Positions 1 through 64,000 of a stretch of 64,000 bases of DNA are shown piece by piece. The DNA comes from a virus. The notes beneath the pieces are model-generated. The model worked only from the letters and a program-made list of their open reading frames with translations. It was not told the origin of the DNA and searched no databases. The DNA is taken from positions 32,519 to 96,518 of the IMG/VR virus record IMGVR_UViG_3300042511_000631; one strand, written 5' to 3'. Position 1 is the first letter of the stretch. Every line of letters begins with the position of its first letter. Both the position numbers and the translations under genes were made by a program.

Positions 1-397
1 CACTATTGCTCCAATTGCAAATAAATCATTTACTTACGAAATGCCCGTAGCTTACGATTTGGTATACCAAGTCACTAGCTACTGCCGCCACCCGCGGCAC
101 GATCGAACTCTTATGTACAAGCTGGCAGATAAATTTCCCTCAAAGTACGGCAAGTTAGCTGTGCCTAATTTCTTAGGCACCGAGACAGGCTACCGAAGCA
201 TGTTCCTTGATGGGTTTGTAAAAAGAGACGCAGTGGATGGAGAAACCGGTAACCGCCGTCTTCTCCGAAACGTCTACATGGTTAGAGTGATAAGTGAAAT
301 GACTCCAAGTCAAGCCGCTTCATCAGTCTGGGCAGTAGATACCGTCTTGATTAACGCTACTACCGCGAGCATCCCGATCCAATACAAGCCGGTCTAA
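1..397 (+). CDS. Putative tail-completion/neck protein (5'-truncated)
   Basis: Frame is open from the window start; lies directly upstream of the tail sheath. Confidence 0.5.
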   Translation, partial: TIAPIANKSFTYEMPVAYDLVYQVTSYCRHPRHDRTLMYKLADKFPSKYGKLAVPNFLGTETGYRSMFLDGFVKRDAVDGETGNRRLLRNVYMVRVISEMTPSQAASSVWAVDTVLINATTASIPIQYKPV

Positions 398-435
398 CAT
401 ATGAAACCTACGAATAACTTAAAGGAGACAAACTA

Positions 436-1944
436 ATGCCTTTCCAACGCCCTGGGGTATACGTTCAAGAAACGTTAAACCCTGTTCAATCAACCACTGG
501 TCCTAACTCGGATTCAGTCGGTGCTTTTATTGGTGCTAACGACCGCGGTCCAACCACCCCAACTTTAATCACATCATGGAGCGATTACGTTAACAAGTTT
601 GGTAGCTGGAACGTTTCAGCCTCAAACAACCTTCCGCTTGCTGCTTACATGTTCTTTTCTAACGGCGGAAGCAAAGCATACTTTGCTCGCGTAACAGCCT
701 CAGCTGTTTCGGCTACACGTACTCTTGTTGACCGTGCGGCTACACCGTTAAACACCCTTACCGTAAGTGCTGCTAACGCAGGCGCATGGGGTAACAACAT
801 CAATATCTCTGTTTCAGACTCTACGAGCACTGGTCTATTTGATATCTCTGTTTACTACAACGGCAGCACCGATGCGTTTTTAGTAGAGCGTTATACAGAC
901 CTTTCAATGGCTGCTACTAATGCTCGATACGCCCCAACTGTAGTAAATGCAGGTTCTTTGTACATTACTTTGGGAGATCTTGGTTCAGCCACTGTTGGTA
1001 CTTCTAAGAACCCAGCAGTTATCACAAACCAAGCTTTGGCTTCAGGAGCTAACGGCTCAGCGATTACTGCAGTCTCTTCCTATTCAGTATTTGACACAGT
1101 TAACCAGTCTTTAATTTTAAATGTGCCTGGCTTTACTGATGCAACTACTGTAAACGCAGCAATTGCTTATGCGGATGCTCGCCAAGACGTGTTTGTTGTG
1201 ATTGATGGCTCTGGTCTACCTGTTGGTGACGCAGTTACATCTAGCACTCAATTAAACTTAGCTTCTACCTACACCGCATCATCTTATGCTGCTGTGTACT
1301 ACCCGCCAATTACAATCTCTGACCCTACAGGTGGCGTCGGCTCAGCAACTGGGTCTACAAAAACTATCGGTGCAGGTGCAGCTGTTGTTGGTCTTTATTC
1401 AGCAACTGATGCCTCTCGTGGAGTTTACAAAGCACCTGCGGGTCTTCAAGCTCGTTTAGCGGGTGCCGTATCTGTAACACCTTTAACAAATGCTAATCTA
1501 GACAGCCTAAATAGCGCAGCTAAGCCTGTAAATGCTATTAAGTTTGTTCCAGGATCAGGCATTGTAGTAATGGGTGCTAAGACACTTAAGGCTGGATATA
1601 TTGACAAGTACATCCCTGTCCGCCGCACACTTATCTATTTGCGTAAAGCTCTTACAGACCTTACTGAGTTTGCAATTTTTGAGCCAAATGACCCAGCGCT
1701 ATGGCGCCGTTTGAACGCAACTGTTAGCAGCTTCTTGACTAATTTCTGGTCACAAGGCGGTCTTGCTGGAACAACTCCGGCAAGCGCGTTCTTTGTAAAA
1801 GTGGATAGCACTAACAACCCACAACCATCAATTGACAATGGCGAAGTTAACCTTGAAATTGGTGTGGCCCTTCAGCGTCCAGCTGAATTCGTAATTATCA
1901 AGATCGGCCAGTTTGACGGTGGAACCACCGTTACTGTTGCGTAA
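436..1944 (+). CDS. Contractile tail sheath protein
   Basis: N-terminal RPGVYVQE; C-terminal RGVYKAPAG, YIPVRR, FEPND, PAEFV sheath motifs; AAGGAG RBS. Confidence 0.95.
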   Translation: MPFQRPGVYVQETLNPVQSTTGPNSDSVGAFIGANDRGPTTPTLITSWSDYVNKFGSWNVSASNNLPLAAYMFFSNGGSKAYFARVTASAVSATRTLVDRAATPLNTLTVSAANAGAWGNNINISVSDSTSTGLFDISVYYNGSTDAFLVERYTDLSMAATNARYAPTVVNAGSLYITLGDLGSATVGTSKNPAVITNQALASGANGSAITAVSSYSVFDTVNQSLILNVPGFTDATTVNAAIAYADARQDVFVVIDGSGLPVGDAVTSSTQLNLASTYTASSYAAVYYPPITISDPTGGVGSATGSTKTIGAGAAVVGLYSATDASRGVYKAPAGLQARLAGAVSVTPLTNANLDSLNSAAKPVNAIKFVPGSGIVVMGAKTLKAGYIDKYIPVRRTLIYLRKALTDLTEFAIFEPNDPALWRRLNATVSSFLTNFWSQGGLAGTTPASAFFVKVDSTNNPQPSIDNGEVNLEIGVALQRPAEFVIIKIGQFDGGTTVTVA

Positions 1945-1959
1945 AGGAGAAAATAAATA

Positions 1960-2556
1960 ATGACAAGCAGCGTTATCAATCGCTTTTCAACGATTGCAAC
2001 CGACCCGTTACGCAGTTTTCGGTTTTATGCGGAATTTACTGCGGCGGGTGAGACCCAGTTTGACAACAAAATCACCAGTGGTTTCACTGGCGGTTTTACA
2101 AATATCAGTGGTTTAAACATCACTACTCAGTCAATCCAATACCGTGAGGGTGGCTACAACACCACTGTTCACCAGATCCCAGGAATGACAACTTTTAGCC
2201 CAATTACGCTACAACGTGGTGTGTTAGCCGGTAACGACCAAGCTATCACTTGGATGCGTGGTTTATTTGCTGCCTCAAGCGGTGACGGACTCGACACCGG
2301 AACTAATAAGACTTTCCGCGTAAACGTGGATATCTATGTAATGGATCACCCAAACGCAAATGCGGCATCTACCAACCTCCCAAAAATGAAGTTCACGGTA
2401 CACAACGCATGGCTTACTGGTCTAAACTACACAGATCTAAACGCAAATGATGGATCTCTTTTCTTTGAATCAATGCAGCTAGTCCATGAAGGATTAACTG
2501 TAGCCTTTACCAAAACAACTGCTGGTAAAGAATTTGAAGCAAACCGCGAGCAGTAA
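1960..2556 (+). CDS. Tail tube protein (T4 gp19-like)
   Basis: DPLRSFRF, YREGG, PG..FSPITLQRG motifs; follows sheath. Confidence 0.9.
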   Translation: MTSSVINRFSTIATDPLRSFRFYAEFTAAGETQFDNKITSGFTGGFTNISGLNITTQSIQYREGGYNTTVHQIPGMTTFSPITLQRGVLAGNDQAITWMRGLFAASSGDGLDTGTNKTFRVNVDIYVMDHPNANAASTNLPKMKFTVHNAWLTGLNYTDLNANDGSLFFESMQLVHEGLTVAFTKTTAGKEFEANREQ

Positions 2557-2588
2557 TCTAACCGACTAACTATTTAGGAGTATAAATC

Positions 2589-3383
2589 GTGACTGAAATA
2601 ATCACAGACGCAGAACTTGTATCAAAATTTGCCGCACAGGCGATGGAGGAGCCCGAGAAAGTTATTGAAACTCGGGCACCTTCAGAGTCAGAAGTAGATC
2701 TACCGGGAGGTTTCATTGGAGTCAACCGCGAAGTGATTTTAACCGCTGAGGTTAGAGAGTTAAACGGAATGGATGAAGAGTTGATCGCTAAAGCGGGATC
2801 TTCAGCTAAAGCCTTTAACGTTCTTCTTCAGCGCGGGTTAGTAAAACTAGGTTCAGAAGATGTGACTAAGGATCAAATTGATAGCCTGTTATCAGGTGAC
2901 CGCGACGCCATCCTTATCGCTATCCGACGAGCAACCTTTGGAAACACTCTAGATCTAAACATTAACTGCCCTAGCTGTAACGCCCCGCAAACTACAAGTA
3001 TTGACCTTGTAGACGATGTTCCAGTTAAGCGGTTAGAGGATCCAATTGCGGATCGAACATTCTATGTAGAGACAAAGAAAGGCCCGGTGGGAGTTGCTCT
3101 TCCAACGGGAGTAGTTCAAAAGCGTCTTGTAGACAACATGGATAAAAGCATTGCTGAGATGAACACTGTTCTACTAGCTGGTTGTATTTTATCTGTTAAT
3201 GGTTCTCCATCTTCAGGCGCTTCAACCGCTTTAGCTTTAGGAATGGCTGATAGAACAAAAGTTCTTGACGCAATTACTGATCGTAACCCAGGCCCACGCC
3301 TTGGGGAGGTGAAGAAAGCTTGTCAGGCATGTAATGAGGATATTGAACTCCCATTAAGTTTGACAGATTTGTTTCGCTTATAG
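2589..3383 (+). CDS. Tail assembly chaperone / T4 gp26-like hub assembly protein
   Basis: Between tube and tape measure; LLSGDRDAILIAIR and two CxxC pairs. Confidence 0.7.
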   Translation: MTEIITDAELVSKFAAQAMEEPEKVIETRAPSESEVDLPGGFIGVNREVILTAEVRELNGMDEELIAKAGSSAKAFNVLLQRGLVKLGSEDVTKDQIDSLLSGDRDAILIAIRRATFGNTLDLNINCPSCNAPQTTSIDLVDDVPVKRLEDPIADRTFYVETKKGPVGVALPTGVVQKRLVDNMDKSIAEMNTVLLAGCILSVNGSPSSGASTALALGMADRTKVLDAITDRNPGPRLGEVKKACQACNEDIELPLSLTDLFRL

Positions 3384-3531
3384 CACTACTGAGTACGAAG
3401 GCATTTTAAATGAGTACGAAGTACTTACTAGAACGTTTACAGGATGGACATTGACAGAGATCCGCGCATTATCAGTTAGAGAACGATATAACTGGTTAGA
3501 GCGGGCTCAAAGACACACGGGAAGGAAATAA
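3373..3531 (+). CDS. Start-less C-terminal chaperone segment, probably reached by +1 frameshift
   Basis: +1 frame reads FAYSTTEYEGILNEYEVLTRTFTGWTLTEIRALSVRERYNWLERAQRHTGRK*; no ATG; typical second-chaperone signature. Confidence 0.6.
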   Translation, partial: FAYSTTEYEGILNEYEVLTRTFTGWTLTEIRALSVRERYNWLERAQRHTGRK

Positions 3532-3534
3532 CAA

Positions 3535-5601
3535 ATGGCAGATCCAAAGAGCGTCATTGTTGAAATAAAGAACGGCCTTTCCGACGTCCGTCAACAAATG
3601 AACTTGCTTAAGCAAGATACCGCGGCGTGGGTTAACAGTTTAGGCTCTGGTGTTTCCAAACTCTCTGGTGCTGGAGGCGGCTCAAGCGGTGGGGGCTCTA
3701 CAGTAGCCTCTGAACCAAAATTTACCCCACCCGCTTCTCAGACTGGCGGAGGTGGCGGAGGTTCCGCCCCGTACCAACCTATGGGTGGAAACCTTGTAGC
3801 TAAGAACCCATCTTTTAACCCACCAGCAGGCGGGGATGACGGCGGTGGCGGTGGCGGTGGAGGCGGCGCAGGTGGCGGGTACACCGGTAACACTAGCTTA
3901 ACTAAATATTTAACAGAAAACGCAGCAGCCGGGTTCTTATACTCAGCTGCGTTAACTTCTGGAATGTTGGACCAACCCGGTGAAACTGTTGAAGCCCAGT
4001 TGTTAATGAAACGAACCGCTTATTTTAATGACAAGTCTTATAACAACATTCGCGATCTTCAATCAAGCCTTGGTAAAAAAGGAACTATTAAAGATAAGAT
4101 GGATGTTTCGCGTGGTCTTGCTTCTGCGCAAAGCATTGGTGTTACCGGTCCAAACGTAACTCAAGGATCTAAAGGCATGGGTAGTGTAGCTGAAGGCGTA
4201 GCTGCAACCTCAAATCTTTTGCCTGGAGCTGGTTTTGAAGGCACAATGCGAGCTTTCTCGTCTATGCAGCAAGCTAGAAACGTAAACATGCTCCGCGGTA
4301 TTGGTATCCAACTCCGCGATGAAAATGGAAATTTAACGCCTCCAGATAAAATTATTGACAGCCTTTGGAAAAAGATTGTTCATGATTACCAACAAGCTTA
4401 TGGCTCAGGGTCAATGCCAAAAGAACGCGAATTGCTTATTGGTATGCAGCCAGGTAACTCTATTGACTCAATGCTTGATATGTATTTTGGCAATGACCCA
4501 ATGGCAAAACAACTTATTGCTAATGGTCTTTTGTACAAGGCAAAAACTGGCGGCGGCGCTATTGATAAAACTAAATTAACAGCCATGGGCGCCACCACAG
4601 AAGCAGTAGGTGCGTTTAGCCGTAGAAATGCTGCCGCTGGAACCCAATTAGGGCTTACCGCAAATGCTGGAGCATCGGGCTACACAACAGCTGCAAACGC
4701 AATTGCTAACATTAGCGAAAACATATCTTCAAATGAAACTTTGTTAAAAGCCCTTCAAAAAACAACAGAAATTAATGCGCAAGTTGTTACTGTATTAGGG
4801 GCAGTAAACGGAACATTAGCAAAAGCGTTAGGCGCTCTTACCGGTATAGGCGGAAAATTAGGTCTTGGACTTGGGTTTGCTGGTTTAGCGGGGTTAGGTG
4901 TTGCTGGATTGGTAACTACTTCAGGGGATGACACTTCTGGTGCAAGTGACACCGCTCCTAGTGGTGGAGGCAGTTCTGGCAGCTCGGGCGCAAGCGGAGT
5001 CGGCCTCAGCAAAAATCCAAAAGCTGGACAAAAGTCTTTTGCTTTAGCTTTGCTAAGAAAATTAGATATTAAACCTACACAAACCGCAATTGACGCACTT
5101 ATGGCATGGCAACAAAGAGAGGGCGGTCACTGGAAAAATAGTGCGACGTACAACCCTCTGAACACTATGCTGCAAAAAGATGGATCCGTTAACTACATGT
5201 CTGGGCAAGAAGGAAAGGGCGTTCAAGCTTACATGTCTTTGGATCAAGGAATTGATGCTACAGCCGATACTCTTACTGGAAAAAGCTCTAAATCTCGAGG
5301 CTACGACAGAGTTATTTCAGCTTTAAAATCTGGCGATCAAACGGATATATACGCAGCAATTTTAGCTACTGAATGGGTTGGAAGAAACGAAGTTGACAGT
5401 GAAGGGAACCGAACAGGTGCCAACTACTCCTACAAAGGTTTTAAAGGGTTTAAGTCGACGACGGACGAGGGAAAAACCTACAACATGGGCGGTGTTACCT
5501 TTAACATTGTCGGTACTGGAAAATCTGCGGATGAGCTTTACAAAGAATTTAAAACTTTAATGGATGCGGAAGAGCGGAAAGCACAGGCGGCCAACGGATG
5601 A
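3535..5601 (+). CDS. Tape measure protein with C-terminal lysozyme-like domain
   Basis: Position; G/A-rich helical body; AWQQREGG..YNPLNT motif. Confidence 0.75.
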   Translation: MADPKSVIVEIKNGLSDVRQQMNLLKQDTAAWVNSLGSGVSKLSGAGGGSSGGGSTVASEPKFTPPASQTGGGGGGSAPYQPMGGNLVAKNPSFNPPAGGDDGGGGGGGGGAGGGYTGNTSLTKYLTENAAAGFLYSAALTSGMLDQPGETVEAQLLMKRTAYFNDKSYNNIRDLQSSLGKKGTIKDKMDVSRGLASAQSIGVTGPNVTQGSKGMGSVAEGVAATSNLLPGAGFEGTMRAFSSMQQARNVNMLRGIGIQLRDENGNLTPPDKIIDSLWKKIVHDYQQAYGSGSMPKERELLIGMQPGNSIDSMLDMYFGNDPMAKQLIANGLLYKAKTGGGAIDKTKLTAMGATTEAVGAFSRRNAAAGTQLGLTANAGASGYTTAANAIANISENISSNETLLKALQKTTEINAQVVTVLGAVNGTLAKALGALTGIGGKLGLGLGFAGLAGLGVAGLVTTSGDDTSGASDTAPSGGGSSGSSGASGVGLSKNPKAGQKSFALALLRKLDIKPTQTAIDALMAWQQREGGHWKNSATYNPLNTMLQKDGSVNYMSGQEGKGVQAYMSLDQGIDATADTLTGKSSKSRGYDRVISALKSGDQTDIYAAILATEWVGRNEVDSEGNRTGANYSYKGFKGFKSTTDEGKTYNMGGVTFNIVGTGKSADELYKEFKTLMDAEERKAQAANG

Positions 5602-6638
5602 GTCCTATCTTAGAACCATTAGACAACCCGCTAGTTGTAGCAACTTCAGCTACTAAAGCGGAGATTGCTGCTGCTGAAGCAATTGAGCGTTGGAAACAAA
5701 ATGAGTTAATTAGAACCGTATCGGAAGATATCGCAAATCAAACTCAATCTAGCTCTATATACAATGGTGCTGCGTTCCTAGCAACACAAGATAAGCCTAA
5801 CTCAACGCAATCTTCTGCTATTGAGTACACGGGTACCCCTACCCCAATTGATTACAAGTTTAACTTGCCTCCGCACACTTGGAGCTTACCCCTGCGCCCA
5901 GGCGAAATTGAGCCAGAAATTGTGGGCTCTAGTACCGTTTACACAAATGATTCTTTCCATGGTTTCCGCCGTGGTCGCATTTGGTACTGGCAAACATCGG
6001 CTGATATCAGCAAAACTACTAGCGATAACTCTGCTGCTACCAGCGGAGCTGAGAAGCTATTACTTGACCGCAACTACGGCTTCCAGTTCCTATGGAACCC
6101 TGATGCTATCTCAGTAAACGTCTCTAGAAACATGGACATAACCCCAAACAGCGCCGATACTCTCCGCGTTGTAGCTGGTGTTTTTCCTGGTCAAGAAACC
6201 GTTTCTTTAACTATTGTTCTAGACCGCACTAATGACTTTGCTTACGCTAAAGCTACCGGTACTGGGGCCGCGGAGTACTACACCGCAGGATTCCCATTAG
6301 CGGCAAAACAAGATTTTAATACACAACTAAAAACATTGTTAGAGCAAGGAACAATGGCGGACTTAGAATACCTTTTCCGCGCTATTAACGGTTCTGGCTC
6401 CGGAGACAAGCAGTGGACAACACTTTTAGGAAAGAAAACAGCAAACGTTGGTTACTTACAACCGACATTGCTTGGTGTGGCTCTTGGCCCAGATACCCAA
6501 AACAACTTGTCATATGTAGGTTGGATTTCTAACTTATCTATGAACCATACTGCCTTTACCCAAACTATGATCCCTCTAAGAACAACAGTAACCATCTCAC
6601 TCGAGTGCTTCTCTGGCTCAGGAATTACGGCGGGTTAA
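5598..6638 (+). CDS. Baseplate/tube initiator protein
   Basis: FQFLWNP..ISV and tube-like motifs; synteny. Confidence 0.55.
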   Translation: MSPILEPLDNPLVVATSATKAEIAAAEAIERWKQNELIRTVSEDIANQTQSSSIYNGAAFLATQDKPNSTQSSAIEYTGTPTPIDYKFNLPPHTWSLPLRPGEIEPEIVGSSTVYTNDSFHGFRRGRIWYWQTSADISKTTSDNSAATSGAEKLLLDRNYGFQFLWNPDAISVNVSRNMDITPNSADTLRVVAGVFPGQETVSLTIVLDRTNDFAYAKATGTGAAEYYTAGFPLAAKQDFNTQLKTLLEQGTMADLEYLFRAINGSGSGDKQWTTLLGKKTANVGYLQPTLLGVALGPDTQNNLSYVGWISNLSMNHTAFTQTMIPLRTTVTISLECFSGSGITAG

Positions 6639-6640
6639 AA

Positions 6641-6922
6641 ATGGCTATCTATCGCGGATCTCGTTACGAGTACTCAACTGTTGACTACTTTTCAACTACG
6701 GTAGAGGGTGCCGATGAGCCTGTCGTTTTTTACAGCTTTTCGGATCTTGGGTATGTTCGCTACTGGCAACACACGTATGTAGAAGGCGAACGTTTAGACC
6801 AGATTGCGTATAAGTACTACCAACGCCCTCAATTCTGGTGGATCATCCCTGAGTACAACCCGGAAATTACAGACTTAAACAACATTCCCGCGGGAACCGT
6901 TTTAAGAGTGCCAAATGTTTAA
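6641..6922 (+). CDS. LysM-like baseplate protein (T4 gp53/tail X-like)
   Basis: EGERLDQIAYKYY..WWII..NP..IPAGTVLRVP; ATG at 6641. Confidence 0.8.
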   Translation: MAIYRGSRYEYSTVDYFSTTVEGADEPVVFYSFSDLGYVRYWQHTYVEGERLDQIAYKYYQRPQFWWIIPEYNPEITDLNNIPAGTVLRVPNV

Positions 6923-8261
6923 TTACATAAAGGTAAACTTCCCTGACTCAGATATACAACCAGAGGTTGTTTACTCTGCCACTATCTCTCAAAGCCGGTT
7001 TGCCCACGAAACCGCGGTAGTAAAATTTAGAGACTGGAACGTTCAATACGACATCGTAGCTCCAGGCACACCTGTCCAACTAACCCTTTATGGCATGAAA
7101 AACCGTAGAGAGTTTTATGGCTATGTGCACCACATTACCCCTGACCAAAGCCCAGGAAAAAACTTTACAGAAGTTGTAATTATTGGGGCATCTTTTCCCA
7201 TGAAACAACAATCTCAAACTATTTATAAAAACACTACAGCTGATCAAGTCATTCAGTCAATTGCTACAAAATACAATTTTGTTGCCTATACCGTTCCGCA
7301 TCCACGCATTTACCCACAGGTGTCCCAAGCTGGCCACACTGATTGGGAATTTATGGTCCGTTTAGCTATGCAATCTGGGTACTCTTTGCGTACAGAGAAC
7401 ACCGAACTTTATTTTCAACCCGTTATGGACGACTTTACAAATTACAGAGAAAGCGCCCCTAAGTTTATTATGCGACAAGCCACCGATCCGGACGGCTCAA
7501 CCATTTACTCTTTTAAACCTATTATTGGTGAGTCATTAGACTTTAAGGACTCAACTAAAGCGGCTGTTGCAATCAGCGGCGTAAATCAAAATGATGGCAC
7601 TAGAATGGCCATTACCACTCAAATTAGAAATATTAAAACTAGAAAAAAGCAACAAATTGAGTTTTTTGACAAATTTGATACTTCTGTAGTCGCATCAGAT
7701 ATTCAAACAGCTAGCTTTGAAGCAAAAGCTGCTGAAGACAAAAACTACTTTCCATATCGAGCTACTGTAGAAGTTTTAGGCGACCCTACCTTGCGCCCAG
7801 ACTTGCCTGTATTTTTAGAGGGCATCGGGGACAACTATTCTGGTTACTGGGTCATTTTAAATACAGAGCATAAGATTATTGAAACTGAGCGGAATCAACA
7901 GACCTACACAACTGTGTTAACTGTAGGTATTGACTCTTTAGGCGCCGCTGCGTCGTGGAGTGACAACAAGACAATAAACTCCCCTGACTACATTCCGCGT
8001 AGAAAAATTATTCCGGGCGTAAAACAAACAAAGGTTGTTCCCGCTACCGCCTTAAACACCGTATCTCCTGCTGCGAGTCCTCAGCTAAAAAGCAGCTTTG
8101 GAACTTTACAAAATAGATCAAAGCCAAGCCTTAACCGCCGAGATCAATCCCCAACAGTTTGGAAGAGCACTACCTCTTCGCTTAATAACATAATTGTAGA
8201 AACTAAAAAGTCTCCAATTATCCTTGATCGGTTGCTAAAACGAGCGGCGTCTAACTTATGA
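6915..8261 (+). CDS. Baseplate hub (gp27/GpD-like)
   Basis: QAGHTDWEFMVRLA, GDPTLRP, YSGYWVI motifs. Confidence 0.75.
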   Translation: MFNYIKVNFPDSDIQPEVVYSATISQSRFAHETAVVKFRDWNVQYDIVAPGTPVQLTLYGMKNRREFYGYVHHITPDQSPGKNFTEVVIIGASFPMKQQSQTIYKNTTADQVIQSIATKYNFVAYTVPHPRIYPQVSQAGHTDWEFMVRLAMQSGYSLRTENTELYFQPVMDDFTNYRESAPKFIMRQATDPDGSTIYSFKPIIGESLDFKDSTKAAVAISGVNQNDGTRMAITTQIRNIKTRKKQQIEFFDKFDTSVVASDIQTASFEAKAAEDKNYFPYRATVEVLGDPTLRPDLPVFLEGIGDNYSGYWVILNTEHKIIETERNQQTYTTVLTVGIDSLGAAASWSDNKTINSPDYIPRRKIIPGVKQTKVVPATALNTVSPAASPQLKSSFGTLQNRSKPSLNRRDQSPTVWKSTTSSLNNIIVETKKSPIILDRLLKRAASNL

Positions 8262-8500
8262 CCTTTGACAAGCGTTTTTATGGACTATATAAAGGTATTG
8301 TTGTAGACAACAACGACCTAGAGTTGCGAAAGCGCCTTACGGTTAAGGTTCCTCAAGTAACTGGGGACGCTGTAACGGGTTGGGCCGAAGTCTGCATCAA
8401 TGGTAGCGGGGTTACCGCGCCAAGTGTAAACGACGTTGTATGGATATCCTACATAGCAGGAGACCCTAATTTTCCAGTATGGATAGGAGTAACTACATGA
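8258..8500 (+). CDS. Baseplate spike OB-fold protein (gp5/GpV N-terminal-like)
   Basis: FYGLYKGIVVDNND..VKVPQV..GWA..P..VWI..GDPNFPVWIG. Confidence 0.8.
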   Translation: MTFDKRFYGLYKGIVVDNNDLELRKRLTVKVPQVTGDAVTGWAEVCINGSGVTAPSVNDVVWISYIAGDPNFPVWIGVTT

Positions 8501-8904
8501 TTGAAAAAGCAATAACGTTGCCTTTTTCCTTTGATTCAACCGGGGCGGTATCGCACTCAACGGATCAAAAGAAAATATTACAAGACCGCGTTGTTCTTGT
8601 GGTTATGACCAAATTAAGAGAACGAGTAATGCGTCCTACATTTGGCAGCGAAGCTAGTAACTCATTGTTTGAGAACGTAGACTCAGCCGCAAATATGATC
8701 CGTCAAACTATTGGCGCGGCGTTCTCTAATTGGCTAAAAGGTTTACTTTTGACCAACGTTGAAATTTATGTAGATCCTTCTGAAGGCTATTTAATTGCGG
8801 AAGTGTTCTATAAGATTGATCTACAAGAGAATGAGCAAAGTGTAAGGATAAAAACGGCTATCCTTAGCCGAACAGGCGACGTACTTCTGGAGGTAAATAA
8901 CTAA
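8497..8904 (+). CDS. Baseplate wedge gp25-like protein
   Basis: ERVMRPTFGS motif; ATGA overlap with the upstream gene. Confidence 0.85.
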   Translation: MIEKAITLPFSFDSTGAVSHSTDQKKILQDRVVLVVMTKLRERVMRPTFGSEASNSLFENVDSAANMIRQTIGAAFSNWLKGLLLTNVEIYVDPSEGYLIAEVFYKIDLQENEQSVRIKTAILSRTGDVLLEVNN

Positions 8905-10652
8905 TGGCTACTAACTACATACCGCAGGTGGATTACACCTCCCGCGATTACTCGTCTATTCGCCAAGATTTGATTGATTTAATCCCAGAATTTACCCCTA
9001 CTTGGACTAACCGCGATCCAGCTGACTTTGGTATTACTATCTTAGAGATGTTCTCTTACATGGGTGACATTTTAAATTACTATATTGATAAATCAGCTAA
9101 CGAAGCATTTATTAGCACAGCTAGCCAACGCGACAGCGTGCTCCAGTTGGCTAAGCTTTTGGGATACACCCCAACAACCAGCACAGCTTCTACTGTTACA
9201 TTAACTTTTGCCGACACCCGCGGTGGTACCCCAGCTACCGCTTTTGTGGTGCCAGCTTTGACTCAGGTAGCAACATCTGCGGTAACAGATAGCAATACAA
9301 ATCAAATTGTTTTTGAAACCAATTCTGCCGTAACCGTGCCCATAAACGGAACAATTACAGTTTCCGCCAAACAGGGCAAAACTATCGGGATCTCTCCTGT
9401 GGAAAAAATTGGTGAGTCTAACGGACAAGCTAACCAAGTATTTAAATTAGCTCAATCGCCTGTAATTAACGGCAGTATTTCAGTCACTGTTGGCGGGGTT
9501 AACTATTACGAAGTTTCTTATTTAATTGACTACAATAGCTACGACCCAGTGTTCTCTACCTACACAAACGCCGATAGCGTCACATATGTTTTGTTTGGCG
9601 ATAACATCAGCGGCCGTATTCCACCAAATAACGCAGAAATTTTTGCCGTATACCGTATTGGCGGAGGCGCCGAAGGTAACGTAGCAGCAGGCACAATTAA
9701 ATCTATTATTAGCCAAGCTGCTATTACACCTACTGCTTCTGGTTTAACTGTGCTTAACCAGTACATATCTGCCGCTAATGACGGCTCAGCTTCTGGCGGA
9801 GCTGACGCGGAGTCTACTGACTCTATTCGTATTAACGCTCCGTTAAGCTTACGCGCTTTAAACCGCGCCGTATCTCTATCTGACTATTCAGCTCTTTGTG
9901 TACAAGTTAGCGGTATTGCAAAAGCCATAGCTATTGCTGAAATTTATAGCAGCATTACTGTGTTCTTTGCTCCTTACGGTGATCGCGGAGTAGAATCTGA
10001 CAACGTAACCCCTACCGCAACCTTTAATACACTAAAGGCGACAGTACTAAGTTATATGGCTGACAAAGTTCCAGCTAACACCACAATTACATTCCAACCA
10101 CCAAGCTATGTAACTGCGCTAATAGACGCAAACGTTACATGCCTACCTCAATACAAACAAAACTTAGTAGAGGCCGGCGTAAACACAATCTTGGCAGAAC
10201 TATTTGCTTTTGACAACGTAGCGTTTGCTGACCGCATTACCCTACAAGATGTAATGTCTGCTATTTCATCTGTAGATGGTGTGGCGTACTCGCAAATAAC
10301 AAAACTTGTCCGCGAAGATGAAGACATCACATTAACCGTAACCAACAAGGTTCTTTCATCAAATGTAGCAACATTAACTGTAGGTTCCTCACACGGCATT
10401 ACTGTTGGAAATACAATTCTGGTTTCTGGAGTAGACGCTACGTTTAACGGTACGTTTGTAGTTACCGCAGTAGCATCCACTACAATTTCTTATGTATGTA
10501 TTGCTACTAACGTGTCTTCTACCGTAGTCTCCATTACTGATGGTGTAACAGTGCTAAAAGTTACTGACATCTTATGTTTAACAAATGAAATCCCAGAGAT
10601 TGACTACGAAACAAATCTTAATTTGACATTAACGGGAGGTATTCTTAACTAA
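8904..10652 (+). CDS. Baseplate wedge J/gp6-like protein
   Basis: DYTSRDY, EAFISTA, GGADAES..IR, RAVSLSDY motifs. Confidence 0.9.
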   Translation: MATNYIPQVDYTSRDYSSIRQDLIDLIPEFTPTWTNRDPADFGITILEMFSYMGDILNYYIDKSANEAFISTASQRDSVLQLAKLLGYTPTTSTASTVTLTFADTRGGTPATAFVVPALTQVATSAVTDSNTNQIVFETNSAVTVPINGTITVSAKQGKTIGISPVEKIGESNGQANQVFKLAQSPVINGSISVTVGGVNYYEVSYLIDYNSYDPVFSTYTNADSVTYVLFGDNISGRIPPNNAEIFAVYRIGGGAEGNVAAGTIKSIISQAAITPTASGLTVLNQYISAANDGSASGGADAESTDSIRINAPLSLRALNRAVSLSDYSALCVQVSGIAKAIAIAEIYSSITVFFAPYGDRGVESDNVTPTATFNTLKATVLSYMADKVPANTTITFQPPSYVTALIDANVTCLPQYKQNLVEAGVNTILAELFAFDNVAFADRITLQDVMSAISSVDGVAYSQITKLVREDEDITLTVTNKVLSSNVATLTVGSSHGITVGNTILVSGVDATFNGTFVVTAVASTTISYVCIATNVSSTVVSITDGVTVLKVTDILCLTNEIPEIDYETNLNLTLTGGILN

Positions 10653-13186
10653 TGTCACGTTACGGTATTAATTATTACGGCTTAAGTACGTACGGCTCTT
10701 CCGCCGCCGTTCAGTACGTAGCTGGGGCTTTTACTGCCCAATCTAGAGGGTACGGGTTTATACGTATTGAATGGGAAAACCCATCTGGCGCGTGGTCAAA
10801 TGTTCGGTTAATAAGAAACTCTTACGGTTACCCCGTAAACGCGTATGACGGCGACGTATTAGTCAATGCGGCAAGAGAAAACAATTTAACAGAGTATGAC
10901 GATTCAACGTTAGCAAAAGGCGCATTTTATTACTACTCTTTATTTTTGTATGACACCTTAACTTATAGCTGGGTTCGTGCGGGAAATGTAACGGGAGTAT
11001 CTGTAAAAAATTACAATTACGGTGCCAATATGTACAAATACATGCCGGACATTTACAAACTTACTCAAGCCTACGTGGCCTCATCCGAATGGGATAACGA
11101 CGACCTTTACAACTTTTTATCTTTATTTGGATTTCAACTTGACCACGCTCACACAATAACTAATTTATTAGTAAATCGGTACGACTTAGAAAAAGTTGGC
11201 GGAGTTCTAATCCCGTCATTACTACAGCAGTTTGGCTTAACGTACGAGCCTGAAATTGGTTACCAGCAATCCCGCATCCTTGTACGTGACGCAGTTCAAA
11301 TTGGCAAGAAAAAGGGAAGCGCAGAAGGCTTGCGTCAATTTATGAAAGCTTTTACAGGGTACGCAGTACCTCAACCAATTGCTGGAACCCCAAATCCAAG
11401 TGTAGACGGATTAGTGGTAGGCGAAAATATAATGCTTGATTACAACGATTCTTCATTTGAAGAGTCCGTTGGGCAATGGGCTTCATCTGACAGTACGGCT
11501 ACCTTGACCCATTTAAAAAAGATGGACATTACAGCCGTATCTTTAACCTCTAACGTTGTCCGTTTAATTATTGGATCTCATGCGTTTAAAGTTGGAAACA
11601 AAATTAACACCTCTGGGTTTACTTACCCACTGTTTAACACGTTAGGTACTCAAAAGACTATTACCGCAATTGATGCTACGTCAATTTATTTTGCGTTAAC
11701 TGCCAACGATGTGGCGCAACTACCGGCGTATAACAACTCCACTTCAAGTTACCCAGTAGTTATTCCCTACCCAACACCTTGGGATGAGCCAACAACTTTA
11801 ACTCAATACCCAAATAAACAAAACGGTATTTTGGCTATAAAAAATAGCACGGCGTCAACAGCTACAATTAAAATTGAATGCGGGTTGCTTAACCCTGTTC
11901 TAAAAGGCGTTCCAGTAACCACAGGTTTAAATTATGTGTTTAGTGTGTACTCAGCTGCTGGGTCTACTCTTAAAGGAATTGTTCTTAAAATTAGATGGTA
12001 TAGCCGTCTAGGTGATTTTCTTTCAGAGTCAACAGGCAGCTCAGTAAATAACGTAGTTGGCGATTTCTCAGCTCGTCCTGTTGTTTCGGACGGTGCCCCA
12101 GCTGACGCTTATTACGCTGTACCTGTAATAACAGTTGTTAGCGCCGGAGCAACATCGCTTAATGAATACCATTATTTTGATTGCGCTCAATTTGAACAAT
12201 CAGCTTCAGTCACAGACTTTGATGAAGCGCGCCAAATACATATGACGTTAAGAGCTTCTAGAATTAACGAATTGCTAAACCCTCACTTTGCCTCACCGTT
12301 AACCCCCTGGGCGGTTACAGGAGCATCAACTTCCGTAGATGCAACAACAAAAGAGCCAGACGTTGACGTATTCTCAATTGCCTTTAAATCTTTAACTTCA
12401 AATGTAGCAATGCTTGAAACATCCGTAAGTCACAACTTGCGTCCGGGAGATGTAGTTGTCGTAAGCGGGGTTGGCGCACCATTTGATGGAACTAAAACTA
12501 TAGCAACAGTTAGAGTTAACGCGGCTAACCCAACGCAAGTGTCAAAAACTTTTACCTACGCTGTTACAAACACAAATATTGTTAGAGTGGCCGCAACAGG
12601 TACAACTTATAAATCTGGAGATGCTTTAAAACTTACCGCCTCTGGCACGTCGGTGTTAGTAAAATCAACAACAACAACTGCAGATTTAATGCCAATCCAT
12701 TACCCAAGCACCTCTTACACATTTAGCGTATACGCTCAAGTTGCAACGGGAACAGAAACTGTAACCCCGGCTATTGTTTGGTATGACTCTTCTAAAGTTG
12801 CAATAGGTTCACCTATATCTGGAACCGCTACAGCAATTACCGCAACAGGTACTGCTTGGAATCGCCCATCTGTAACAGCCATCGCACCAAGCAACGCAGC
12901 ATACGCGCACGTGCAACTGTCATGGACAGCTGTAATTGGCGAAGAACTTTGGCTTGATGCAGCTTTGTTTGAAAACACTTCATCAATATCAACATACTTT
13001 GATGGAAGCTACGGCCCAGCTACAGCTAACGACTTGTTTTGGGAAGGCGGGGTAGTAGGTGGTTCCCGCAGCCATTACTACAAGCATCGGTACGCTATTC
13101 AAGATCGTTTGGCGGGAGCAGCGTTAGACTCTCAGTTAAACACGGGAACCACTGTAGCTATTTACTTGGCTCAACCAAAAACGTAG
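10652..13186 (+). CDS. Baseplate wedge/tail protein (gpI/gp7-like) with beta-rich carbohydrate-binding-like repeats
   Basis: LLQQFG..RILVRDA..KKGS core followed by repeated YTFSVY..WYD..FE domains. Confidence 0.65.
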   Translation: MSRYGINYYGLSTYGSSAAVQYVAGAFTAQSRGYGFIRIEWENPSGAWSNVRLIRNSYGYPVNAYDGDVLVNAARENNLTEYDDSTLAKGAFYYYSLFLYDTLTYSWVRAGNVTGVSVKNYNYGANMYKYMPDIYKLTQAYVASSEWDNDDLYNFLSLFGFQLDHAHTITNLLVNRYDLEKVGGVLIPSLLQQFGLTYEPEIGYQQSRILVRDAVQIGKKKGSAEGLRQFMKAFTGYAVPQPIAGTPNPSVDGLVVGENIMLDYNDSSFEESVGQWASSDSTATLTHLKKMDITAVSLTSNVVRLIIGSHAFKVGNKINTSGFTYPLFNTLGTQKTITAIDATSIYFALTANDVAQLPAYNNSTSSYPVVIPYPTPWDEPTTLTQYPNKQNGILAIKNSTASTATIKIECGLLNPVLKGVPVTTGLNYVFSVYSAAGSTLKGIVLKIRWYSRLGDFLSESTGSSVNNVVGDFSARPVVSDGAPADAYYAVPVITVVSAGATSLNEYHYFDCAQFEQSASVTDFDEARQIHMTLRASRINELLNPHFASPLTPWAVTGASTSVDATTKEPDVDVFSIAFKSLTSNVAMLETSVSHNLRPGDVVVVSGVGAPFDGTKTIATVRVNAANPTQVSKTFTYAVTNTNIVRVAATGTTYKSGDALKLTASGTSVLVKSTTTTADLMPIHYPSTSYTFSVYAQVATGTETVTPAIVWYDSSKVAIGSPISGTATAITATGTAWNRPSVTAIAPSNAAYAHVQLSWTAVIGEELWLDAALFENTSSISTYFDGSYGPATANDLFWEGGVVGGSRSHYYKHRYAIQDRLAGAALDSQLNTGTTVAIYLAQPKT

Positions 13187-13198
13187 TAGGATGAGAGT

Positions 13199-13480
13199 AT
13201 GTTAAACCTCATACTCATTGGATGTTTTACTGCGTTTTTACTTGCCGCTCTTGGTCCTTTAATGGATATTTTAAGCATGTTTATAGACAGTTTAATCCTC
13301 ACCGCGTTTGCTTCTCTTGTCTTTTCTTTGGGGGCAACTTTGTTGTTAGGTACCCCGGACTATAGGTCAGCTACTGTCACAGTTGTTGCTGGCGCCTTTC
13401 TAGGATCTCTATTTTTAGCTTTGGCTGAACGCGTAGCTACCTACAAACCAGCCGTAATTAACCCCACTAGGACAAATTAA
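13199..13480 (+). CDS. Small multi-TM membrane protein
   Basis: Three hydrophobic segments; leaderless -10 TAGGAT at 13187. Confidence 0.6.
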   Translation: MLNLILIGCFTAFLLAALGPLMDILSMFIDSLILTAFASLVFSLGATLLLGTPDYRSATVTVVAGAFLGSLFLALAERVATYKPAVINPTRTN

Positions 13481-13520
13481 AAAAAATGTGTAGGGTAGGG
13501 ACTCTTAAAGAGGAGACCTT

Positions 13521-14144
13521 ATGGAAAAGCATTATGTTGTAATTGCGGGTAATGGTGAAACTAGCCGCGCAAACCTTGAAGCCCTTATGGAAGACTACTT
13601 TTACACAAAAGGCGCAGACGGAATAGTCACAGTTCACATTGTTGTGGAAGGCGCGTTAAGCCCCGGAAAAACTTTTGCTACGCAGTACTCAGAAAGCAAG
13701 GGCAAAGAAGTTTTTCAACTGGGCGTAAAAGACAGTCTACAAAAAGCGGATCGAGTAAATACGTCCTGTTTCATCCTGTGGTCTGATGAAGACTCAGAGT
13801 GCCAGAAAGTTTTGGCGGTAGCCACCCAAATGGGGATCCCATGCTTTGACTTGACCGAAGGTCTTCTCCCAATCACCGCATCTAACGGAATCAAGGCTGC
13901 GGTGGAACCCGTGATCCCAGTACAGGAAACCTTGACCCCGCCAGTTGTTGAGGAGCCTTACGTTGAACCTGAGGATGAGGATGTTGAAGAAGACGGCGAA
14001 GAGGAAGAAGCCGAGTACGACGAGGAAGACATGGATAGCCTCTATTTCGGCGTGGAGGCCATTGCCAAGATATTTGCAAAAGCTATGGTTAAGGAATTGA
14101 CCGAGCAGGGTGTTTTAAAGCCTTCCAAGGCACCTGAGGCATGA
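13521..14144 (+). CDS. Hypothetical protein with acidic C-terminal tract
   Basis: ORF with GAGGAG RBS. Confidence 0.6.
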   Translation: MEKHYVVIAGNGETSRANLEALMEDYFYTKGADGIVTVHIVVEGALSPGKTFATQYSESKGKEVFQLGVKDSLQKADRVNTSCFILWSDEDSECQKVLAVATQMGIPCFDLTEGLLPITASNGIKAAVEPVIPVQETLTPPVVEEPYVEPEDEDVEEDGEEEEAEYDEEDMDSLYFGVEAIAKIFAKAMVKELTEQGVLKPSKAPEA

Positions 14145-15013
14145 TTTCAGCCCGAGCCCTAGGCATCCTTTTGGAAATCGCTTCTACAGGCCTCCAAGGC
14201 GGTGCTGACACCCTTTCTCTCCATTTTAAAGAGGGGCGTGACGCCTGCCAGTCTGCCCTGACCGAACTACGCAAGGCCGGTCTGATAGAGACCAAAACCA
14301 ACAAGTTCAATGGCGGGTTTAGCCGGTCAATTGAGGTCACGGAGCTAGGATTTACTTTCCTGGAAAGCCGTATAAGTATAACCCTGAAAAGCCGTACATC
14401 CATACTGCTGTCACAGCCTAATAGCATATTAAGCACTAATAGCTTATTAGCAAATAAGCAAGAAATAGTACCCGACGGGGTCGGGGATGAAGAATTTTAC
14501 AAGGTCGATTTAAAAACGGGAGGCGAAATGGATTTCTTAGGGCAAATGGATTTAGACCCTGATGACCGCGAGGAACAACTTCGCAAAGGGCGAGAACGCC
14601 GAAAGCTGGATTATCAAGACGCCAAGCAGCAAAAGCACGATGCTATGGTTGCTACAGCTGAAAATCGTTTACCGGCGATGTGGTCGACCAACCAAAGCTC
14701 ATCGGAGTTCATCAAGCGCCTTGAGGACATGTGGCATGTAAAACCTTGGACTGTCAGTCAAGCCCCCTTCAGAGCATCCCTAGCCAACGCTAGAAAGGCC
14801 TACGACACAGACGGCGAGATTGAGATTTTGATGATGGATTTGTATTTTAAGCAGATTGCTCATGAAACTTCTATTGACAACCCTGAGCATATTTGGCGAA
14901 GATTCATCCAACAATTTAGCTCACTTGCGATTGAGGCAAAACGGTCTAGGGTTACCGACGACGATATTGAAACTGAAAAGATTAAAGCCGCAAAGTCTTG
15001 GGAAGGTATTTAA
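14141..15013 (+). CDS. HTH protein, putative replication initiator
   Basis: N-terminal winged HTH (ARALGIL..EGRDA..ALTELRKAGLI); precedes a DnaC-like ATPase. Confidence 0.55.
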   Translation: MISARALGILLEIASTGLQGGADTLSLHFKEGRDACQSALTELRKAGLIETKTNKFNGGFSRSIEVTELGFTFLESRISITLKSRTSILLSQPNSILSTNSLLANKQEIVPDGVGDEEFYKVDLKTGGEMDFLGQMDLDPDDREEQLRKGRERRKLDYQDAKQQKHDAMVATAENRLPAMWSTNQSSSEFIKRLEDMWHVKPWTVSQAPFRASLANARKAYDTDGEIEILMMDLYFKQIAHETSIDNPEHIWRRFIQQFSSLAIEAKRSRVTDDDIETEKIKAAKSWEGI

Positions 15014-15702
15014 TGTTTAATGTTAAAGATCTAAAGGTTCGTCGCCGATCTTGGGTACAAAGCGCGTCTATTCCTAGCGCCCGTGTGGGTTGGACGGTTG
15101 AGGATTGCGTAGATGTAGACAAGGATGACATTGAATCTATCCGCCGTTGGATGTCAACGGTTGAGTCGGGAAAGGTCATCCGCGCTGTCGGATCAAAGTT
15201 TTGTGGCAAAGGGTTACTTTTATACGGCCAACCGGGTCGCGGAAAGTCCACATTAGCTTTGGCTGTGATTCAAGACATGATGAGAACGTTTCCGTTAGAG
15301 GCTTTTGCTCCAGCTGAACACGGGGTAGTTATCCGCCCTTGTTATTTTGCAACTTTTAACAGCATTTTAGACTTAAAGGGGTCTTTAATGGGAGACCCTT
15401 CAATTGAAGAGCAAATAATTTATAACGGAATACTTGGGGAGTGCCAAGACGATGCTTATAACATACGAGTATTGATTATCGACGATCTAGGTAAAGAACA
15501 CGCTAGTTTGTCTGGTTGGCAAAAGAATTTACTTCATCACGTGTTAAGAACCCGCTTTAACAACGGATTGCCTACTATTGTCACCACGAACATCAAACGC
15601 GATGATTGGGGAGGGCTCTACGGTGACGCAACTGAAAGCTTTGCAAACGAAGCTTTTGTTTATATGCCCATTGCTGTCACTAAAGGAGACCTACGTAAAT
15701 GA
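15013..15702 (+). CDS. DnaC/IstB-like AAA+ helicase loader
   Basis: Walker A GQPGRGKS; LIIDDLGKE; PTIVTTN. Confidence 0.85.
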   Translation: MFNVKDLKVRRRSWVQSASIPSARVGWTVEDCVDVDKDDIESIRRWMSTVESGKVIRAVGSKFCGKGLLLYGQPGRGKSTLALAVIQDMMRTFPLEAFAPAEHGVVIRPCYFATFNSILDLKGSLMGDPSIEEQIIYNGILGECQDDAYNIRVLIIDDLGKEHASLSGWQKNLLHHVLRTRFNNGLPTIVTTNIKRDDWGGLYGDATESFANEAFVYMPIAVTKGDLRK

Positions 15703-16013
15703 GCGAGTTCCAAATGACTGATGATTATCGTTTAGTTCAAGTGTTCTTGCCGCAAAACACAACCACCGGCCCTGGAATTTATGAAGTGTCTATAAATGAT
15801 ACTGATGGTTTTTACTGTACTTGCCCGGGTTACTCTGGACGCGCTATATGTAAACATGTTAAGTTTGTCAGAGCGCGGATTGATACTAATAACGGAACTT
15901 ACCCGTTAGAGATATCTAGTAGAGCTACTATGGATGACGCCGATAAAGCTAAAACATCCAACAAAGAGTTCCGGCAATTTATTATAAAATTTGGCAAGGT
16001 AGAGGTTATCTAA
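15699..16013 (+). CDS. SWIM zinc-finger protein
   Basis: CTCPG..CKH. Confidence 0.75.
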   Translation: MSEFQMTDDYRLVQVFLPQNTTTGPGIYEVSINDTDGFYCTCPGYSGRAICKHVKFVRARIDTNNGTYPLEISSRATMDDADKAKTSNKEFRQFIIKFGKVEVI

Positions 16014-16014
16014 C

Positions 16015-16422
16015 TTGCGAAACGGGGATATCAGCAACGAGCTCCCCAAAAGAATACTTGTAGTAAGTGACATATTCTTAACTGTAGAGCTCACGTTTAA
16101 AAAAGTATTAAAAGTTTTTCCTGTCGCAAAAATTGATAAAAAGATTCGTCGTGACATTTTAAGTTATCTCTACTTGTACACCACTAAACAAGGTGTTACT
16201 TTAGAACTTGTATCGTATGAGTTATCCGATGATGATCTAGCAAAAGTAATTGATATGCTTGACGACATGGGTACTAACCCGTTTAGATACTTCTCAGCGT
16301 ACGAATCAGTGAACCATCTAGTAGCGGAATTGCCTTATCGTCCAGAAGTTGTTGGTGTGCTTGATACACCAGAGCGACTGTTACGTTATGGCCATTGGGG
16401 ATTGGACTTTAATAGACTATGA
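16015..16422 (+). CDS. Hypothetical protein
   Basis: ORF in the replication operon, coupled to DnaB. Confidence 0.55.
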   Translation: MRNGDISNELPKRILVVSDIFLTVELTFKKVLKVFPVAKIDKKIRRDILSYLYLYTTKQGVTLELVSYELSDDDLAKVIDMLDDMGTNPFRYFSAYESVNHLVAELPYRPEVVGVLDTPERLLRYGHWGLDFNRL

Positions 16423-17645
16423 ACAACCAAGTAAAACTCATCAGTAAGATTCTTTCAGACCGAGATGTAACTTTAGTTCTTGAAAAGAATATTAACGAGT
16501 CTTGGTTTTCAGACGCCACAGATAAAAAAATATTTAAGTTTATTCAACAGCATTTTGTTAATTATCAAGAATGCCCAAGCTTAGATGTAATACTCGAGAA
16601 CTTTCCAACTTTTGAGATAACACCTTGCTTAGATAGCGTTGATTATTTAATTGATCGTTTAACTCAAGATCGTCGTAAGCAAAGAATTGTTGCCACACTT
16701 GGATCAGCTCTTGAAGCACTTGAAAGAGAACAAGACCACGAATCAGCTTTACTTGCTTTACAAAATGGAATTGTAAAGTTAGAAGAGGATGGGCTTAACA
16801 GCTCTACAGATTTAGAAATTACTATTGCTGCTAAGTCAGCGGTGGAAGAGTATGAGTGGCGAAAGAATAACCCCGGGCTATTAGGACTACCTACAGGGTT
16901 TCCTACTATTGATAGGGCTACTTCTGGTTTACAGAATGGCCAGTTAATTGTAATTATTGCTCCACCAAAAACTGGTAAGTCAACTCTTGCGTTACAGATT
17001 GCTACTAATTGTCACTTGAATAACAAAGTCCCATTGTTTTATTCGTTTGAGATGAGCAACAGCGAGCAGAAGAGTCGGTACTACGCCATGCGTGCTCGTA
17101 TTTCTCACAAGCGTTTAATGGAAGGTAACTTAACTTCGGAAGAAGAAAGTCGTTATTACCGTGTTGTTAAAGGCATTGAGAACATGCACGATAAGTTTTG
17201 GTTTAGCGACTCCTCTGGCGGTCAGACTGTAAGCGGTGTGGCTAGCAAGATTCAAAATAAGAATCCAGATATTGTTTTTATTGACGGAACTTACTTGATG
17301 ATTGATGAGCAGACTGGTGAGGCAAATACTCCTCAAGCTCTAACTAACATCACTCGTTCTTTAAAGCGTTTAGCTCAGAAGGTTAACAAGCCGATTGTTA
17401 TCTCTACTCAAGTACTGGCTTGGAAGATGAAAGGTGGAAAGGTAAACGCAGACGCTATTGGTTACTCATCTTCTTTTCACCAAGATGCTGACACTATCTT
17501 TGGTTTACAGCGAGAGACTGAAGATGTCGATGACACTCGTTTACTTAAAGTTGTAGCCAGCCGTAACTCTGGACTTAGCGAAGTTTCTCTATGCTGGGAC
17601 TGGGACAGCGGTCAGTTCCGTGAGCTTGGGGTTGAAGACCTATGA
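16419..17645 (+). CDS. dnaB: DnaB-like replicative helicase
   Basis: GLPTGF..D, APPKTGKS, SFEMS, LKRLA, QDAD motifs. Confidence 0.92.
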   Translation: MNNQVKLISKILSDRDVTLVLEKNINESWFSDATDKKIFKFIQQHFVNYQECPSLDVILENFPTFEITPCLDSVDYLIDRLTQDRRKQRIVATLGSALEALEREQDHESALLALQNGIVKLEEDGLNSSTDLEITIAAKSAVEEYEWRKNNPGLLGLPTGFPTIDRATSGLQNGQLIVIIAPPKTGKSTLALQIATNCHLNNKVPLFYSFEMSNSEQKSRYYAMRARISHKRLMEGNLTSEEESRYYRVVKGIENMHDKFWFSDSSGGQTVSGVASKIQNKNPDIVFIDGTYLMIDEQTGEANTPQALTNITRSLKRLAQKVNKPIVISTQVLAWKMKGGKVNADAIGYSSSFHQDADTIFGLQRETEDVDDTRLLKVVASRNSGLSEVSLCWDWDSGQFRELGVEDL

Positions 17646-18571
17646 CAGTTGAAGAGATGCAAGACACCCTTACGCGTTTAGGTATGGAGAGTATTGCTGT
17701 ACGCGGAGATGAAATCCAGAGCTATTGTCCAGCTCACAAAGATAGAACTGGTCGTGAAGACCGCAACCCGTCGTTTTGGATTAACTCCGACACTGGAGCT
17801 TTTATTTGTTTCTCCTGTCAGTTTAAAGGAAATGTTTACAGTTTAATTAGTTATGTAAGCGGTATTGAGTTTGATAAAGCTAAAGAATGGTTTGCTTCTC
17901 CTTCGCTTTTAGTTACTCGGTTTAACCGACTTATTGAAGAAAAGCGGGGGCCAATTGAAGAGCCAACTATTATTACTGAATCGATGCTTAGTGCTTTTGT
18001 AGACCCCCCGCAGGAAGCTTTAAACGCTAGAGGGATATCTTTAGCTGCTGCAAGAGCCTACGAGATTTGTTGGGATGCTAGACAAGACAATTGGATTATC
18101 CCTATTCGTGATTCTAAAACTCAAAAGCTTTTAGGCTGGCAGGAGAAGGGTTACAAACAGCGTTACTTTAACAACCGCCCGGCTAAGATTAAAAAAAGCA
18201 ATTCTTTATTTGGTTACAGCCAGTATGTAGGCGGGGACATGATTGTGGTTGAGTCCCCTTTAGATGTAGTGCGCTTAGCCTCAGTGGGGATTATGGGCGG
18301 GGTGGCTACTTACGGAGCTTTGATATCAGACTCTCAAGTTGGGTACTTAAGAGGAGCCGACCGATTGATCTTTGCTTTAGATAACGACGAAGCTGGAAAG
18401 AACGCGTCTATGAAAATGCTACATACCTGTAAGGCTCTTGATATGGAAGCGTGGTTCTTTAGTTATAGCAATACGGACATGAAAGATATTGGCGGGATGA
18501 GCCTTGATGAGGTACGTTTAGGGTTAACAAACGCCAAACACTTGGTACACGGATTGAGGGCAGTTCTATGA
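17642..18571 (+). CDS. dnaG: DNA primase (CHC2 Zn finger plus TOPRIM)
   Basis: CPAH..CFSC; VVES.LD; ALDNDEAG. Confidence 0.9.
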   Translation: MTVEEMQDTLTRLGMESIAVRGDEIQSYCPAHKDRTGREDRNPSFWINSDTGAFICFSCQFKGNVYSLISYVSGIEFDKAKEWFASPSLLVTRFNRLIEEKRGPIEEPTIITESMLSAFVDPPQEALNARGISLAAARAYEICWDARQDNWIIPIRDSKTQKLLGWQEKGYKQRYFNNRPAKIKKSNSLFGYSQYVGGDMIVVESPLDVVRLASVGIMGGVATYGALISDSQVGYLRGADRLIFALDNDEAGKNASMKMLHTCKALDMEAWFFSYSNTDMKDIGGMSLDEVRLGLTNAKHLVHGLRAVL

Positions 18572-19101
18572 TTATTGGTCTTTCAGGATATGCGCGTTCG
18601 GGAAAAGACACGGTTGCTGGAATGCTAATGGGTATTCATCATTATCAGCGAGTAGCTTTTGCGGACAAGATTAAAGAAATGTTGTATGAAATTGATCCGT
18701 TAATCATGTTTAATAGGAGAGATTTTAGGTTGCAAGACATTGTTGACTACAAAGGTTGGGAAACCGCCAAGACAGAGTTTCCAGAGATTCGCCGCTTACT
18801 TCAAGACCTTGGCGTAGGCGCTCGTGACATTTTTGGAACTGACTTTTGGATTGACCAAGCTTTGCGGAAGTACAACGTTACTGAAAAGATTGTTATTACA
18901 GATGTAAGGTTTAAGAACGAAGCCGCCGCTATTAAACGGCATAAAAATGGTCAAGTATGGCGAATTAATCGTATTGGTACTGGGCCAGCAAATGACCATG
19001 TCTCTGAAATAAATATGGACGACTGGGAATTTGACGCTGTTATAAACAACGACAGCGATATGCCCAATTTGATTCGCCAGATACGCGCCCTGCTAGGGTA
19101 G
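18568..19101 (+). CDS. Deoxynucleoside monophosphate kinase
   Basis: IIGLSGYARSGKDT, FAD, RRLLQ.LG, ITDVRF.NE, H.SE. Confidence 0.9.
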   Translation: MIIGLSGYARSGKDTVAGMLMGIHHYQRVAFADKIKEMLYEIDPLIMFNRRDFRLQDIVDYKGWETAKTEFPEIRRLLQDLGVGARDIFGTDFWIDQALRKYNVTEKIVITDVRFKNEAAAIKRHKNGQVWRINRIGTGPANDHVSEINMDDWEFDAVINNDSDMPNLIRQIRALLG

Positions 19102-19105
19102 CTCT

Positions 19106-20695
19106 ATGACATTTACAGGCACACTTCTGCCTTATCAGCCAGAGGCTGTCGATCGCATGTGCGACCGTAACAAGATGCTGGTGGCCTATGACCTAGGGCT
19201 AGGCAAAACTGTTTTAACCATTGCGGCTTTAGAACGTTTGATGGATGAGCGGAAAATACTGGAGCCAGGGCTTATTATTTGTCTTTCAAGCCTCAAATAC
19301 CAGTGGCATAATCAGATTGCGAAATTTACAAATGGAACTTCAAACTCTTTGGTCATTGATGGAACGCCGAAGAAACGCACAGATCAATACGCCGAAGCGA
19401 TGGACTGGCGGAATAGCGGGGTTGATTATGTCATTCTCAACTACGAGCAAATTGTTAATGACTGGGCATACGTCAGCCAACTCCCCCGAGGATTCGTGGT
19501 ACTCGACGAAGCAACAGCTATCAAATCTTTCAGATCAAAACGATCAAAAGCTGTAAAAAAGTTAGGCGACGCTCCTTTTAAATTTGCGCTTACCGGAACT
19601 CCTATTGAAAACGGTAAACCAGAAGAGCTGTATTCAATTATGCAGTTTGTTGACCCAACCGTGCTTGGAAGGTTTGACATCTTTGATTCAACTTTTATCG
19701 TGCGCAATAACTGGGGCGCGGTTAACTACTACCGTAATCTCCCAACGCTCCATACTAAGTTAAAGGAAGCTTGCGTTCGTAAAGCGCAAAAAGATCCAGA
19801 CGTAGCGCCATTCTTACCAGACTCTATCCACAAAGAGCCAGTAAAGATTGTGCTTGATCGCAAGTCAGCAAAACTTTACCGCCGTATTGCTACCGATTTA
19901 TCAAATGACTTAGAGGAAGCTCAAGAGTTGTTTGGCGCATCTTTTAACGTGCTAGCGCACTACGGGTTTGAAAGCCAACGCGGTGGGCCAGAGGATGAGA
20001 TCCGCGGTCGTATTATGTCCAAGGTAGGTTGTCTAAAGATGCTGTGCTCTCACCCAGATCTATTAAAGACAAGCGCTCGCAAGTTTTTATTAGAAAACAA
20101 CGAGGGCTCTGCTTACGCCAATGATTTAAAACAATCTGGGGCGCTGGATGATCTTGGTCAATCTACAAAGCTTGATTACTTAATTCAATATGTTAAAGAT
20201 TTCTTAGAACAAAACGACGCTAACAAAGTAGTTATCTTTGCTACTTACGTAGATATGCTAGACATGATGGCAGAAGCGCTGGGTGTAGACCAATGTCGTT
20301 TGTACTCAGGAAAACTGAATGCCAAAACTAAGGAGGATAACAAAATTGCTTTTAACACTGACCCTAATATTCGGGTGCTTATTTCTTCAGACGCTGGCGG
20401 TTACGGTGTGGATTTACCGGCGGCTAATCTACTCATCAACTACGACTTACCATGGTCATCAGGAGCAGCGACCCAACGCAACGGACGAATAATGCGTGCC
20501 TCATCCACTTGGCCTTCTATCGTTATTCAAGACGTGCTGATCCAAGGATCAATTGAAGAGCGTCAGCATGAAGCGCTTCAACACAAGAGTGCCTTAGCAA
20601 GCGCGGTGGTGGACGGAGAGGGTATAGACGACAAAGGGGGTATTCCAATGACAGTTGGGAGCTTAACTACCTTCCTACGGGTCTCTACGGTCTGA
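19106..20695 (+). CDS. SNF2-family helicase/translocase
   Basis: DLGLGKT, LDEA, LTGTPIEN, QRNGR. Confidence 0.9.
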   Translation: MTFTGTLLPYQPEAVDRMCDRNKMLVAYDLGLGKTVLTIAALERLMDERKILEPGLIICLSSLKYQWHNQIAKFTNGTSNSLVIDGTPKKRTDQYAEAMDWRNSGVDYVILNYEQIVNDWAYVSQLPRGFVVLDEATAIKSFRSKRSKAVKKLGDAPFKFALTGTPIENGKPEELYSIMQFVDPTVLGRFDIFDSTFIVRNNWGAVNYYRNLPTLHTKLKEACVRKAQKDPDVAPFLPDSIHKEPVKIVLDRKSAKLYRRIATDLSNDLEEAQELFGASFNVLAHYGFESQRGGPEDEIRGRIMSKVGCLKMLCSHPDLLKTSARKFLLENNEGSAYANDLKQSGALDDLGQSTKLDYLIQYVKDFLEQNDANKVVIFATYVDMLDMMAEALGVDQCRLYSGKLNAKTKEDNKIAFNTDPNIRVLISSDAGGYGVDLPAANLLINYDLPWSSGAATQRNGRIMRASSTWPSIVIQDVLIQGSIEERQHEALQHKSALASAVVDGEGIDDKGGIPMTVGSLTTFLRVSTV

Positions 20696-20737
20696 TTTCA
20701 CCCAATAAAAACGGTTGGGTGACATTACACTTATCTA

Positions 20738-20881
20738 ATGCCTAACGCACCTAAGACTCCAACACGCACAATACGTGTACCTGATGACCTGTGGAAAGCC
20801 GTCCAGCTTAAGGCTGCCGATCAAGGCATAACTGTCACAAGCGTCATTATTAAAGCTCTTGAGGATTATCTTAAAGATTAG
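20738..20881 (+). CDS. Ribbon-helix-helix DNA-binding protein (47 aa, not in ORF track)
   Basis: MPNAPKTPTRTIRVPDDLWKAVQLKAADQGITVTSVIIKALEDYL fits the Arc/CopG pattern. Confidence 0.75.
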   Translation: MPNAPKTPTRTIRVPDDLWKAVQLKAADQGITVTSVIIKALEDYLKD

Positions 20882-20910
20882 TTGACAAGGGCTTGGCTGG
20901 ACATTAAGTT
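20882..20910 (+). promoter_or_regulatory. SigA-type promoter, leaderless
   Basis: TTGACA-17-TAAGTT, then 6 nt to ATG 20917. Confidence 0.75.
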
Positions 20911-20916
20911 ATCAGC

Positions 20917-21306
20917 ATGGACATGGAAACTATAAAAAACACAGTAAAGCAATACCTTGCGCTTAAAAAAGAAGCTGACATGCTTTCAGATCGCACAGGT
21001 GAGTTAAAGAAGCGTTTGACATCAGATGTTGAAGAGTTTGGTGAAGAGAACGATCGCGGACACATCGTTTTAGATGTGGATGGCGTAACCCTAACTAAAC
21101 AGCGTAAAGTATCTAAAAACTTAGATATGGACGTTGCAGAGCAGATGCTTAAAAAGCGCGGTATTTATGACCGCTGTGTAAAAATGGAGCCAGTGCTTCA
21201 AGAAAATGAAATTTTAGCGTGCGTCTACACTGGCGACTTAACTGAAGAAGACATTGACGTTATGTTCCCGTCTAAAGTTTCTTACGCATTTCTTGTGAAG
21301 GAATAA
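20917..21306 (+). CDS. Hypothetical coiled-coil protein
   Basis: ORF behind a consensus promoter. Confidence 0.6.
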   Translation: MDMETIKNTVKQYLALKKEADMLSDRTGELKKRLTSDVEEFGEENDRGHIVLDVDGVTLTKQRKVSKNLDMDVAEQMLKKRGIYDRCVKMEPVLQENEILACVYTGDLTEEDIDVMFPSKVSYAFLVKE

Positions 21307-21770
21307 TGGAAGATTTTATCGAGTCAGCTTTTGCTGGTTTAGATGAGTACTACCCAGGTAGTAAACGCAAGCGCAAAAAAGCTGAGCCAAAGAAGCGAGA
21401 AGTAGACCCTGATCTTACTTGGGATGCAAAACCTTTTAAAAAGAGTTTGCCTAACGGTAGCGAGATTGAGATGTTTACTATCGGCGCGGTGGCTAGCGCT
21501 TTAGGTCGTCCTGTGATTACTATTAGAACATGGATAAAGGAAGGCTACCTTCCCGCATCTCCATACAGACTTCCCTCTAAGAAAAATATTAGAGGGGAAG
21601 ACCAGAAGGGGCGTAGGCTGTATTCGCGCCAGATGGTCGAGTCATTGATTACTTTGTTTGGTAAGTCTGGACTTCTATATATAAAACGTATAGAGTGGTC
21701 AGAACATCGGCAACTAAGCAATGAAATTGCAAAAGCGTGGGAGACAATCCGCGCTGATGAAACTAAATAA
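21306..21770 (+). CDS. MerR-like HTH DNA-binding protein
   Basis: FTIGAVASALGRPVITIRTWIKEGYLP..RRLYS. Confidence 0.75.
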   Translation: MEDFIESAFAGLDEYYPGSKRKRKKAEPKKREVDPDLTWDAKPFKKSLPNGSEIEMFTIGAVASALGRPVITIRTWIKEGYLPASPYRLPSKKNIRGEDQKGRRLYSRQMVESLITLFGKSGLLYIKRIEWSEHRQLSNEIAKAWETIRADETK

Positions 21771-21803
21771 ACATACATAAAACTAAGAGAAAAAAGGAAA
21801 CAT

Positions 21804-22496
21804 ATGTCTATCGACCGGGAAGCAACACTTGCCCCTGAGAACGATGCGTTCTCAATTTCAACTGCCGTATTGGCAGATCGCCCAGCTCAAGCAACCAGTA
21901 CAGTAATTCAATCTGGTTGGGATGCAGCTGAAAAAACAATTGCACCAGTTGGGGATTATCCAACTGAGTTCAAGTTTGTTGAAAACTCCTATCAAATCAT
22001 TCGGTTTATGGATCCGCCTACTCCTCCTGCAGGACCATTTGCTATCTATAAGCAACACTTTTTAAATCAAAAGACAACAGGCAAGCGTTCATACGTTTGC
22101 TTGGAAAAGAGTTGTCCACTGTGCGTTCGTTTGCAGAACAAAGCAGAGGACAAGAAGGCGTTTACTGTAATTAATTACAGTGCTGAAGGCGGCCCACAGC
22201 GACAGATTCTTGTTGCTAGCGTCAAGTTGTACAAGCAGCTTGCCGGCATTCAGCATTCAACTTCTGGCCCTCTTATCAATAAGTACTGGTCTGTTACCCG
22301 TACAGGTAAGCAACAGACTACTAACTACATTATTACCCCAATCAAACCTCGCGACCTTCTTGAAGATGCTCCACATCTTGGTCTTGACGAGGCAGCTGCG
22401 GAAGAAGTTTTCCACCAGTTCCAAGCTTATGATCGTTCCGCTATTAAAGAATCAACTTGGGACGAACTAGAGGCAGTTGCTCTATCCCTGATGTAG
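21804..22496 (+). CDS. ssDNA-binding protein (T4 gp32-like)
   Basis: IIRF..QH..C..CPLC..VTRTG..TNY; upstream of the polymerase. Confidence 0.65.
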   Translation: MSIDREATLAPENDAFSISTAVLADRPAQATSTVIQSGWDAAEKTIAPVGDYPTEFKFVENSYQIIRFMDPPTPPAGPFAIYKQHFLNQKTTGKRSYVCLEKSCPLCVRLQNKAEDKKAFTVINYSAEGGPQRQILVASVKLYKQLAGIQHSTSGPLINKYWSVTRTGKQQTTNYIITPIKPRDLLEDAPHLGLDEAAAEEVFHQFQAYDRSAIKESTWDELEAVALSLM

Positions 22497-22502
22497 CAAG
22501 TT

Positions 22503-22544
22503 TGAAGAGGCTAGGTTCAGGAGTGCGCCTAGCCTCTTCATTTT
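22503..22544 (+). terminator. Intrinsic terminator
   Basis: 13-bp stem TGAAGAGGCTAGG/CCTAGCCTCTTCA followed by TTTT. Confidence 0.7.
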
Positions 22545-22557
22545 AATTGGGAGACAA

Positions 22558-24525
22558 ATGGAACATATAATTACAACGATAGAACAACTTAACGCAATGG
22601 TTGAGCATTACATGAAACAAGACGCATTTGCTTTTGACGTTGAAACTGTTGGCGATCGCAGAGGCGTGCCAGCTGTTAACGAAGTACTTTGGATTAGCTT
22701 TGCCACACACAATCGCGGTGACGTTATTCCGTTAGGGCACCCTCATGGAGAGTTTATTAGTGAGGCTTTCCCATTGACCGGGCAAGGAGAAAAGCGTGTG
22801 CTTGCTGGTTTACAGGCAAGAGATTCTGATTACTCTAAAGATAAAAAGAAAGCACTTAAATCTTTTGGCCCAGCACCAGATCAGTTAAACCCTGCCGAAG
22901 TGTTTAAAGCGTTAGCCCCTCTATTTTTTAATGACAAGATTCTAACTATTGGCCACAACTTAGGTTTTGATTTAAGTTCTGTTGCCAAGTATTACAAAGG
23001 GCAGATTCCAAGTGGCCCTTACTTTGACACTCTTATGGGTTCTTTTCTTTACGACAACAAAAATAAAAACAAGGTTGGTCTTGATGATTGCTTAGATCGC
23101 GAGTTTGGCTACAAGATGAAAAAAGGTATTGGCCACATGGTTGAGATTTATTCATTTGATGAAGTAGCTAAGTACGCATATTTAGATGCCAAGTACACGT
23201 TTCTTTTGTGGAAAGCAATTAAACCTAAGATTGTTCAAGCAGAGGTTGATTATGTTATGAGCGTTGAAATGGACGTGTTAAAAGTGTTATGCGACATGAA
23301 GCTTACTGGCGCACCTATTGACATGGAGCAGTTACAGATTTTGTATGACAAGTTAAACATTGAGATTGAAGAAGTTAAATCCGAAATTTATAAGATTGGC
23401 GGCATCTTTAATATTAACTCAAACTCCGATAAGCAATACTTGTTGTATGGCCCAAAGGAGGAGGGCTGCCGCGGGTTGAAGCCTATGATTCTTACAGGTA
23501 AAGGCGAAAAGAACGAAGGCGCATTAAACTATAAAGACTACTCAGTTTCAGCTGAGGCGCTAGAGCCTTTCCGTGAAAAGGACGAGTTAGTAGGAACTAT
23601 TCTTAAATACTCTGACTTAAACAAATTGCTTAGCACCTACGTTATTCCATACCTAGGCGGGGAAGTAACTAAGACTACAAACGGAAAGACTAAGACAGAG
23701 ACCAAGGACAGCTTGCTAGTCAATGGTCGAATCTACGCAGATTTTATTCAATGGGGCGCAGAAACCGGTCGTTTCTCTAGCCGTAACCCTAATTTACAGA
23801 ACATCCCAAACCCTTCGGTAAGCGAAAATGGTCGCGCTATCCGTAATTTATTTAAAGCACCTGCTGGGTACAAGCTAGTGGTGGCTGACTATTCACAGAT
23901 TGAGCCACGCGTTATTGCTGCCATGTCACAAGATCCAATTATGTTAGACAACTATCTAACGGGCGGGGATATCTATACAACTGTAGGAAACACTATGGGG
24001 GTAGACCGTAAAGCTGGCAAGGTGTTGGTACTGGCTATGGCCTACGGCGTTGGCCCGGACAAGATAGCTAAGAGCATCGGGTGTACCGTTACAGAGGCTA
24101 GAAAGCTTCTCACAGACTTTGGGGCTAAGTTTCCAGCGGTCAATGAGTACCGCCAGTTAGTCATTGGTGTAGCCCGCAATCTAGGGTATGTGACCACAAT
24201 TCTTAAGCGCCGCCGATACCTACCAGATATTAACTCTAAAGTGGTTTCGTTTCGAGCAAGCTCAGAGCGACAAGCTTTCAACACGCGGATCCAAGGGTCT
24301 GCTGCGGATATTATTAAACTGGCTATGGTCAGAGCGCATGAGCGTTTGCCAAAAGAGGCTAAACTAATCCTTACAGTTCACGACGAACTGGTAGCTCTGA
24401 CTCCTGATAATCTGGTGGATGAGGCTAAAGAAGCGATTAGAGATGCAATGGAAGGTTTAATTCTATTGCCAATACCTTTAATTGCCGATATCTCTGTAGT
24501 TGAAAGGTGGGGTGATGCTAAGTGA
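22558..24525 (+). CDS. polA: Family A DNA polymerase with 3'-5' exonuclease
   Basis: FDVET exo motif, TGRFSSRNPNLQN, ADYSQIE, K...L...YG, VHDEL. Confidence 0.95.
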   Translation: MEHIITTIEQLNAMVEHYMKQDAFAFDVETVGDRRGVPAVNEVLWISFATHNRGDVIPLGHPHGEFISEAFPLTGQGEKRVLAGLQARDSDYSKDKKKALKSFGPAPDQLNPAEVFKALAPLFFNDKILTIGHNLGFDLSSVAKYYKGQIPSGPYFDTLMGSFLYDNKNKNKVGLDDCLDREFGYKMKKGIGHMVEIYSFDEVAKYAYLDAKYTFLLWKAIKPKIVQAEVDYVMSVEMDVLKVLCDMKLTGAPIDMEQLQILYDKLNIEIEEVKSEIYKIGGIFNINSNSDKQYLLYGPKEEGCRGLKPMILTGKGEKNEGALNYKDYSVSAEALEPFREKDELVGTILKYSDLNKLLSTYVIPYLGGEVTKTTNGKTKTETKDSLLVNGRIYADFIQWGAETGRFSSRNPNLQNIPNPSVSENGRAIRNLFKAPAGYKLVVADYSQIEPRVIAAMSQDPIMLDNYLTGGDIYTTVGNTMGVDRKAGKVLVLAMAYGVGPDKIAKSIGCTVTEARKLLTDFGAKFPAVNEYRQLVIGVARNLGYVTTILKRRRYLPDINSKVVSFRASSERQAFNTRIQGSAADIIKLAMVRAHERLPKEAKLILTVHDELVALTPDNLVDEAKEAIRDAMEGLILLPIPLIADISVVERWGDAK

Positions 24526-25004
24526 GTTGGTTTTCTGAGTTCTTTAAAAAGCAAGATGACTTTGAAGTAGAGTATAAAGATATACCCGCTAGCACTTTGC
24601 TACGTTGGTATATTTATGACACCTCACTTGCGGATGAAAACGGTACAGCGGAGTTTATGGGGTTAAGCAGGGTTAGCCAAGAAGGCGATGAGAAAGAACG
24701 CGAAGATAGCGATCGTCGTTTAATTGACTCTAAGTTTTTATTTCCATACATTGACTACATCTCTAGTATTAGCTCAGACGTGGTAACTTCTGTGCAGTTA
24801 AGAGATTTAGCAGACAGCACGGATCAAGCAACAAAAGCTTTATCTGAAGAGTTAGCTGTAGATTTAGAAGTAATGCGAAAAGTGTACAAAGCTGTAGCCG
24901 CATCTACATTGTTGGGCGCGTTTTCAATAGCTTTACATGTAGGTTTGATTGATGCTGGAACCGTAGTACTATCTGAAACTGACGAAGGAGATATTTATGA
25001 GTAG
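24522..25004 (+). CDS. Hypothetical protein
   Basis: Translationally coupled ORF. Confidence 0.55.
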   Translation: MSWFSEFFKKQDDFEVEYKDIPASTLLRWYIYDTSLADENGTAEFMGLSRVSQEGDEKEREDSDRRLIDSKFLFPYIDYISSISSDVVTSVQLRDLADSTDQATKALSEELAVDLEVMRKVYKAVAASTLLGAFSIALHVGLIDAGTVVLSETDEGDIYE

Positions 25005-25353
25005 CAATTGGTGGGCAAATAAACTAGGAACACCCGCACCGGCAGTTGCGCCTCAACAACCGCAACCAGTGCTACAACAACAGCTTCAGTACCAGCAACC
25101 GCAGGCACAGTATCCGCCTTCACAACAGCTGCAGTTGCCGGCACGTTGCCCAGGTTGCGGTAGTGGAAACTACGGCGGTACAGCTGAGAGCAGAGCTCGT
25201 TGTTATGACTGCGGTTACCCTATACAACAATCAGGTAGTGGAGTAGGCACCGGTATTGTTGGTCAAGGTGGTCAGGCATCCGGGCCCGCAACTCCAGCTA
25301 CACAAGTAGCAGTTGGCGGCTTTAACCCAACAACAATCATTGGACACATTTAA
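24997..25353 (+). CDS. Q/P-rich zinc-ribbon protein
   Basis: CPGC..CYDC. Confidence 0.6.
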   Translation: MSSNWWANKLGTPAPAVAPQQPQPVLQQQLQYQQPQAQYPPSQQLQLPARCPGCGSGNYGGTAESRARCYDCGYPIQQSGSGVGTGIVGQGGQASGPATPATQVAVGGFNPTTIIGHI

Positions 25354-26405
25354 TGAATATTACAGGCGAACTAGCAAAAGTATTTAGCGACATTAACAAG
25401 AAGTATGGATCTGACACTATTGTTTTAGGATCAGACATTAGAGAAGATTTATTAGATCGTTTGACTACTGGCTCATTAGCTATTGACATGGCTCTAGGCG
25501 GCGGGTGGCCGATTAACCAATGGCATGAGATCATTGGGGAAGCTAGTAATGGTAAGACGGCACTTGCGCTAAAGACTATTGCTGCTAATCAAAAGCGAGA
25601 TCCAGAATTTACCACTGTCTGGGTTGCCGCTGAGCAGTGGGTACCTAAGTACGCAGAGATGTGCGGGGTTGACACCTCAAAGATTTATGTAATTTCTACC
25701 AATTTAATGGAGGAAGCTTATGAAGCGGTTATTCGCATCGCTGAAAGCAAGGCTGTTGATTGCATTGTTGTTGACTCCCTTCCTGCTCTGGTTCCTGGCG
25801 CAGAAAATGATAAAGACATGGGAGAATTTACAGTGGGAAGAGGAGCTCTACTAACCAATACGTTTTTCCGTAAGGTTGGAATGGCTTCAAAGCGCAGCTT
25901 AACTGAGCATGAGCGCCCTTTTATTGGGTTAATGATTAACCAATGGCGTTCAAAGATTGGCGTTATGTACGGGGATCCTCGTACGACCCCGGGCGGTTTG
26001 GGCAAGGACTACGCGTTCTTTACCCGCATTGAAGTTAAACGCGATGAATGGATTGAAGAAGGAACTGGCCAAGAGAAAAGAAAGATCGGGCAGTCAATTA
26101 AAGTTAGAGTAATGAAGAACAAGTCAGCTCCCCCATCACAAGTAGCCGTTGTTGATTTTTACTTTTCTGATGGGAAGGCCGCTAAAGCTGGAGAGTTTGA
26201 CTTTGCCAAAGAGATATTGTCTATCGGCATTCTGAATAAAGTCATCACACGTGCAGGTGCCTATTATCGTTATGCCGATAGACAATGGCAAGGATCCGAT
26301 GCTATGCTTAGCACTATTCGGGAAGAGTTAGACTTGAAAGAAGCCCTTGAACGTGAAGTACTGGATTCCATTAAAGCGGGATCTAAGTTCGTTTATGAAG
26401 AGTAA
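25353..26405 (+). CDS. recA: RecA/UvsX recombinase
   Basis: TGSLAIDMALGGG, GEASNGKT, VVDS, INQ.R.KIGVMYG.P.TTPGG. Confidence 0.95.
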   Translation: MNITGELAKVFSDINKKYGSDTIVLGSDIREDLLDRLTTGSLAIDMALGGGWPINQWHEIIGEASNGKTALALKTIAANQKRDPEFTTVWVAAEQWVPKYAEMCGVDTSKIYVISTNLMEEAYEAVIRIAESKAVDCIVVDSLPALVPGAENDKDMGEFTVGRGALLTNTFFRKVGMASKRSLTEHERPFIGLMINQWRSKIGVMYGDPRTTPGGLGKDYAFFTRIEVKRDEWIEEGTGQEKRKIGQSIKVRVMKNKSAPPSQVAVVDFYFSDGKAAKAGEFDFAKEILSIGILNKVITRAGAYYRYADRQWQGSDAMLSTIREELDLKEALEREVLDSIKAGSKFVYEE

Positions 26406-26736
26406 GGGTCAAATAGAGTCAAAGAAGCATGAGGTACGGCTAGCCAAGGAGATTGGCGGAACGCGTAATGCGGGAAGCGGATCGTTTTGGAGTCGTAAAG
26501 GTGATGTCCGCAGTAGCGATCTACTTATTGAACATAAGTGGACGGGCAAAGCTTCCTTCACTGTCAAAGCGACAGTTTTGGAAAAGATTGTTAGAGAAGC
26601 AATTCTTGACAATCGGACGCCTGTCCTCGGCTTCAGTCTCAATAATGAAAATTATGTGATGCTCACTGAAGATGATTTTCTGGAACTACGCCAGAATCTT
26701 CAGGAGTGTACTTGTACCAAGACAACGAGCACGTAG
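26395..26736 (+). CDS. PD-(D/E)xK nuclease, Hjc-like resolvase
   Basis: HE..GSGS..KGDV..IEHK; ATG at 26395. Confidence 0.65.
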   Translation: MKSKGQIESKKHEVRLAKEIGGTRNAGSGSFWSRKGDVRSSDLLIEHKWTGKASFTVKATVLEKIVREAILDNRTPVLGFSLNNENYVMLTEDDFLELRQNLQECTCTKTTST

Positions 26737-27029
26737 AAAGCTGGCGCTACAACGCTAAGTGTCGCGGCATGGATACTGAATTATGGTATCCCCCAAGAGA
26801 TAAAACCAAATACAAAACTATTGCCGAAGTATCTAAAGCTGTGTGCTACGGCAAAGATGGTTTACCAGAGTGCCCTGTTCGTAAGCAGTGCTTGTTGTAT
26901 GCAGACAAGATGGATGAGCAGCACGGTATCTGGGGCGGTATGTCACACCGCGAACGTAACGCATTAAAACGTAAAGCTACAAAAATGGGTTACTCTTTAA
27001 AAGATTGGGTAGAACGAAAGAAACCGTGA
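26706..27029 (+). CDS. whiB: WhiB-family Fe-S transcription factor
   Basis: W..AKC..C..CPVRKQC..GIWGG..ER. Confidence 0.9.
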   Translation: MYLYQDNEHVESWRYNAKCRGMDTELWYPPRDKTKYKTIAEVSKAVCYGKDGLPECPVRKQCLLYADKMDEQHGIWGGMSHRERNALKRKATKMGYSLKDWVERKKP

Positions 27030-27041
27030 TAGGGTGCCAGA

Positions 27042-27902
27042 ATGGCATACAAATCAACCGGATCATTAAAAAGTTTTATTGAAGCTGGCAAAAAAGAAAC
27101 CCGTGTCCTAGGTTCTGTAGAGCGACACGTATTGGTTACTCCTCGAGATGAGGCTCCCCGCAGGCACGATGTCCTGCATCCTTCCGAAATGGCCGGAACA
27201 GATTGGTGCCACCGCGCCTCTTATTTTCAGTTGTTAGGTCACCCACCGGCCGATCGCAAGTTCTCATTTAAATTGCTATCTGTATTTGAAGAAGGCCACG
27301 CAATTCACGCAAAGTGGCAGGGTTGGTTTAAAGACATGAACAACCTATATGGAAAATACTATTGTACTGATTGCCGAGATAGTTTTTGGGGACTTCCCTC
27401 AGACCATCAGATTGATCCAAAAGCTTTACGTTACAACGAAGTGCCATTAGATTACGAACCTTTGCGTATATCGGGGCATTCAGACGGCTGGTTAATTGGT
27501 TTCGGTAACCCACTAATGCTTGAAATTAAGTCTATTGGTATGGGCACGCTTAGATATGAAGCGCCACAGTTGTTAAAAGAAAATGACAATGATTTTGAGA
27601 AAACATGGAAAGCTTTGTCTGAGCCTTTTGGAAAACATGTTACGCAGGTACAGATTTATATGAAGTTAGCCGAGTTAATTGGTTACGAAAACGTACCGCA
27701 AGAGGCTGTATTGATTTATGAGTCTAAAGCTACGCAAGATGTAAAAGAGTTTGTAGTTCCAAAGAGCGATTTTTCTATTAGCCATATCTTTGCTGCCGCA
27801 GAAAAGATTGTTAAAGCTGTTGACAGCCGTTCACCCCTTGATTGTAATATTGGGCCAGTGAGTTGTTCAAAGTGTAAGGGGTATAGCAATGAGTCCAATT
27901 GA
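27042..27902 (+). CDS. Cas4-like exonuclease
   Basis: HPSE..C.R, G..IH, GHSDG, EIKS, Q.Q.Y, C-terminal Cys cluster. Confidence 0.8.
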   Translation: MAYKSTGSLKSFIEAGKKETRVLGSVERHVLVTPRDEAPRRHDVLHPSEMAGTDWCHRASYFQLLGHPPADRKFSFKLLSVFEEGHAIHAKWQGWFKDMNNLYGKYYCTDCRDSFWGLPSDHQIDPKALRYNEVPLDYEPLRISGHSDGWLIGFGNPLMLEIKSIGMGTLRYEAPQLLKENDNDFEKTWKALSEPFGKHVTQVQIYMKLAELIGYENVPQEAVLIYESKATQDVKEFVVPKSDFSISHIFAAAEKIVKAVDSRSPLDCNIGPVSCSKCKGYSNESN

Positions 27903-28386
27903 ATTACAAATGGCGGATGCTAGTAAAAGAGCTATAGACAAGCTTAAAGGTCAAGGTCTTAGCATAAACGAGGATTACACATATGATCCGCCATCATTAC
28001 CTATGGATGTTACTTCTGTAGATGACGATGAGTTAATGGACATGTACGCTAAATATGTGGCTTATTTAGAGTTTATTAACCTCCAGCTGTGGTGCGCAAA
28101 CACTGACAAGTCTGAGGCTGAAAAAGATATGGTTTTAGTTAAGTCTAGAAAAAAATTAACAATGAAGGCTGCCGGTACGGCAGTAGCTTTACTTGATGCT
28201 GAGATTGAAGTAGATGACGAGTACCGAGTTAAGGCTGATAAGTTTCAAGAGCTAGACAACTACCACAGCCTTATTCAAATTATGTCTAGCAAGCTGTCTA
28301 AAGATATTTCGTTTATTAACCGTGAGATTACTCGTCGAGTGAATTTAAATAAAATGGCTGGACGAGGCCCGTGGCTAACCCCCTGA
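27889..28386 (+). CDS. Helical protein, possibly UvsY-like recombination mediator
   Basis: Coiled-coil character; recombination cluster context. Confidence 0.4.
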   Translation: MSPIELQMADASKRAIDKLKGQGLSINEDYTYDPPSLPMDVTSVDDDELMDMYAKYVAYLEFINLQLWCANTDKSEAEKDMVLVKSRKKLTMKAAGTAVALLDAEIEVDDEYRVKADKFQELDNYHSLIQIMSSKLSKDISFINREITRRVNLNKMAGRGPWLTP

Positions 28387-28919
28387 AAACATTCGGTAGC
28401 CCAGCCGAGCTTCTGGGCAGTCCAGTCTATGTAGGCATAGATCAGTCTTACAGCGGGTTTGCCACGACAATTTTGCGGGGCGATAACCAGTGGACAACGG
28501 TATACAAGTCTGAGCAGCGCGGGATTGACCGGTTAAAAGATATACAAGCGCATGTAATGGAGTTGTTAGTTCAATTTGAGATAAAAGATGTAGCTATGGA
28601 AGGCTACGCATTTGGATCTCAAATGGCTAATATGCTTGGTGAGCTAGGCGGAATGGTAAAGCTGACGCTGTTAGATTTTGGCGTTTACCCATTAATCGTG
28701 CCCCCTACAAGCTTAAAGAAGTACGTTACCGGCAAAGGCAACGGTATTTCAAAGAGTCAGATGCTGTTGTATGTTTACAAAAAGTGGGGCGTAGATTTTA
28801 CTGACGACAATGCCGCTGATTCATACTCGTTAGCTCGCTTAGTGGCGGGAATGCACCAAACAGCTTATGAAAAAGAAGTGTACGATAAACTCCAAGATCC
28901 AAAGTTTAGGGAGAAATAA
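28371..28919 (+). CDS. ruvC: RuvC-like Holliday junction resolvase
   Basis: VGIDQS, MEGY, LKKYVTGKG..K, DDNAAD. Confidence 0.85.
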   Translation: MANPLKTFGSPAELLGSPVYVGIDQSYSGFATTILRGDNQWTTVYKSEQRGIDRLKDIQAHVMELLVQFEIKDVAMEGYAFGSQMANMLGELGGMVKLTLLDFGVYPLIVPPTSLKKYVTGKGNGISKSQMLLYVYKKWGVDFTDDNAADSYSLARLVAGMHQTAYEKEVYDKLQDPKFREK

Positions 28920-29143
28920 TGAATAAAGAAGCCCGCGAAATACTGCGCAAATTAGAGAATGCTAAACTTGAAGTTAAATTTTTAGAGGCTGAGTACAGCG
29001 CCGTGTGCGAGTGCAACGAAAAAATTCCTGGTGTTAAATTTGAATCTCAGTCTTACCAAAAGCTTTATAAAACGTGTCAACACCACGAAGTAAAACTAAG
29101 ACATAGTCATTTCCCAGAAAGCCAACACCATGCCGGCATATGA
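28919..29143 (+). CDS. Hypothetical protein
   Basis: Coupled ORF. Confidence 0.5.
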   Translation: MNKEAREILRKLENAKLEVKFLEAEYSAVCECNEKIPGVKFESQSYQKLYKTCQHHEVKLRHSHFPESQHHAGI

Positions 29144-29300
29144 CTTTGTATGTATGAAATGCGATCGCACAGTAGAGATGCACTTTGCGTTTGATTCGGT
29201 TCAACGCCCGACTTGTTCTGAGTGCGGAGAGTTTATGACTAAGTCCTACACCCCACCATCTATTCAGTTTAAAGGCGGAGGCTGGGGAGGTCAAGGATGA
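29130..29300 (+). CDS. FmdB-family zinc-ribbon protein (56 aa, not in ORF track)
   Basis: MPAYDFVCMKC..CSECG..FKGGGW. Confidence 0.8.
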   Translation: MPAYDFVCMKCDRTVEMHFAFDSVQRPTCSECGEFMTKSYTPPSIQFKGGGWGGQG

Positions 29301-29536
29301 GTAAGACTAAAGATAAAAGAGAAGCCCGTAAAGCAGAAGCTGAGTCTTTTGTAAAAGAACGGCGTCAAGTACAGATGGCGGTGTTTGAAAGTAACTTTAA
29401 TGTAGGCCTTGATCTATACGAGCGAACTAAAGATAAGATGTCTAAAGAAGAACTTGCGTTAATTGAAGCAGAGATTGCTCGTAACCGTAAGTTAATTGAT
29501 GAGTGGAAAGAGAGGTGGGGTAGTGAAGAAGAGTGA
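29297..29536 (+). CDS. Hypothetical protein
   Basis: ATGA-coupled ORF. Confidence 0.55.
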   Translation: MSKTKDKREARKAEAESFVKERRQVQMAVFESNFNVGLDLYERTKDKMSKEELALIEAEIARNRKLIDEWKERWGSEEE

Positions 29537-29744
29537 AGACCAAGAGCTACGCAGCTGCGGGTACATGACCCCTGATGAATTTGTCGACAAATTAGTTCCA
29601 GGGCTTAAAGAATATTTAAACAAAAATTGGGGAATGGTTCCCGATCGGCTATACCATCCAGAGGATTTAGCGTCTAACGTTGCTATCTATATGGAAGTGG
29701 CTTATCACGTGCTTGTGGATTTCGGTGCTCGACCTCCGCGATAA
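29496..29744 (+). CDS. Hypothetical protein (start uncertain)
   Basis: ORF in operon. Confidence 0.45.
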   Translation: MMSGKRGGVVKKSEDQELRSCGYMTPDEFVDKLVPGLKEYLNKNWGMVPDRLYHPEDLASNVAIYMEVAYHVLVDFGARPPR

Positions 29745-29898
29745 GGAAGCCCCGCTGCACGTATGTGCCTGTGGGTCGACCTTATGGAATGTTAAAGTTA
29801 TGTTTGAAGATGGGGAAATATCCCTATATATGCTTGATATGGAGTGTGCTTTGTGCGGAAGTCTGGCCACCGCACCTACACCTTTAGACACACAATAA
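29680..29898 (+). CDS. Small zinc-finger protein (start probably downstream)
   Basis: VCACGS..ECALCGS. Confidence 0.55.
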   Translation: MLSIWKWLITCLWISVLDLRDKEAPLHVCACGSTLWNVKVMFEDGEISLYMLDMECALCGSLATAPTPLDTQ

Positions 29899-29957
29899 GC
29901 CGGTAATCCCTCATAATTGCGGGTACGGGGTTCCACTATTCGTTAAACGAGGTACAC

Positions 29958-30236
29958 ATGTCCGAGCAACCAGAAGAGCAGATCCTGCGCGTAAGCGCTG
30001 GTTCTAACCCACAAGCCGTAGCATCAGCAATCGCACACAGCATTTATGAAACCCGTGCTTGCAAACTTCGTGCCGTAGGCGCAGGCGCTGTCAATCAAGC
30101 CGTAAAGGCCATTGCCATTGCCCGTGGATACACCGCACCAAGAGGGCTTGATTTAAGCTGTATTCCAGGGTTTTCCAGCATTGAGAGCCACGATGGGCAG
30201 ATTTCTGCCATTGTATTCTCAGTAACTGCGAGTTAA
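29958..30236 (+). CDS. spoVS: SpoVS-family (Alba-like fold) protein
   Basis: LRVSAGSNP.AVA.AIA..AVGAGAVNQAVKAIAIARG..IPGF. Confidence 0.9.
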   Translation: MSEQPEEQILRVSAGSNPQAVASAIAHSIYETRACKLRAVGAGAVNQAVKAIAIARGYTAPRGLDLSCIPGFSSIESHDGQISAIVFSVTAS

Positions 30237-30296
30237 GCCATTATTTTTAAGTAAATAGACATACGATTTATTTACCCTTCGGCCAAAGGAAATTAA

Positions 30297-30629
30297 ATGA
30301 AAAAAGATTCAACTAAGAACTCAGCACCACTAGCTCCAACTTCAGCAAAGCCTTCAAACGCTACTGGATCAAAGCCACGTGTTGCCATGCCTGAAAAGGG
30401 CACCCTTATAAAGAAAAAGAACACAGCTGCTGGCGATCCAACAAAGATGGCTAAGCCTTCACGTTCTTTTGTAACCGCAACAGGCGGAGCTCGCTACGGT
30501 ATTCGTGTTAAGTACCAAGCATCAACAGCTCCAGAAGCTACTTCAACACAGAGCAACGGCCGCTTACTAGCAGCCGCTGTAAAGCGTTCAGCACCTAACT
30601 TCGCAGATGGAATGCAAGACTATAACTAA
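30297..30629 (+). CDS. Basic low-complexity protein
   Basis: K/A/S/T-rich ORF with RBS. Confidence 0.55.
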   Translation: MKKDSTKNSAPLAPTSAKPSNATGSKPRVAMPEKGTLIKKKNTAAGDPTKMAKPSRSFVTATGGARYGIRVKYQASTAPEATSTQSNGRLLAAAVKRSAPNFADGMQDYN

Positions 30630-30640
30630 TCTTTAAAAAT

Positions 30641-30680
30641 AAAATCCCCGGTATCTTTCGAGATGGCCGGGGATTTTTTT
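30641..30680 (+). terminator. Intrinsic terminator (bidirectional-like)
   Basis: AAAATCCCCGG..CCGGGGATTTTTTT. Confidence 0.8.
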
Positions 30681-30717
30681 ATGTATACTACTGTTGACTA
30701 GATTCGCTACCTAGACA

Positions 30718-30745
30718 CGACCTGAACAAGTCGGTAAAAGGTTCA
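30718..30745 (+). ncRNA. Small H-type pseudoknot motif, copy 1
   Basis: CGAC-CTGAACAA-GTCG-GTAAAAG-GTTCA; covaries with three other copies. Confidence 0.55.
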
Positions 30746-30800
30746 ATTTTCATTTCCTTGTGGTAATCTTAACGCGTCATGATGACGACAAGGAGAGAAC

Positions 30801-31040
30801 ATGCTTGATATTTTAACTAAACACCTTGAGGAAAAAGCTTCTATTAACTGTGTAGTAAGCGTTTGGATTGAGTCATTAGAAGAGGCTGAAAAAGAAGCAT
30901 TTGCTAAATTAAAAGAGAATAATAAAAACGTTGTTCTTGCTTCATTATATAAGGAGTTAGATAACGCAGATCCTATGCCTTTTGGGTTAACTGCTTTTCG
31001 TTCCCACTTGAGAGGTTACTGCACATGTCTGAAAAGTTAA
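30801..31040 (+). CDS. Hypothetical protein
   Basis: AAGGAG RBS; C..H..C.C residues. Confidence 0.6.
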   Translation: MLDILTKHLEEKASINCVVSVWIESLEEAEKEAFAKLKENNKNVVLASLYKELDNADPMPFGLTAFRSHLRGYCTCLKS

Positions 31041-32227
31041 AGATATTGGGAAAAACCCTTATTAACGCTGATTTAAACGGCGTTGAGTCTGATTTAAAAA
31101 AAGCTAATACTCCGCCTGAATACAGAGCTCGCTTAGATGTTGGGCCAGAGGGCGGATATTTTGTTTCAACACCCCGCACCGCCGGTGACCTTCCAGATGC
31201 GGTAGAGATGTTTAAAGATTTTGATTTAGATCCAAATGTGTGGGAAGTTATTAGTGTTCGTAAAAGCCGTTGGCAACGTTATGACGGTGAATGGTTAGAA
31301 GCAGCTCGCGTAAGTATTAAGCCAACCGGACAAATATCAGGCAATGATCTTGACTACGATTTGTTAATTGATGAGGTAAAAAAATGGAAGCCAAGCAAGA
31401 AGGAACCGCACAGTGGAGCACTGTTCGCTATCTACGCGATAGGCGATACACAGTATGGCAAGGACGCGGGCGGTGGAACGGAAGCTACAATTCAGAGAGT
31501 GTTGCTAGCGATCGACGAAGCAGTGAACCGTCACAAGGAACTGTTGAAATTAGGTCGGAACATAGGGACAGTAGTCCTACCGCAGCTGGGTGACTGTATT
31601 GAAGGCAGCACCTCACAAAAGGGAATGGTGCTTGGCCGCAGCGATCTAGGCGTTACCCAACAGGTTCGCGTAGGCCGTCGCGTATTAATGGCGTGGGTAA
31701 AAGCTTTTGCGCCGTTGTGCGAAGAGTTACTTATCCCAGTAGTTCCAGGAAACCATGATGAGCCTCACCGTATTGTTATGACCGACCCTGTTGACTCATG
31801 GCAGATTGAAGTTGTATCTGCCGTTCAGGATGCGTGTGCGGAAAACCCCGCGCTATCACACGTAAAATTTTATTACCCAAAGGCCGACCACGCTACGCTA
31901 GCTTTAGAACTTGGCGGCACTGTAATTGGTTTGGCGCACGGTCATCAAGCTAAAGACATGGGCAAGTGGCTACATGGTCAAGCTACCGGGCGCACACCAG
32001 TTGGTTCGGCAGACATTTTGTTAACTGGTCACTTTCACCATTTCCGCGCTGATCAAATTGGCCCACGTTTATGGATTCAAGTGCCAGCTATGGACGGCGG
32101 AAGCGCATGGTTCCGTGACAAGAGCGGATTAGAATCACCAACAGGTATTGTTTCATTAGTTGTTGGCGAAGGCTATGACCCACGTAGAGATTTAGCAGTT
32201 TTAGCAGGCGAAAACCGCTTACCATAG
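31025..32227 (+). CDS. Calcineurin-like metallophosphoesterase
   Basis: GD.Q.G, LGD, GNHD, HGH, GHFH motifs. Confidence 0.8.
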   Translation: MSEKLKILGKTLINADLNGVESDLKKANTPPEYRARLDVGPEGGYFVSTPRTAGDLPDAVEMFKDFDLDPNVWEVISVRKSRWQRYDGEWLEAARVSIKPTGQISGNDLDYDLLIDEVKKWKPSKKEPHSGALFAIYAIGDTQYGKDAGGGTEATIQRVLLAIDEAVNRHKELLKLGRNIGTVVLPQLGDCIEGSTSQKGMVLGRSDLGVTQQVRVGRRVLMAWVKAFAPLCEELLIPVVPGNHDEPHRIVMTDPVDSWQIEVVSAVQDACAENPALSHVKFYYPKADHATLALELGGTVIGLAHGHQAKDMGKWLHGQATGRTPVGSADILLTGHFHHFRADQIGPRLWIQVPAMDGGSAWFRDKSGLESPTGIVSLVVGEGYDPRRDLAVLAGENRLP

Positions 32228-32231
32228 GAAC

Positions 32232-32771
32232 ATGCCTAATAGCCATCAGAATACCCAAAACCTCGGCGCTGCCGGGATGTACGGTACTAATACCAATTAT
32301 GGTGGTGGCGGTGTACCTGTTGCTCGCTCTGAGCTCGACTTCCTGCGTTTAGGTGTAGGTCGAACACCGCAAGCTGAGTATCCTGATGGCTATTTGGGTA
32401 CGATCCGTTCGCGTAGAGATGACCGCGGTCGTCCATCAAGCGTATCCGATAAAGTATTAGACGGTTTAAAAACCCGTGTAGGTCAACGTTCGTACCAGCG
32501 TGGTGTTCACCGCGGTGAGCGTATTGATCAGTCAGATTATTATTACCCAGAAGGTTTAGAGAATACTCGCGGTATTGCTCGTCAAATGAAAGCTGTAAAA
32601 GACGGAAATGTTTATCGCAGCGCTCGCGATGTCTATGTCGCACAACTAGCACCTGCTCCACACTTACCTAACGACGGTAAAGCTGGCCCACTTGCGCGGA
32701 GTGATTCACCTGTTCAAATTAATCAGGCACGTCAAGATCAAATGGCTCGTATGAAGCCTGCTTGGAGATAA
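32232..32771 (+). CDS. Hypothetical protein
   Basis: ORF in operon. Confidence 0.55.
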   Translation: MPNSHQNTQNLGAAGMYGTNTNYGGGGVPVARSELDFLRLGVGRTPQAEYPDGYLGTIRSRRDDRGRPSSVSDKVLDGLKTRVGQRSYQRGVHRGERIDQSDYYYPEGLENTRGIARQMKAVKDGNVYRSARDVYVAQLAPAPHLPNDGKAGPLARSDSPVQINQARQDQMARMKPAWR

Positions 32772-32772
32772 C

Positions 32773-33081
32773 ATGTCAGCACCAGATAGAGCTAACGATC
32801 CTAAAAGAAAACATACACCACCTAAGTTAGGCGATATGTATACAACCCACAGTACTGGGGTAACCGGAAAGATTGAAGAAATTGTTGAGAATAAAACTGG
32901 AACAAGCAAGCTTAGATTAAAAACTTCTGAGGGTCAAGATCGCTGGACTACATATGTACCTCCTGGTTCGGGCGTTGCCAAAACCCCTAACCCATCCGAT
33001 GTACAAAGTGCTTTGAAAGACGGGCACATTACTAAAGACGAAGCTGCCGGGTTAGATAAGAAAAACTTTGGAGATAAATAA
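32773..33081 (+). CDS. Hypothetical protein with DRAND N-terminal motif
   Basis: MSAPDRANDPKR. Confidence 0.6.
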   Translation: MSAPDRANDPKRKHTPPKLGDMYTTHSTGVTGKIEEIVENKTGTSKLRLKTSEGQDRWTTYVPPGSGVAKTPNPSDVQSALKDGHITKDEAAGLDKKNFGDK

Positions 33082-33446
33082 TGTCAGGTCAACAAGCAGA
33101 TGGCGTATACAACCGCCGCGCATGGTCAGCTCCCACAGCTGATGCTCCACGGCCTCCACAGGAGTACGTCGGCCCATTTCAGAGCAACCAAGAGCGTTTA
33201 CTAAGTCAATCCCTAGCGGCTTGGAATATGAACGGTGCGGATATCCAACAATATGTACGTCCGCCACTACCTCAAATCAAGCTTTTTCCACCGCGGTTCG
33301 GCTATACTGAGGACGAAATCAGCATTGAGGATATAATTGCGCTACCACGTAATATAGCCACCACACAGCGTAACGAGTCCGACTTTAGTCAGACTCCAAA
33401 TAGCACACAGTCTTCAAGTCGAAATACTTTAGGAGGAGCAGTTTAA
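33081..33446 (+). CDS. Hypothetical protein
   Basis: Coupled ORF. Confidence 0.55.
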   Translation: MSGQQADGVYNRRAWSAPTADAPRPPQEYVGPFQSNQERLLSQSLAAWNMNGADIQQYVRPPLPQIKLFPPRFGYTEDEISIEDIIALPRNIATTQRNESDFSQTPNSTQSSSRNTLGGAV

Positions 33447-33598
33447 TGGGACGTAATAACGCAGACTTTAACGAAGAGACTTCAAAGTCATCTTATAAAT
33501 TACCAGGGCACGATGAAACAATGGCTGCTTTTGATGATTTAATGAAAAGCGGTCAGGCTATTATAGATAAAAGAAAGCCTAAGCCTGATGAAGAATGA
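33446..33598 (+). CDS. Small hypothetical protein (50 aa, not in ORF track)
   Basis: AGGAGG RBS; MGRNNADF... Confidence 0.55.
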   Translation: MGRNNADFNEETSKSSYKLPGHDETMAAFDDLMKSGQAIIDKRKPKPDEE

Positions 33599-33821
33599 CC
33601 CCGGTCTATTTACAGATTCTACCGGCGAAGGTATGGCGGGGGCAGAAGACGTCAGTCTAGCTACTCAACAAGAGCTAAAAAAGACCATTTATAATGGGTC
33701 AAAGGCTTGTAATGGGTGCGGAACGCTTATGAATCCCGTACAATCATTACAGAACCAAGACCTTTGTCCGACCTGCAATCGACGCAAGTTGAACAATCTA
33801 GTGAAGGGCAAGATGGCGTAA
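33588..33821 (+). CDS. Small zinc-finger protein
   Basis: CNGC..CPTC. Confidence 0.6.
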   Translation: MKNDPGLFTDSTGEGMAGAEDVSLATQQELKKTIYNGSKACNGCGTLMNPVQSLQNQDLCPTCNRRKLNNLVKGKMA

Positions 33822-34036
33822 TGGCAAAAAACGCACCTAAAGCAAAACGCAAGATCGGTGACTCAAATATTACGGCTAACAACAAAGCTGTAAAATCAAC
33901 CCTTAAAAGTGCTAACGTAAAGTCTGATACATCCGCACATGTTGCAGTAAACAAAAGCGGCGGGTCAAAGCCTTTTTCTAAAAAGACATTTATGCCTCAA
34001 TCCCCATCTGTTCCAGTTAAAGGAAAGAAGAAGTAG
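33821..34036 (+). CDS. Lys-rich small protein
   Basis: MAKNAPKAKRK, start coupled at 33821. Confidence 0.55.
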   Translation: MAKNAPKAKRKIGDSNITANNKAVKSTLKSANVKSDTSAHVAVNKSGGSKPFSKKTFMPQSPSVPVKGKKK

Positions 34037-34038
34037 CC

Positions 34039-34245
34039 ATGACAGTTCGCAAAGCACGTTCAGAGAACGCAGAGCTTCTAGAGGGAGCTACTGACGGTAA
34101 GTATCGCAAGCGTCGTCCAAACACAACTGTAGATCCTGGCATGGGTGATCAAGAAGTGATCAAGAACCGCGCCGGTCTACATCCTTATATGAATTATGGT
34201 TTTATCAATTCCGAAGAGCCAGCTAAAGTAAACCCAGGTAAGTAA
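34039..34245 (+). CDS. Hypothetical protein
   Basis: ORF in operon. Confidence 0.55.
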   Translation: MTVRKARSENAELLEGATDGKYRKRRPNTTVDPGMGDQEVIKNRAGLHPYMNYGFINSEEPAKVNPGK

Positions 34246-34247
34246 AA

Positions 34248-34766
34248 ATGGCTAAACCTAATAACCTAAACGTATCTCCTGGCGGTGGCGGCGGTAGCGG
34301 TGGCGGCGCAAAAGGCGGCGCAAGCAGCTTTGGCGGAAGTCCTCAATTTTCCGAGGGCGTTACAGTTGGACCTAAAGGTTCTTTTGGACCTTATTCACCA
34401 CCAAGACCAGCAGGAAGGCCTAGTAGTTTTGACGCAGAACCTACTTTTGTCAATCGATGGAACCCAGTAACCCAATCCCCAAAGCAAGCTGCTTACGTAA
34501 ATGCAAGACAAGGGCAACCACCCGCACGTGGGGAAGAAGTAACTATTAAAGGTGTAAACGACGGTTTGTTTGGTAAGAAAGTTGTAGCTCGAGGGTTGGA
34601 CAATACTGGAGCATCAGTACGAGTACGTCCAGCAGATTCACCAACGCAGGCCGCTTACAGCAATGCAAGATGGGCCAATGAAACACCCGCACGTAATAAA
34701 TTCCTTCCAGGTATAACGGACGGGTGGGGAACACCAAACGCTTCTGTTCGGGGGTTTGATAAGTAG
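34248..34766 (+). CDS. G/P-rich protein with an internal repeat
   Basis: SP.QAAY.NAR..PAR occurs twice. Confidence 0.55.
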   Translation: MAKPNNLNVSPGGGGGSGGGAKGGASSFGGSPQFSEGVTVGPKGSFGPYSPPRPAGRPSSFDAEPTFVNRWNPVTQSPKQAAYVNARQGQPPARGEEVTIKGVNDGLFGKKVVARGLDNTGASVRVRPADSPTQAAYSNARWANETPARNKFLPGITDGWGTPNASVRGFDK

Positions 34767-34954
34767 TGCCTGAAGACAGAGCTAACGACCCTAACCGTGT
34801 ATTTGACGCTGAAGAGCTAAGAAAACATATGGGTATGCACCATGATGAAGCTACGGTAGAGAAGTTTCAAGGTAAGTATTACCCTGAGATGCAAAAAGCT
34901 CAGGAAGATACTAACGCATATTTGGCAGCTAGAGCAGAACGAGAAAAGGGATAA
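34766..34954 (+). CDS. Hypothetical protein with DRAND motif
   Basis: MPEDRANDPNR. Confidence 0.6.
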   Translation: MPEDRANDPNRVFDAEELRKHMGMHHDEATVEKFQGKYYPEMQKAQEDTNAYLAARAEREKG

Positions 34955-34956
34955 TC

Positions 34957-35373
34957 ATGGCAAGAGACAGAGCTCGCGACACCTCACGGGTGTATCAAAA
35001 CCCCATTAGCCATGTAAATGTGCTGCCTAATGAGCAAGAGGCATCCCCTGATGACGGTACTATGGGCTACGGTAGTTCACTTAATTTTAAGAAAAACCCA
35101 AAAGATAAATCTTTTTCAGACGCTAAGGGAGAGGTTCACTTCAGAACCGCCGCACGTCATGAGTGGCAGGAAGCTAAGGTTCGCTTACGGGGCGCTAAAG
35201 GTTCTTCCGGCGAAGACCACGAAACAGCTAACTCAGCACGCCAAGACGCATACAATGACGCTAGTTCAAAAGCCGTAAATAACCGCAAAGAAATTACTAA
35301 AAAGGGCGCAGAAGAAGTTGAACGCGGAAATAAAGTCCGTGGAAAAGCTCCGGTTGTCAAAGTAAAAAGCTAA
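34957..35373 (+). CDS. Hypothetical protein with DRARD motif
   Basis: MARDRARDTSR. Confidence 0.6.
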   Translation: MARDRARDTSRVYQNPISHVNVLPNEQEASPDDGTMGYGSSLNFKKNPKDKSFSDAKGEVHFRTAARHEWQEAKVRLRGAKGSSGEDHETANSARQDAYNDASSKAVNNRKEITKKGAEEVERGNKVRGKAPVVKVKS

Positions 35374-35392
35374 TTTATGCTAGGATCTGCCC

Positions 35393-35956
35393 ATGGCAAA
35401 TCCAATTGACGACCTAGAGCCCGATCGTATTAACCTGCTTATCTGTAAGCAGTGTAAAGATATTAAAGAAGTCCCTTATTGGAAGGGCGGCAAAGTTGTT
35501 AACGCCTCCGAAGGTAAGTATGACCAAACTGATAACCCTTGGCTAGAGAGCGCTATTGGTAAATGTGGGCCAGACGGACACTACGGCATCCTCACAGATT
35601 GTTTAACTGTTGCGTGGATGGGTAATCCAAAGCTTAAAGAAGAAATCCTAGATCGTATTAAGAAACAAATTCTAGGTGGCGGTTCATCCGGCCTAGATAT
35701 TCTGGGTACAAACTTCTACGCAGTTAAAGACACTTATTCCGCGGATGCTATGTCATGTTGGAAAATTCATAACAGTCCTAAAGGACAATGCCCAGATTAC
35801 AAGAGTGACCGTAAAGAATTAAAACCTGATACAGCTAAAGAGCGTAAAGATATTGGGTTGACTGCAACAAAAACTAAAATTCATTTATGTGATTTCTGCC
35901 CAGTTAAAATGTATAACCAAAAGCGTGCTTATGAGGCCAGAGGTTTGTATAACTAA
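35393..35956 (+). CDS. Cys-rich hypothetical protein
   Basis: CKQC..C..H..C..CDFC; leaderless promoter. Confidence 0.6.
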   Translation: MANPIDDLEPDRINLLICKQCKDIKEVPYWKGGKVVNASEGKYDQTDNPWLESAIGKCGPDGHYGILTDCLTVAWMGNPKLKEEILDRIKKQILGGGSSGLDILGTNFYAVKDTYSADAMSCWKIHNSPKGQCPDYKSDRKELKPDTAKERKDIGLTATKTKIHLCDFCPVKMYNQKRAYEARGLYN

Positions 35957-36219
35957 TGGAAACCACCGCATTCATTGTAGTTTTGCGTCAAGACGGGTCT
36001 TACTACGCCACGGTTGACTTATCCACAGCCATCGAGGTAGAGCGGGATGCCACCCGATCTGAGATAAAACGCGGATGTTCGGACATTTTGGACATTATTA
36101 ACCAATCTGACATGGCAAGAATGGCAGCTGACCTAGTAATACAGGCTATTACACCCCCAGAACCCGAAACTATTTCAGGTTCAATCCGCGAAGCCCTAGA
36201 TGAGCGCGGTATACTGTAA
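35956..36219 (+). CDS. Hypothetical protein
   Basis: Coupled ORF. Confidence 0.55.
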   Translation: METTAFIVVLRQDGSYYATVDLSTAIEVERDATRSEIKRGCSDILDIINQSDMARMAADLVIQAITPPEPETISGSIREALDERGIL

Positions 36220-36233
36220 CTACACAGTGAAGG

Positions 36234-36461
36234 GTGGCCGTTATGGCGTTCATCGAAATGACATGCACTTGCATGGCATCTTTTCAAGCAGAAGTAGAAG
36301 AGAACGAAACGCTAGCCGTGATGTGGGCGCAACAATTTGTTGGTGCGCACCAAGCGTGCGGTTATATGACAAAGATAGTCACTGACGCACCAGAGAAGCA
36401 TCGTAAATTTGAGTTCGAAACTGATGTTATGTACAAAGAACGCAAGGAAAAAGAACTATAA
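36234..36461 (+). CDS. Small Cys/His protein
   Basis: CTC..H..C. Confidence 0.5.
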   Translation: MAVMAFIEMTCTCMASFQAEVEENETLAVMWAQQFVGAHQACGYMTKIVTDAPEKHRKFEFETDVMYKERKEKEL

Positions 36462-36468
36462 TAACTAA

Positions 36469-37398
36469 ATGAACTTCTATGATGCGTTAGTTGCACAAGC
36501 GCAACCAGTGTCATTAGAACCATCGGAAACTTCTTTTTTTAGCCCAACCAGCGCCGGATTAGATCCTAGATTATTTAGGACTGGGTCGCTAATACCAACA
36601 GTTAGAGCTTCTATATTGCGTATTTTATTTGAACATTTAAAGAACCATTATTATAACCCTGAAGCTTACGTTCACGTTTGGCTTGCCGGATCGGGTGTTT
36701 CTTACCAGTGGACAGCTGCCCGCAGCCCAGCAGATTTAGATTGTTTAATTGGTGTTAACTATTTAGCGTTCCGCCAAACAAATCCAGATCAAAAAGGTTT
36801 AAGCGATCAAGAGATTGCTAGTATGTTTAACGAAGACTTTCAAGCGTTAAACAAAGAAACCAGCAGCTTCCTTGACGTGTTTGAGCTAACGTTTTATGTA
36901 AACGTACAATCAGATATTAGAAAGATTAAACCTTACGCAGCCTATTCAGTAACCAACGACGACTGGACAGTTCAGCCGGAGTTGCGGGGGCCGATTATTA
37001 ATAAAATGTGGGATCGCAAAGTATCCTCAGATACGTCATTAGCTACTGAGATCCTTTCCCGCTATTCAAAAGCATTGAGTGATATCCATGCCGCTACTAC
37101 TGATACAGCTCGACGCAACGCGGAAGCTACGTTAAAGTTAGCGGTAGATCAAGCTACAGGTTTATATGAGGATATCCACAGAGGGCGCAAATACGCGTTT
37201 AGTTCTAGCGGTCAAGGCTACTCCGATATCCATAATTATCGTTGGCAATCTGGAAAAGCTGCCGGAACTATCCAAGCACTTCGCAAAGTAAAAGACGTCG
37301 GCGAAGCCGGAAAGAAAAGCTTTGAAACAGCTACTTATGGCATGGAATTGCCTGATGCTGGTACTTTAGTTCGTCGCGCTTTACAAGCTCGCAAGTAA
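36469..37398 (+). CDS. Pol-beta-superfamily nucleotidyltransferase
   Basis: hhGS (WLAGS) followed by DLD motif. Confidence 0.7.
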   Translation: MNFYDALVAQAQPVSLEPSETSFFSPTSAGLDPRLFRTGSLIPTVRASILRILFEHLKNHYYNPEAYVHVWLAGSGVSYQWTAARSPADLDCLIGVNYLAFRQTNPDQKGLSDQEIASMFNEDFQALNKETSSFLDVFELTFYVNVQSDIRKIKPYAAYSVTNDDWTVQPELRGPIINKMWDRKVSSDTSLATEILSRYSKALSDIHAATTDTARRNAEATLKLAVDQATGLYEDIHRGRKYAFSSSGQGYSDIHNYRWQSGKAAGTIQALRKVKDVGEAGKKSFETATYGMELPDAGTLVRRALQARK

Positions 37399-37419
37399 AA
37401 AAAGTGATAGTGTTCCGCC

Positions 37420-37878
37420 ATGGCCGTGTTAATGTTTTTAGATGGTGTAATGCGCAATCAACAAGGTTCGCCAATTCCTAATGGTGTGTTGTTATATCAC
37501 ATCTTAAAAGAAAAAAATAAAATATTATTACTTGTTGAAGACAAAGACAAAGCAGACACGTGGCTGCGCCAACACAAAATAAATAAGCTTGACGATCTAA
37601 TTGATTTTAATATCCCTATGCCAGGTGATGATCCAGAGTTCCGTCAAGTTGAGTACGTGCGCTCGCAAGGCCCAGTTGATTATGTAATTACCTCCGACCC
37701 AGCTTTAATTAAAAAACTGTTAGGGATCGGTGTAACTGTATTAGGGTTTATGAACCCTATTTATATTAGGGAAGAGTTTCGGCCAGATAGCAAAGTCGGT
37801 ATTAAAAAGTGGGCGGATATTGTTGATGAGCTAGCCCGCCAACAAGACGCCTTCCTATCGGATCCCCGCGTAGAGTGA
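37420..37878 (+). CDS. HAD-like protein (degenerate motif I)
   Basis: hhhhLDGV N-terminus; Rossmannoid pattern. Confidence 0.45.
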   Translation: MAVLMFLDGVMRNQQGSPIPNGVLLYHILKEKNKILLLVEDKDKADTWLRQHKINKLDDLIDFNIPMPGDDPEFRQVEYVRSQGPVDYVITSDPALIKKLLGIGVTVLGFMNPIYIREEFRPDSKVGIKKWADIVDELARQQDAFLSDPRVE

Positions 37879-39344
37879 AGATCATTTACCTAGGGGCGGA
37901 AGTCCCAAGTAATCGTGTACTACTAGAATCCACTACAGCTAACCATGTAGGCGTTAGCTTCTGGCGGTTAGTTAAGCGAGGGTTACCAAAGAAGAGTGAC
38001 TACATGCTTGACAACTACTTTGCCAAAGACTGCTATATTTATGTTCACCCCGGCATTCCTAAAAACTTAGTCCTATCGGCCTCCGAGGTTGAAGACTTTG
38101 CGGTTATGTACGAGCACTTTGTAGCTAACAACATTGACCGCCTTACTGTAGTTACCGAGATCAACGGCCCACATATCAATCCCGTATTTGTAGAGTCTCA
38201 GCGCCGTACGGTGTGGCATGAGATCCCGCCAGGCAAGTTTCAACCTGTATGGGGACAGCAAACTGGGCTGCGGGGGTTACAAACCCTTGTGGATAAGTAT
38301 TTAGACGTTGCTATCCCCGGAGATGCTATAGAGTCTGATTCTCAGCTTGCTATGGCTACTAGAGCTCACGCTATCCAGCATGGCACTAGGTTCCACGCCC
38401 TAGGCTGCGCCAAGCCTGACAACCTGCGGCAAGTCAAGGTTGAAACAGCTAGCACCTTGTCATGGATGTCACCTATGCTTCATGGCGAAACTATTATTTG
38501 GGATGGCAGCCGACTGGTACGCTACCCAAAGAAGATGAAAGATCAAGCGCGGTCACGGTACAAGCATGTATATGAAAAAGCCGGACTCGACGCAGATAAG
38601 ATTCTAGAAGATGATGCCCAAGAGGTATGTCGACTAGCAGTATGGTCATATGAACAGCTTGAAGTGAGGATAAATAAGATGATCAATAACCCAGATGACG
38701 AGCTCTTATATGATAATAGCGAGTGGAGTGAAGGGGAGCAAAAGGGGGAAACTACCCCTGCCCATGCTGATAACAGGGGTATCCAGATGCGGAAACTTAT
38801 ACCCCGCGAACCCGAAGAAATGGGCAATTTACCAGTCTTCGGATACGAGGATAAGACCGAGGTTGACAACGATGGAGTCATTAAAGATGTCACCGTTGTT
38901 CACTCCCAAAAGGCTAGTTTACGAGCTTGCGATACCTGCTTTGTAGCTGCTAACTGCCCTGCTTTTAAACCTCAAAGTGTCTGTGCTTTCAAGCTTCCAA
39001 TCGAGGTAAAGACCAAAGATCAGCTCAAGAGTTTGATCAACGCAGTCATTGAAATGCAGGGTCAACGCATTGCTTTTATGCGTTTTGCTGAGGAAATGAA
39101 CGGTGGATACGCAGATCCAAACCTTTCACAAGAGATGGATCGCTTGTTTGAAATGCTAAAAGATACCAAGCAACTAGACGATTCACGTGAGTTTATTCGC
39201 ATGACCGTAGAGCGACAAGGCTCCTCTGGTGTGCTAAGTTCTATCTTCGGGGACAAGGCAAATGTCCTTAAAGAACTTCCCGACGGAGGGCTAAATGAAG
39301 CTCAAACCACCGAGATTATCAGGCAATCTTTAGAGGATAAGTAG
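37875..39344 (+). CDS. Putative TGT-like barrel fused to a Cys-cluster domain
   Basis: FHALG..SW..G pattern; CDTC..C..C. Confidence 0.35.
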   Translation: MKIIYLGAEVPSNRVLLESTTANHVGVSFWRLVKRGLPKKSDYMLDNYFAKDCYIYVHPGIPKNLVLSASEVEDFAVMYEHFVANNIDRLTVVTEINGPHINPVFVESQRRTVWHEIPPGKFQPVWGQQTGLRGLQTLVDKYLDVAIPGDAIESDSQLAMATRAHAIQHGTRFHALGCAKPDNLRQVKVETASTLSWMSPMLHGETIIWDGSRLVRYPKKMKDQARSRYKHVYEKAGLDADKILEDDAQEVCRLAVWSYEQLEVRINKMINNPDDELLYDNSEWSEGEQKGETTPAHADNRGIQMRKLIPREPEEMGNLPVFGYEDKTEVDNDGVIKDVTVVHSQKASLRACDTCFVAANCPAFKPQSVCAFKLPIEVKTKDQLKSLINAVIEMQGQRIAFMRFAEEMNGGYADPNLSQEMDRLFEMLKDTKQLDDSREFIRMTVERQGSSGVLSSIFGDKANVLKELPDGGLNEAQTTEIIRQSLEDK

Positions 39345-39456
39345 TTTCTTCTTATCATATAAGAGAGCACTAGCATGGCACGGAACAGCATAAGGCTCGA
39401 ACTTAGCTGAGTAAGTAGTTAAACTAATAAACCATCCACAAAATAAGGGAGAAGCC

Positions 39457-41481
39457 ATGGCATTATCGTTTCGTTTAGCCGATGAATTTGTTGGCAGTTA
39501 CAAAGAAAAGAAAGTCCCTTGGGGCTATCAAGATGCCGCTGGAAACTCGGTTGGAGAGATTACCTTCCTTCGCACCTACTCCCGTTTGAAGGAAGACGGA
39601 ACTAAAGAAACTTGGGTTGACGTGTGTGAGCGTGTTATCAACGGCATGTACTCAATCCAGAAAGACCACGCTAAAAGCCAGCGTTTACCTTGGAATGACT
39701 CCAAGGCTCAGTCCTCAGCTAAAGAGGCCTTCGACCGCCTGTTTAACTTGAAGTGGACTCCGCCGGGTCGCGGGTTATGGGTTATGGGTACTCCGCTTGT
39801 TAATGAGCAGAAGAACTCAGCTGCCCTACAGAACTGTTCATTTGTGTCAACTGACGCCATGACCAAGCTCAACCCAGCCAAGCCATTTGCTTTCTTAATG
39901 GAAGCGTCTATGCTAGGGGTGGGCGTCGGGTTTGACGACAAGGGCGCGGACAAAGACTTCATGATCTATGAGCCTAAGCTGCCGCCGGTCACTATTGTTA
40001 TTCCAGATACCCGCGAAGGCTGGGTAGAATCTGTATCAACACTGATCAATTCGTATCTAAAGCCAGAACAGCCAGTCTATGAGTTTGACTACTCAGAGAT
40101 TCGGCCAGCTGGCGCACTTATTAAAACTTTCGGCGGTACTGCTGCCGGACATGAACCATTGGAGAAACTACATGAGTACATTCGAGGAATCTTTGCTGGA
40201 CGAGCTGGTGAAAAGCTTATTCGGAGGGATATTGCAGACATTGGAAACCTTATTGGGGTCTGTGTCGTTAGTGGAAACGTACGTCGCTCAGCAGAACTGC
40301 TAATGGGGCGTCTGGATGACCCAGACTTCCTAAATCTAAAGAACGCTGCGGTATATCCAGAGCGTAACTCCTACGACCCAAAGAATCCGGGTTGGGCATG
40401 GATGAGTAATAACAGCGTTGAAGTTTGTGTAGGAGATGATATGACTCATATCGTTGACAGCATAGCTTTGAACGGTGAGCCCGGTGTAATTTGGATGGAC
40501 GTGACTCGCAAGTATGGTCGCCTCATTGATCCACCTAACAATAAAGACTGGCGAGCTGCCGGTTACAACCCATGCGCGGAACAATCCCTTGAAAGCTTTG
40601 AGTGTTGTACTTTGGTAGAAACTTATCTCAATCGCCATGAAAACTTAGAAGACTTTAAGCGCACTCTCAAGTTTGCTTATCTCTACGCAAAGACTGTAAC
40701 TCTTCTCCCAACTCACTGGGAAGAAACTAACGCAATCATGCAGCGCAATCGTCGTATCGGAACTTCTATGTCCGGTATTGCTAACTTTGCTGATCGCGTA
40801 GGACTACCAACTCTTCGTGAGTGGATGAACGCGGGTTATGAAAAGATCCAAGCTTACGATAAGTCATACTCAGAGTGGCTAGGTATTCGTGAATCAATTA
40901 AGACTACAACTGTAAAGCCTTCCGGCACTGTGTCTATCCTTGCCGGTGAATCTCCTGGTGTTCATTGGACTCCAGGTGGAGAATACTTCATGCGAGCTAT
41001 TCGTTTTGCTAATGAAGATCCTATGCTTCCATTGTTTAAAGCTTCGGGTTATGTTGTTGAGCCGGCCAGTGAATCTCCTGACACTACAAGCGTGGTGTTC
41101 TTCCCAATTAGATCTCTTGCTCTCCGTTCAGAGAAAGACGTATCTATCTGGGAGAAAGCTGACTTAGCAGCTCTAGCTCAGCACTATTGGTCTGACAACT
41201 CTGTATCTGTAACCGTATCATTCGACGCGGAAAAGGAAAAGGAAACTGTAGGCCGTGTACTACATATGGTAGACGGAAAGCTAAAGACAATCTCTTTCCT
41301 ACCTATGGGCAATCATGTCTATCCTCAAATGCCATACACGCAAACAACTAAAGAAATCTACGATGAATACGCTATGACTCTCTTGCCTATTGACTTTACC
41401 GACGTGTACGCCGGTATGGCAGCTGACGCAATTGGTGAAAAGTATTGTTCAACTGACTTCTGTGAAGTACCTAAGCCATAA
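39457..41481 (+). CDS. nrdJ: Class II (adenosylcobalamin-dependent) ribonucleotide reductase
   Basis: RTYSR, PPGRGLW, NC, GEPG, NPCAEQ.L, TVKPSGT. Confidence 0.92.
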   Translation: MALSFRLADEFVGSYKEKKVPWGYQDAAGNSVGEITFLRTYSRLKEDGTKETWVDVCERVINGMYSIQKDHAKSQRLPWNDSKAQSSAKEAFDRLFNLKWTPPGRGLWVMGTPLVNEQKNSAALQNCSFVSTDAMTKLNPAKPFAFLMEASMLGVGVGFDDKGADKDFMIYEPKLPPVTIVIPDTREGWVESVSTLINSYLKPEQPVYEFDYSEIRPAGALIKTFGGTAAGHEPLEKLHEYIRGIFAGRAGEKLIRRDIADIGNLIGVCVVSGNVRRSAELLMGRLDDPDFLNLKNAAVYPERNSYDPKNPGWAWMSNNSVEVCVGDDMTHIVDSIALNGEPGVIWMDVTRKYGRLIDPPNNKDWRAAGYNPCAEQSLESFECCTLVETYLNRHENLEDFKRTLKFAYLYAKTVTLLPTHWEETNAIMQRNRRIGTSMSGIANFADRVGLPTLREWMNAGYEKIQAYDKSYSEWLGIRESIKTTTVKPSGTVSILAGESPGVHWTPGGEYFMRAIRFANEDPMLPLFKASGYVVEPASESPDTTSVVFFPIRSLALRSEKDVSIWEKADLAALAQHYWSDNSVSVTVSFDAEKEKETVGRVLHMVDGKLKTISFLPMGNHVYPQMPYTQTTKEIYDEYAMTLLPIDFTDVYAGMAADAIGEKYCSTDFCEVPKP

Positions 41482-41492
41482 AAGTAAAAGCG

Positions 41493-41527
41493 AAAAGCCC
41501 CCGGTATGAACTTCCGGGGGCTTTTCT
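41493..41527. terminator. Bidirectional terminator at a convergent junction
   Basis: AAAAGCCCCCGG..CCGGGGGCTTTT. Confidence 0.85.
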
Positions 41528-41528
41528 A

Positions 41529-41614
41529 TTGGTAAGCGCAGATCTAGCTACGAGTGATAGGACTCGATCATGACTAGCCTTAGCAGGAAAGGTTGAAGCT
41601 TTAACGCTTACCAA
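41529..41614 (-). ncRNA. Candidate multi-branched structured RNA
   Basis: 10-bp closing stem TTGGTAAGCG/CGCTTACCAA; inner hairpin CGAGT-CCTATC-ACTCG. Confidence 0.4.
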
Positions 41615-41627
41615 CTGTGACTAAACT

Positions 41628-41783
41628 TTAGTTACTAGGTCGAAATCCAAACTCTTCGTCATCATCCTCTTCGTGATCGTGAACGTGCTCTTCATCGTCT
41701 TCATCGTCTTCAAGGGCTGGGATAAAGTTTGGATCATTCGTCGGTGTCCAATCAGGGTTCGGTATAATCTCTTGCGGGGTCAC
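41628..41783 (-). CDS. Very acidic 51-aa protein (not in ORF track)
   Basis: GTG start overlapping the upstream stop; EDDEDDEEHVHDHEEDDDEE. Confidence 0.5.
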   Translation of the reverse strand: MTPQEIIPNPDWTPTNDPNFIPALEDDEDDEEHVHDHEEDDDEEFGFRPSN

Positions 41784-42064
41784 ACTTCTACCTTAAACAC
41801 TACATCGCCATTAAAGTAAACTGGCTTATCTTTGAGATCTCTCTCTGTATTAGCGGCCATTTTAATACTCTTCTTAGGTGTGTGCTCTAGCACCATAGCC
41901 TTGAGCCAACGCTTTCCAGCTGAGGCATTTGACCATGCGGCATATCCAGCGTTGACTGGTCGATCAAAATCAGATCGAGTTATTACAAACTCAGCGATCC
42001 ACGCACCACCTTGTTCGGTGTTCTTGCGTAGCTCTCCGTTAAAATTAGCGTTTACTTTAGCCAT
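41780..42064 (-). CDS. Hypothetical early-region protein
   Basis: GAGGAG RBS before ATG 42064. Confidence 0.6.
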   Translation of the reverse strand: MAKVNANFNGELRKNTEQGGAWIAEFVITRSDFDRPVNAGYAAWSNASAGKRWLKAMVLEHTPKKSIKMAANTERDLKDKPVYFNGDVVFKVEV

Positions 42065-42245
42065 TGATCTCCTCAATTCTGACTTCCGCGAGGGTGTTCT
42101 CGAAGTCGTCTTTAATCCATTTGTGAATCATATCTCTTGCGTCTTCTTCTGTAAAATCTTCAGCTGGATAGTCTTCGGCGAAGTCGTTCATTACATCTTC
42201 GATCTTGTATTCCACCGTCGCGGTGGCTCGGATCATCGTACACAT
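42057..42245 (-). CDS. Small acidic protein
   Basis: D/E-rich coupled ORF. Confidence 0.55.
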   Translation of the reverse strand: MCTMIRATATVEYKIEDVMNDFAEDYPAEDFTEEDARDMIHKWIKDDFENTLAEVRIEEING

Positions 42246-42592
42246 TATAGGTACCCATCTCTTCGATCAGACTCATGGGTTCTACCTTCATGCCACCAAC
42301 CTACTATGACATCGGTAAGGATATCGACGAACTCAGCCTTCTTATCCTCTTTAATGAAGTCGTACTGTAGCAGCAATCTTTTGGCCTGTTTCCTAGCATT
42401 AGCGTATATGTTTTTTGCGGTAATCTGATTAGCATAGTTAAGTGAAGGTGGAATTAGCTCTCTTAACCTACGCGCTTCAGCAATTTTAGCGGCACGCTCA
42501 GCTTCTTGCTCAGGCGTACGCGCCGGTCGACCGGTCATCTCGTTGCGCCAAGCGTCTAGCACATTGTTTAGCGACTTTACTTGGTCACTCAT
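42245..42592 (-). CDS. Hypothetical protein
   Basis: Coupled ORF. Confidence 0.55.
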   Translation of the reverse strand: MSDQVKSLNNVLDAWRNEMTGRPARTPEQEAERAAKIAEARRLRELIPPSLNYANQITAKNIYANARKQAKRLLLQYDFIKEDKKAEFVDILTDVIVGWWHEGRTHESDRRDGYL

Positions 42593-42931
42593 TTATTTCA
42601 CTAACACTTGAATATCGCGGTATTTGACATCAAAGTATAGATCTCTCTCTACTCCCTCTTCATCTTTGTAGAATACTTCTATTCCGAGGGCATTTATTCT
42701 TACGCCGGTTACTTTATAACTTGCGTCGCCAAGGTGGTATTTTTCATGGGTATTGACACTTACGATGAAAGCTTCATGACTTTCATATAAATTACCGTCA
42801 ATCTCTAAAATACTACTATCGTTGTACGGGCGGCCTTCTGGTAATGGCATTGAGTCATCCCAAAGGTCGATTATGTTTGGATCGGTTTCGGTCTTTATCA
42901 TTTGTTTCCTTAGTTTGTGTTGGTTTGGCAT
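42593..42931 (-). CDS. Hypothetical protein (start may be 42902)
   Basis: AAGGA RBS before the internal ATG. Confidence 0.55.
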   Translation of the reverse strand: MPNQHKLRKQMIKTETDPNIIDLWDDSMPLPEGRPYNDSSILEIDGNLYESHEAFIVSVNTHEKYHLGDASYKVTGVRINALGIEVFYKDEEGVERDLYFDVKYRDIQVLVK

Positions 42932-42966
42932 ATTTTATACACGATTACCGGCTACTCGCCAGTAAC

Positions 42967-43074
42967 TTAATCTAGGGTTAAACCTTTGTCTAACCAGTTA
43001 GCTAGGCAGACTGGGCAGCCTAACGCGGTCTTGCTCTCTTCCGGATACTCATGGCCTTGATCGCAGGTAATCAT
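42967..43074 (-). CDS. 35-aa zinc-finger microprotein
   Basis: MITCDQGH..GCPVC. Confidence 0.55.
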   Translation of the reverse strand: MITCDQGHEYPEESKTALGCPVCLANWLDKGLTLD

Positions 43075-43281
43075 TTACTCTTCCCAGCAGTCCACGCATG
43101 AGTTCATGAGCTTAATGCTCTCTACTTCATTGAGCGTAGCTAAGCCCACCTCTAACCTGCCCACGCCACTTGGGTCGCGGGGGTCGGGTAGCCTCTCCCA
43201 TGCGCAGAATCTACATACAGCTAACACGCTTAGGTCACGCTTAGGGCGACTTGTAATAGGTATTACATTCTCATAATCCAC
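43075..43281 (-). CDS. Small zinc-finger protein (start approximate)
   Basis: CRFC..CVDC. Confidence 0.5.
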   Translation of the reverse strand: MDYENVIPITSRPKRDLSVLAVCRFCAWERLPDPRDPSGVGRLEVGLATLNEVESIKLMNSCVDCWEE

Positions 43282-43489
43282 GTTTAATATCCTCTCTAGC
43301 AAATATGACACGGTATATCTCTTGATAGATAGCCGTATAACCGTCAAGCATTCCGTTGTAATAAGCTTTATCTAACTCAGCAGCTTCCTCTATCAATTCC
43401 TCTAAGTCATACATACGGGACTTGAGATCACCATGGATAAGGTCGTGTATCTCTATATCTAAACACGCAATAGCTTTCTCGCTAATCAC
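43271..43489 (-). CDS. Small acidic protein
   Basis: AAGGAG RBS. Confidence 0.55.
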   Translation of the reverse strand: MISEKAIACLDIEIHDLIHGDLKSRMYDLEELIEEAAELDKAYYNGMLDGYTAIYQEIYRVIFAREDIKRGL

Positions 43490-43778
43490 TTAATTCTCCT
43501 TGCTTAATAGCCAATAGTCTTAGTTCCGGCGTTAAACACTCTTCATGGTACTTATCGTTGTATCCATTCTCATTTACTACGGTGATATCCATATCTAAAT
43601 AGATATTCTTTCCGCAGCCGTCACACTCGTAACCGGCACACTCTCCGCAACGCCAGCCGTCTTGCTCTCCGTCGTCGCAGCTAAGGCGGTCAATACCAAT
43701 ACCAACGGTTGAACCGTCGGCCATAGTAAGAATACCTAAGGTAGGTTTCCCGCAGTCAAGGCAAGGGTCATTACTCAT
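43482..43778 (-). CDS. Double zinc-finger protein
   Basis: CLDC..CGEC..CDGC..HEEC. Confidence 0.6.
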   Translation of the reverse strand: MSNDPCLDCGKPTLGILTMADGSTVGIGIDRLSCDDGEQDGWRCGECAGYECDGCGKNIYLDMDITVVNENGYNDKYHEECLTPELRLLAIKQGELSD

Positions 43779-43954
43779 TCTGTAACCTCTTCCGTTTCAA
43801 AGAAAGTGTTAACGGTTTCGCTATTAGACTCCCAGCCATAAACTTCAATATCAGTCATAAGCATTTTTTCAGCTGCCTCTTGGCTCTCAGCTTCATACAC
43901 GTCGTACCAAATATGATTAACTAATTCTGTATATCTAACGGCATATTTAGGCAT
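43775..43954 (-). CDS. 59-aa acidic protein (not in ORF track)
   Basis: MPKYAVRYTE..EAESQEAAE; coupled at both ends. Confidence 0.55.
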   Translation of the reverse strand: MPKYAVRYTELVNHIWYDVYEAESQEAAEKMLMTDIEVYGWESNSETVNTFFETEEVTE

Positions 43955-44109
43955 TAGTTTTCCTCTCTATCGTAATCGACTAGCACTTCATAGCATTCCG
44001 TACACTCGATAGCTACGTTCACAACTTCACTATCTTTATTTACATACCTAGTTATTGAAATATCGTGGCCAAAGTGTGTGTCAAGCTCGGTTAAAGTCTG
44101 TACGCTCAT
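43954..44109 (-). CDS. 51-aa zinc-binding microprotein
   Basis: HFGH..CTEC; coupled. Confidence 0.55.
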   Translation of the reverse strand: MSVQTLTELDTHFGHDISITRYVNKDSEVVNVAIECTECYEVLVDYDREEN

Positions 44110-44339
44110 AACCCTGCCCTTCGTTCAGCTTTCTTTATAGCTTCTTGGATAGTCCGGCAGTAATCCCCGCGGGAACAATTACCGTCATCTGTGGAATCCC
44201 ATACTACATAAGGGTCATAACTGTTTTCTCTCATCGCGAGAACTATATGGTGATCAACTGACAACTGCCAGCTTTCTACACACAACGCGCCGTTTTGTAA
44301 CTGTGTGCCCCGTAGCGCACCGCTCTCTAGTGTGGTCAT
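44106..44339 (-). CDS. Hypothetical protein
   Basis: Coupled ORF. Confidence 0.55.
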   Translation of the reverse strand: MTTLESGALRGTQLQNGALCVESWQLSVDHHIVLAMRENSYDPYVVWDSTDDGNCSRGDYCRTIQEAIKKAERRAGL

Positions 44340-44342
44340 TTG

Positions 44343-44654
44343 TTATTCCCTTTCCTCTACAGATAGATAATGCTTACCTTCAATTTGAACGTATTCATAT
44401 TCAGTATTACCACCGTCAACGACATACCACTCGCCTCCGCCCATTTCAGATATAACGTCGAGAATGTCATACCAATACTCACCCTGAAACCAAGCGTTAG
44501 TGTCAAACTCTTTCAACGTTATCCCGCTGATATCACTTACATAACCGTCGACCGGTGAGGTAAAGCTTAAGCCTCCCTCTATCTCGGTGATCTCGATATT
44601 TGCCCAGATTACTCCGTGCTTATTACGTTCATAATTTTTAGTTATAGTAGTCAT
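44343..44654 (-). CDS. Acidic hypothetical protein
   Basis: Coupled ORF. Confidence 0.55.
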   Translation of the reverse strand: MTTITKNYERNKHGVIWANIEITEIEGGLSFTSPVDGYVSDISGITLKEFDTNAWFQGEYWYDILDVISEMGGGEWYVVDGGNTEYEYVQIEGKHYLSVEERE

Positions 44655-44866
44655 TACTTCTCTTCCTCTTCATCTTGGTATTGAGCCTCTAAGTGGTCGT
44701 TGACATGACCCACGCAGTTATCTAATGCGTTTTCAATTAGCTCTAACGCTTGCTCTTGATCTTTATAAGGCGTGTAATCCTCTTCCCCCCAATAGGTATA
44801 AACCAATACTTCATCAGGGTTTATCTTCATTAAGTCTTCGATTAACTCTTTAACGGTACTGATCAT
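44654..44866 (-). CDS. Acidic hypothetical protein
   Basis: AAGGAGGT RBS. Confidence 0.55.
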   Translation of the reverse strand: MISTVKELIEDLMKINPDEVLVYTYWGEEDYTPYKDQEQALELIENALDNCVGHVNDHLEAQYQDEEEEK

Positions 44867-45006
44867 GCTGATACCTCCTTAGGGCAGTCTGGATATGGAA
44901 AGTCCTCTTGCTCTTCGCATGAGCACCAGTTAAACCGTTCAACTTGGGTGGCATGAGTTAGCTCTGCCAACTCTCCCCAGCTAATTGACTCTTGATCTTT
45001 ACTCAT
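44863..45006 (-). CDS. 47-aa protein (not in ORF track)
   Basis: ATGA-coupled at both ends; H..CSC..C. Confidence 0.5.
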   Translation of the reverse strand: MSKDQESISWGELAELTHATQVERFNWCSCEEQEDFPYPDCPKEVSA

Positions 45007-45581
45007 GCTGATACCCGCTTCGCTGCTTGCTTAATCTCCCAGTCGATCAACGACTTAGCTTCGGTAATGGCGGCGGCGGTATCTTCCCAACCACCGTTAG
45101 AATCACCGTCAATATTGCTAATTACATGGCAGGTATCGCATTCCTCTTGCTTATAGATACGGAAGCGGTAGATATCCCCGCGGAGGTATCGGTCATAGAC
45201 ATATACGTCATTCCGAAGGTGCTCTTCGGCCTCTTCAATAGTCGTATATCCATATGAAGCCATATCGGCTTCGGTGGCATAGATAAACCCGACTTGACCA
45301 CTATCCCAAGGGTCGATACGCGTACCGACGTACATGGAGATACCGGAATGGTCATATAAACCGACCGGAAGGATAGCTACTGCCCCGCACTCAGCGATCA
45401 GGTGAGCTTTAAGTGCCTCCCATGAGTCAAAGTCATTCTCGGTTAGATCAGTCTTATCACCTAAATTGTATTTACGGTGGAAGCAAACCATATGACTGTC
45501 ATCTTGCCAGTCGCGGGGGTTTTGCGGGTCATCGTCTACTGATACTTCAATAGTCCAACCCTTATACTCGATAGACTCCAT
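45003..45581 (-). CDS. Conserved phage/mobile-element protein of unknown function
   Basis: NPR..W, YDHSG, WDSGQVGFIY motifs; acidic. Confidence 0.6.
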   Translation of the reverse strand: MESIEYKGWTIEVSVDDDPQNPRDWQDDSHMVCFHRKYNLGDKTDLTENDFDSWEALKAHLIAECGAVAILPVGLYDHSGISMYVGTRIDPWDSGQVGFIYATEADMASYGYTTIEEAEEHLRNDVYVYDRYLRGDIYRFRIYKQEECDTCHVISNIDGDSNGGWEDTAAAITEAKSLIDWEIKQAAKRVSA

Positions 45582-45583
45582 GG

Positions 45584-45754
45584 CTAGGCCACCTCTACGC
45601 GGAAGCCGAATGCTTCATACTGCTTAGCTAAGCGTTTAGCAGCAGCGGGAGTGAGTTCAGCTGATACAAACTCTTCACGGGTGATTAAGTCAATAATGCG
45701 GGTGGATACTTTCTTACGGGAGTTAAGCTTAGGTAGCTCGACTTCGGTGATCAT
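45584..45754 (-). CDS. 56-aa protein, first gene of the long leftward operon
   Basis: GAAAGG RBS, downstream of promoter 45810-45840. Confidence 0.55.
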   Translation of the reverse strand: MITEVELPKLNSRKKVSTRIIDLITREEFVSAELTPAAAKRLAKQYEAFGFRVEVA

Positions 45755-45809
45755 ATAGTTAACCTTTCAATAGAATAAATTAATCGCGGTGGCTATCACC
45801 ACTTTCCCT

Positions 45810-45840
45810 ATCATAGAGATAGACATATAGAGAGAGTCAA
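45810..45840 (-). promoter_or_regulatory. Leftward SigA-type promoter
   Basis: TTGACT-19-TATGAT followed by a 5' hairpin. Confidence 0.55.
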
Positions 45841-46110
45841 GCCAATATGGGCATATATAGCTATTGTTACCTAATCGTTATAATTGAGGGCTAGAGGGCT
45901 ACTTGGAAGCCTTGCCTCTCTCTCACTCTCTCTCTCTAGCTCATACACACTCTTATCAGCTAAGACTGTCCGGCAACCGGCAGATAATCTGGCCGCGCTG
46001 CTGGGTTGGCCGGTGAGCGGCCGGCAGTAGCCCAATATCGCTAAATAGCTATATCTCTTTGTCGACAATTGGCTAGCACGCCGGCCATAGCTTTGTCAAG
46101 CATCCGGCCG

Positions 46111-46126
46111 TGTTAGCTGCGTCACA
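46111..46126. promoter_or_regulatory. CRP/GlxR-like site
   Basis: TGTTA-GCTGCG-TCACA, one mismatch to TGTGA-N6-TCACA. Confidence 0.45.
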
Positions 46127-46143
46127 CGTTGATCTCTCTCTTT

Positions 46144-46187
46144 ACCCTATCCCGAAGGGATAAGGGGAGGGTGGGTCAACACAAACA
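46144..46187 (+). repeat. Hairpin/G4 repeat copy 1
   Basis: ACCCTATCCCGAAGGGATAAGGGGAGGGTGGGTCAACACAAACA. Confidence 0.95.
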
Positions 46188-46251
46188 AGTTGCCGAGCTG
46201 CGCCGGTCGCCCGGGCAGCTCAGCAAGCTGGCAGTGTTAGCTAATTCATCG

Positions 46252-46350
46252 TTAATCATCCTCTCTACAGATGTCGCACAGTCTTTCCGCGCAACATATT
46301 GACTCGACCGAGCAGCGTTCGCACCACTCTTTATCTAGATCACAGCTCAT
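46252..46350 (-). CDS. 32-aa Cys-rich microprotein
   Basis: MSCDLDKEWCERCSVESICCAERLCDIC; ATGA-coupled. Confidence 0.45.
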   Translation of the reverse strand: MSCDLDKEWCERCSVESICCAERLCDICREDD

Positions 46351-46673
46351 TTACACTCCAAGCTGTATAAAAGGTTCTCCGCGTACTCATACATCGGCGT
46401 GCCCTCAGCTACCTCTGTCCGGGCCCCGTCAAACCAGTCATGAAAGACATACTCCGCGGAAACGATCTCTCCGAACTTGTGCTTTATCTCTAAATAGTCA
46501 CTAGGGCCACCGTAGCTAAAACACACACGGGTGAACTCATATTGATCAATTGCGAGCGCGGGGTCGTCAAAATACTCATCTGGATCAGGGTGATCCATAA
46601 GCAGTCGTAGCTGCGCATTCCTCTGCGCTAGCTCAGCTTGAATGCGATCTTTACAAGGCTCATTACTACTCAT
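46347..46673 (-). CDS. Hypothetical protein
   Basis: Probable start MSSNEPC; SYGGPSD..DWFDGA motifs. Confidence 0.6.
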   Translation of the reverse strand: MSSNEPCKDRIQAELAQRNAQLRLLMDHPDPDEYFDDPALAIDQYEFTRVCFSYGGPSDYLEIKHKFGEIVSAEYVFHDWFDGARTEVAEGTPMYEYAENLLYSLECK

Positions 46674-46818
46674 TTTCACACCCGCACGCGCAGCTAACCG
46701 CTTCGGTAGCTGCTTCGAGCCCTTTCTCTTTAATATATTCGGTGGCGTAGAAAGAGGCCTCCCCAGCGGAGAGGCCAACCTCCATTCCCCAATCTTTAAG
46801 ACGATCAAACGTGCTCAT
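46666..46818 (-). CDS. 50-aa protein (not in ORF track)
   Basis: Coupled ORF MSTFDRLKDW. Confidence 0.45.
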   Translation of the reverse strand: MSTFDRLKDWGMEVGLSAGEASFYATEYIKEKGLEAATEAVSCACGCENE

Positions 46819-46994
46819 AGCTTCCCCTCAATATTCGTCGAATAGCACTCTTTACAAGTGCCTTCCTCAACCTCATGGAACTCTTTGTAAAAGACATCCT
46901 CAAGCTCACCTTTCTCATCGTACTCAGCTTCGTTATAGCTATTCTCACAATAAGTAAAGCGGCGGGTATTACCACAATCTAGACACTTAGGCAT
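46815..46994 (-). CDS. 59-aa acidic zinc-ribbon protein
   Basis: MPKCLDCG..CKEC; GGAGG RBS. Confidence 0.6.
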   Translation of the reverse strand: MPKCLDCGNTRRFTYCENSYNEAEYDEKGELEDVFYKEFHEVEEGTCKECYSTNIEGKL

Positions 46995-47277
46995 TTGTAA
47001 CCTCCAGTTTAGTAGTCCAGTCCGACATATCAGGGTAGTTCAGGCCGAATATAAAGCCACCGCCATTGCCTTCCTCATCTTGCGATATCTCTATCTTGAT
47101 TAGCTTGCCATTAGCAAGGCGCACCGAAAACTGCGGGAAGGAATCCTCACTACACTCAAGGCCAATTTTGCCCTTAAAGCTAATTATCTTTGCGCCCTCT
47201 AATTGGCTATAGTAACGCTTGTAAAACTCAGCAGCTTTAGCTGCGTGGTGATCGTTTAACGCACTCATCTCTCTCAT
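46987..47277 (-). CDS. Hypothetical protein
   Basis: SQDEEGNGGGF motif; first gene of its cassette. Confidence 0.6.
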   Translation of the reverse strand: MREMSALNDHHAAKAAEFYKRYYSQLEGAKIISFKGKIGLECSEDSFPQFSVRLANGKLIKIEISQDEEGNGGGFIFGLNYPDMSDWTTKLEVTNA

Positions 47278-47309
47278 CTCTCTATCAGTTGTGGTATCTC
47301 CACGGTCAT

Positions 47310-47348
47310 AAATTACTCTCTTTCAGCTACTTATCAACCGACACGCCG
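47310..47348 (-). promoter_or_regulatory. Cassette promoter with GACAC box
   Basis: CGGCGTGTCG then TTGATA-16-TAATTT. Confidence 0.55.
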
Positions 47349-47434
47349 CACTTTCGCAGCTATTTTTTTATAACAATATTGTTATCGACTCTCTCGGCGT
47401 GTCTACTTGACATTCCGGCCGACTCTCTCTCCAC

Positions 47435-47478
47435 ACCCTATCCCGAAGGGATAAGGGGAGGGTGGGCCAACACAAACA
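47435..47478 (+). repeat. Hairpin/G4 repeat copy 2
   Basis: ACCCTATCCCGAAGGGATAAGGGGAGGGTGGGCCAACACAAACA. Confidence 0.95.
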
Positions 47479-47506
47479 TTTGGCTTTTGGGTTTAGGCAT
47501 TTCCCT

Positions 47507-47560
47507 AAAATAAAAAGAGAAATGCCCCAGCTGCCGTCTAACAGCCAGGGCATTCTTTTC
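47507..47560 (-). terminator. Intrinsic terminator
   Basis: AATGCCC..GGGCATT stem with an A-rich left flank (U-tract on minus). Confidence 0.6.
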
Positions 47561-47580
47561 TCTGATAGGAGGAAACCTAT

Positions 47581-47862
47581 TTAATCACAACAGCCACAAC
47601 ATTCTACGCAGACCGGTTGATTATCTTTAATATGAGTCCGGCAAGCATACTCACTCATATTCATATCTGGATTCCGGCAGTCCTCACAGATGATCTCCGC
47701 TAATTGCTGCCATGTCATATCTCTTAAGTGCGGGGGTTCATCTTCATCTACATGAGTCCGATAATGGACTATCAGATCACTAGAGGTAGAGAAGTAACCA
47801 AAGCAATACTCACAGACTCTAGTTACCACAGCAACCCTCCCCATTATGGATCTCTTTAACAT
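47581..47862 (-). CDS. C2H2 zinc-finger plus Cys-cluster protein (true start likely ~47830-47844)
   Basis: CEYCFGYFSTSSDLIVHYRTH; CEDC..C..H..CVECCGCC. Confidence 0.65.
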   Translation of the reverse strand: MLKRSIMGRVAVVTRVCEYCFGYFSTSSDLIVHYRTHVDEDEPPHLRDMTWQQLAEIICEDCRNPDMNMSEYACRTHIKDNQPVCVECCGCCD

Positions 47863-47957
47863 CTAACCACCGTAGCACTTCACCGTCATAGACATCGGCG
47901 GTAAAGTTCATAATTGCGTTTAACCATTTTTCATCGATCTCAAGGGTGACTCTGTAG

Positions 47958-48377
47958 TTAGGCACTTGGCACCTCACTATGAGTCGACACGTATGAGTTC
48001 GCGCCCGGAACTACAACACTATTTAACTTGATAATCGCCTTATGAGGGCACGGGCAATCGGGGGTGGGCACATACTCCTCTTTCCAATAAGTAGTGATCT
48101 CCATTAGAGAGTCGCACTCGGTACAAAGATATTGGTGCTTAACCCATGCGCCAAAGTGTGTCTTATTGACCTTAGATACCAAGCCAAGTTCAGCGATCTG
48201 CGGAGAGAGTTCGTCAATCTCTTCATCTAACTCTACACGAATAGATATATAGTCATCATGGTCTTGATTCTGTCTAAGATAGTTCAGATCTACAGCAACG
48301 CCAATAGCCACATCTAGTAGTACCATGGCATCAGGGTCACCCTGTAAATACTTTTCTGCGATCTCGCGGTTGTTCAT
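47958..48377 (-). CDS. Hypothetical protein with zinc ribbon
   Basis: CTEC..CPC. Confidence 0.6.
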   Translation of the reverse strand: MNNREIAEKYLQGDPDAMVLLDVAIGVAVDLNYLRQNQDHDDYISIRVELDEEIDELSPQIAELGLVSKVNKTHFGAWVKHQYLCTECDSLMEITTYWKEEYVPTPDCPCPHKAIIKLNSVVVPGANSYVSTHSEVPSA

Positions 48378-48422
48378 ATTCTCACCTATCAGGATAAGTC
48401 GGCATTGTTACCGACAAAGCAC

Positions 48423-48461
48423 AAGGTAGTGCCTCTCTCAGTTAATTTCAACGACACGCCG
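48423..48461 (-). promoter_or_regulatory. Cassette promoter with GACAC box
   Basis: CGGCGTGTCG then TTGAAA-17-TACCTT. Confidence 0.65.
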
Positions 48462-48523
48462 TAAAATTACTATAACGATATTGTTATAAACTTAACGGCG
48501 TGTCGCCTTGACTCTCTCTCAAT

Positions 48524-48566
48524 ACCCTATCCCGAAGGGATAAGGGGAGGGTGGGCCAACACAAAC
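48524..48566 (+). repeat. Hairpin/G4 repeat copy 3
   Basis: Identical core to copy 2. Confidence 0.95.
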
Positions 48567-48612
48567 TAATAAGCATTGAGGCTTTGGGCAAAATAGTATT
48601 TTGGCATGCCCT

Positions 48613-48651
48613 AAAAAAAAGATCGCCCCCACCGGCAACCGGCAGGGGCGA
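48613..48651 (-). terminator. Intrinsic terminator
   Basis: TCGCCCC/GGGGCGA stem plus A8 (U8 on minus). Confidence 0.75.
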
Positions 48652-48664
48652 GCTTCTATTTAAT

Positions 48665-48823
48665 TTAATCGAAATAACCTTCAGCCCACAGCCCATTTAG
48701 AAAGACTGTCGCCATAGTTAAATTACCATGTAACCAAGGGTCATCAGTATCATTAACAGTAGTTAAAGCAGACTCAATAGCAGTAACCATGTCATCTAGG
48801 TCAGCTTTGGTATATCCCAGCAT
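48665..48823 (-). CDS. 52-aa protein (not in ORF track)
   Basis: MLGYTKADLDDM..LWAEGYFD. Confidence 0.5.
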   Translation of the reverse strand: MLGYTKADLDDMVTAIESALTTVNDTDDPWLHGNLTMATVFLNGLWAEGYFD

Positions 48824-48826
48824 GGC

Positions 48827-49297
48827 TCACCAACTCGACTGGTACTCGAACGACCAGTATTGTCCATATTTTGCGGTGTGTAGGCACTTGTCAACGATAG
48901 CAATCGTATTGCTAAGGCTTTGGTAATACCAGTCATCTCGCTCAGCATTACCAAAGAAAAACCCTTCGGTAGGTTCTAGCACTCCGCCACCTTTACCGCC
49001 AGCAGGTACCAGCAACTCTAACTGGCAAGCCTCTTTAAGTTTGACTAGATCGTCAACGCTTACATAATACGGCTTACAATTATCCTCACCGCCTTGGACA
49101 TTTTCAACGAACCAGTTATGAATTGCGTTAGCCTTGCGCCAATAACCAACATTGAAAGAGATCTCCATTGACGGGGATTGCTCTGATATTTCGACTTGCG
49201 GATATAAAGCTTTTAAGCGATCAAACTCGCTTGTATCGTCTTGGTGCGACCAGCCGCTTATATATTTTTTTGCGTATAAATACATATCTAAACCCAT
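48827..49297 (-). CDS. Conserved phage protein of unknown function
   Basis: MGLDMYL, YWRKANAIHNWFV, GFFFG, YQSSW. Confidence 0.7.
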   Translation of the reverse strand: MGLDMYLYAKKYISGWSHQDDTSEFDRLKALYPQVEISEQSPSMEISFNVGYWRKANAIHNWFVENVQGGEDNCKPYYVSVDDLVKLKEACQLELLVPAGGKGGGVLEPTEGFFFGNAERDDWYYQSLSNTIAIVDKCLHTAKYGQYWSFEYQSSW

Positions 49298-49321
49298 TTA
49301 CTTACTCCTATCTAGTAGTTT

Positions 49322-49351
49322 GGTGAGCAGTTTAATCTCATGCTCAGGAGA
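49322..49351 (-). ncRNA. Small pseudoknot motif, copy 2
   Basis: TCTC-CTGAGCAT-GAGA-TTAAACT-GCTCA. Confidence 0.6.
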
Positions 49352-49360
49352 GATAGGGGA

Positions 49361-49852
49361 TTACGCCAGCGTTTCGGCAGTAATTTTTTGGTTAGCGATC
49401 TCGTTGATGGCTTCAACGATCTTTGAGTGTAGCCCGTCACGCATTTGCTGAACTGATTCGGGTGACCAGCCAGCGCGGATTACGCGTACCACTAGCAAGG
49501 CTAGTGAGTAACTAGGATCTGCCACTAGACACTTTTCTAGTGACGCCATAGCGTCAGCGGTTAGCCCTACTTCATACTGATAAAGGGCTAATACAGCGTT
49601 AAACGGGGTGCGGTGATTCTCCGCGACATTTTCTGCTAGGTAAGCAAGATATTCAAACGCGGTCATAAAGTCTTTTGACTCTACTGTGAAACCGATTAGG
49701 TAATCGCGCAACTGAACTTCATTTGCTACGGCATAACCGATAATGTCTAGTGACAATGGGCTAATGAACTTCTTATCTAAAAAACGCTGATAATTGTTGT
49801 CAATTATCAGTTTTGCCTCTGAAACAGTAGGCAAGGCTTCAATGCTTAACAT
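49361..49852 (-). CDS. DUF4192-like helical-repeat protein
   Basis: LRD..LA..Y..G..A..L..DP.YSLA.L..AG..P. Confidence 0.6.
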   Translation of the reverse strand: MLSIEALPTVSEAKLIIDNNYQRFLDKKFISPLSLDIIGYAVANEVQLRDYLIGFTVESKDFMTAFEYLAYLAENVAENHRTPFNAVLALYQYEVGLTADAMASLEKCLVADPSYSLALLVVRVIRAGWSPESVQQMRDGLHSKIVEAINEIANQKITAETLA

Positions 49853-49900
49853 TGAAATCTCCTATCAAGAGTTACTAGACCGATCTGATCTAGTAAGAGC

Positions 49901-49940
49901 AATTTAATCTCTCGCCCTGTCAATGTAAAGCGACACGCCG
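49901..49940 (-). promoter_or_regulatory. Cassette promoter with GACAC box
   Basis: CGGCGTGTCG then TTTACA-17-TAAATT. Confidence 0.65.
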
Positions 49941-49985
49941 ACCATTTAGCAATTATTTTTTTATTTTTTACGCGCCTCTCTCAAT

Positions 49986-50029
49986 ACCCTATCCCGAAGG
50001 GATAAGGGGAGGGTGGGCCAACACAAACA
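49986..50029 (+). repeat. Hairpin/G4 repeat copy 4
   Basis: Identical core to copy 2. Confidence 0.95.
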
Positions 50030-50082
50030 TATTAGGCATTGGGAAAAGAAGTTTTGGCACCCTATATAAAACGCGGGCACAG

Positions 50083-50110
50083 AAAAGCCCCGGGGGGAAG
50101 GCCGGGGCTG
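50083..50110 (-). terminator. Intrinsic terminator
   Basis: AGCCCCGG/CCGGGGCT stem plus AAAA. Confidence 0.75.
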
Positions 50111-50135
50111 ATCTGTTTATCTGATAGGGATAAAG

Positions 50136-50228
50136 CTAGTTCTCGCAATCGCTACAGGTTGGTTGGCCGTCAACCAGATGATAGCCGGTAATTTCATCTA
50201 CCGGTGAGCCACAACTCCAGCATTTCAT
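50136..50228 (-). CDS. 30-aa C4 zinc-finger microprotein
   Basis: MKCWSCG..CSDCEN; ATGA-coupled to ArdC. Confidence 0.6.
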   Translation of the reverse strand: MKCWSCGSPVDEITGYHLVDGQPTCSDCEN

Positions 50229-51103
50229 GCGCTCACCTCTTCCTTGACCTCGGCGCCTGTAATACACGCAACCGCTTTTTGCGCCTTCGCGCTCGCCTTA
50301 AAGATTAGGCTGGTGTCATTTTTTAGCGCGGTGAGCCAATTCTTTACATAAGCGCCACTATTAGGCAGATCGAATTCGATTCCCGCGGTTGATAACAGCA
50401 TACATGAGCCTAATTCTGCTACCAATTCCTCTTTGGCGTATGACTCGCAACCAAACGCGCTTGGCTTGTCTGCGGAATCCTTCCAGCGATTCACGCGTGA
50501 TTCGTGACCTGTGGAGTGAATCATCTCATGCGCGAAAGTGTAAGCATGCTCGCCTGCGCTGTCGAATTGCTTAAGTGCTGGCAAGGTGATCGAATCTGCG
50601 CTAGGTGAATAAAATGCGCCCGCTTGCTCGCGATAGTAAAGTGTAGGGCGGTTTGCGTATCCTTCCCAGATCGCGTTAATACCTTCTAAAGGTGTTACAG
50701 GCTCGCGGGTGTCTAGGTACTTACTAGGCAATTCGACACCTTCGGTTTGATCTAGGTTGAATACGCTGTCTAACTTATACATGAAGAAAGATTTAGCTGG
50801 ATCGCCCGCTGGCACTTTCTTATCTATGCGCGACATGAACACCACCTTGGTGGCTTTCTCGCCTTTCTTAACGCTTCCGCCCAATTTCTTTGCTTGGTTG
50901 AAAGTAATCCATAGCGGGCGGGAATACTCTAAACCCGCGATAGATAATAGAAGGTTATTTATGCCTTGGTAAGGTTTGCCAGTTTGTAATGATGTCGGCA
51001 TATAGCCATCGGTTGCCCAACCCTTGCGCCATGGCGCATTGCCTTGTTCTAGTTCTGCCATGATCAACCCTGTAACCATGTCCTTGATTTCTGCTTGATT
51101 CAT
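50225..51103 (-). CDS. ardC: ArdC-family antirestriction protein (ssDNA-binding plus zincin domain)
   Basis: PW.K.W, Y.GIN..LL, W.TFNQA..GG.VKKGEK, VFN..Q, AFY.P..D.I..P, HEMIHSTGH, YA.EELVAE. Confidence 0.9.
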   Translation of the reverse strand: MNQAEIKDMVTGLIMAELEQGNAPWRKGWATDGYMPTSLQTGKPYQGINNLLLSIAGLEYSRPLWITFNQAKKLGGSVKKGEKATKVVFMSRIDKKVPAGDPAKSFFMYKLDSVFNLDQTEGVELPSKYLDTREPVTPLEGINAIWEGYANRPTLYYREQAGAFYSPSADSITLPALKQFDSAGEHAYTFAHEMIHSTGHESRVNRWKDSADKPSAFGCESYAKEELVAELGSCMLLSTAGIEFDLPNSGAYVKNWLTALKNDTSLIFKASAKAQKAVACITGAEVKEEVSA

Positions 51104-51145
51104 TTCTATCCCCTATCAAAGGTCACCCGATTAGGTGATGAGATG

Positions 51146-51185
51146 AAGGTATTCTCTATCTCTATGAATTACAAGCCACGCGCCC
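51146..51185 (-). promoter_or_regulatory. Cassette promoter
   Basis: Degenerate box GGGCGCGTGG then TTGTAA-17-TACCTT. Confidence 0.6.
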
Positions 51186-51214
51186 ATTTATTAGGTAACG
51201 ATTAGATAACGATT

Positions 51215-51258
51215 TAATCCACAGCTTTATACACAGGCTGTGGATAACCTGTGGATAA
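51215..51258. promoter_or_regulatory. Cluster of four DnaA boxes
   Basis: TAATCCACA, TTATACACA, TGTGGATAA, TGTGGATAA, spaced 3/3/2 nt. Confidence 0.8.
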
Positions 51259-51266
51259 CTCTCTCC

Positions 51267-51310
51267 ACCCTATCCCGAAGGGATAAGGGGTGGGAGGGCC
51301 AACACAAACA
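51267..51310 (+). repeat. Hairpin/G4 repeat copy 5 (loop bases swapped)
   Basis: ACCCTATCCCGAAGGGATAAGGGGTGGGAGGGCCAACACAAACA. Confidence 0.95.
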
Positions 51311-51341
51311 TTAGGCATCGGGAAATATTATTTGGCGCCCT

Positions 51342-51373
51342 AAAAAAAAGAACCCCCGCTGGGTGCGGGGGCT
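51342..51373 (-). terminator. Intrinsic terminator
   Basis: CCCCCGC/GCGGGGG stem plus A8. Confidence 0.8.
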
Positions 51374-51390
51374 CGATCGATAGGGTTTAT

Positions 51391-51495
51391 CTAAACAGCT
51401 TCACAATCATGTCCGTAATACCACTCACTAGCCTCATTTTCGTTGGCCAGATTAAATATCTTCCAACAGTGCGCGCATCTAATAACAGCTTTCAT
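51391..51495 (-). CDS. 34-aa zinc-binding microprotein
   Basis: CAHC..HDC; AGAAAGG RBS. Confidence 0.6.
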   Translation of the reverse strand: MKAVIRCAHCWKIFNLANENEASEWYYGHDCEAV

Positions 51496-51520
51496 TTTTT
51501 TACCTTTCTAAAGTTGATGT

Positions 51521-51550
51521 GGTGAGCCTTTTAAACCCATGCTCAGGGGC
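51521..51550 (-). ncRNA. Small pseudoknot motif, copy 3
   Basis: GCCC-CTGAGCAT-GGGT-TTAAAAG-GCTCA. Confidence 0.6.
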
Positions 51551-51555
51551 TAGTG

Positions 51556-51693
51556 CTATAACTGCGCTAACAAGCCGTTGTATTCATCCCATGTAATTTG
51601 CTTGGTGTAAAACTGAATTCCTAGTGCTATTTCTTTTTGTTTGCGATCTTCCGGGCCGGAAACAAAAGTTTCGTACCAAGTAGCGTAATCCAT
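51556..51693 (-). CDS. 45-aa protein
   Basis: AGAAAGGA RBS; MDYATWYETF. Confidence 0.55.
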   Translation of the reverse strand: MDYATWYETFVSGPEDRKQKEIALGIQFYTKQITWDEYNGLLAQL

Positions 51694-51716
51694 TTTATAA
51701 TCCTTTCTAGTAAGAG

Positions 51717-51746
51717 GGTGAGCCTTTTAAACCCATGCTCAGGGGT
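51717..51746 (-). ncRNA. Small pseudoknot motif, copy 4
   Basis: ACCC-CTGAGCAT-GGGT-TTAAAAG-GCTCA. Confidence 0.6.
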
Positions 51747-51753
51747 GGGGATC

Positions 51754-52116
51754 TTAGTAGTCTAGAGTTTCGTAATTCTCTAGGTAAGCGATATCCGATT
51801 CGGCAGCGGGGGTGCTGTAAATGCGGATAGATGAAGGAACCATGTCGTAAAGGTTTTCATCGGCAAGTTCGTAAGCCTTTTCAGATGAGCGGGCTTTTAC
51901 AGTAATTTCAGCGGTGTAAAGGAAAGAAACCTTTACAGGGAACTCAGTTTCTAGCCCCTCAAGTCCTAGGCTTTCTAGGAACTCATTTGCGGTGTCCTCG
52001 TCAATGTCATTGTCATTAACAAAGTCAATGAAGGTGGTGCGAACCTGCTCCTTGTAATCAACCAAGGCGTTACGAGTTGCGTTGAGTAACGCAATCGTTT
52101 CTGGCGCGATGTCCAT
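51754..52116 (-). CDS. Acidic hypothetical protein
   Basis: ATG 52116 after TGATAGGGG. Confidence 0.65.
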   Translation of the reverse strand: MDIAPETIALLNATRNALVDYKEQVRTTFIDFVNDNDIDEDTANEFLESLGLEGLETEFPVKVSFLYTAEITVKARSSEKAYELADENLYDMVPSSIRIYSTPAAESDIAYLENYETLDY

Positions 52117-52163
52117 TTTATCCCCTATCAAGAGATTAAGTACCAGCGGTTGCTGATAGGTGT

Positions 52164-52205
52164 ATTTTGACAGGTAGCAAGTAGTGAGTCAATAGCGACA
52201 CGCCC
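52164..52205 (-). promoter_or_regulatory. Cassette promoter with GACAC box
   Basis: GGGCGTGTCG then TTGACT-17-CAAAAT with extended TG. Confidence 0.65.
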
Positions 52206-52256
52206 ATGTCGTATCATCGTTATAAGATCGTTATAAATGACCCCCCCTAGGGTTAA

Positions 52257-52272
52257 TCGAACGCCTGTTCGA
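52257..52272. promoter_or_regulatory. Actinobacterial LexA SOS box
   Basis: TCGAAC-GCCT-GTTCGA, a perfect match to TCGAAC-N4-GTTCGA. Confidence 0.75.
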
Positions 52273-52369
52273 GATCTCCACCAAGGGCTAGCCGTACCTA
52301 ACATGTAGCCCTCAAAGCAGTAGCCTAAAATGACCGGGGGGTGCTAAAAATTTTAATGAGGTTACCTAC

Positions 52370-52400
52370 TTGACAAGACAGTAGCCCATATTGTTAAACT
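52370..52400 (+). promoter_or_regulatory. Rightward leaderless promoter
   Basis: TTGACA-19-TAAACT (extended TG), 6 nt to ATG 52407. Confidence 0.6.
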
Positions 52401-52406
52401 GCGGGG

Positions 52407-52598
52407 ATGACAAACGAAGAGCTTATGTATGAGATAGAGCATTACTTGGCGGGGTCGCTAGAAAGCGGCAAGAGAAGCTGGAGAGGATTAGCTGCGGTGG
52501 CCAGATTGCACAAGCAACGAGAGGACAATTCTTGTCAACACTGTGTTACTTTCTACCCTTGCTCAACTATTAAAGCGATCGAGGCCGAGTTAGCGTGA
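52407..52598 (+). CDS. Small zinc-binding protein
   Basis: LH..CQHC..YPC.T. Confidence 0.6.
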   Translation: MTNEELMYEIEHYLAGSLESGKRSWRGLAAVARLHKQREDNSCQHCVTFYPCSTIKAIEAELA

Positions 52599-52768
52599 CG
52601 GAGAAGTTAATTACAGAGAAGCAAAAGTCAAAGCTTAAGAAGCTACTTGGCGCTCATGGCGTGGTCAAAGACCTAGATGGCTTAACCAAGGGCCAAGCGC
52701 AGCTAATGATAAATCGCCATCAGAAGTGGCATAAGCTAACCGATGAAGAGAAGGCTAAGCTAGCCTAA
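52595..52768 (+). CDS. 57-aa basic protein (not in ORF track)
   Basis: TEKQ..L..LTKGQAQ.MI; GTGA-coupled. Confidence 0.5.
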   Translation: MTEKLITEKQKSKLKKLLGAHGVVKDLDGLTKGQAQLMINRHQKWHKLTDEEKAKLA

Positions 52769-52846
52769 GGGGCCGGTGTCGCAACCGCGGTGTAGTTACC
52801 CTAGTTTTTCGCCTTCGAAAGTAACCGCCATTGCTATACTCAACTC

Positions 52847-52936
52847 ATGTGTAGAGAGTGCGGCAACTGTGCAACCGAACATGGTGCTCGAACAATTGAT
52901 GATGCAGTTGATGCCGTTTTAGACGCTCCCATTTAG
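52847..52936 (+). CDS. 29-aa Cys microprotein
   Basis: MCRECGNC..H; leaderless TATACT. Confidence 0.4.
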   Translation: MCRECGNCATEHGARTIDDAVDAVLDAPI

Positions 52937-52942
52937 TACCCT

Positions 52943-53176
52943 GTGCCTGTGACTTTTAACTCCTGGCTATTTGATAATATGGATACGCCTTCCCGCGCCA
53001 CAATATTTGGCAAAGTCATTTGGGCAGATATAAATAATGGCTGCGGCAGCAGTAAGTTCACCGCCGTTGATTGGCGTAGTCACTTTGAAGATAAACACCC
53101 AGAGCGCTGTAAAAAGCTTACAGATATGCTTTTACTGGCTTACGTCGAATACGCGCTGACTTTTAACTCCAAGTAG
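52943..53176 (+). CDS. Hypothetical protein
   Basis: ORF. Confidence 0.5.
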   Translation: MPVTFNSWLFDNMDTPSRATIFGKVIWADINNGCGSSKFTAVDWRSHFEDKHPERCKKLTDMLLLAYVEYALTFNSK

Positions 53177-53190
53177 GGCAAACTTTATCT

Positions 53191-53382
53191 ATGGCTGAAG
53201 ATAGAGCACGTGATAAGAGACGCGTTATTGATTTAACAGCGACCGCACGTAACAAAAGACTTAACGGCCGTGTTCAACCAGTTGAGGCAAGCTCAACTCA
53301 TAAGCATGAAGATGAAGCTTTAGATATTCATAAGCCAAAACTAATCGCCGGCCCAGGCTGGATGGGGGAAAATAAAGAATGA
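53191..53382 (+). CDS. Hypothetical protein with DRARD motif
   Basis: MAEDRARDKRR. Confidence 0.6.
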   Translation: MAEDRARDKRRVIDLTATARNKRLNGRVQPVEASSTHKHEDEALDIHKPKLIAGPGWMGENKE

Positions 53383-53711
53383 TTTCTACACCGCGTCAAT
53401 TTATGCCGCCTAGAACTGACCCTCAACGCACTGAGCAAATGAAACAATCTCCGTTACCTTTTGCTAAGCAACCTGTTTCACAACCTGGTTTCGTACCAGA
53501 TATGAGCGTTCCTGGCGGTGGAGCGTTTATTACTCGACCACCAGCTGGTCCACGTTACCTTGGCAACAAAGTTGAAGACATGCGCGTACCGGGCGGATTT
53601 AAAAAAATTCCTGTTGCACAACCTCCAAAATTTGTACCAGACATGCGTAAGCCTGGCGGAGATGCTAAAGGCGCTATGGCATGGATGAAGAAAAACCCAA
53701 CAAAGAAATAA
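53379..53711 (+). CDS. Pro-rich protein with (F)VPDM.(V/K)PGG repeats
   Basis: Three internal repeats. Confidence 0.6.
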   Translation: MISTPRQFMPPRTDPQRTEQMKQSPLPFAKQPVSQPGFVPDMSVPGGGAFITRPPAGPRYLGNKVEDMRVPGGFKKIPVAQPPKFVPDMRKPGGDAKGAMAWMKKNPTKK

Positions 53712-53712
53712 T

Positions 53713-53976
53713 ATGGCTAAGTCAGAAGCGTGGACACGCAAAGAAGGACAGAACCCTGAAGGTGGTTTAAACGCTAAAGGCCGTGCTTCTTTAAAAGCTA
53801 AAGGTCAAAATATTAAACCTCCTGTTTCAAAAGAGAAAGCAGCTAAGTCTCCTAAGTCAGCTGCGCGTCGTAAATCATATTGTGCTCGTTCTGCCGGACA
53901 AGCTAAAGACTTTCCTAAGGCAGCAGCAGATCCAAACAGCCGTTTGAACAAAGCTCGCAGAAAATGGGACTGCTAA
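53713..53976 (+). CDS. Conserved basic aquatic-phage protein (DUF6321-like)
   Basis: AW.RKEG.NP.GGLN.KGR..RRKS.CAR..DPNSR.NK..RKW.C. Confidence 0.65.
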   Translation: MAKSEAWTRKEGQNPEGGLNAKGRASLKAKGQNIKPPVSKEKAAKSPKSAARRKSYCARSAGQAKDFPKAAADPNSRLNKARRKWDC

Positions 53977-54141
53977 AGTGGACAACATGAAAACATGTAA
54001 AGTTATTAATTGCGAAAACACTTCGATAGTTTACTCAGGGACAGACGCTTTATGTCTCGGTGGGATTCCGACTGAAACGTATTGCTACACGTGTGCTAAT
54101 GCTTATGCACAAATAGATAGAGATATGTCCGAGGTGCTCTA

Positions 54142-54390
54142 ATGTTAAAACCTGGACGTCAATGGTCAATTAAAGCTGATGGTATGCCCGAACCAATGCC
54201 GCCTTCAGCATTTGCAAACCCAACACCAACACCAACATCAAAACTAACGCCAAAGCCAACACCTAAGCCTAAAAAGTTATATGTAGGCAGGGGAGGTATG
54301 CCTGAGTACAAACCTGTCGGTTCAGGTAACTCTGCAGCAGTTGGTGGTATTTCAGGCGGAAGCAGTAACGCAATGTTTGGATTACTATGA
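54142..54390 (+). CDS. P/G-rich small protein
   Basis: GAGGTG RBS. Confidence 0.55.
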   Translation: MLKPGRQWSIKADGMPEPMPPSAFANPTPTPTSKLTPKPTPKPKKLYVGRGGMPEYKPVGSGNSAAVGGISGGSSNAMFGLL

Positions 54391-54575
54391 GTAAAGTTAT
54401 TAAAGCTGCTGGAGAAAAGCACACTATTAAGAAGAACAAAAATGGTGAAGTTATTGTTGATCATGCCGGTAAAAAGGGCAAGTACGATAAGATTAACCTG
54501 ACAAAGAAGGCCGGGTCTAAGACAATTAAGCAAGGCGTTCAAGCTACTAAAGAATGGCATAAGAACAATGGCTGA
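54387..54575 (+). CDS. Lys-rich small protein
   Basis: Coupled ORF. Confidence 0.55.
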   Translation: MSKVIKAAGEKHTIKKNKNGEVIVDHAGKKGKYDKINLTKKAGSKTIKQGVQATKEWHKNNG

Positions 54576-54837
54576 GTCCCGAAATGGTTCTTTTTATGAA
54601 GGTAAGACTCCCACGCTTCTAGATGTGCATGAGGCATATACCTCTGGAAAAATTCCAATGGAAGAAGCTCAAGATTTAAACGTTAAATACGATCCTAGTA
54701 AAGTTACAAATGTTTTTAAAAGAGGAGACACAAAATATGTTCAAAAAAGAACTCAAGCTCACATGTTAAACTCTGTACTTAAACAAAAAAAGTTAGGCAA
54801 AGGGCGATACGCAAAAAAGAAGGATGACAATGGCTAA
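54568..54837 (+). CDS. Basic small protein
   Basis: Coupled ORF. Confidence 0.55.
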   Translation: MAESRNGSFYEGKTPTLLDVHEAYTSGKIPMEEAQDLNVKYDPSKVTNVFKRGDTKYVQKRTQAHMLNSVLKQKKLGKGRYAKKKDDNG

Positions 54838-55360
54838 GCCAAAGACCACTAATACATCTACACCTAAAGCGCCAAAGACTAAAGTCACCACTACGGAGAC
54901 ACCTAAAGCGCCAAAGACTAAAACTACTCGCGTAGACACTAATAAGTGGATGGGTACTTCTCCGCTTTCTGGCTCTGGTCAATCATGGTCTGCTTGGGGT
55001 AAGTCAAACCCTAACCGCGCTCTCAACGCAGCTCTAGCTGATGACCGCTTGCGTAAAACTCCGCGAGAAACAGCTAAGACAAATAGATTTAAAGAAGACG
55101 GCACAACCGAGGATCCTAAGCGCGAAGAGGCTGTACAAGCTTGGCGAGGCTTGCGCCCTCTATCTGGCAAGGGAACCTCTAAGTCAGAAGAAGAGAAAGA
55201 AATTCGCCGTAAGAAAATGATTAAGTGGGCTAAAGATAACCCTAACGCCCGCGATAACGCCCGTACAGCTCTTGGTAGAGAGCTAACCCGCGATGGTGAA
55301 ACCCCTGCCGCTAAAGCAAAAAAGAAAACAGCGCCAAAAAAGAAATCTAAGAAGCGATGA
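54824..55360 (+). CDS. K/T-rich protein
   Basis: TPKAPKTK repeat. Confidence 0.55.
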   Translation: MTMAKPKTTNTSTPKAPKTKVTTTETPKAPKTKTTRVDTNKWMGTSPLSGSGQSWSAWGKSNPNRALNAALADDRLRKTPRETAKTNRFKEDGTTEDPKREEAVQAWRGLRPLSGKGTSKSEEEKEIRRKKMIKWAKDNPNARDNARTALGRELTRDGETPAAKAKKKTAPKKKSKKR

Positions 55361-55548
55361 AAGATCCAGCACTAGGCCGCACCCGCGCTGAAAACAGCGG
55401 CGTAACCCCACCAGTAAGCCGTAATAAAGAATTTAGAAACATAAACGTAGGCATGTTTGCGGGGCCACGCCCCACCTATGGCCGATACAATGTATCCGAG
55501 CAAGCAGCGGATGTTTTAAACAGGTCGCTTAATAAGAAGACGAGGTAG
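55357..55548 (+). CDS. Small basic protein
   Basis: Coupled ORF. Confidence 0.5.
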   Translation: MKDPALGRTRAENSGVTPPVSRNKEFRNINVGMFAGPRPTYGRYNVSEQAADVLNRSLNKKTR

Positions 55549-55550
55549 TC

Positions 55551-56321
55551 ATGGAGCGCGGACAACAATTTAATACACCTAAGTTGCCAGAATTACCGCC
55601 CCAACAAAGTTTTGGCGAGGAAGTGGCTGGACTTGCCGGAATAGTTACTCGCGCCGTTACAGGTGCTCCAGGCTTTAATATTTACAAAGAGATATTAGGT
55701 GACAAGCCTCGCACTTGGAATGGTACAACTATGTACAACCCAGACGCAAGTGTAAAAGACTGGGCCAAAGATATTTTAACAAGCGCTGCGTTGGTAGTAG
55801 GAGCAAAAGGCGGAGGCGCAGGTAGAACTGTTGTTAAAAGCCCTACAAAAGCAACTACAAAAGCAACTACAGGTGCAACAGCGGCAACGTCAGGCTCAAA
55901 AGCAACTGCTAGTGCGCCAACTACTCCAAAAGTTCCAACCCCAACTGCTGGTCCAAAGCCTACCGCCCCTACTCCACCAAAGGTAACAACTCCTACTCCA
56001 CCAAAAACAACAACTAAAGCTCCAGTAAACACAAAACCACTAGATGATTTGTTCTTTCCAACTTCTAGTAAAAATGCAGTTGTAAAACCCAAGCCTGAAG
56101 TTGTTGCTCCAAAACGCACAACAAAAATGACTACTAAAAAGAAAACTGAAGAAAAGCCAGTAGTCACAGCTAAAACAAAACAAGAGGCTAAAGCAGATAA
56201 GCGTGCAAAAAGAACTAAGGCTGCAAAGACAGCTGCACTGTCTGCTTTAGGTGCCGCGTTACTTGCTAAAGGTAAAGACAATAGCGGTGAAGAAGGCTGG
56301 AAGCCTAGTGGTGTAGTCTAA
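55551..56321 (+). CDS. K/T/P-rich protein
   Basis: GAGGT RBS; low complexity. Confidence 0.6.
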   Translation: MERGQQFNTPKLPELPPQQSFGEEVAGLAGIVTRAVTGAPGFNIYKEILGDKPRTWNGTTMYNPDASVKDWAKDILTSAALVVGAKGGGAGRTVVKSPTKATTKATTGATAATSGSKATASAPTTPKVPTPTAGPKPTAPTPPKVTTPTPPKTTTKAPVNTKPLDDLFFPTSSKNAVVKPKPEVVAPKRTTKMTTKKKTEEKPVVTAKTKQEAKADKRAKRTKAAKTAALSALGAALLAKGKDNSGEEGWKPSGVV

Positions 56322-56325
56322 AGCC

Positions 56326-56619
56326 ATGGCAGAGACAAAGAAGTTTGGACCGTACAAAGGATCTGATGCGAATGGAGGTCGTCCTATCTACGTCTACAAG
56401 AAAAAAGTAGACGGTAAATGGGTTACTACATCGAAGAATAAGGCTCGCGCCGACTATGAATCAGAAAACGGTAAGATCAAATCGAAGAATAAAACGGTTG
56501 ATCACAAAGATAATAACCACAGTAATGACTCTAAGGGCAATCTTCGCATCTTAGATAAAGGTAAGAACACCGCCAAAGAAAACAAGCGCCGGGCAGGCAA
56601 AAAGGAGAATGAAAAATGA
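56326..56619 (+). CDS. HNH-motif small protein
   Basis: VDHKDNNHSND..NL..L...N. Confidence 0.6.
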   Translation: MAETKKFGPYKGSDANGGRPIYVYKKKVDGKWVTTSKNKARADYESENGKIKSKNKTVDHKDNNHSNDSKGNLRILDKGKNTAKENKRRAGKKENEK

Positions 56620-57113
56620 TATTAACTTCAAATCAATTTGATAGCGATGGGGCTACTCTTCCAGCCACACCGGCTGTTCCACTTGCACCAACAGCAAGCA
56701 TTGAGCCAGTAAAAGCTGCGCCAAAGGCTGCACCAAAAGCTGCACCAACAAAAGCTATTGACAAGAGTAACTGGAACCGCAATATTAAAGTTCGTCAATC
56801 TACAATTGACGAACTTAAAAAAGGCGGAATTAAATCGGCTGCCGCAATGTCTAAGGTTAACGCTGGCGCAGATCAAGGAGGAATGGTTGGAGAGTACCAA
56901 GAAGCAACTAAGCGACTTTACCCAAAGGCTTACACAGCAGCTCCTAGCAAGGTAACTGGCAACCGAGTTGATAATAAAGATCCTAAATCACCTTACCCTT
57001 TTGGCGGGTTTACTCAAACTCCCAATAAGGCTAAGGCTAAGCCTAAGCTTAAGCTTAAGCCTAACCCTAGTGGCGCCGCCGGACAAGCTCCATTTATTCC
57101 AGTAACGCCATAA
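56616..57113 (+). CDS. K/A/P-rich protein
   Basis: AAGGAG RBS. Confidence 0.55.
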   Translation: MILTSNQFDSDGATLPATPAVPLAPTASIEPVKAAPKAAPKAAPTKAIDKSNWNRNIKVRQSTIDELKKGGIKSAAAMSKVNAGADQGGMVGEYQEATKRLYPKAYTAAPSKVTGNRVDNKDPKSPYPFGGFTQTPNKAKAKPKLKLKPNPSGAAGQAPFIPVTP

Positions 57114-57116
57114 ATT

Positions 57117-57401
57117 ATGAGCGCAGAGAATCGTGCATTTAATCCAATCCGCAGTGTAGGAAACTACATTGGTAACCTAGCTCGGGAAGTTCGTGACATC
57201 CCTACGGCTTTTGGCACAAACGTCAGTATGGCTAAAAACAGGGCGACAACAGGTCAAAACGATCCAATGAGCGTTGCTGGCGAAAACAATGTGTACAAGC
57301 AGGTTAAAGAAGTTGGCGGAGCCCTTATTGGCAAGCCAGGAGCTCGCTCTGACCAGTACAAGAAAAGCACCGGGTATGTTTCAGGAAAGAAGTTTAAGTA
57401 A
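57117..57401 (+). CDS. Hypothetical protein
   Basis: ORF in operon. Confidence 0.55.
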   Translation: MSAENRAFNPIRSVGNYIGNLAREVRDIPTAFGTNVSMAKNRATTGQNDPMSVAGENNVYKQVKEVGGALIGKPGARSDQYKKSTGYVSGKKFK

Positions 57402-57697
57402 TGGCTATCTACCGTGAAGGTGGAGACGACTCAGGTCTTCGTACCCGCGCTTTACAGCAGGGTATTGAAGAGTCAACAGCTACTCGCAATATGACTTCTG
57501 AACAGAGGTACGATCGTGATGCTAAGAGTGGTGTACAAGGCGCAAGAAATGCTGTAGAGTTAAACCCAACCGCCAGAGAAGCTATTGAAAACCCAGATAC
57601 TCTAGGCGGCCCAGTAAGTGGCGCAGCTCTTGCTAAACTTAAGGCAAAAAAGTCAGACGCTAAAAAGACTAAAGAAAGAGAGATGAAAAGACGATGA
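57401..57697 (+). CDS. Hypothetical protein
   Basis: Coupled ORF. Confidence 0.55.
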   Translation: MAIYREGGDDSGLRTRALQQGIEESTATRNMTSEQRYDRDAKSGVQGARNAVELNPTAREAIENPDTLGGPVSGAALAKLKAKKSDAKKTKEREMKRR

Positions 57698-57903
57698 CCT
57701 CTGTGAGCCTAACTTCACCAGAACGGGAACTTACGCTCCAAGATCGTTGTGATTCATGCTCTGCAGCTGCATTAGTTGTAGCTACATTTTTAAATGGTGA
57801 ACTTATGTTTTGCGGACACCACGCACGCAATTTAAGTGCGGAGCTTACAAAAAAAGCTGTAAGTGTATATGACCCGCAAAATGTATTAAATGCTTTAGAA
57901 TAG
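57694..57903 (+). CDS. Conserved actinobacterial-type small Zn-binding protein
   Basis: LT..DRCD.C.A.A..GEL.FCGHH. Confidence 0.65.
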   Translation: MTSVSLTSPERELTLQDRCDSCSAAALVVATFLNGELMFCGHHARNLSAELTKKAVSVYDPQNVLNALE

Positions 57904-57945
57904 AAGAAACACCATCTCGGGGGAGATAAAATAAAACGACTGCGC

Positions 57946-60396
57946 ATGTTCGCAGTATTATCTGTACTAACATACGCCGCTTTTTTCCCTTTACTATTCC
58001 CAACACCTGCTAACGCCGAAGGTAGTATTGGCGCGCCTACAAACTTAACAATTGTTGACGGCGGGACTTCTCTTATTCTTTCTTGGCAAGCACCAGACTC
58101 TGGCACAGCTACAGTTCAACCAGAAAGATACGCCATTATGTTTAGCGTTGATGGAGGTGGTTGGGGAATAGCAACTGGAAATGTTGGAGATGCTAACGCT
58201 CTTAATACAACAATATCTATTGACAAGTCATTACTAGATAGCCTTAAACCTGCAGGCACGGTATGGTCATTTCATATTAGATCTGATAACGATACTTTGC
58301 GCATGTATTCCGCAAATTCAAATGTTGTAACTGGGGCTACTGCTGCTCCAGCCCCTGAACCAACTCCTACCCCTACTCCTACTCCGACTCCCACTCCAAC
58401 TCCGACTCCAGAGCCTTCACCATCTCCTTCAGAAACAGTAACGCCCCAACCGAGCCCAACGCCAGAACCAACAGCGACACCAGAACCTTCTTCATCTCCT
58501 ACTCCTTCTCCCGAGGCGACCAGTAATTCTCCTTCGCCTTCCCCGTCCACCACACAGCAGCCCAGCCCAGAGCCATCAGTAACACCCAGCCCAACACCAT
58601 CTCCATCAATTACTCCTTCCGATACTTCAACAGTTCAAGGTACAACAAATGAAGGCGGTTTACTAGAGCTAATTGCTCCTATTGGTAAAATATTTACATC
58701 TGTTATGTTTGCTAGTTATGGTACCCCAAACGGGTATTCGATTGGGCAATGTCACGCACCTAGCAGTATTGAAAAAGTGGCGGAAGTATTTTTAGGTAGA
58801 GCTATCGCTTCAATAATGGCGATCAATGACATATTTGGCGATCCTTGTAGCGGAGTTGGTAAAGCTTTAGCGGTAATACTTCAATACGGAAATGACCCTA
58901 ATCCCGCCCCATCGCCTTCGACTTCTCCAAGTCCAGAGCCATCTCCAACGTTGACTCCCGTAGATACCTCAACTGCAACTGTTTCTCCAACGCCATCACC
59001 TGAACCCTCATCGGAGCCGACGCCAACACCCACCCCAGAGCCAAGCCCAACACAAACATCACCAGTAGTAATACCGATTCCATCGCCTACTCCTCTTCCT
59101 GTCGAGCCAACGCCCACACCAACAGTCCCACCAGCAGTGGGACCAACACCACAACCGCAACCAGAACCAACTCCATCACCTACCCCTTCGCCTGAGCCCG
59201 TGCCTGTTGTAGTTCCAACGCCTTCGCCAGAGCCCGTTGTGCCGCCTGTTCCAGCGCCTCAGCCGTCTCCGGAGCCATCCCCGGAGCCAGTTCCTGTTCC
59301 TCAGCCATTACCTACTCCTTCTCCTGAACCGGAGCCTGCCCCAGAGCCAGAGCCTGCGCCAGAGCTAGAGCCAATTCCTGAACCTGAACTTGCTCCAGGA
59401 CCTTTACCAGAGCCTGAACTTGAGCCGCCGCTAATCCCAGAACCCGAGCCTGTTCCTGGGCCAGAACCTGAACCTTCTCCTGGACCTGCTCCAGAGCCGG
59501 AACCAACTCCCGAAGAGCCACCAATTGCGATCCCAGATCCTGAGGGTTCAATTGGTGAGCCACCTACTGAGCCACCCACAGAAGAGCCATTACCACCCAT
59601 AGAGCCGCAACCACCCGTGGAAGAGCCTTCAGAGCCACCCGTAGAGCCCGAGGAGCCTCCTGTGGTACCTGAGCCACCTGTGGAACCAGAACCAGCACCA
59701 GAGATACCAGAGCCAAAGCCACAAAATCCGATAGAAGAATCACCTAAACCTCCTGTAGTAGAACCTGCTCCAGAGCCTATCACACAGGCTGAGGAAACTA
59801 AGGTTGCCGTAACTGAGGCTTTGTCTGATGGAAAGATCACCGCAGCCGATAGCGTTGCTATTTTGGAGTCTTTAAACTCTGATGGAGAGGTCACCGCGGA
59901 AGAAGTATCTACCCTTTCTGAAGCTCTATCTGCTGATGGAAATTTAACTACTGCTGAAAAAGAATTAGTCGCGGATGCCCTTATTGAATCAGTAGTAGAA
60001 GGAGAAACTCTTACAACAGAGCAGATCCAAGACGCGGGAATTGAGTATAAAGATCTTCCAGCGGAGACACCTGTCGAGGTTAGACAGGATGAAGAAGGAA
60101 ACGAAGTTATAATTACAGCAGACGTAGCTGCGGCTCTAGTTTTACTAGAAAACCCATCAGAATTAATTGGCGCAATATTTAGCGATCCAGGTGAGGCACT
60201 ACAAGCACTTGCAAGTATTGGTGCTGATATGTCTACAGAAGAACGAGAAGAGTCTACTAAAGCAGTTGTTGCAACAGTTATTGCAGCAGGTGCGGCAATT
60301 AATGCCGTAGGTGCCGCTACAGCGGGTGGCTCCACTGGAGGAAGTACCGGAGGCGGAGGCGCCTCTGGACAATCAGGATATAGGAGAAAGCCTTGA
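57946..60396 (+). CDS. Secreted/membrane-anchored surface protein: FN3, SUEL-type lectin, PT/PE stalks
   Basis: Signal peptide (..PANA-E); APTNL..LSW.AP; FASYGTP..C..FGDPC.G..K.L; C-terminal hydrophobic anchor. Confidence 0.75.
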   Translation: MFAVLSVLTYAAFFPLLFPTPANAEGSIGAPTNLTIVDGGTSLILSWQAPDSGTATVQPERYAIMFSVDGGGWGIATGNVGDANALNTTISIDKSLLDSLKPAGTVWSFHIRSDNDTLRMYSANSNVVTGATAAPAPEPTPTPTPTPTPTPTPTPEPSPSPSETVTPQPSPTPEPTATPEPSSSPTPSPEATSNSPSPSPSTTQQPSPEPSVTPSPTPSPSITPSDTSTVQGTTNEGGLLELIAPIGKIFTSVMFASYGTPNGYSIGQCHAPSSIEKVAEVFLGRAIASIMAINDIFGDPCSGVGKALAVILQYGNDPNPAPSPSTSPSPEPSPTLTPVDTSTATVSPTPSPEPSSEPTPTPTPEPSPTQTSPVVIPIPSPTPLPVEPTPTPTVPPAVGPTPQPQPEPTPSPTPSPEPVPVVVPTPSPEPVVPPVPAPQPSPEPSPEPVPVPQPLPTPSPEPEPAPEPEPAPELEPIPEPELAPGPLPEPELEPPLIPEPEPVPGPEPEPSPGPAPEPEPTPEEPPIAIPDPEGSIGEPPTEPPTEEPLPPIEPQPPVEEPSEPPVEPEEPPVVPEPPVEPEPAPEIPEPKPQNPIEESPKPPVVEPAPEPITQAEETKVAVTEALSDGKITAADSVAILESLNSDGEVTAEEVSTLSEALSADGNLTTAEKELVADALIESVVEGETLTTEQIQDAGIEYKDLPAETPVEVRQDEEGNEVIITADVAAALVLLENPSELIGAIFSDPGEALQALASIGADMSTEEREESTKAVVATVIAAGAAINAVGAATAGGSTGGSTGGGGASGQSGYRRKP

Positions 60397-60563
60397 GAAT
60401 ATTAAAAGACATGGTTGATCAGCTATGGACACTGCTTGGCATGTTTATTGCTTGGGTAGTCCTAGATGGCTCAGCTAAAACAATTGTTGGATACGCAATC
60501 ATGGGTACTTTGTTTGCATGGGCTATTACCTATCCGCTACGCAACCCAAAGGATGAAGACTAA
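60393..60563 (+). CDS. 2-TM small membrane protein (not in ORF track)
   Basis: QLWTLLGMFIAWVVLDGSAKTIVGYAIMGTLFAW. Confidence 0.65.
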   Translation: MRILKDMVDQLWTLLGMFIAWVVLDGSAKTIVGYAIMGTLFAWAITYPLRNPKDED

Positions 60564-60778
60564 TGTTAAAACGAATTATGCTAACCTTTGTGTTAGCACT
60601 TACCCTGTCAAGCTGCGGGTATGACGGTGGGTTCAGGTATCCATGTCAAGACCCAGCAAATTGGGAAACAGCGGAATGCAAACCACCAATTTGCACAGCT
60701 TCACAGATTTGCCCAGAAGATTTGGTTAAATTAGAGGGCACAACCTTTACTACAGAAACAGGTACATCAAATGAGTAA
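60563..60778 (+). CDS. Small Cys-rich lipoprotein
   Basis: Lipobox LSSC; RYPCQDP.NW..EC.PP.C..C. Confidence 0.7.
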   Translation: MLKRIMLTFVLALTLSSCGYDGGFRYPCQDPANWETAECKPPICTASQICPEDLVKLEGTTFTTETGTSNE

Positions 60779-61169
60779 ACAGCGTTATACACAGAGCGAA
60801 CTAGATGCTCGACTTAAGTTTCTATTGGGAACTATTTTAGGTCTCATTCTACTATTTACTGCCTCTGGAATCCTTTACGGGCTTTTATTTGTTACACAGC
60901 CGGTAGGCGCTCAGTCAGAAAATGACAAAATGTTCTTCAATGTTCTAGGAAGCATTGCTACATTTATCACAGGAACCCTTGCTGGTATCTTGATTGGTAA
61001 AAGCGGATCGGAAGAAATTAAAAATATGGGTAACGCGGCAGGAGAGCCTATTCCAGCACCAGCGCCAACCGAGCCCGAGCCAACAGCGCCAGAGGCAACA
61101 GAAGAAAAAGAAGTAGTCAAAACTGGGCCAGCTATGCCTGATGCCCACGACGCAGATGACGAGTGGTAA
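60771..61169 (+). CDS. 2-TM membrane protein
   Basis: Two hydrophobic helices and an acidic tail. Confidence 0.65.
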   Translation: MSKQRYTQSELDARLKFLLGTILGLILLFTASGILYGLLFVTQPVGAQSENDKMFFNVLGSIATFITGTLAGILIGKSGSEEIKNMGNAAGEPIPAPAPTEPEPTAPEATEEKEVVKTGPAMPDAHDADDEW

Positions 61170-61290
61170 CCCACTAATTTGTTAAGCGACAGCGATCGTG
61201 AAGCGCTCTGGTCATGTGCGCTTTGCGGTCGCTTTTGGGCTGTACCCGGTTTAGCCCGTTCCTGCGAAGAAAAACACCTAGACTTAGACC

Positions 61291-61800
61291 ATGAATGACG
61301 ATGTAAGCCAAGCTAATTTTATTGGTAACGCTATAAACAAGGGTCTTGTTGGCATTCCAACCCGTAAAAAGAAAAAAGATGACGGCAAAGGCAAAGGTAA
61401 AGATAAAGATAAAAGTGAAGACACCGTCACGGAAACTGAGCCTACGGAGCCAACAACACCTTCAAAGCCTTCGACCCCTTCAGCGCCAAAGACTAAAACT
61501 GGAAAGAACGCAACAATAAAAGATGTTAAATTGGCTATTAGCGCAGGAAAAATTGATCAAGAACAAGGAATTAATTTAAGCCGTGGGTACGCTAATCAAT
61601 TTGCCAAAAAAGAAGTTGGCCGTCAGTTTAGAGATTACGTTGGAAGCTATGGCGGAACAAGCAACCAACCCCCTGTAAACTTGACTAACTTGAATACAAA
61701 AAATTCTAGCGGAAATGAAATTGACGAAGTTACGGGGCCAGTTAACCCTAAGGGAAATCCAACAGGGAAATATATAAACCCTACAGGGCCAATTTTTTAA
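61291..61800 (+). CDS. K/P/T-rich protein
   Basis: ORF. Confidence 0.55.
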   Translation: MNDDVSQANFIGNAINKGLVGIPTRKKKKDDGKGKGKDKDKSEDTVTETEPTEPTTPSKPSTPSAPKTKTGKNATIKDVKLAISAGKIDQEQGINLSRGYANQFAKKEVGRQFRDYVGSYGGTSNQPPVNLTNLNTKNSSGNEIDEVTGPVNPKGNPTGKYINPTGPIF

Positions 61801-62196
61801 CATGCCTAAAAAAAGAAAGCTAGAACTAACCGAGACAACGGCCATAGCCCAAAAAGCTGCAGCAACACTGGGCTCTACCAGAGACGGTAGAGACAGACTG
61901 ACTAGGGCTAGTTACAAAGGTGCTATTAAAGTCACGGACACCCACGGCAAACAATGGAACCGCTGGTCTCCGTGAGAAAAAAAGAGTTTAAAACGGCAAT
62001 TGCAAAACCTATTACTATTCGTGATTCGCGGTTTGGTATTAGAAAGATTTATTTAAACCCAAATGAAGAGCCAAGTATTGGCGGAGTACAGCAAAGACCA
62101 GGTCGCGGACCAAATGGAGAGTCTCAAAACTAAGGTTTAGCCCCAAAAGCAAGAGCATTTCCTCTAAGGTAGGACATAGTTTTTGAAAGGATACTC

Positions 62197-62949
62197 ATGA
62201 CCGCGACGTACCCCGCTGGTGTAGCTAGCTTTATTGCTAAAACCAACATCTCTGACATTATTGACGCGTCGCACCCAAACGTACTTCAAGAAGAAGTAGT
62301 TGCTATTGAGGTTACTTTAGGCACAGAACCTAACCGTTCTACAACCCCTAGCCCTTCTGGCACATTTAACGGCACTACCAACTTATTCTCAACAGTCGGC
62401 GGTCGCCTTAACAATATTGAAACTGGCGTAGTAGCTGACGTACATACCCAGTACATCCGTAAAGCTGGAGATAGCGCTAACATAATTACCGCAAACTCAT
62501 CTGCTATTACAGGTCTTGTAGTTAAAGGCGCAGCTTCTCAAAGCGCAAACCTTCAAGAGTGGCAAGACTCAGCTGGTACCGTTCTTGCTTATGTAAGCCC
62601 TGCCGGAGCATTTAATGGAACTATCGTTGCGCAAGATTTAGTAATTAATAACCAAACCGCAAGCTACACAATTTTGGTTGGCACCGATAAGAATGCTCTT
62701 ATAGTTGTAAACAGTGCCTCTGCCGTAAACATTACCGTACCTTTGTACGCCACTAGCGCTTTCCCACAGGGCTCACAAGTAAATATTCTTAGATACGGAA
62801 CAGGTACCGTTACCATTGTTCCGGTTTCAGGTACAGTAACTGTTGGCGCAACTCCGGGGCTAAAGCTTCGTGCGCAATATTCTTCAGCAACTCTTATTAA
62901 ATTAGATAACTCAAATGCTTGGGCGTTAGTCGGCGATTTGAGCGCCTAA
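62197..62949 (+). CDS. Minor structural/tail-fibre-associated protein
   Basis: A.H.N.LQEEV.AIE..LG N-terminus; QSANLQEW; LRAQYSSATLIK..W.LVGDL. Confidence 0.6.
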   Translation: MTATYPAGVASFIAKTNISDIIDASHPNVLQEEVVAIEVTLGTEPNRSTTPSPSGTFNGTTNLFSTVGGRLNNIETGVVADVHTQYIRKAGDSANIITANSSAITGLVVKGAASQSANLQEWQDSAGTVLAYVSPAGAFNGTIVAQDLVINNQTASYTILVGTDKNALIVVNSASAVNITVPLYATSAFPQGSQVNILRYGTGTVTIVPVSGTVTVGATPGLKLRAQYSSATLIKLDNSNAWALVGDLSA

Positions 62950-64000
62950 TGCCAAGTATTGGAATTGTAGCTTCGTCTAGCCGCGAACCAGCTGACACGC
63001 CCGTAATTGGAACCGCAAGCAATGTTCCTTCTGGCCGTGGGTTTAACAACGGCCGCGCTGATGTAACGTTTACAGCTTCTACTTCTGATGGCGGATTACC
63101 CATCACTTCTTACCTTGCTACATCTAACCCTGGCGGTTACACAGGATCAAGTGCAACATCTCCAATCTCAGTAACAGGTCTTCAATCTAACACCGCATAC
63201 ACTTTTAACGTAGCTGCGGTAAACGGTGCGGGAAACTCCGTCGCATCCGCATTTACAAGCGCAATAACTGCTACAACTGTTCCTCAAGCTCCAACCATTG
63301 GCACCGCAACTTCTGGAAACACCACCGCTACTGTGACTTATACAGCAAATGCTACTGGCGGGTCTACTATTACTGGCTTTACCGCAACATCTTCTCCTGG
63401 TGGTTTAACAGGCACAGGTGCCTCACCTATTAGTTTTTCTGGCCTTAGCAATGGTACTGCGTACACATTTACCGTTACCGCAACTAACGCTAACGGCACT
63501 TCAGCTGCGAGCGCAGCTTCTAACTCTGTTACGCCTTCTGTCCCAGCTCCACCTCCGCCACCTCCACCTCCACCTCCGCCACCAGCAGTTCAACCGGTTC
63601 TTACCAGCTTTACATTTACGTCTACAACGTCTGCAGGCTCAGTCTTTGCTAATGGTGGACAACTTTCGTGGACTGGTAGCAACCTTGATATGTGGCGCTT
63701 TATCGGCGACTCCAGCACTTATCCGTCCCCATACAACTATGGAACATTTACCTCTGGTTGGCCTGGCAACTTAGTAAACATGCAACTCGGTGTTAATTAC
63801 AGCATGCAAATGGAATTTCGCTCCAACAGTGGTGGATCCGTATTTTCGCAAGTAATCAATAATATTCCAGCTGCTCCACCGCCTCCTCCAACTCCTCCAC
63901 CGCCAACTCCTCCACCGCCAACTCCTCCACCGCCAACTCCTCCACCGCCAACTCCTCCACCGCCAACTCCTCCACCGCCAACTCCTCCACCGCCAACTCC
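62949..64000 (+). CDS. FN3-repeat fibre/decoration protein with Pro stalk (3'-truncated, not in ORF track)
   Basis: P.IGTA..DGG.PITSY..SPI.V.GL...TAYTF.V.A.N occurs twice; PPPPT repeats. Confidence 0.75.
   Translation, partial: MPSIGIVASSSREPADTPVIGTASNVPSGRGFNNGRADVTFTASTSDGGLPITSYLATSNPGGYTGSSATSPISVTGLQSNTAYTFNVAAVNGAGNSVASAFTSAITATTVPQAPTIGTATSGNTTATVTYTANATGGSTITGFTATSSPGGLTGTGASPISFSGLSNGTAYTFTVTATNANGTSAASAASNSVTPSVPAPPPPPPPPPPPPAVQPVLTSFTFTSTTSAGSVFANGGQLSWTGSNLDMWRFIGDSSTYPSPYNYGTFTSGWPGNLVNMQLGVNYSMQMEFRSNSGGSVFSQVINNIPAAPPPPPTPPPPTPPPPTPPPPTPPPPTPPPPTPPPPTPPPPT
63888..64000 (+). repeat. Perfect 15-bp tandem repeat (CCAACTCCTCCACCG)n, at least 7.5 copies
   Basis: Read directly; runs off the window end. 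Confidence 0.9.

Follow-up and report, generated by a model that had tools for sequence, protein, structure and literature searches.

Candidate WhiA boxes at predicted cassette promoters of a lake phage of actinobacteria

A short DNA word that agrees with the recognition consensus of the regulator WhiA recurs directly upstream of predicted promoters in one cassette region of a phage genome, and the same layout is found in related phages. We consider it fairly likely that these CGACACGCC(G) boxes are host WhiA sites on the cassette promoters and that, most likely through activation, they link cassette transcription to the WhiA/WhiB cell-cycle machinery of the host. The phage would thereby probably tie its cassette genes to the WhiA/WhiB switch of its host. 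In Actinobacteria, M. tuberculosis among them, the cell cycle is regulated by WhiA and WhiB, both of which are essential, and whiB is a hallmark gene of actinobacterial phages; to our knowledge, no target of whiB on phage DNA has been known so far. If the proposal is true, phages may time their first genes, including those of anti-restriction type, by the growth or division state of the host, and phage WhiB may act on the phage's own promoters too.

Boxes and predicted promoters of the cassette region

The window is a stretch of 64,000 nucleotides (positions 32,519 to 96,518 of the IMG/VR record IMGVR_UViG_3300042511_000631), and its source is an uncultured lake phage of actinobacteria. The 9-mer CGACACGCC has five exact matches in the window, at 47339(+), 48452(+), 48497(-), 49931(+) and 52196(+); 100 dinucleotide shuffles averaged 0.30 matches, and no shuffle gave five. 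A sixth copy, AGACACGCC at 47396(-), has one mismatch to the 9-mer. Among the six copies, all contain the GACAC core and the 8-mer GACACGCC, and four are exact for the 10-mer CGACACGCCG. All six are intergenic and confined to 47.3-52.2 kb, with the exact ones spanning 4.9 kb, and no exact 9-mer was found elsewhere in the complete 96.5-kb phage genome. The 8-mer occurs seven times in these 96,518 bp, and 6 of the 7 occurrences fall inside 7% of the length. The boxes and the predicted promoters next to them are listed below.

47339..47348, plus strand: candidate WhiA box CGACACGCCG, with the GACAC core on the template strand of the leftward promoter
47310..47337, minus strand: predicted promoter GGCGTGTCG-g-TTGATA-16-TAATTT of the gene 46987-47277, box 1 nt upstream of the -35
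48452..48461, plus strand: candidate WhiA box CGACACGCCG, by motif match
48423..48451, minus strand: predicted promoter GGCGTGTCG-TTGAAA-17-TACCTT of the gene 47958-48377, -35 directly adjoining the box
49931..49940, plus strand: candidate WhiA box CGACACGCCG without a partner, A/T-rich tract 49950-49969 upstream of the box
49901..49929, minus strand: predicted promoter GGCGTGTCG-c-TTTACA-17-TAAATT of the DUF4192 gene 49361-49852
51176..51184, plus strand: degenerate box CCACGCGCC (7/9), 1 nt upstream of a TTGTAA -35
51145-51174, minus strand: predicted promoter TTGTAA-18-TACCTT of the ArdC-like gene 50225-51103
52196..52204, plus strand: candidate WhiA box CGACACGCC, by motif match, followed by C
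52164..52192, minus strand: predicted promoter GGCGTGTCG-cta-TTGACT-17-(TGt)CAAAAT of the gene 51754-52116
52216..52236, no strand: two direct ATCGTTATAA repeats with an 11-bp period, operator-like, upstream of the 52196 box

Four boxes precede the -35 of predicted leftward promoters of sigma-A type by 0-3 nt, and a -10-like hexamer by 23-26 nt. The initial annotation had placed boxes at 47339, 48452, 49931 and 52196, with the GTGTC core 1-4 nt from the leftward -35, and a degenerate copy near 51177; reading of the minus strand gave the same arrangement, and the degenerate copy proved to be CCACGCGCC at 51176-51184, with 7 of 9 positions agreeing. Directly upstream of the sigma-A-type -35, the four boxes would thus hold a fixed place at about -37 to -48. 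The box-bearing promoters are predicted to drive separate leftward cassettes, including that of the DUF4192 gene, with only the degenerate copy at the ArdC-like gene.

The leftward cassette region strings together small genes that are each served by a separate predicted sigma-A-type promoter and intrinsic terminator. In this it resembles the host-takeover module of the Bacillus phage SPO1, which consists of many short promoter-terminator units, but the promoters described here add a candidate box for a host transcription factor and an operator-like repeat. The same 5-kb region also holds one perfect LexA box and two DnaA boxes, which suggests a recurrent use of host regulator sites here. Coupling to a global regulator of the host through consensus sites is also a feature of temperate-phage LexA boxes, phage-origin DnaA boxes and CRP- or IHF-dependent phage promoters; the difference is that the regulator proposed here is WhiA/WhiB. 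No integrase or repressor is evident in the window, and therefore the logic does not appear to be that of a classic lysogeny switch.

An Rfam scan of 41.5-56.5 kb (E up to 1) gave no match, and neither did megablast of the box region against cultured phages. One metatranscriptome and three metagenome runs yielded fragmentary contigs, which carry no strand, start or expression information; contigs from the RNA library overlap with some of the cassette genes and with the 60-nt repeat described below, which is not proof of transcription.

Match to the WhiA consensus and promoter geometry

WhiA is a sequence-specific monomer that acts together with an iron-sulfur protein of the WhiB type, which docks on region 4 of the primary sigma factor. 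Off DNA, WhiA and WhiB do not bind each other; sigma and WhiB are a textbook pair. At the phage promoters, host WhiA would bind the CGACACGCC(G) boxes together with WhiB docked in this way, and cassette transcription would thereby be coupled to the host WhiA/WhiB cell cycle, most likely via activation.

In M. tuberculosis, WhiA ChIP-seq and in vitro IDAP-seq gave the motif GACACGCC, the WhiB2 ChIP motif is identical, and an earlier dataset gave CGACACGCCGn (PMC13473873). M. smegmatis WhiB2 works via cGACACGc (PMC9040748). The phage 10-mer CGACACGCCG fits GACACGCC and CGACACGCCGn beyond GACAC, both being published mycobacterial consensus sequences. WhiA sites function in both orientations and with variable spacing, and WhiA and WhiB2 activate promoters in vitro (PMC10243135, PMC3781837). 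No published phage example of WhiA/WhiB sites on phage promoters was found in the literature.

We compared the phage promoters with the sigma-A promoters co-activated by WhiA/WhiB (WhiB2), those of sepX and of M. tuberculosis dnaE1, dnaB and ftsZ. They have in common the GACAC core with its extension to GACACGCC or CGACACGCCG, a recognition word just upstream of the primary-sigma -35, and the availability of a WhiB-type protein, which in the phage case is also phage-encoded. An A/T-rich tract upstream of some phage boxes corresponds in position to the alpha-CTD site of sepX. They differ in that the candidate viral sites stand at anti-restriction-type cassettes and not at division or replication genes, and in that some phage boxes form inverted pairs around an operator.

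The geometry is also different. In the only solved complex, that of S. venezuelae sepX (PDB 8DY7/8DY9), GACAC is on the non-template strand, and a minor-groove stretch of about 7 bp contacted by WhiB precedes the -35. The phage boxes do not have the sepX-type geometry: their GACAC belongs to the template strand, with only 1-4 nt between it and the -35, and a clash with WhiB is possible, or repression may be favoured. The WhiA/WhiB reading of the initial annotation is strengthened as to WhiA, by the fit of the full 10-mer and by the fixed position in related phages; orientation and spacing differ from those of the sepX complex. The same annotation took occupancy of the full 9-mer by another protein as an argument against WhiA; this argument has lost its force, because the WhiA consensus itself covers the 9-mer. 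As natural variants of WhiA-box geometry, in both orientations and with several spacings, the phage sites may be of use for studies of the activation mechanism.

Against activation, the -35 hexamers in the window are already near consensus, and activation may therefore not be needed. WhiA might instead bind with a negative or titrating effect: boxes abutting the -35 would repress until WhiA/WhiB is displaced, e.g. by phage WhiB, or replicating phage sites would soak up WhiA/WhiB-sigma-A and shut host division genes, the partner boxes being pure docking sites. We regard this as unlikely, although several observations agree with it. No more than 1-4 nt separate the GTGTC core from the -35, and this is where WhiB touches DNA in sepX; the core promoters of the window look strong unaided; and in S. 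venezuelae about half of the WhiA regulon is repressed, repression being about as frequent as activation whatever the orientation of the site (PMC3781837). On the other side, validated mycobacterial promoters with the WhiA/WhiB2 motif are activated, and six sites per genome make a small sink unless the copy number is high. The -35 hexamers next to the box in the relative G002 are poor (TTGGTG, TTTGCC and CTGGAG), as expected of activator-dependent promoters, and fit activation better.

Inverted partner boxes and the 60-nt repeat

Two boxes in the opposite orientation are putative partners of the proximal boxes, with an AT-rich palindrome that resembles an operator in between. The features are as follows.

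47396..47404, minus strand: inverted partner box AGACACGCC (8/9), next to a plus-strand TTGACA (47407-47412) without a -10
47370..47385, no strand: perfect 16-bp palindrome ATAACAATATTGTTAT, operator-like, between the 47339 box and the 47396 partner
48496..48505, minus strand: inverted partner box CGACACGCCG, with a plus-strand TTGACT (48508-48513) without a -10 and then the 60-nt hairpin repeat
48472..48487, no strand: near-palindrome ATAACGATATTGTTAT, between the 48452 box and the 48496 partner

That the inverted partners are followed by TTGACA or TTGACT without a properly spaced -10, as noted previously, holds on inspection, since TANNNT is absent 16-19 nt downstream. The initial annotation suggested that such partners could be decoys. 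A plus-strand promoter at the partner boxes was ruled out because neither the window nor the relatives have TANNNT at a usable distance. The arrangement GGCGTGTCG-NN-TTGAC(A/T) without a -10 is kept beside the hairpin element in several related phages, which is a further point for WhiA binding with a negative or titrating effect. The partner boxes and their -35-like hexamers are beyond a simple activation model. A more far-reaching explanation, which we think quite unlikely, is that the paired boxes serve as docking sites without initiation, so that the replicating 96-kb genome deprives the division and replication promoters of the host of WhiA and of sigma-A holoenzyme loaded with WhiB; phage DNA would then arrest the host cell cycle, and phage WhiB would time the proximal promoters.

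A reading of the ATAAC-N6-GTTAT operator as a host McdR-type site was rejected: five small actinobacterial genomes showed no enrichment of the operator word, the best matches lying within a coding region, and the likeness is a resemblance only.

The boxes might also be part of cassette-boundary or recombination sequences and play no role in transcription. Class 2 boxes are indeed attached to the 60-nt repeat that bounds cassettes, and in metagenome contigs one repeat is found joined to another with whole cassettes left out. The distance of the proximal boxes is, however, fixed to the -35 and -10 and not to the repeat: box 49931 is about 35 nt from its repeat copy, with an A/T-rich tract in between, and the spacer of box 52196 has no repeat copy. 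Moreover, the relatives G006-G010 have the repeat, yet each holds only 0-1 box copies. This makes a mere boundary role highly improbable.

Related phages, bacterial genomes and the phage WhiB

Related lake phages have 7-11 box copies each in the same layout, and all encode WhiB; in the relatives G002, G005 and G001 the copies number 11, 9 and 7, respectively, and are clustered in the same cassette region. Over four related phages, the GACACGCC sites are preceded by C in 30 of 34 cases and followed by G in 27 of 34, giving CGACACGCCG. In these phages and in further low-GC viral contigs, TTG peaks 3 nt and TANNNT 24-27 nt after GGCGTGTC; in the four phages, 35% of boxes have TANNNT in the 24-27 nt window, compared with 7% of random positions. 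With regard to the sepX-type geometry, the unrelated complete phage contig L143 does carry CGACACGCC-N3/4-TTGACA-17-TATATT. One complete multi-box phage is without whiB, which bears on the suggestion of the initial annotation that phage WhiB may retune the promoters. In the cultured phages BRock, pSt2308, Bumble and GMA6, whose tail sheath marks them as distant relatives, GACACGCC was neither enriched nor clustered. A loose search of IMG/VR with the pattern GTTAT-N8-16-GGCGTGTCG returned mostly single matches, probably due to chance, and some loci with 5-9 boxes. Box-bearing phages abound in lakes.

From phage to phage, and over viral contigs of 36-58% GC, the box is invariant, while the neighbouring operator half-sites vary; a host factor that is conserved would explain this better than a factor specific to the phage. 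This bears on the possibility that a DNA-binding protein of the phage reads the 9-10-mer and that the identity with the WhiA consensus is coincidence or mimicry. Many small ORFs, both leftward and rightward, have no family assignment and could include a DNA binder that has gone unrecognised, and the boxes co-occur with a phage-specific operator-like repeat. Nevertheless, chance is unlikely to produce agreement with a 10-mer consensus that was derived independently, and the same word is kept at the same distance from a -10-like hexamer in bacterial genomes: in five Actinomycetia genomes of 1.3-1.4 Mb, GGCGTGTCG is kept in front of a PhoH2-type gene, with TATCTT following 25 nt downstream. We therefore hold a phage-encoded reader to be very unlikely. 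No WhiA helix-turn-helix domain encoded by the phage was found.

WhiA of one of these five Actinomycetia genomes, of 1.3 Mb and not known to be that of a phage host, aligns to S. venezuelae WhiA (8DY7) with an E value of 1e-164, and its C-terminal DNA-binding region is near-identical. Among 300 Actinomycetia genomes, many have the 9-mer at 2-5 times the count of the reversed-word control, whereas those of 1.3-1.5 Mb show no overall excess and few conserved sites only. The count takes in four unpublished genomes (G030, G035, G042 and G255), on which no claim depends.

The gene at 26706-27029, which the initial annotation called whiB, does encode a WhiB-like protein.

26706..27029, plus strand: WhiB-like gene in the replication module, with PolA, RecA and class II RNR nearby

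The ORF matches Pfam Whib (PF02467, E 1.4e-17) and aligns to WhiB1 (5OAY) and S. venezuelae WhiB (8DY7) at about 1e-11. It has the Whib domain, four Cys ligands and the GIWGG turn that define Wbl proteins. Its comparison with bacterial genomes gave only generic WhiB matches in Actinomadura and similar genera, which point to no particular host. Wbl genes on phages are known from the mycobacteriophage TM4 and from whiB-encoding freshwater actinophages, where the published work has phage WhiB acting on host genes or treats whiB as a marker gene (PMC10914622, PMC6802176); in contrast, WhiA boxes on the phage's own promoters would offer a target in cis. Two Wbl genes are present in the phage genome, both with the Cys ligands and GIWGG, and in the ORF at 26706-27029 the second and third Cys are spaced C-X8-C, the usual spacing being C-X2-C.

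Box copies and predicted promoters in the leftward cassettes

The virus record (IMG/VR) is a complete genome of 96,518 bp with direct terminal repeats and a GC content of 44%, of which the window covers bases 32519-96518. The contractile tail sheath of the phage is a distant relative of that of Streptomyces phage BRock, its replication module includes PolA, RecA and a class II RNR, and it carries two WhiB-like genes:

Window 26706-27029: WhiB-like gene in the replication module
Genome 3268-3450 (outside the window), minus strand: WhiB-like gene (PF02467, E 1.3e-17)

Since WhiB proteins occur only in Actinobacteria and the phages that infect them (PMC6282962, PMC10914622) and near-complete phage sequence is present in many lake-water metagenomes, we concluded that this is an uncultured freshwater actinobacterial phage.

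Each leftward gene unit is closed by an intrinsic terminator. Among the leftward cassette genes, 50225-51103 encodes an ArdC-like anti-restriction protein and 49361-49852 a DUF4192 protein; the majority of the remaining genes gave no family assignment. As the units are laid out, the spacers of the cassette region each contain a copy of a conserved 60-nt repeat just downstream of a leftward terminator (five copies, 46134-46193, 47425-47484, 48514-48573, 49976-50035 and 51257-51316). The nine-nucleotide box CGACACGCC occurs exactly five times in the window (47339, 48452, 49931 and 52196 on the plus strand, 48497 on the minus strand), against an expectation of 0.30 from dinucleotide shuffles, none of 100 of which gave five. 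A sixth copy is as follows:

47396, minus strand: box copy with one mismatch

All six copies lie in the spacers between leftward genes. No further exact 9-mer was found elsewhere in the whole phage genome, and six of the seven genome copies of the 8-mer GACACGCC are concentrated in 7% of the genome. Four copies, the proximal boxes, stand beside the -35 hexamers of predicted leftward promoters:

Proximal box 1, minus strand: predicted promoter GGCGTGTCG-g-TTGATA-16-TAATTT
Proximal box 2, minus strand: predicted promoter GGCGTGTCG-TTGAAA-17-TACCTT
Proximal box 3, minus strand: predicted promoter GGCGTGTCG-c-TTTACA-17-TAAATT
Proximal box 4, minus strand: predicted promoter GGCGTGTCG-cta-TTGACT-17-CAAAAT

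In these predicted promoters the boxes span about -37 to -48 and the template strand carries the GACAC core; the predicted ArdC promoter has a 7/9 box copy at the equivalent place. In two cassettes an inverted partner box lies 35-48 bp upstream of the proximal box, with the palindrome ATAACAATATTGTTAT or ATAACGATATTGTTAT between the two. On the plus strand TTGACA or TTGACT comes 2-3 nt after each partner box, and downstream of this hexamer no TANNNT was found at a usable distance. Re-reading of the sequence thus bore out all that the initial annotation had described: the box positions, the spacing of GTGTC to the -35 and the partners lacking a -10. The word TGATAGR (mostly TGATAGG) is located directly upstream of leftward start codons (47283-47289, 48385-48391, 49857-49863, 51111-51117 and 52123-52129), and also, in plus orientation, after two terminators (47562 and 50122).

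Identity and conservation of the word

For M. tuberculosis WhiA, ChIP-seq as well as in vitro IDAP-seq yields GACACGCC, the WhiB2 ChIP-seq motif is identical to that of WhiA, and CGACACGCCGn came from an earlier large dataset (PMC13473873); in M. smegmatis, WhiB2 activates mcdR via cGACACGc (PMC9040748). The GACACGCC sites of the phage and three relatives are preceded by C in 30 of 34 cases and followed by G in 27 of 34; therefore, the phage consensus is CGACACGCCG, which equals the mycobacterial consensus at all ten specified positions. The GACAC core was known from S. venezuelae. It had been suggested initially that the longer 9-mer might indicate a protein other than WhiA, but the published mycobacterial WhiA/WhiB2 consensus covers the full word. 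A literature search found no paper on WhiA boxes in phage DNA.

The three relatives, retrieved via the 60-nt repeat, carry 11, 9 and 7 copies of GACACGCC, grouped in the corresponding region, whereas the reversed control word gave counts of 0-3; all these multi-box relatives encode WhiB. Five other relatives have the repeat with no or one box; thus the box is not merely a portion of the repeat. Two contexts were distinguished. In the first (14 cases in three phages), an operator of the ATAAC-N6-GTTAT type, or its direct-repeat form, is followed after 8-10 nt by GGCGTGTCG and after another 23-26 nt by TANNNT and a gene; in the second, the hairpin repeat is followed by GAGAGAG, at times TCAAGG, and then CGACACGCC. 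After GGCGTGTC, TANNNT is most frequent at 24-27 nt and TTG at +3. In one relative, G002, poor -35 hexamers stand beside the box, as is typical of activator-dependent promoters. Relatives also have another conserved word, TGTCGG(TG), at about -28 to -22 within the -35/-10 spacer of box-bearing promoters (loci L019 of G002, 5194-11057; L017, 5631 and 6267; L018, 590). This word shares CGACA with the WhiA box; it is absent from the box-bearing promoters of the window.

A wider IMG/VR scan revealed more contigs of low GC, each of them with 5-9 boxes, and recurrent GGCGTGTCG-NN-TTGACA. The complete 33-kb phage of locus L143 (record G314, GC 58%) has three predicted promoters CGACACGCC-N3/4-TTGAC(A/G)-17-TATATT, at 8110, 8444 and 8928, in which the non-template strand carries GACAC, the orientation of the S. 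venezuelae sepX complex; this phage has no whiB. Across diverse viral contigs the box is invariant while the adjacent operator words differ, which argues that a conserved host factor would recognise the box.

The phage encodes no WhiA-type helix-turn-helix domain. On the host side, we used five Actinomycetia genomes of 1.3-1.4 Mb (L032-L036) as examples of streamlined actinobacteria, not as proven hosts. In these, GGCGTGTCG is conserved at syntenic sites: at about position 1501 it lies 25 nt upstream of TATCTT ahead of a PIN-PhoH (PhoH2) gene, which is the first context's geometry, and other copies precede a DUF4193 gene and rpsL. These sites may be core WhiA targets in streamlined actinobacteria. 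WhiA of one of the five genomes matches S. venezuelae WhiA with E 1e-164, its C-terminal region being almost unchanged, and in a wider set of 300 Actinomycetia genomes counts of the 9-mer often exceed those of the reversed control by a factor of 2-5. As putative WhiA sites, the reading given initially, the phage boxes are well supported by sequence identity and conservation.

Possible effect of the boxes on transcription

The closest known system is the class of promoters co-activated by WhiA and WhiB. WhiA, a monomer, recognises GACAC through its C-terminal helix-turn-helix in much the way that sigma region 4 recognises the -35, and WhiB bridges WhiA and sigma-A region 4 (PMC10243135). Host WhiA would bind the phage boxes and, together with a WhiB-type protein on sigma-A, set the activity of the cassette promoters. 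Activation is favoured, because the box occupies a class II-type activator position, because a relative has weak -35 hexamers next to its boxes, and because validated promoters with the same word are activated; promoters carrying the WhiA/WhiB2 consensus have been co-activated in vitro. However, the phage boxes, which agree with WhiA sites in sequence, depart from the sepX geometry (PDB 8DY7/8DY9), in which GACAC is on the opposite strand and separated from the -35 by about 7 bp where WhiB sits (PMC10243135), while in the phage it is on the template strand at 1-4 bp. In addition, the -35 hexamers near the boxes of the window are already good, and simple activation does not account for the partner boxes with orphan -35 hexamers. 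On these grounds the boxes may instead serve repression, insulation or titration. WhiA sites occur in either orientation with variable spacing, and WhiA acts as activator or repressor (PMC3781837; PMC10243135).

The initial annotation had also proposed that the partner boxes could be decoys and that phage WhiB (26706-27029) may retune these promoters. As its gene sits in the replication module, phage WhiB would be produced later than the first gene products. At the cassette promoters it might take the place of host WhiB; one multi-box phage has no whiB. The protein has C-X8-C instead of the C-X2-C usual in Wbl proteins, six residues being inserted compared with WhiB1 and S. venezuelae WhiB; of the DNA-contact residues of the latter, S75, R77 and E78 are kept, and R67 and R80 are not.

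The 60-nt repeat and other sites in the spacers

On the plus strand the repeat contains the hairpin CCCTATCCC-GAA-GGGATAAGGG followed by G-runs. Its stem varies in a compensatory way among related phages (e.g. AACCC-TAAA-GGGTT and CTATCCC-TAAA-GGGAATAG), an argument that it forms a genuine DNA or RNA structure. In metagenome contigs of related strains, repeat is joined to repeat and whole cassettes are skipped (window 47485 to 50007 and 50030 to 51287), as expected either if cassettes are gained and lost through recombination at the repeats or if the assembly collapsed there.

The operator-like half-site AT(C/T)GTTAT is found at 45863-45887, 47370-47385, 48472-48487, 51196-51213 and 52216-52236, forming an inverted pair in two of the spacers and direct repeats with a period of 11 bp in the other three. 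The operator word is not enriched in five small actinobacterial genomes. One operator palindrome agrees at 10 of 12 specified positions, as a resemblance only, with the motif AATnACAnnnnTGTnATT of mycobacterial McdR, which forms a feedback loop with WhiB2 (PMC9040748).

Two TGTGGATAA words, the DnaA-box consensus on the opposite strand, lie at 51239-51247 and 51250-51258 within the ArdC spacer, at the place taken by the partner box in other spacers; a metagenome variant has at least three DnaA-type boxes, and in three multi-box viral contigs (L102, L072 and L093) TTATCCACA is interspersed among the WhiA boxes. In the divergent spacer, the perfect palindrome TCGAAC-N4-GTTCGA (52257-52272), the actinobacterial LexA-box consensus, separates the 52196 box from the rightward promoter.

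Follow-up and report, generated by a model that had tools for sequence, protein, structure and literature searches.

A converging array of DnaA boxes in the upstream spacer of an anti-restriction gene cassette of a lake phage: a candidate docking site for host DnaA

Phages such as lambda, P1 and T5 were recognized decades ago to carry DnaA boxes, and host DnaA boxes within phage control DNA are a known kind of element. What such boxes do in lytic phages that encode their own replisome is still unsettled, and the locus described here bears on this question: why should a phage equipped with its own replication proteins carry, in front of an early gene, a compact group of sites for the replication initiator of its host? 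The analyzed window is a 64,000-nucleotide stretch, i.e. bases 32519-96518 of the complete 96.5-kb IMG/VR record IMGVR_UViG_3300042511_000631, which has a 113-bp end repeat. The group of boxes occupies positions 51215-51258 of the window, which corresponds to 83.7 kb of the genome, 12.7 kb from its nearer end.

The sequence-only reading of this DNA had claimed that the phage possesses its own replisome, and Pfam/PHROGs searches confirmed the presence of a DnaB-type helicase, a DnaG-type primase, a loader-like ATPase and PolA. RecA is also encoded by the phage, and no DnaA domain IV (the DnaA-type DNA-binding domain) is encoded anywhere in its genome. These genes, together with a gene relevant to the probable host, are as follows.

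14998-15702: IstB/DnaC-like ATPase (Pfam/PHROGs)
16419-17645: DnaB-type helicase (Pfam/PHROGs)
17642-18571: DnaG-type primase (Pfam/PHROGs)
22558-24525: PolA (Pfam/PHROGs)
37875-39344, plus strand: DpdA-like tRNA-guanine transglycosylase homologue (PHROG 887, approx. 32% identical to Streptomyces phage genes), which suggests that the phage DNA may carry a 7-deazaguanine modification

Genes of the window are directed rightward up to approx. 42.4 kb, leftward between approx. 42.5 and 52.3 kb, and rightward again from 52.4 kb. The leftward block is an array of short cassettes, and the boxes are situated between the terminator of one cassette and the predicted promoter of the next. No tRNA genes were identified within the window, and Rfam returned only sub-threshold microRNA-like matches caused by the inverted repeats. 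The features distinguished in this region are listed below in the order in which they are met on the minus strand.

51342-51374, minus strand: intrinsic terminator of the first (upstream) early cassette
51259-51309: intergenic repeat, copy 5 of five, with a C-GAA-G / UUCG hairpin overlapping a G-run motif and CAACACAAAC at its end
51250-51258, minus strand: DnaA box a, perfect TTATCCACA, next base G
51239-51247, minus strand: DnaA box b, perfect TTATCCACA, 2 bp from box a, with which it forms a double box; kept in relatives G001 and L203
51227-51235, plus strand: DnaA box c, TTATACACA, which fits TTATNCACA and differs from the perfect box only at the free position 5; perfect in relatives
51215-51223, plus strand: DnaA box d, TAATCCACA, one mismatch, 3 bp from box c; a perfect box is found there in G001
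51190-51209, minus strand: two 11-bp repeats ATCGTTAYCTA with weak box-like TTATCTAAT and TTACCTAAT
51146-51174, minus strand: putative sigma-70-type promoter of the ArdC cassette (-35 TTGTAA at 51174-51169, 17-nt spacer, -10 TACCTT at 51151-51146), assigned by analogy with the other cassettes
50225-51103, minus strand: ArdC-like anti-restriction gene (292 residues, ArdcN and zincin peptidase domains), the first gene after the array

Two neighboring boxes separated by 2 or 3 bp are referred to as a double DnaA box. In Escherichia coli, DnaA is found in vivo almost only at box pairs with this spacing, many of them at DnaA-regulated promoters, and a G follows 12 of the 15 double boxes listed (PMC11317965, Table 1). 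We took TTATNCACA as the box consensus and TTATCCACA as the sequence of top affinity. Read on the plus strand, the 44 bp consist of TAATCCACA, 3 bp, TTATACACA, 3 bp, TGTGGATAA, 2 bp and a second TGTGGATAA; each strand thus carries two of the boxes, and the resulting pairs converge, with a period of 11-12 bp and with box c facing box b across a 3-bp gap. All four are followed by G. The four boxes reported earlier were found at their positions, two of them perfect on the minus strand; the gaps, described as 2-3 nt, measure 3, 3 and 2 bp; and copy 5 of the G-rich repeat begins at 51259, directly after box a, so that the two elements abut as had been noted. The array is prolonged by the weak 9-mers TTATCTAAT (51201-51209) and TTACCTAAT (51190-51198), both on the minus strand and phased by 11 bp. 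They form part of the ATCGTTAYCTA repeat, a second type of motif, which also occurs in other cassettes and in relatives.

Such a grouping does not arise by chance. In 300 first-order Markov simulations of the window, with boxes counted up to one mismatch, no 44-bp segment contained more than two boxes, and clusters of four are expected approx. 1e-6 times per window. In the whole 96.5-kb genome there are seven perfect boxes, compared with approx. 0.7 expected. On the basis of the simulations and this expectation, chance can be excluded as the source of the cluster.

The spacer into which the boxes are built follows a grammar shared by the other cassettes of the phage. On the minus strand the terminator is followed by repeat copy 5, boxes a-d, the two ATCGTTAY repeats, a degenerate GGCGTGTCG-type box and the -35/-10 hexamers; downstream of the putative -10 there are a small 5′ hairpin, a GATAGG-type ribosome site and the start codon of the ArdC-like gene. 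A strict consensus scan did not call the ArdC-cassette promoter. Relative to its predicted transcription start, the array would cover positions from approx. -51 to -119, and the 40 nt between the array and the -35 hexamer exceed the corresponding distance in single-box cassettes. The remaining cassettes of the phage are built in the same way, with different spacer DNA: a TATAAC...GTTATA-type palindrome is present in two and A-tracts in one.

Several repeated elements of these spacers deserve description in their own right. The intergenic repeat is present in five copies (window 46144-51310, starting at about 46128, 47425, 48514, 49976 and 51259), each of them located between a terminator and the next promoter. 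It forms a stable hairpin with C-GAA-G on one strand and a UUCG loop in the RNA sense, overlapping a motif of four G-runs, and its end, CAACACAAAC, recurs in both orientations throughout the phage family. An N4-type hairpin promoter was considered for this adjoining repeat and dropped; the genome is devoid of a giant virion RNA polymerase gene (the largest frame encodes 960 aa). Spacer motifs that alternate with the DnaA box were found at 47339-52205 of the window and in relatives: GGCGTGTCG abuts the -35 hexamer of several cassettes and has inverted partners, while ATCGTTAT is repeated with an 11-bp period and occurs also as the TATAAC...GTTATA palindrome of two cassettes. Both GGCGTGTCG and ATCGTTAT may be sites for phage regulators.

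Searches for relatives gave very different yields depending on the gene used. No near-identity match to the 2.2-kb region was found among GenBank phages, and the exact 32-mer of the cluster is absent from IMG/VR. The ArdC-like protein retrieved only six loci and the DUF4192 protein none, which indicates that these early genes are poorly conserved. The cassette repeat led to 59 IMG/VR loci, many of them on contigs of approx. 90-98 kb, and the class II ribonucleotide reductase (RNR) to more than 599 IMG/VR stretches, i.e. the phage family is very abundant in lake metagenomes. The reductase also retrieved relatives with 97-99% identity.

The closest relative compared (G001; 88% identical in RNR and 62% in ArdC) holds a homologous cluster, in which one partial forward box and two perfect reverse boxes succeed each other with gaps of 3 bp and the TTATCTAAT repeat comes after them. 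It is shifted by one cassette spacer and lies after the ArdC gene, not before it. Locus L203 has two clusters with the same forward-forward-reverse layout. In L140, L142, L164, L175 and L184, five loci that come from two or more relatives and include several near-identical ones, a forward box is followed after 17 bp by overlapping reverse boxes, in the divergent region before the first cassette. A four-way alignment revealed that the box block is the best-conserved stretch, with diverging flanks. Within the 59 repeat-anchored loci we distinguished 76 distinct perfect sites, with the consensus GCC-box-CT. When CAACACAAAC was used as an independent anchor, the box following it proved to be all-or-none: 21 sites are perfect vs. 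two with one mismatch, and the reversed-sequence control gave none with fewer than two mismatches. The motif placed after the box changes with the lineage and is either GTTAACA/GTGAACA, N11-GTTAT-N6-GTTAT or CTTTCTGAG.

In two loci (L188 and L172) there are 8-10 perfect boxes, one per early-cassette spacer and all in a single orientation, and in at least five cassettes read by eye the -35 hexamer starts 16 nt after the box. When a generic rule was applied to 74 family sites, no more than 12 had a properly spaced -35/-10 pair on their downstream side; the 16-nt spacing is thus a property of a subset.

The presence of boxes is patchy. We inspected 10 kb on either side of the RNR gene in 80 reductase-anchored relatives (78-88% identity): 56 have no perfect box there, about eight have at least three, and six have a cluster. 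Thus, conservation in relatives, which had been named as a check on the cluster, gave a divided answer – the closest relative compared and a few others keep a homologous cluster, and most relatives are without one. In relatives devoid of boxes the same array contains different repeated 9-mers, e.g. AATCGTTAT, GGGTTGTTA and GATCCTGGC. Taken together, the patchiness and these alternative 9-mers indicate that the DnaA box belongs to a set of spacer motifs that can replace one another and is no fixed part of the replication apparatus. Beyond the family, IMG/VR was scanned for exact matches to two perfect boxes with a 2-bp gap, which yielded more than 119 loci, against approx. two expected from a rough estimate of the size of the collection; they span 32-67% G+C, and only seven carry the repeat of this phage family.

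DnaA boxes are recognized by a protein of the host, and the identity of the host is therefore of interest. Two whiB genes, a DUF4192 domain and the DpdA-like gene matching Streptomyces phages indicate that the host is probably an actinobacterium; an alignment of four WhiB sequences was used for the host look-up. The G+C content of the phage (roughly 43-47%) compares with approx. 47% around the origin of small genomes of the host type. Model actinobacteria prefer TTGTCCACA (PMC4285127), and for this reason low-G+C actinobacteria were tested directly. Tandem perfect pairs with 2-3-bp gaps were found in 10 of 401 evenly sampled genomes of the class Actinomycetes (control: 0). The pair adjoins a dnaA gene in five of the 10, as identified by Pfam (G222, G123, G278 and G109) or by a matching 467-residue frame in a near-identical layout (G381). 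Three of the five, G222, G123 and G381, are genomes of 1.3-1.5 Mb with approx. 47% G+C around the origin, in which the tandem pairs are placed in the gap after a first frame of 467-471 residues; in two of the three the frames flanking this gap are DnaA and DnaN by Pfam. After the pairs come an imperfect third box, weaker boxes in the opposed orientation, CTA repeats and a stretch rich in A+T. A dnaA-dnaN gap with tandem perfect boxes exists also in a genome of 64% G+C. The 9-mer of the phage array is therefore present at the origin of the inferred host type, and these tandem pairs identify the phage boxes as high-affinity origin boxes of the probable host type.

A further 1.5-Mb actinobacterial genome, G306, contains two dense arrays of six to seven perfect DnaA boxes on different contigs (C18, about 8732-8823, locus L312; and C24, about 62009-62170), one of which is presumably oriC. 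The unpublished genome G006 underlies none of the statements made here.

Binding of DnaA by the phage array is likely. Besides the exact consensus and the spacing rule, this prediction from sequence draws on the all-or-none conservation of the box beside changing neighbors, the restriction of its variation to tolerated positions, the match with origins of the host type, and the lack of a DnaA-like domain in the phage.

A second host regulator appears to be represented in the same set of spacers. The spacer of the first leftward early cassette contains a perfect LexA (SOS) box, TCGAAC-N4-GTTCGA, of the actinobacterial/Gram-positive type (52257-52272). This box has no second copy in the 96.5-kb genome and occupies the place where L142 has a DnaA box; the three host-type genomes contain 2-3 LexA boxes each (control: 0). 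The occurrence, at a homologous position, of a site for another host master regulator makes the DnaA reading more credible.

Considering these data, we propose that the 44-bp cluster may be a high-affinity docking array for host DnaA, formed by two facing double boxes and weaker phased sites, which would serve as an upstream control module making the firing of the ArdC early promoter dependent on how much host DnaA is present or on its state, in an activating or a gating manner. Modules of this kind would be swappable, with perfect DnaA boxes, a LexA box and phage-specific repeats holding equivalent spacer positions across cassettes and phages; the soaking up of DnaA would be a likely side effect. 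Taken as a whole, with its transcriptional role included, this statement has in our judgment slightly under an even chance of being correct. Control of the ArdC promoter had been among the roles suggested from the sequence, and it is the one that best fits the material: the array is in the upstream spacer, and the perfect boxes of relatives are in early-cassette spacers, several of them 16 nt before a -35 hexamer. Several points count against it: the strict scan did not call the promoter, the 16-nt spacing is limited to a subset of family sites, the array is farther from the -35 hexamer than single boxes are, and TTGTCCACA is preferred by model actinobacteria. In addition, the repeated spacer motifs are lineage-specific, as phage-encoded regulators would also make them, and the converging core is palindromic, as is the operator of a dimeric phage protein. 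It is also possible, and we put this forward more tentatively, that the early cassettes in general are wired to host master regulators through swappable modules (the DnaA box, single or as a converging array; the LexA box; phage repeats). The phage would then sense replication-initiation potential and DNA damage before early expression, and host DnaA would be a transcription factor for the early promoters of a lytic phage.

The lineage-specific motifs and the palindromic core would be accounted for if the site were an operator for a phage-encoded (or another host) protein that happens to coincide with the DnaA box, for example a dimeric repressor shutting off early genes. In relatives the core – a box, 3 bp and an inverted box – is a 21-bp palindrome, repeated spacer motifs differ between lineages, and an extended motif consisting of the box and CTTTCT is common to lake phages, Microbacterium phage Big4 and Streptomyces phage Karimac. 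A match at nine of nine positions to the universal DnaA consensus would, however, be improbable by chance for a phage motif, and most family sites are single, asymmetric 9-mers. Moreover, the box stays invariant while the adjoining motifs change, and its variants (at position 5, TTTTCCACA and ATATCCACA) are those tolerated by DnaA, the latter two being present at a host-type origin. The tandem pairs in viral contigs of widely differing G+C content, few of which have the repeat of this family, argue in the same direction, and we regard an operator as distinctly unlikely. Somewhat less unlikely, in our opinion, is a sink for DnaA or a datA/DARS-like device acting on its nucleotide state, by which the phage would block or deregulate host initiation while replicating itself with its own helicase, primase, loader-like ATPase and polymerase. 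Seven perfect boxes in the phage, and up to 10 within 13 kb in relatives, stand against 13-23 in a whole host-type chromosome; with a single phage genome the perfect-box complement of the chromosome would grow by roughly a third to a half, and replicated phage DNA would outnumber the host sites. Titration, as suggested by the sequence-only reading, is hence possible. Its companion, the manipulation of the DnaA nucleotide state, is harder to sustain. It is known that datA requires an IHF site. The opposed boxes of the phage recall the DARS core, whose three boxes include an opposed pair, I and II, with 5 bp between them (PMC6868365), but here the opposed boxes are separated by 3 bp. Against a sink of either type, the boxes are found at particular positions of promoter spacers, and most relatives with the same replisome hold none. 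As a second effect, a sink is compatible with the control of the early promoter by DnaA.

Phased, converging boxes resemble the DnaA-assembly region of oriC, and the cluster could accordingly be viewed as a replication origin of the phage or as a site that activates one, with host DnaA either opening the duplex there or bringing in the phage helicase. Host DnaA boxes are used by iteron plasmids as well as by the P1 origin. RK2 is named among such plasmids (PMC11317965). The cluster, however, is not accompanied by an AT-rich unwinding element (local A+T content is 48-63%, against a genome maximum of 79%) or by a DnaA-trio run beside the boxes, while the host-type origin has both an unwinding element and a trio-like run. 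The analysis of GC skew over the whole genome, which had been advised as a check, revealed no switch of strand composition at the cluster: the cumulative extremes are at approx. 20 kb and 72 kb and track the gene strand and not the position of the cluster (83.7 kb). Boxes are missing from most relatives that share the replisome, box-rich ones spread their boxes over many cassettes, and the cluster of G001 sits in a different cassette spacer. The lack of an unwinding element, a trio run and a skew switch, combined with the patchy distribution, makes an origin very improbable, and the earlier suggestion of a host-initiated early origin is not supported. An even smaller chance is given to a T5-like pause of DNA entry, in which membrane-bound DnaA would anchor the incoming DNA until the early proteins are available. 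The pre-early region of T5-like phages contains eight DnaA boxes, as 3-bp-spaced pairs in inverted repeats, and their role is unproven (bioRxiv 10.1101/866236, citing Heusterspreute 1987); the T5 model is itself still a hypothesis. The only four perfect boxes of phage Big4 are one tandem pair occurring twice, 174,694 bp apart, which is consistent with long terminal repeats. In the phage analyzed here the pairs and the inverted layout are present and a long terminal repeat is absent: the end repeat has only 113 bp, and 12.7 kb separate the cluster from the nearer end. Relatives with one box in each of many cassettes are also hard to reconcile with one stop site.

A second pair of perfect boxes is located outside the window, 28.4 kb before it (genome 4128-4136 and 4160-4168; locus L196, 2361-2401). 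The two boxes have the same orientation and are 23 bp apart; the divergent gap that contains them is AT-rich and precedes a gene for a secreted transglycosylase-like protein as well as a whiB gene. G001 has retained the pair, with a change in the second box that is confined to the free position 5, and this counts in favor of the DnaA reading. As a candidate origin the pair is more suitable than the cluster at 51215-51258.

With regard to DnaA boxes of lytic phages that have their own replisome, the boxes of this family are a conserved but optional module of early-cassette promoter spacers, exchangeable with a LexA box and matching the origin boxes of the probable host type. These three properties point to the sensing of the host state or the capture of DnaA, and away from replication. 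The use of the boxes as a modular, swappable spacer element beside a LexA box appears to be new, and a full-text literature search found no paper on DnaA boxes at phage early promoters.

Similar arrangements were sought among cultured phages. A permissive GenBank search with the 81-bp region (E-value up to 10) gave short partial matches in 435 phage records, including T5-like Klebsiella phages and Salmonella, Streptomyces and Microbacterium phages. Two of them, belonging to other phage families with high-G+C hosts, display the same module. In Microbacterium phage Big4 (L321, ON637770.1, approx. 15.94-15.97 kb) a terminator precedes a weak box in forward orientation, after which there are two perfect reverse boxes with a 3-bp gap, the CTTTCT motif, promoter-like -35 and -10 hexamers and the small gene 42. 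In Streptomyces phage Karimac (L322, MH590599.1, approx. 119.23-119.26 kb) a box, a weak site and a converging box are followed by CTTTCTGAG and a -35-like hexamer, in a gap without an annotated gene. The box sites are unannotated in both records. Since the module is present in these cultured phages, the question is open to bench testing with ordinary tools. The copies of the Big4 pair, at 15.94-15.97 and 190.64-190.66 kb, contain the only perfect boxes in 192 kb, and the duplication is reminiscent of the T5 injection-stop region.

Among characterized systems, the closest counterparts are the double boxes of the E. coli nrdA, polA, purH, dnaA and mioC promoters (Stringer et al. 2024, PMC11317965). 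As in the phage, these are pairs with 2- or 3-bp spacing, at least one perfect box and usually a subsequent G, placed upstream of a promoter. A DnaA-regulated promoter is expected to have a double box overlapping it or within about 100 bp on its upstream side, and an output that changes with DnaA; the position of the phage array fits the predicted -35/-10. In E. coli DnaA acts there as a transcription factor, whereas this role is predicted for the phage array, which differs further in having two facing pairs with additional weaker sites and in its location upstream of an anti-restriction gene. T5-like phages share with the phage described here a lytic life cycle, their own replisome and 3-bp-spaced inverted-repeat pairs in early, largely untranslated control DNA; in T5, however, the boxes are in a terminal repeat of roughly 10 kb with 52-bp spacers between the arms, while here four contiguous boxes abut a predicted promoter 12.7 kb from the end. 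E. coli DARS1 and DARS2 have three or four clustered boxes, two of them opposed, as here, but they are chromosomal elements that release ADP from DnaA, a function for which the phage cluster offers no support. Finally, oriC of the small actinobacterial genomes G222, G123 and G381 has in common with the phage cluster the same perfect 9-mer, tandem pairs (1-3 bp apart) and opposed groups of boxes, to which it adds the DnaA-trio-like CTA repeats and the AT-rich unwinding stretch, neither of which is found in the phage cluster.
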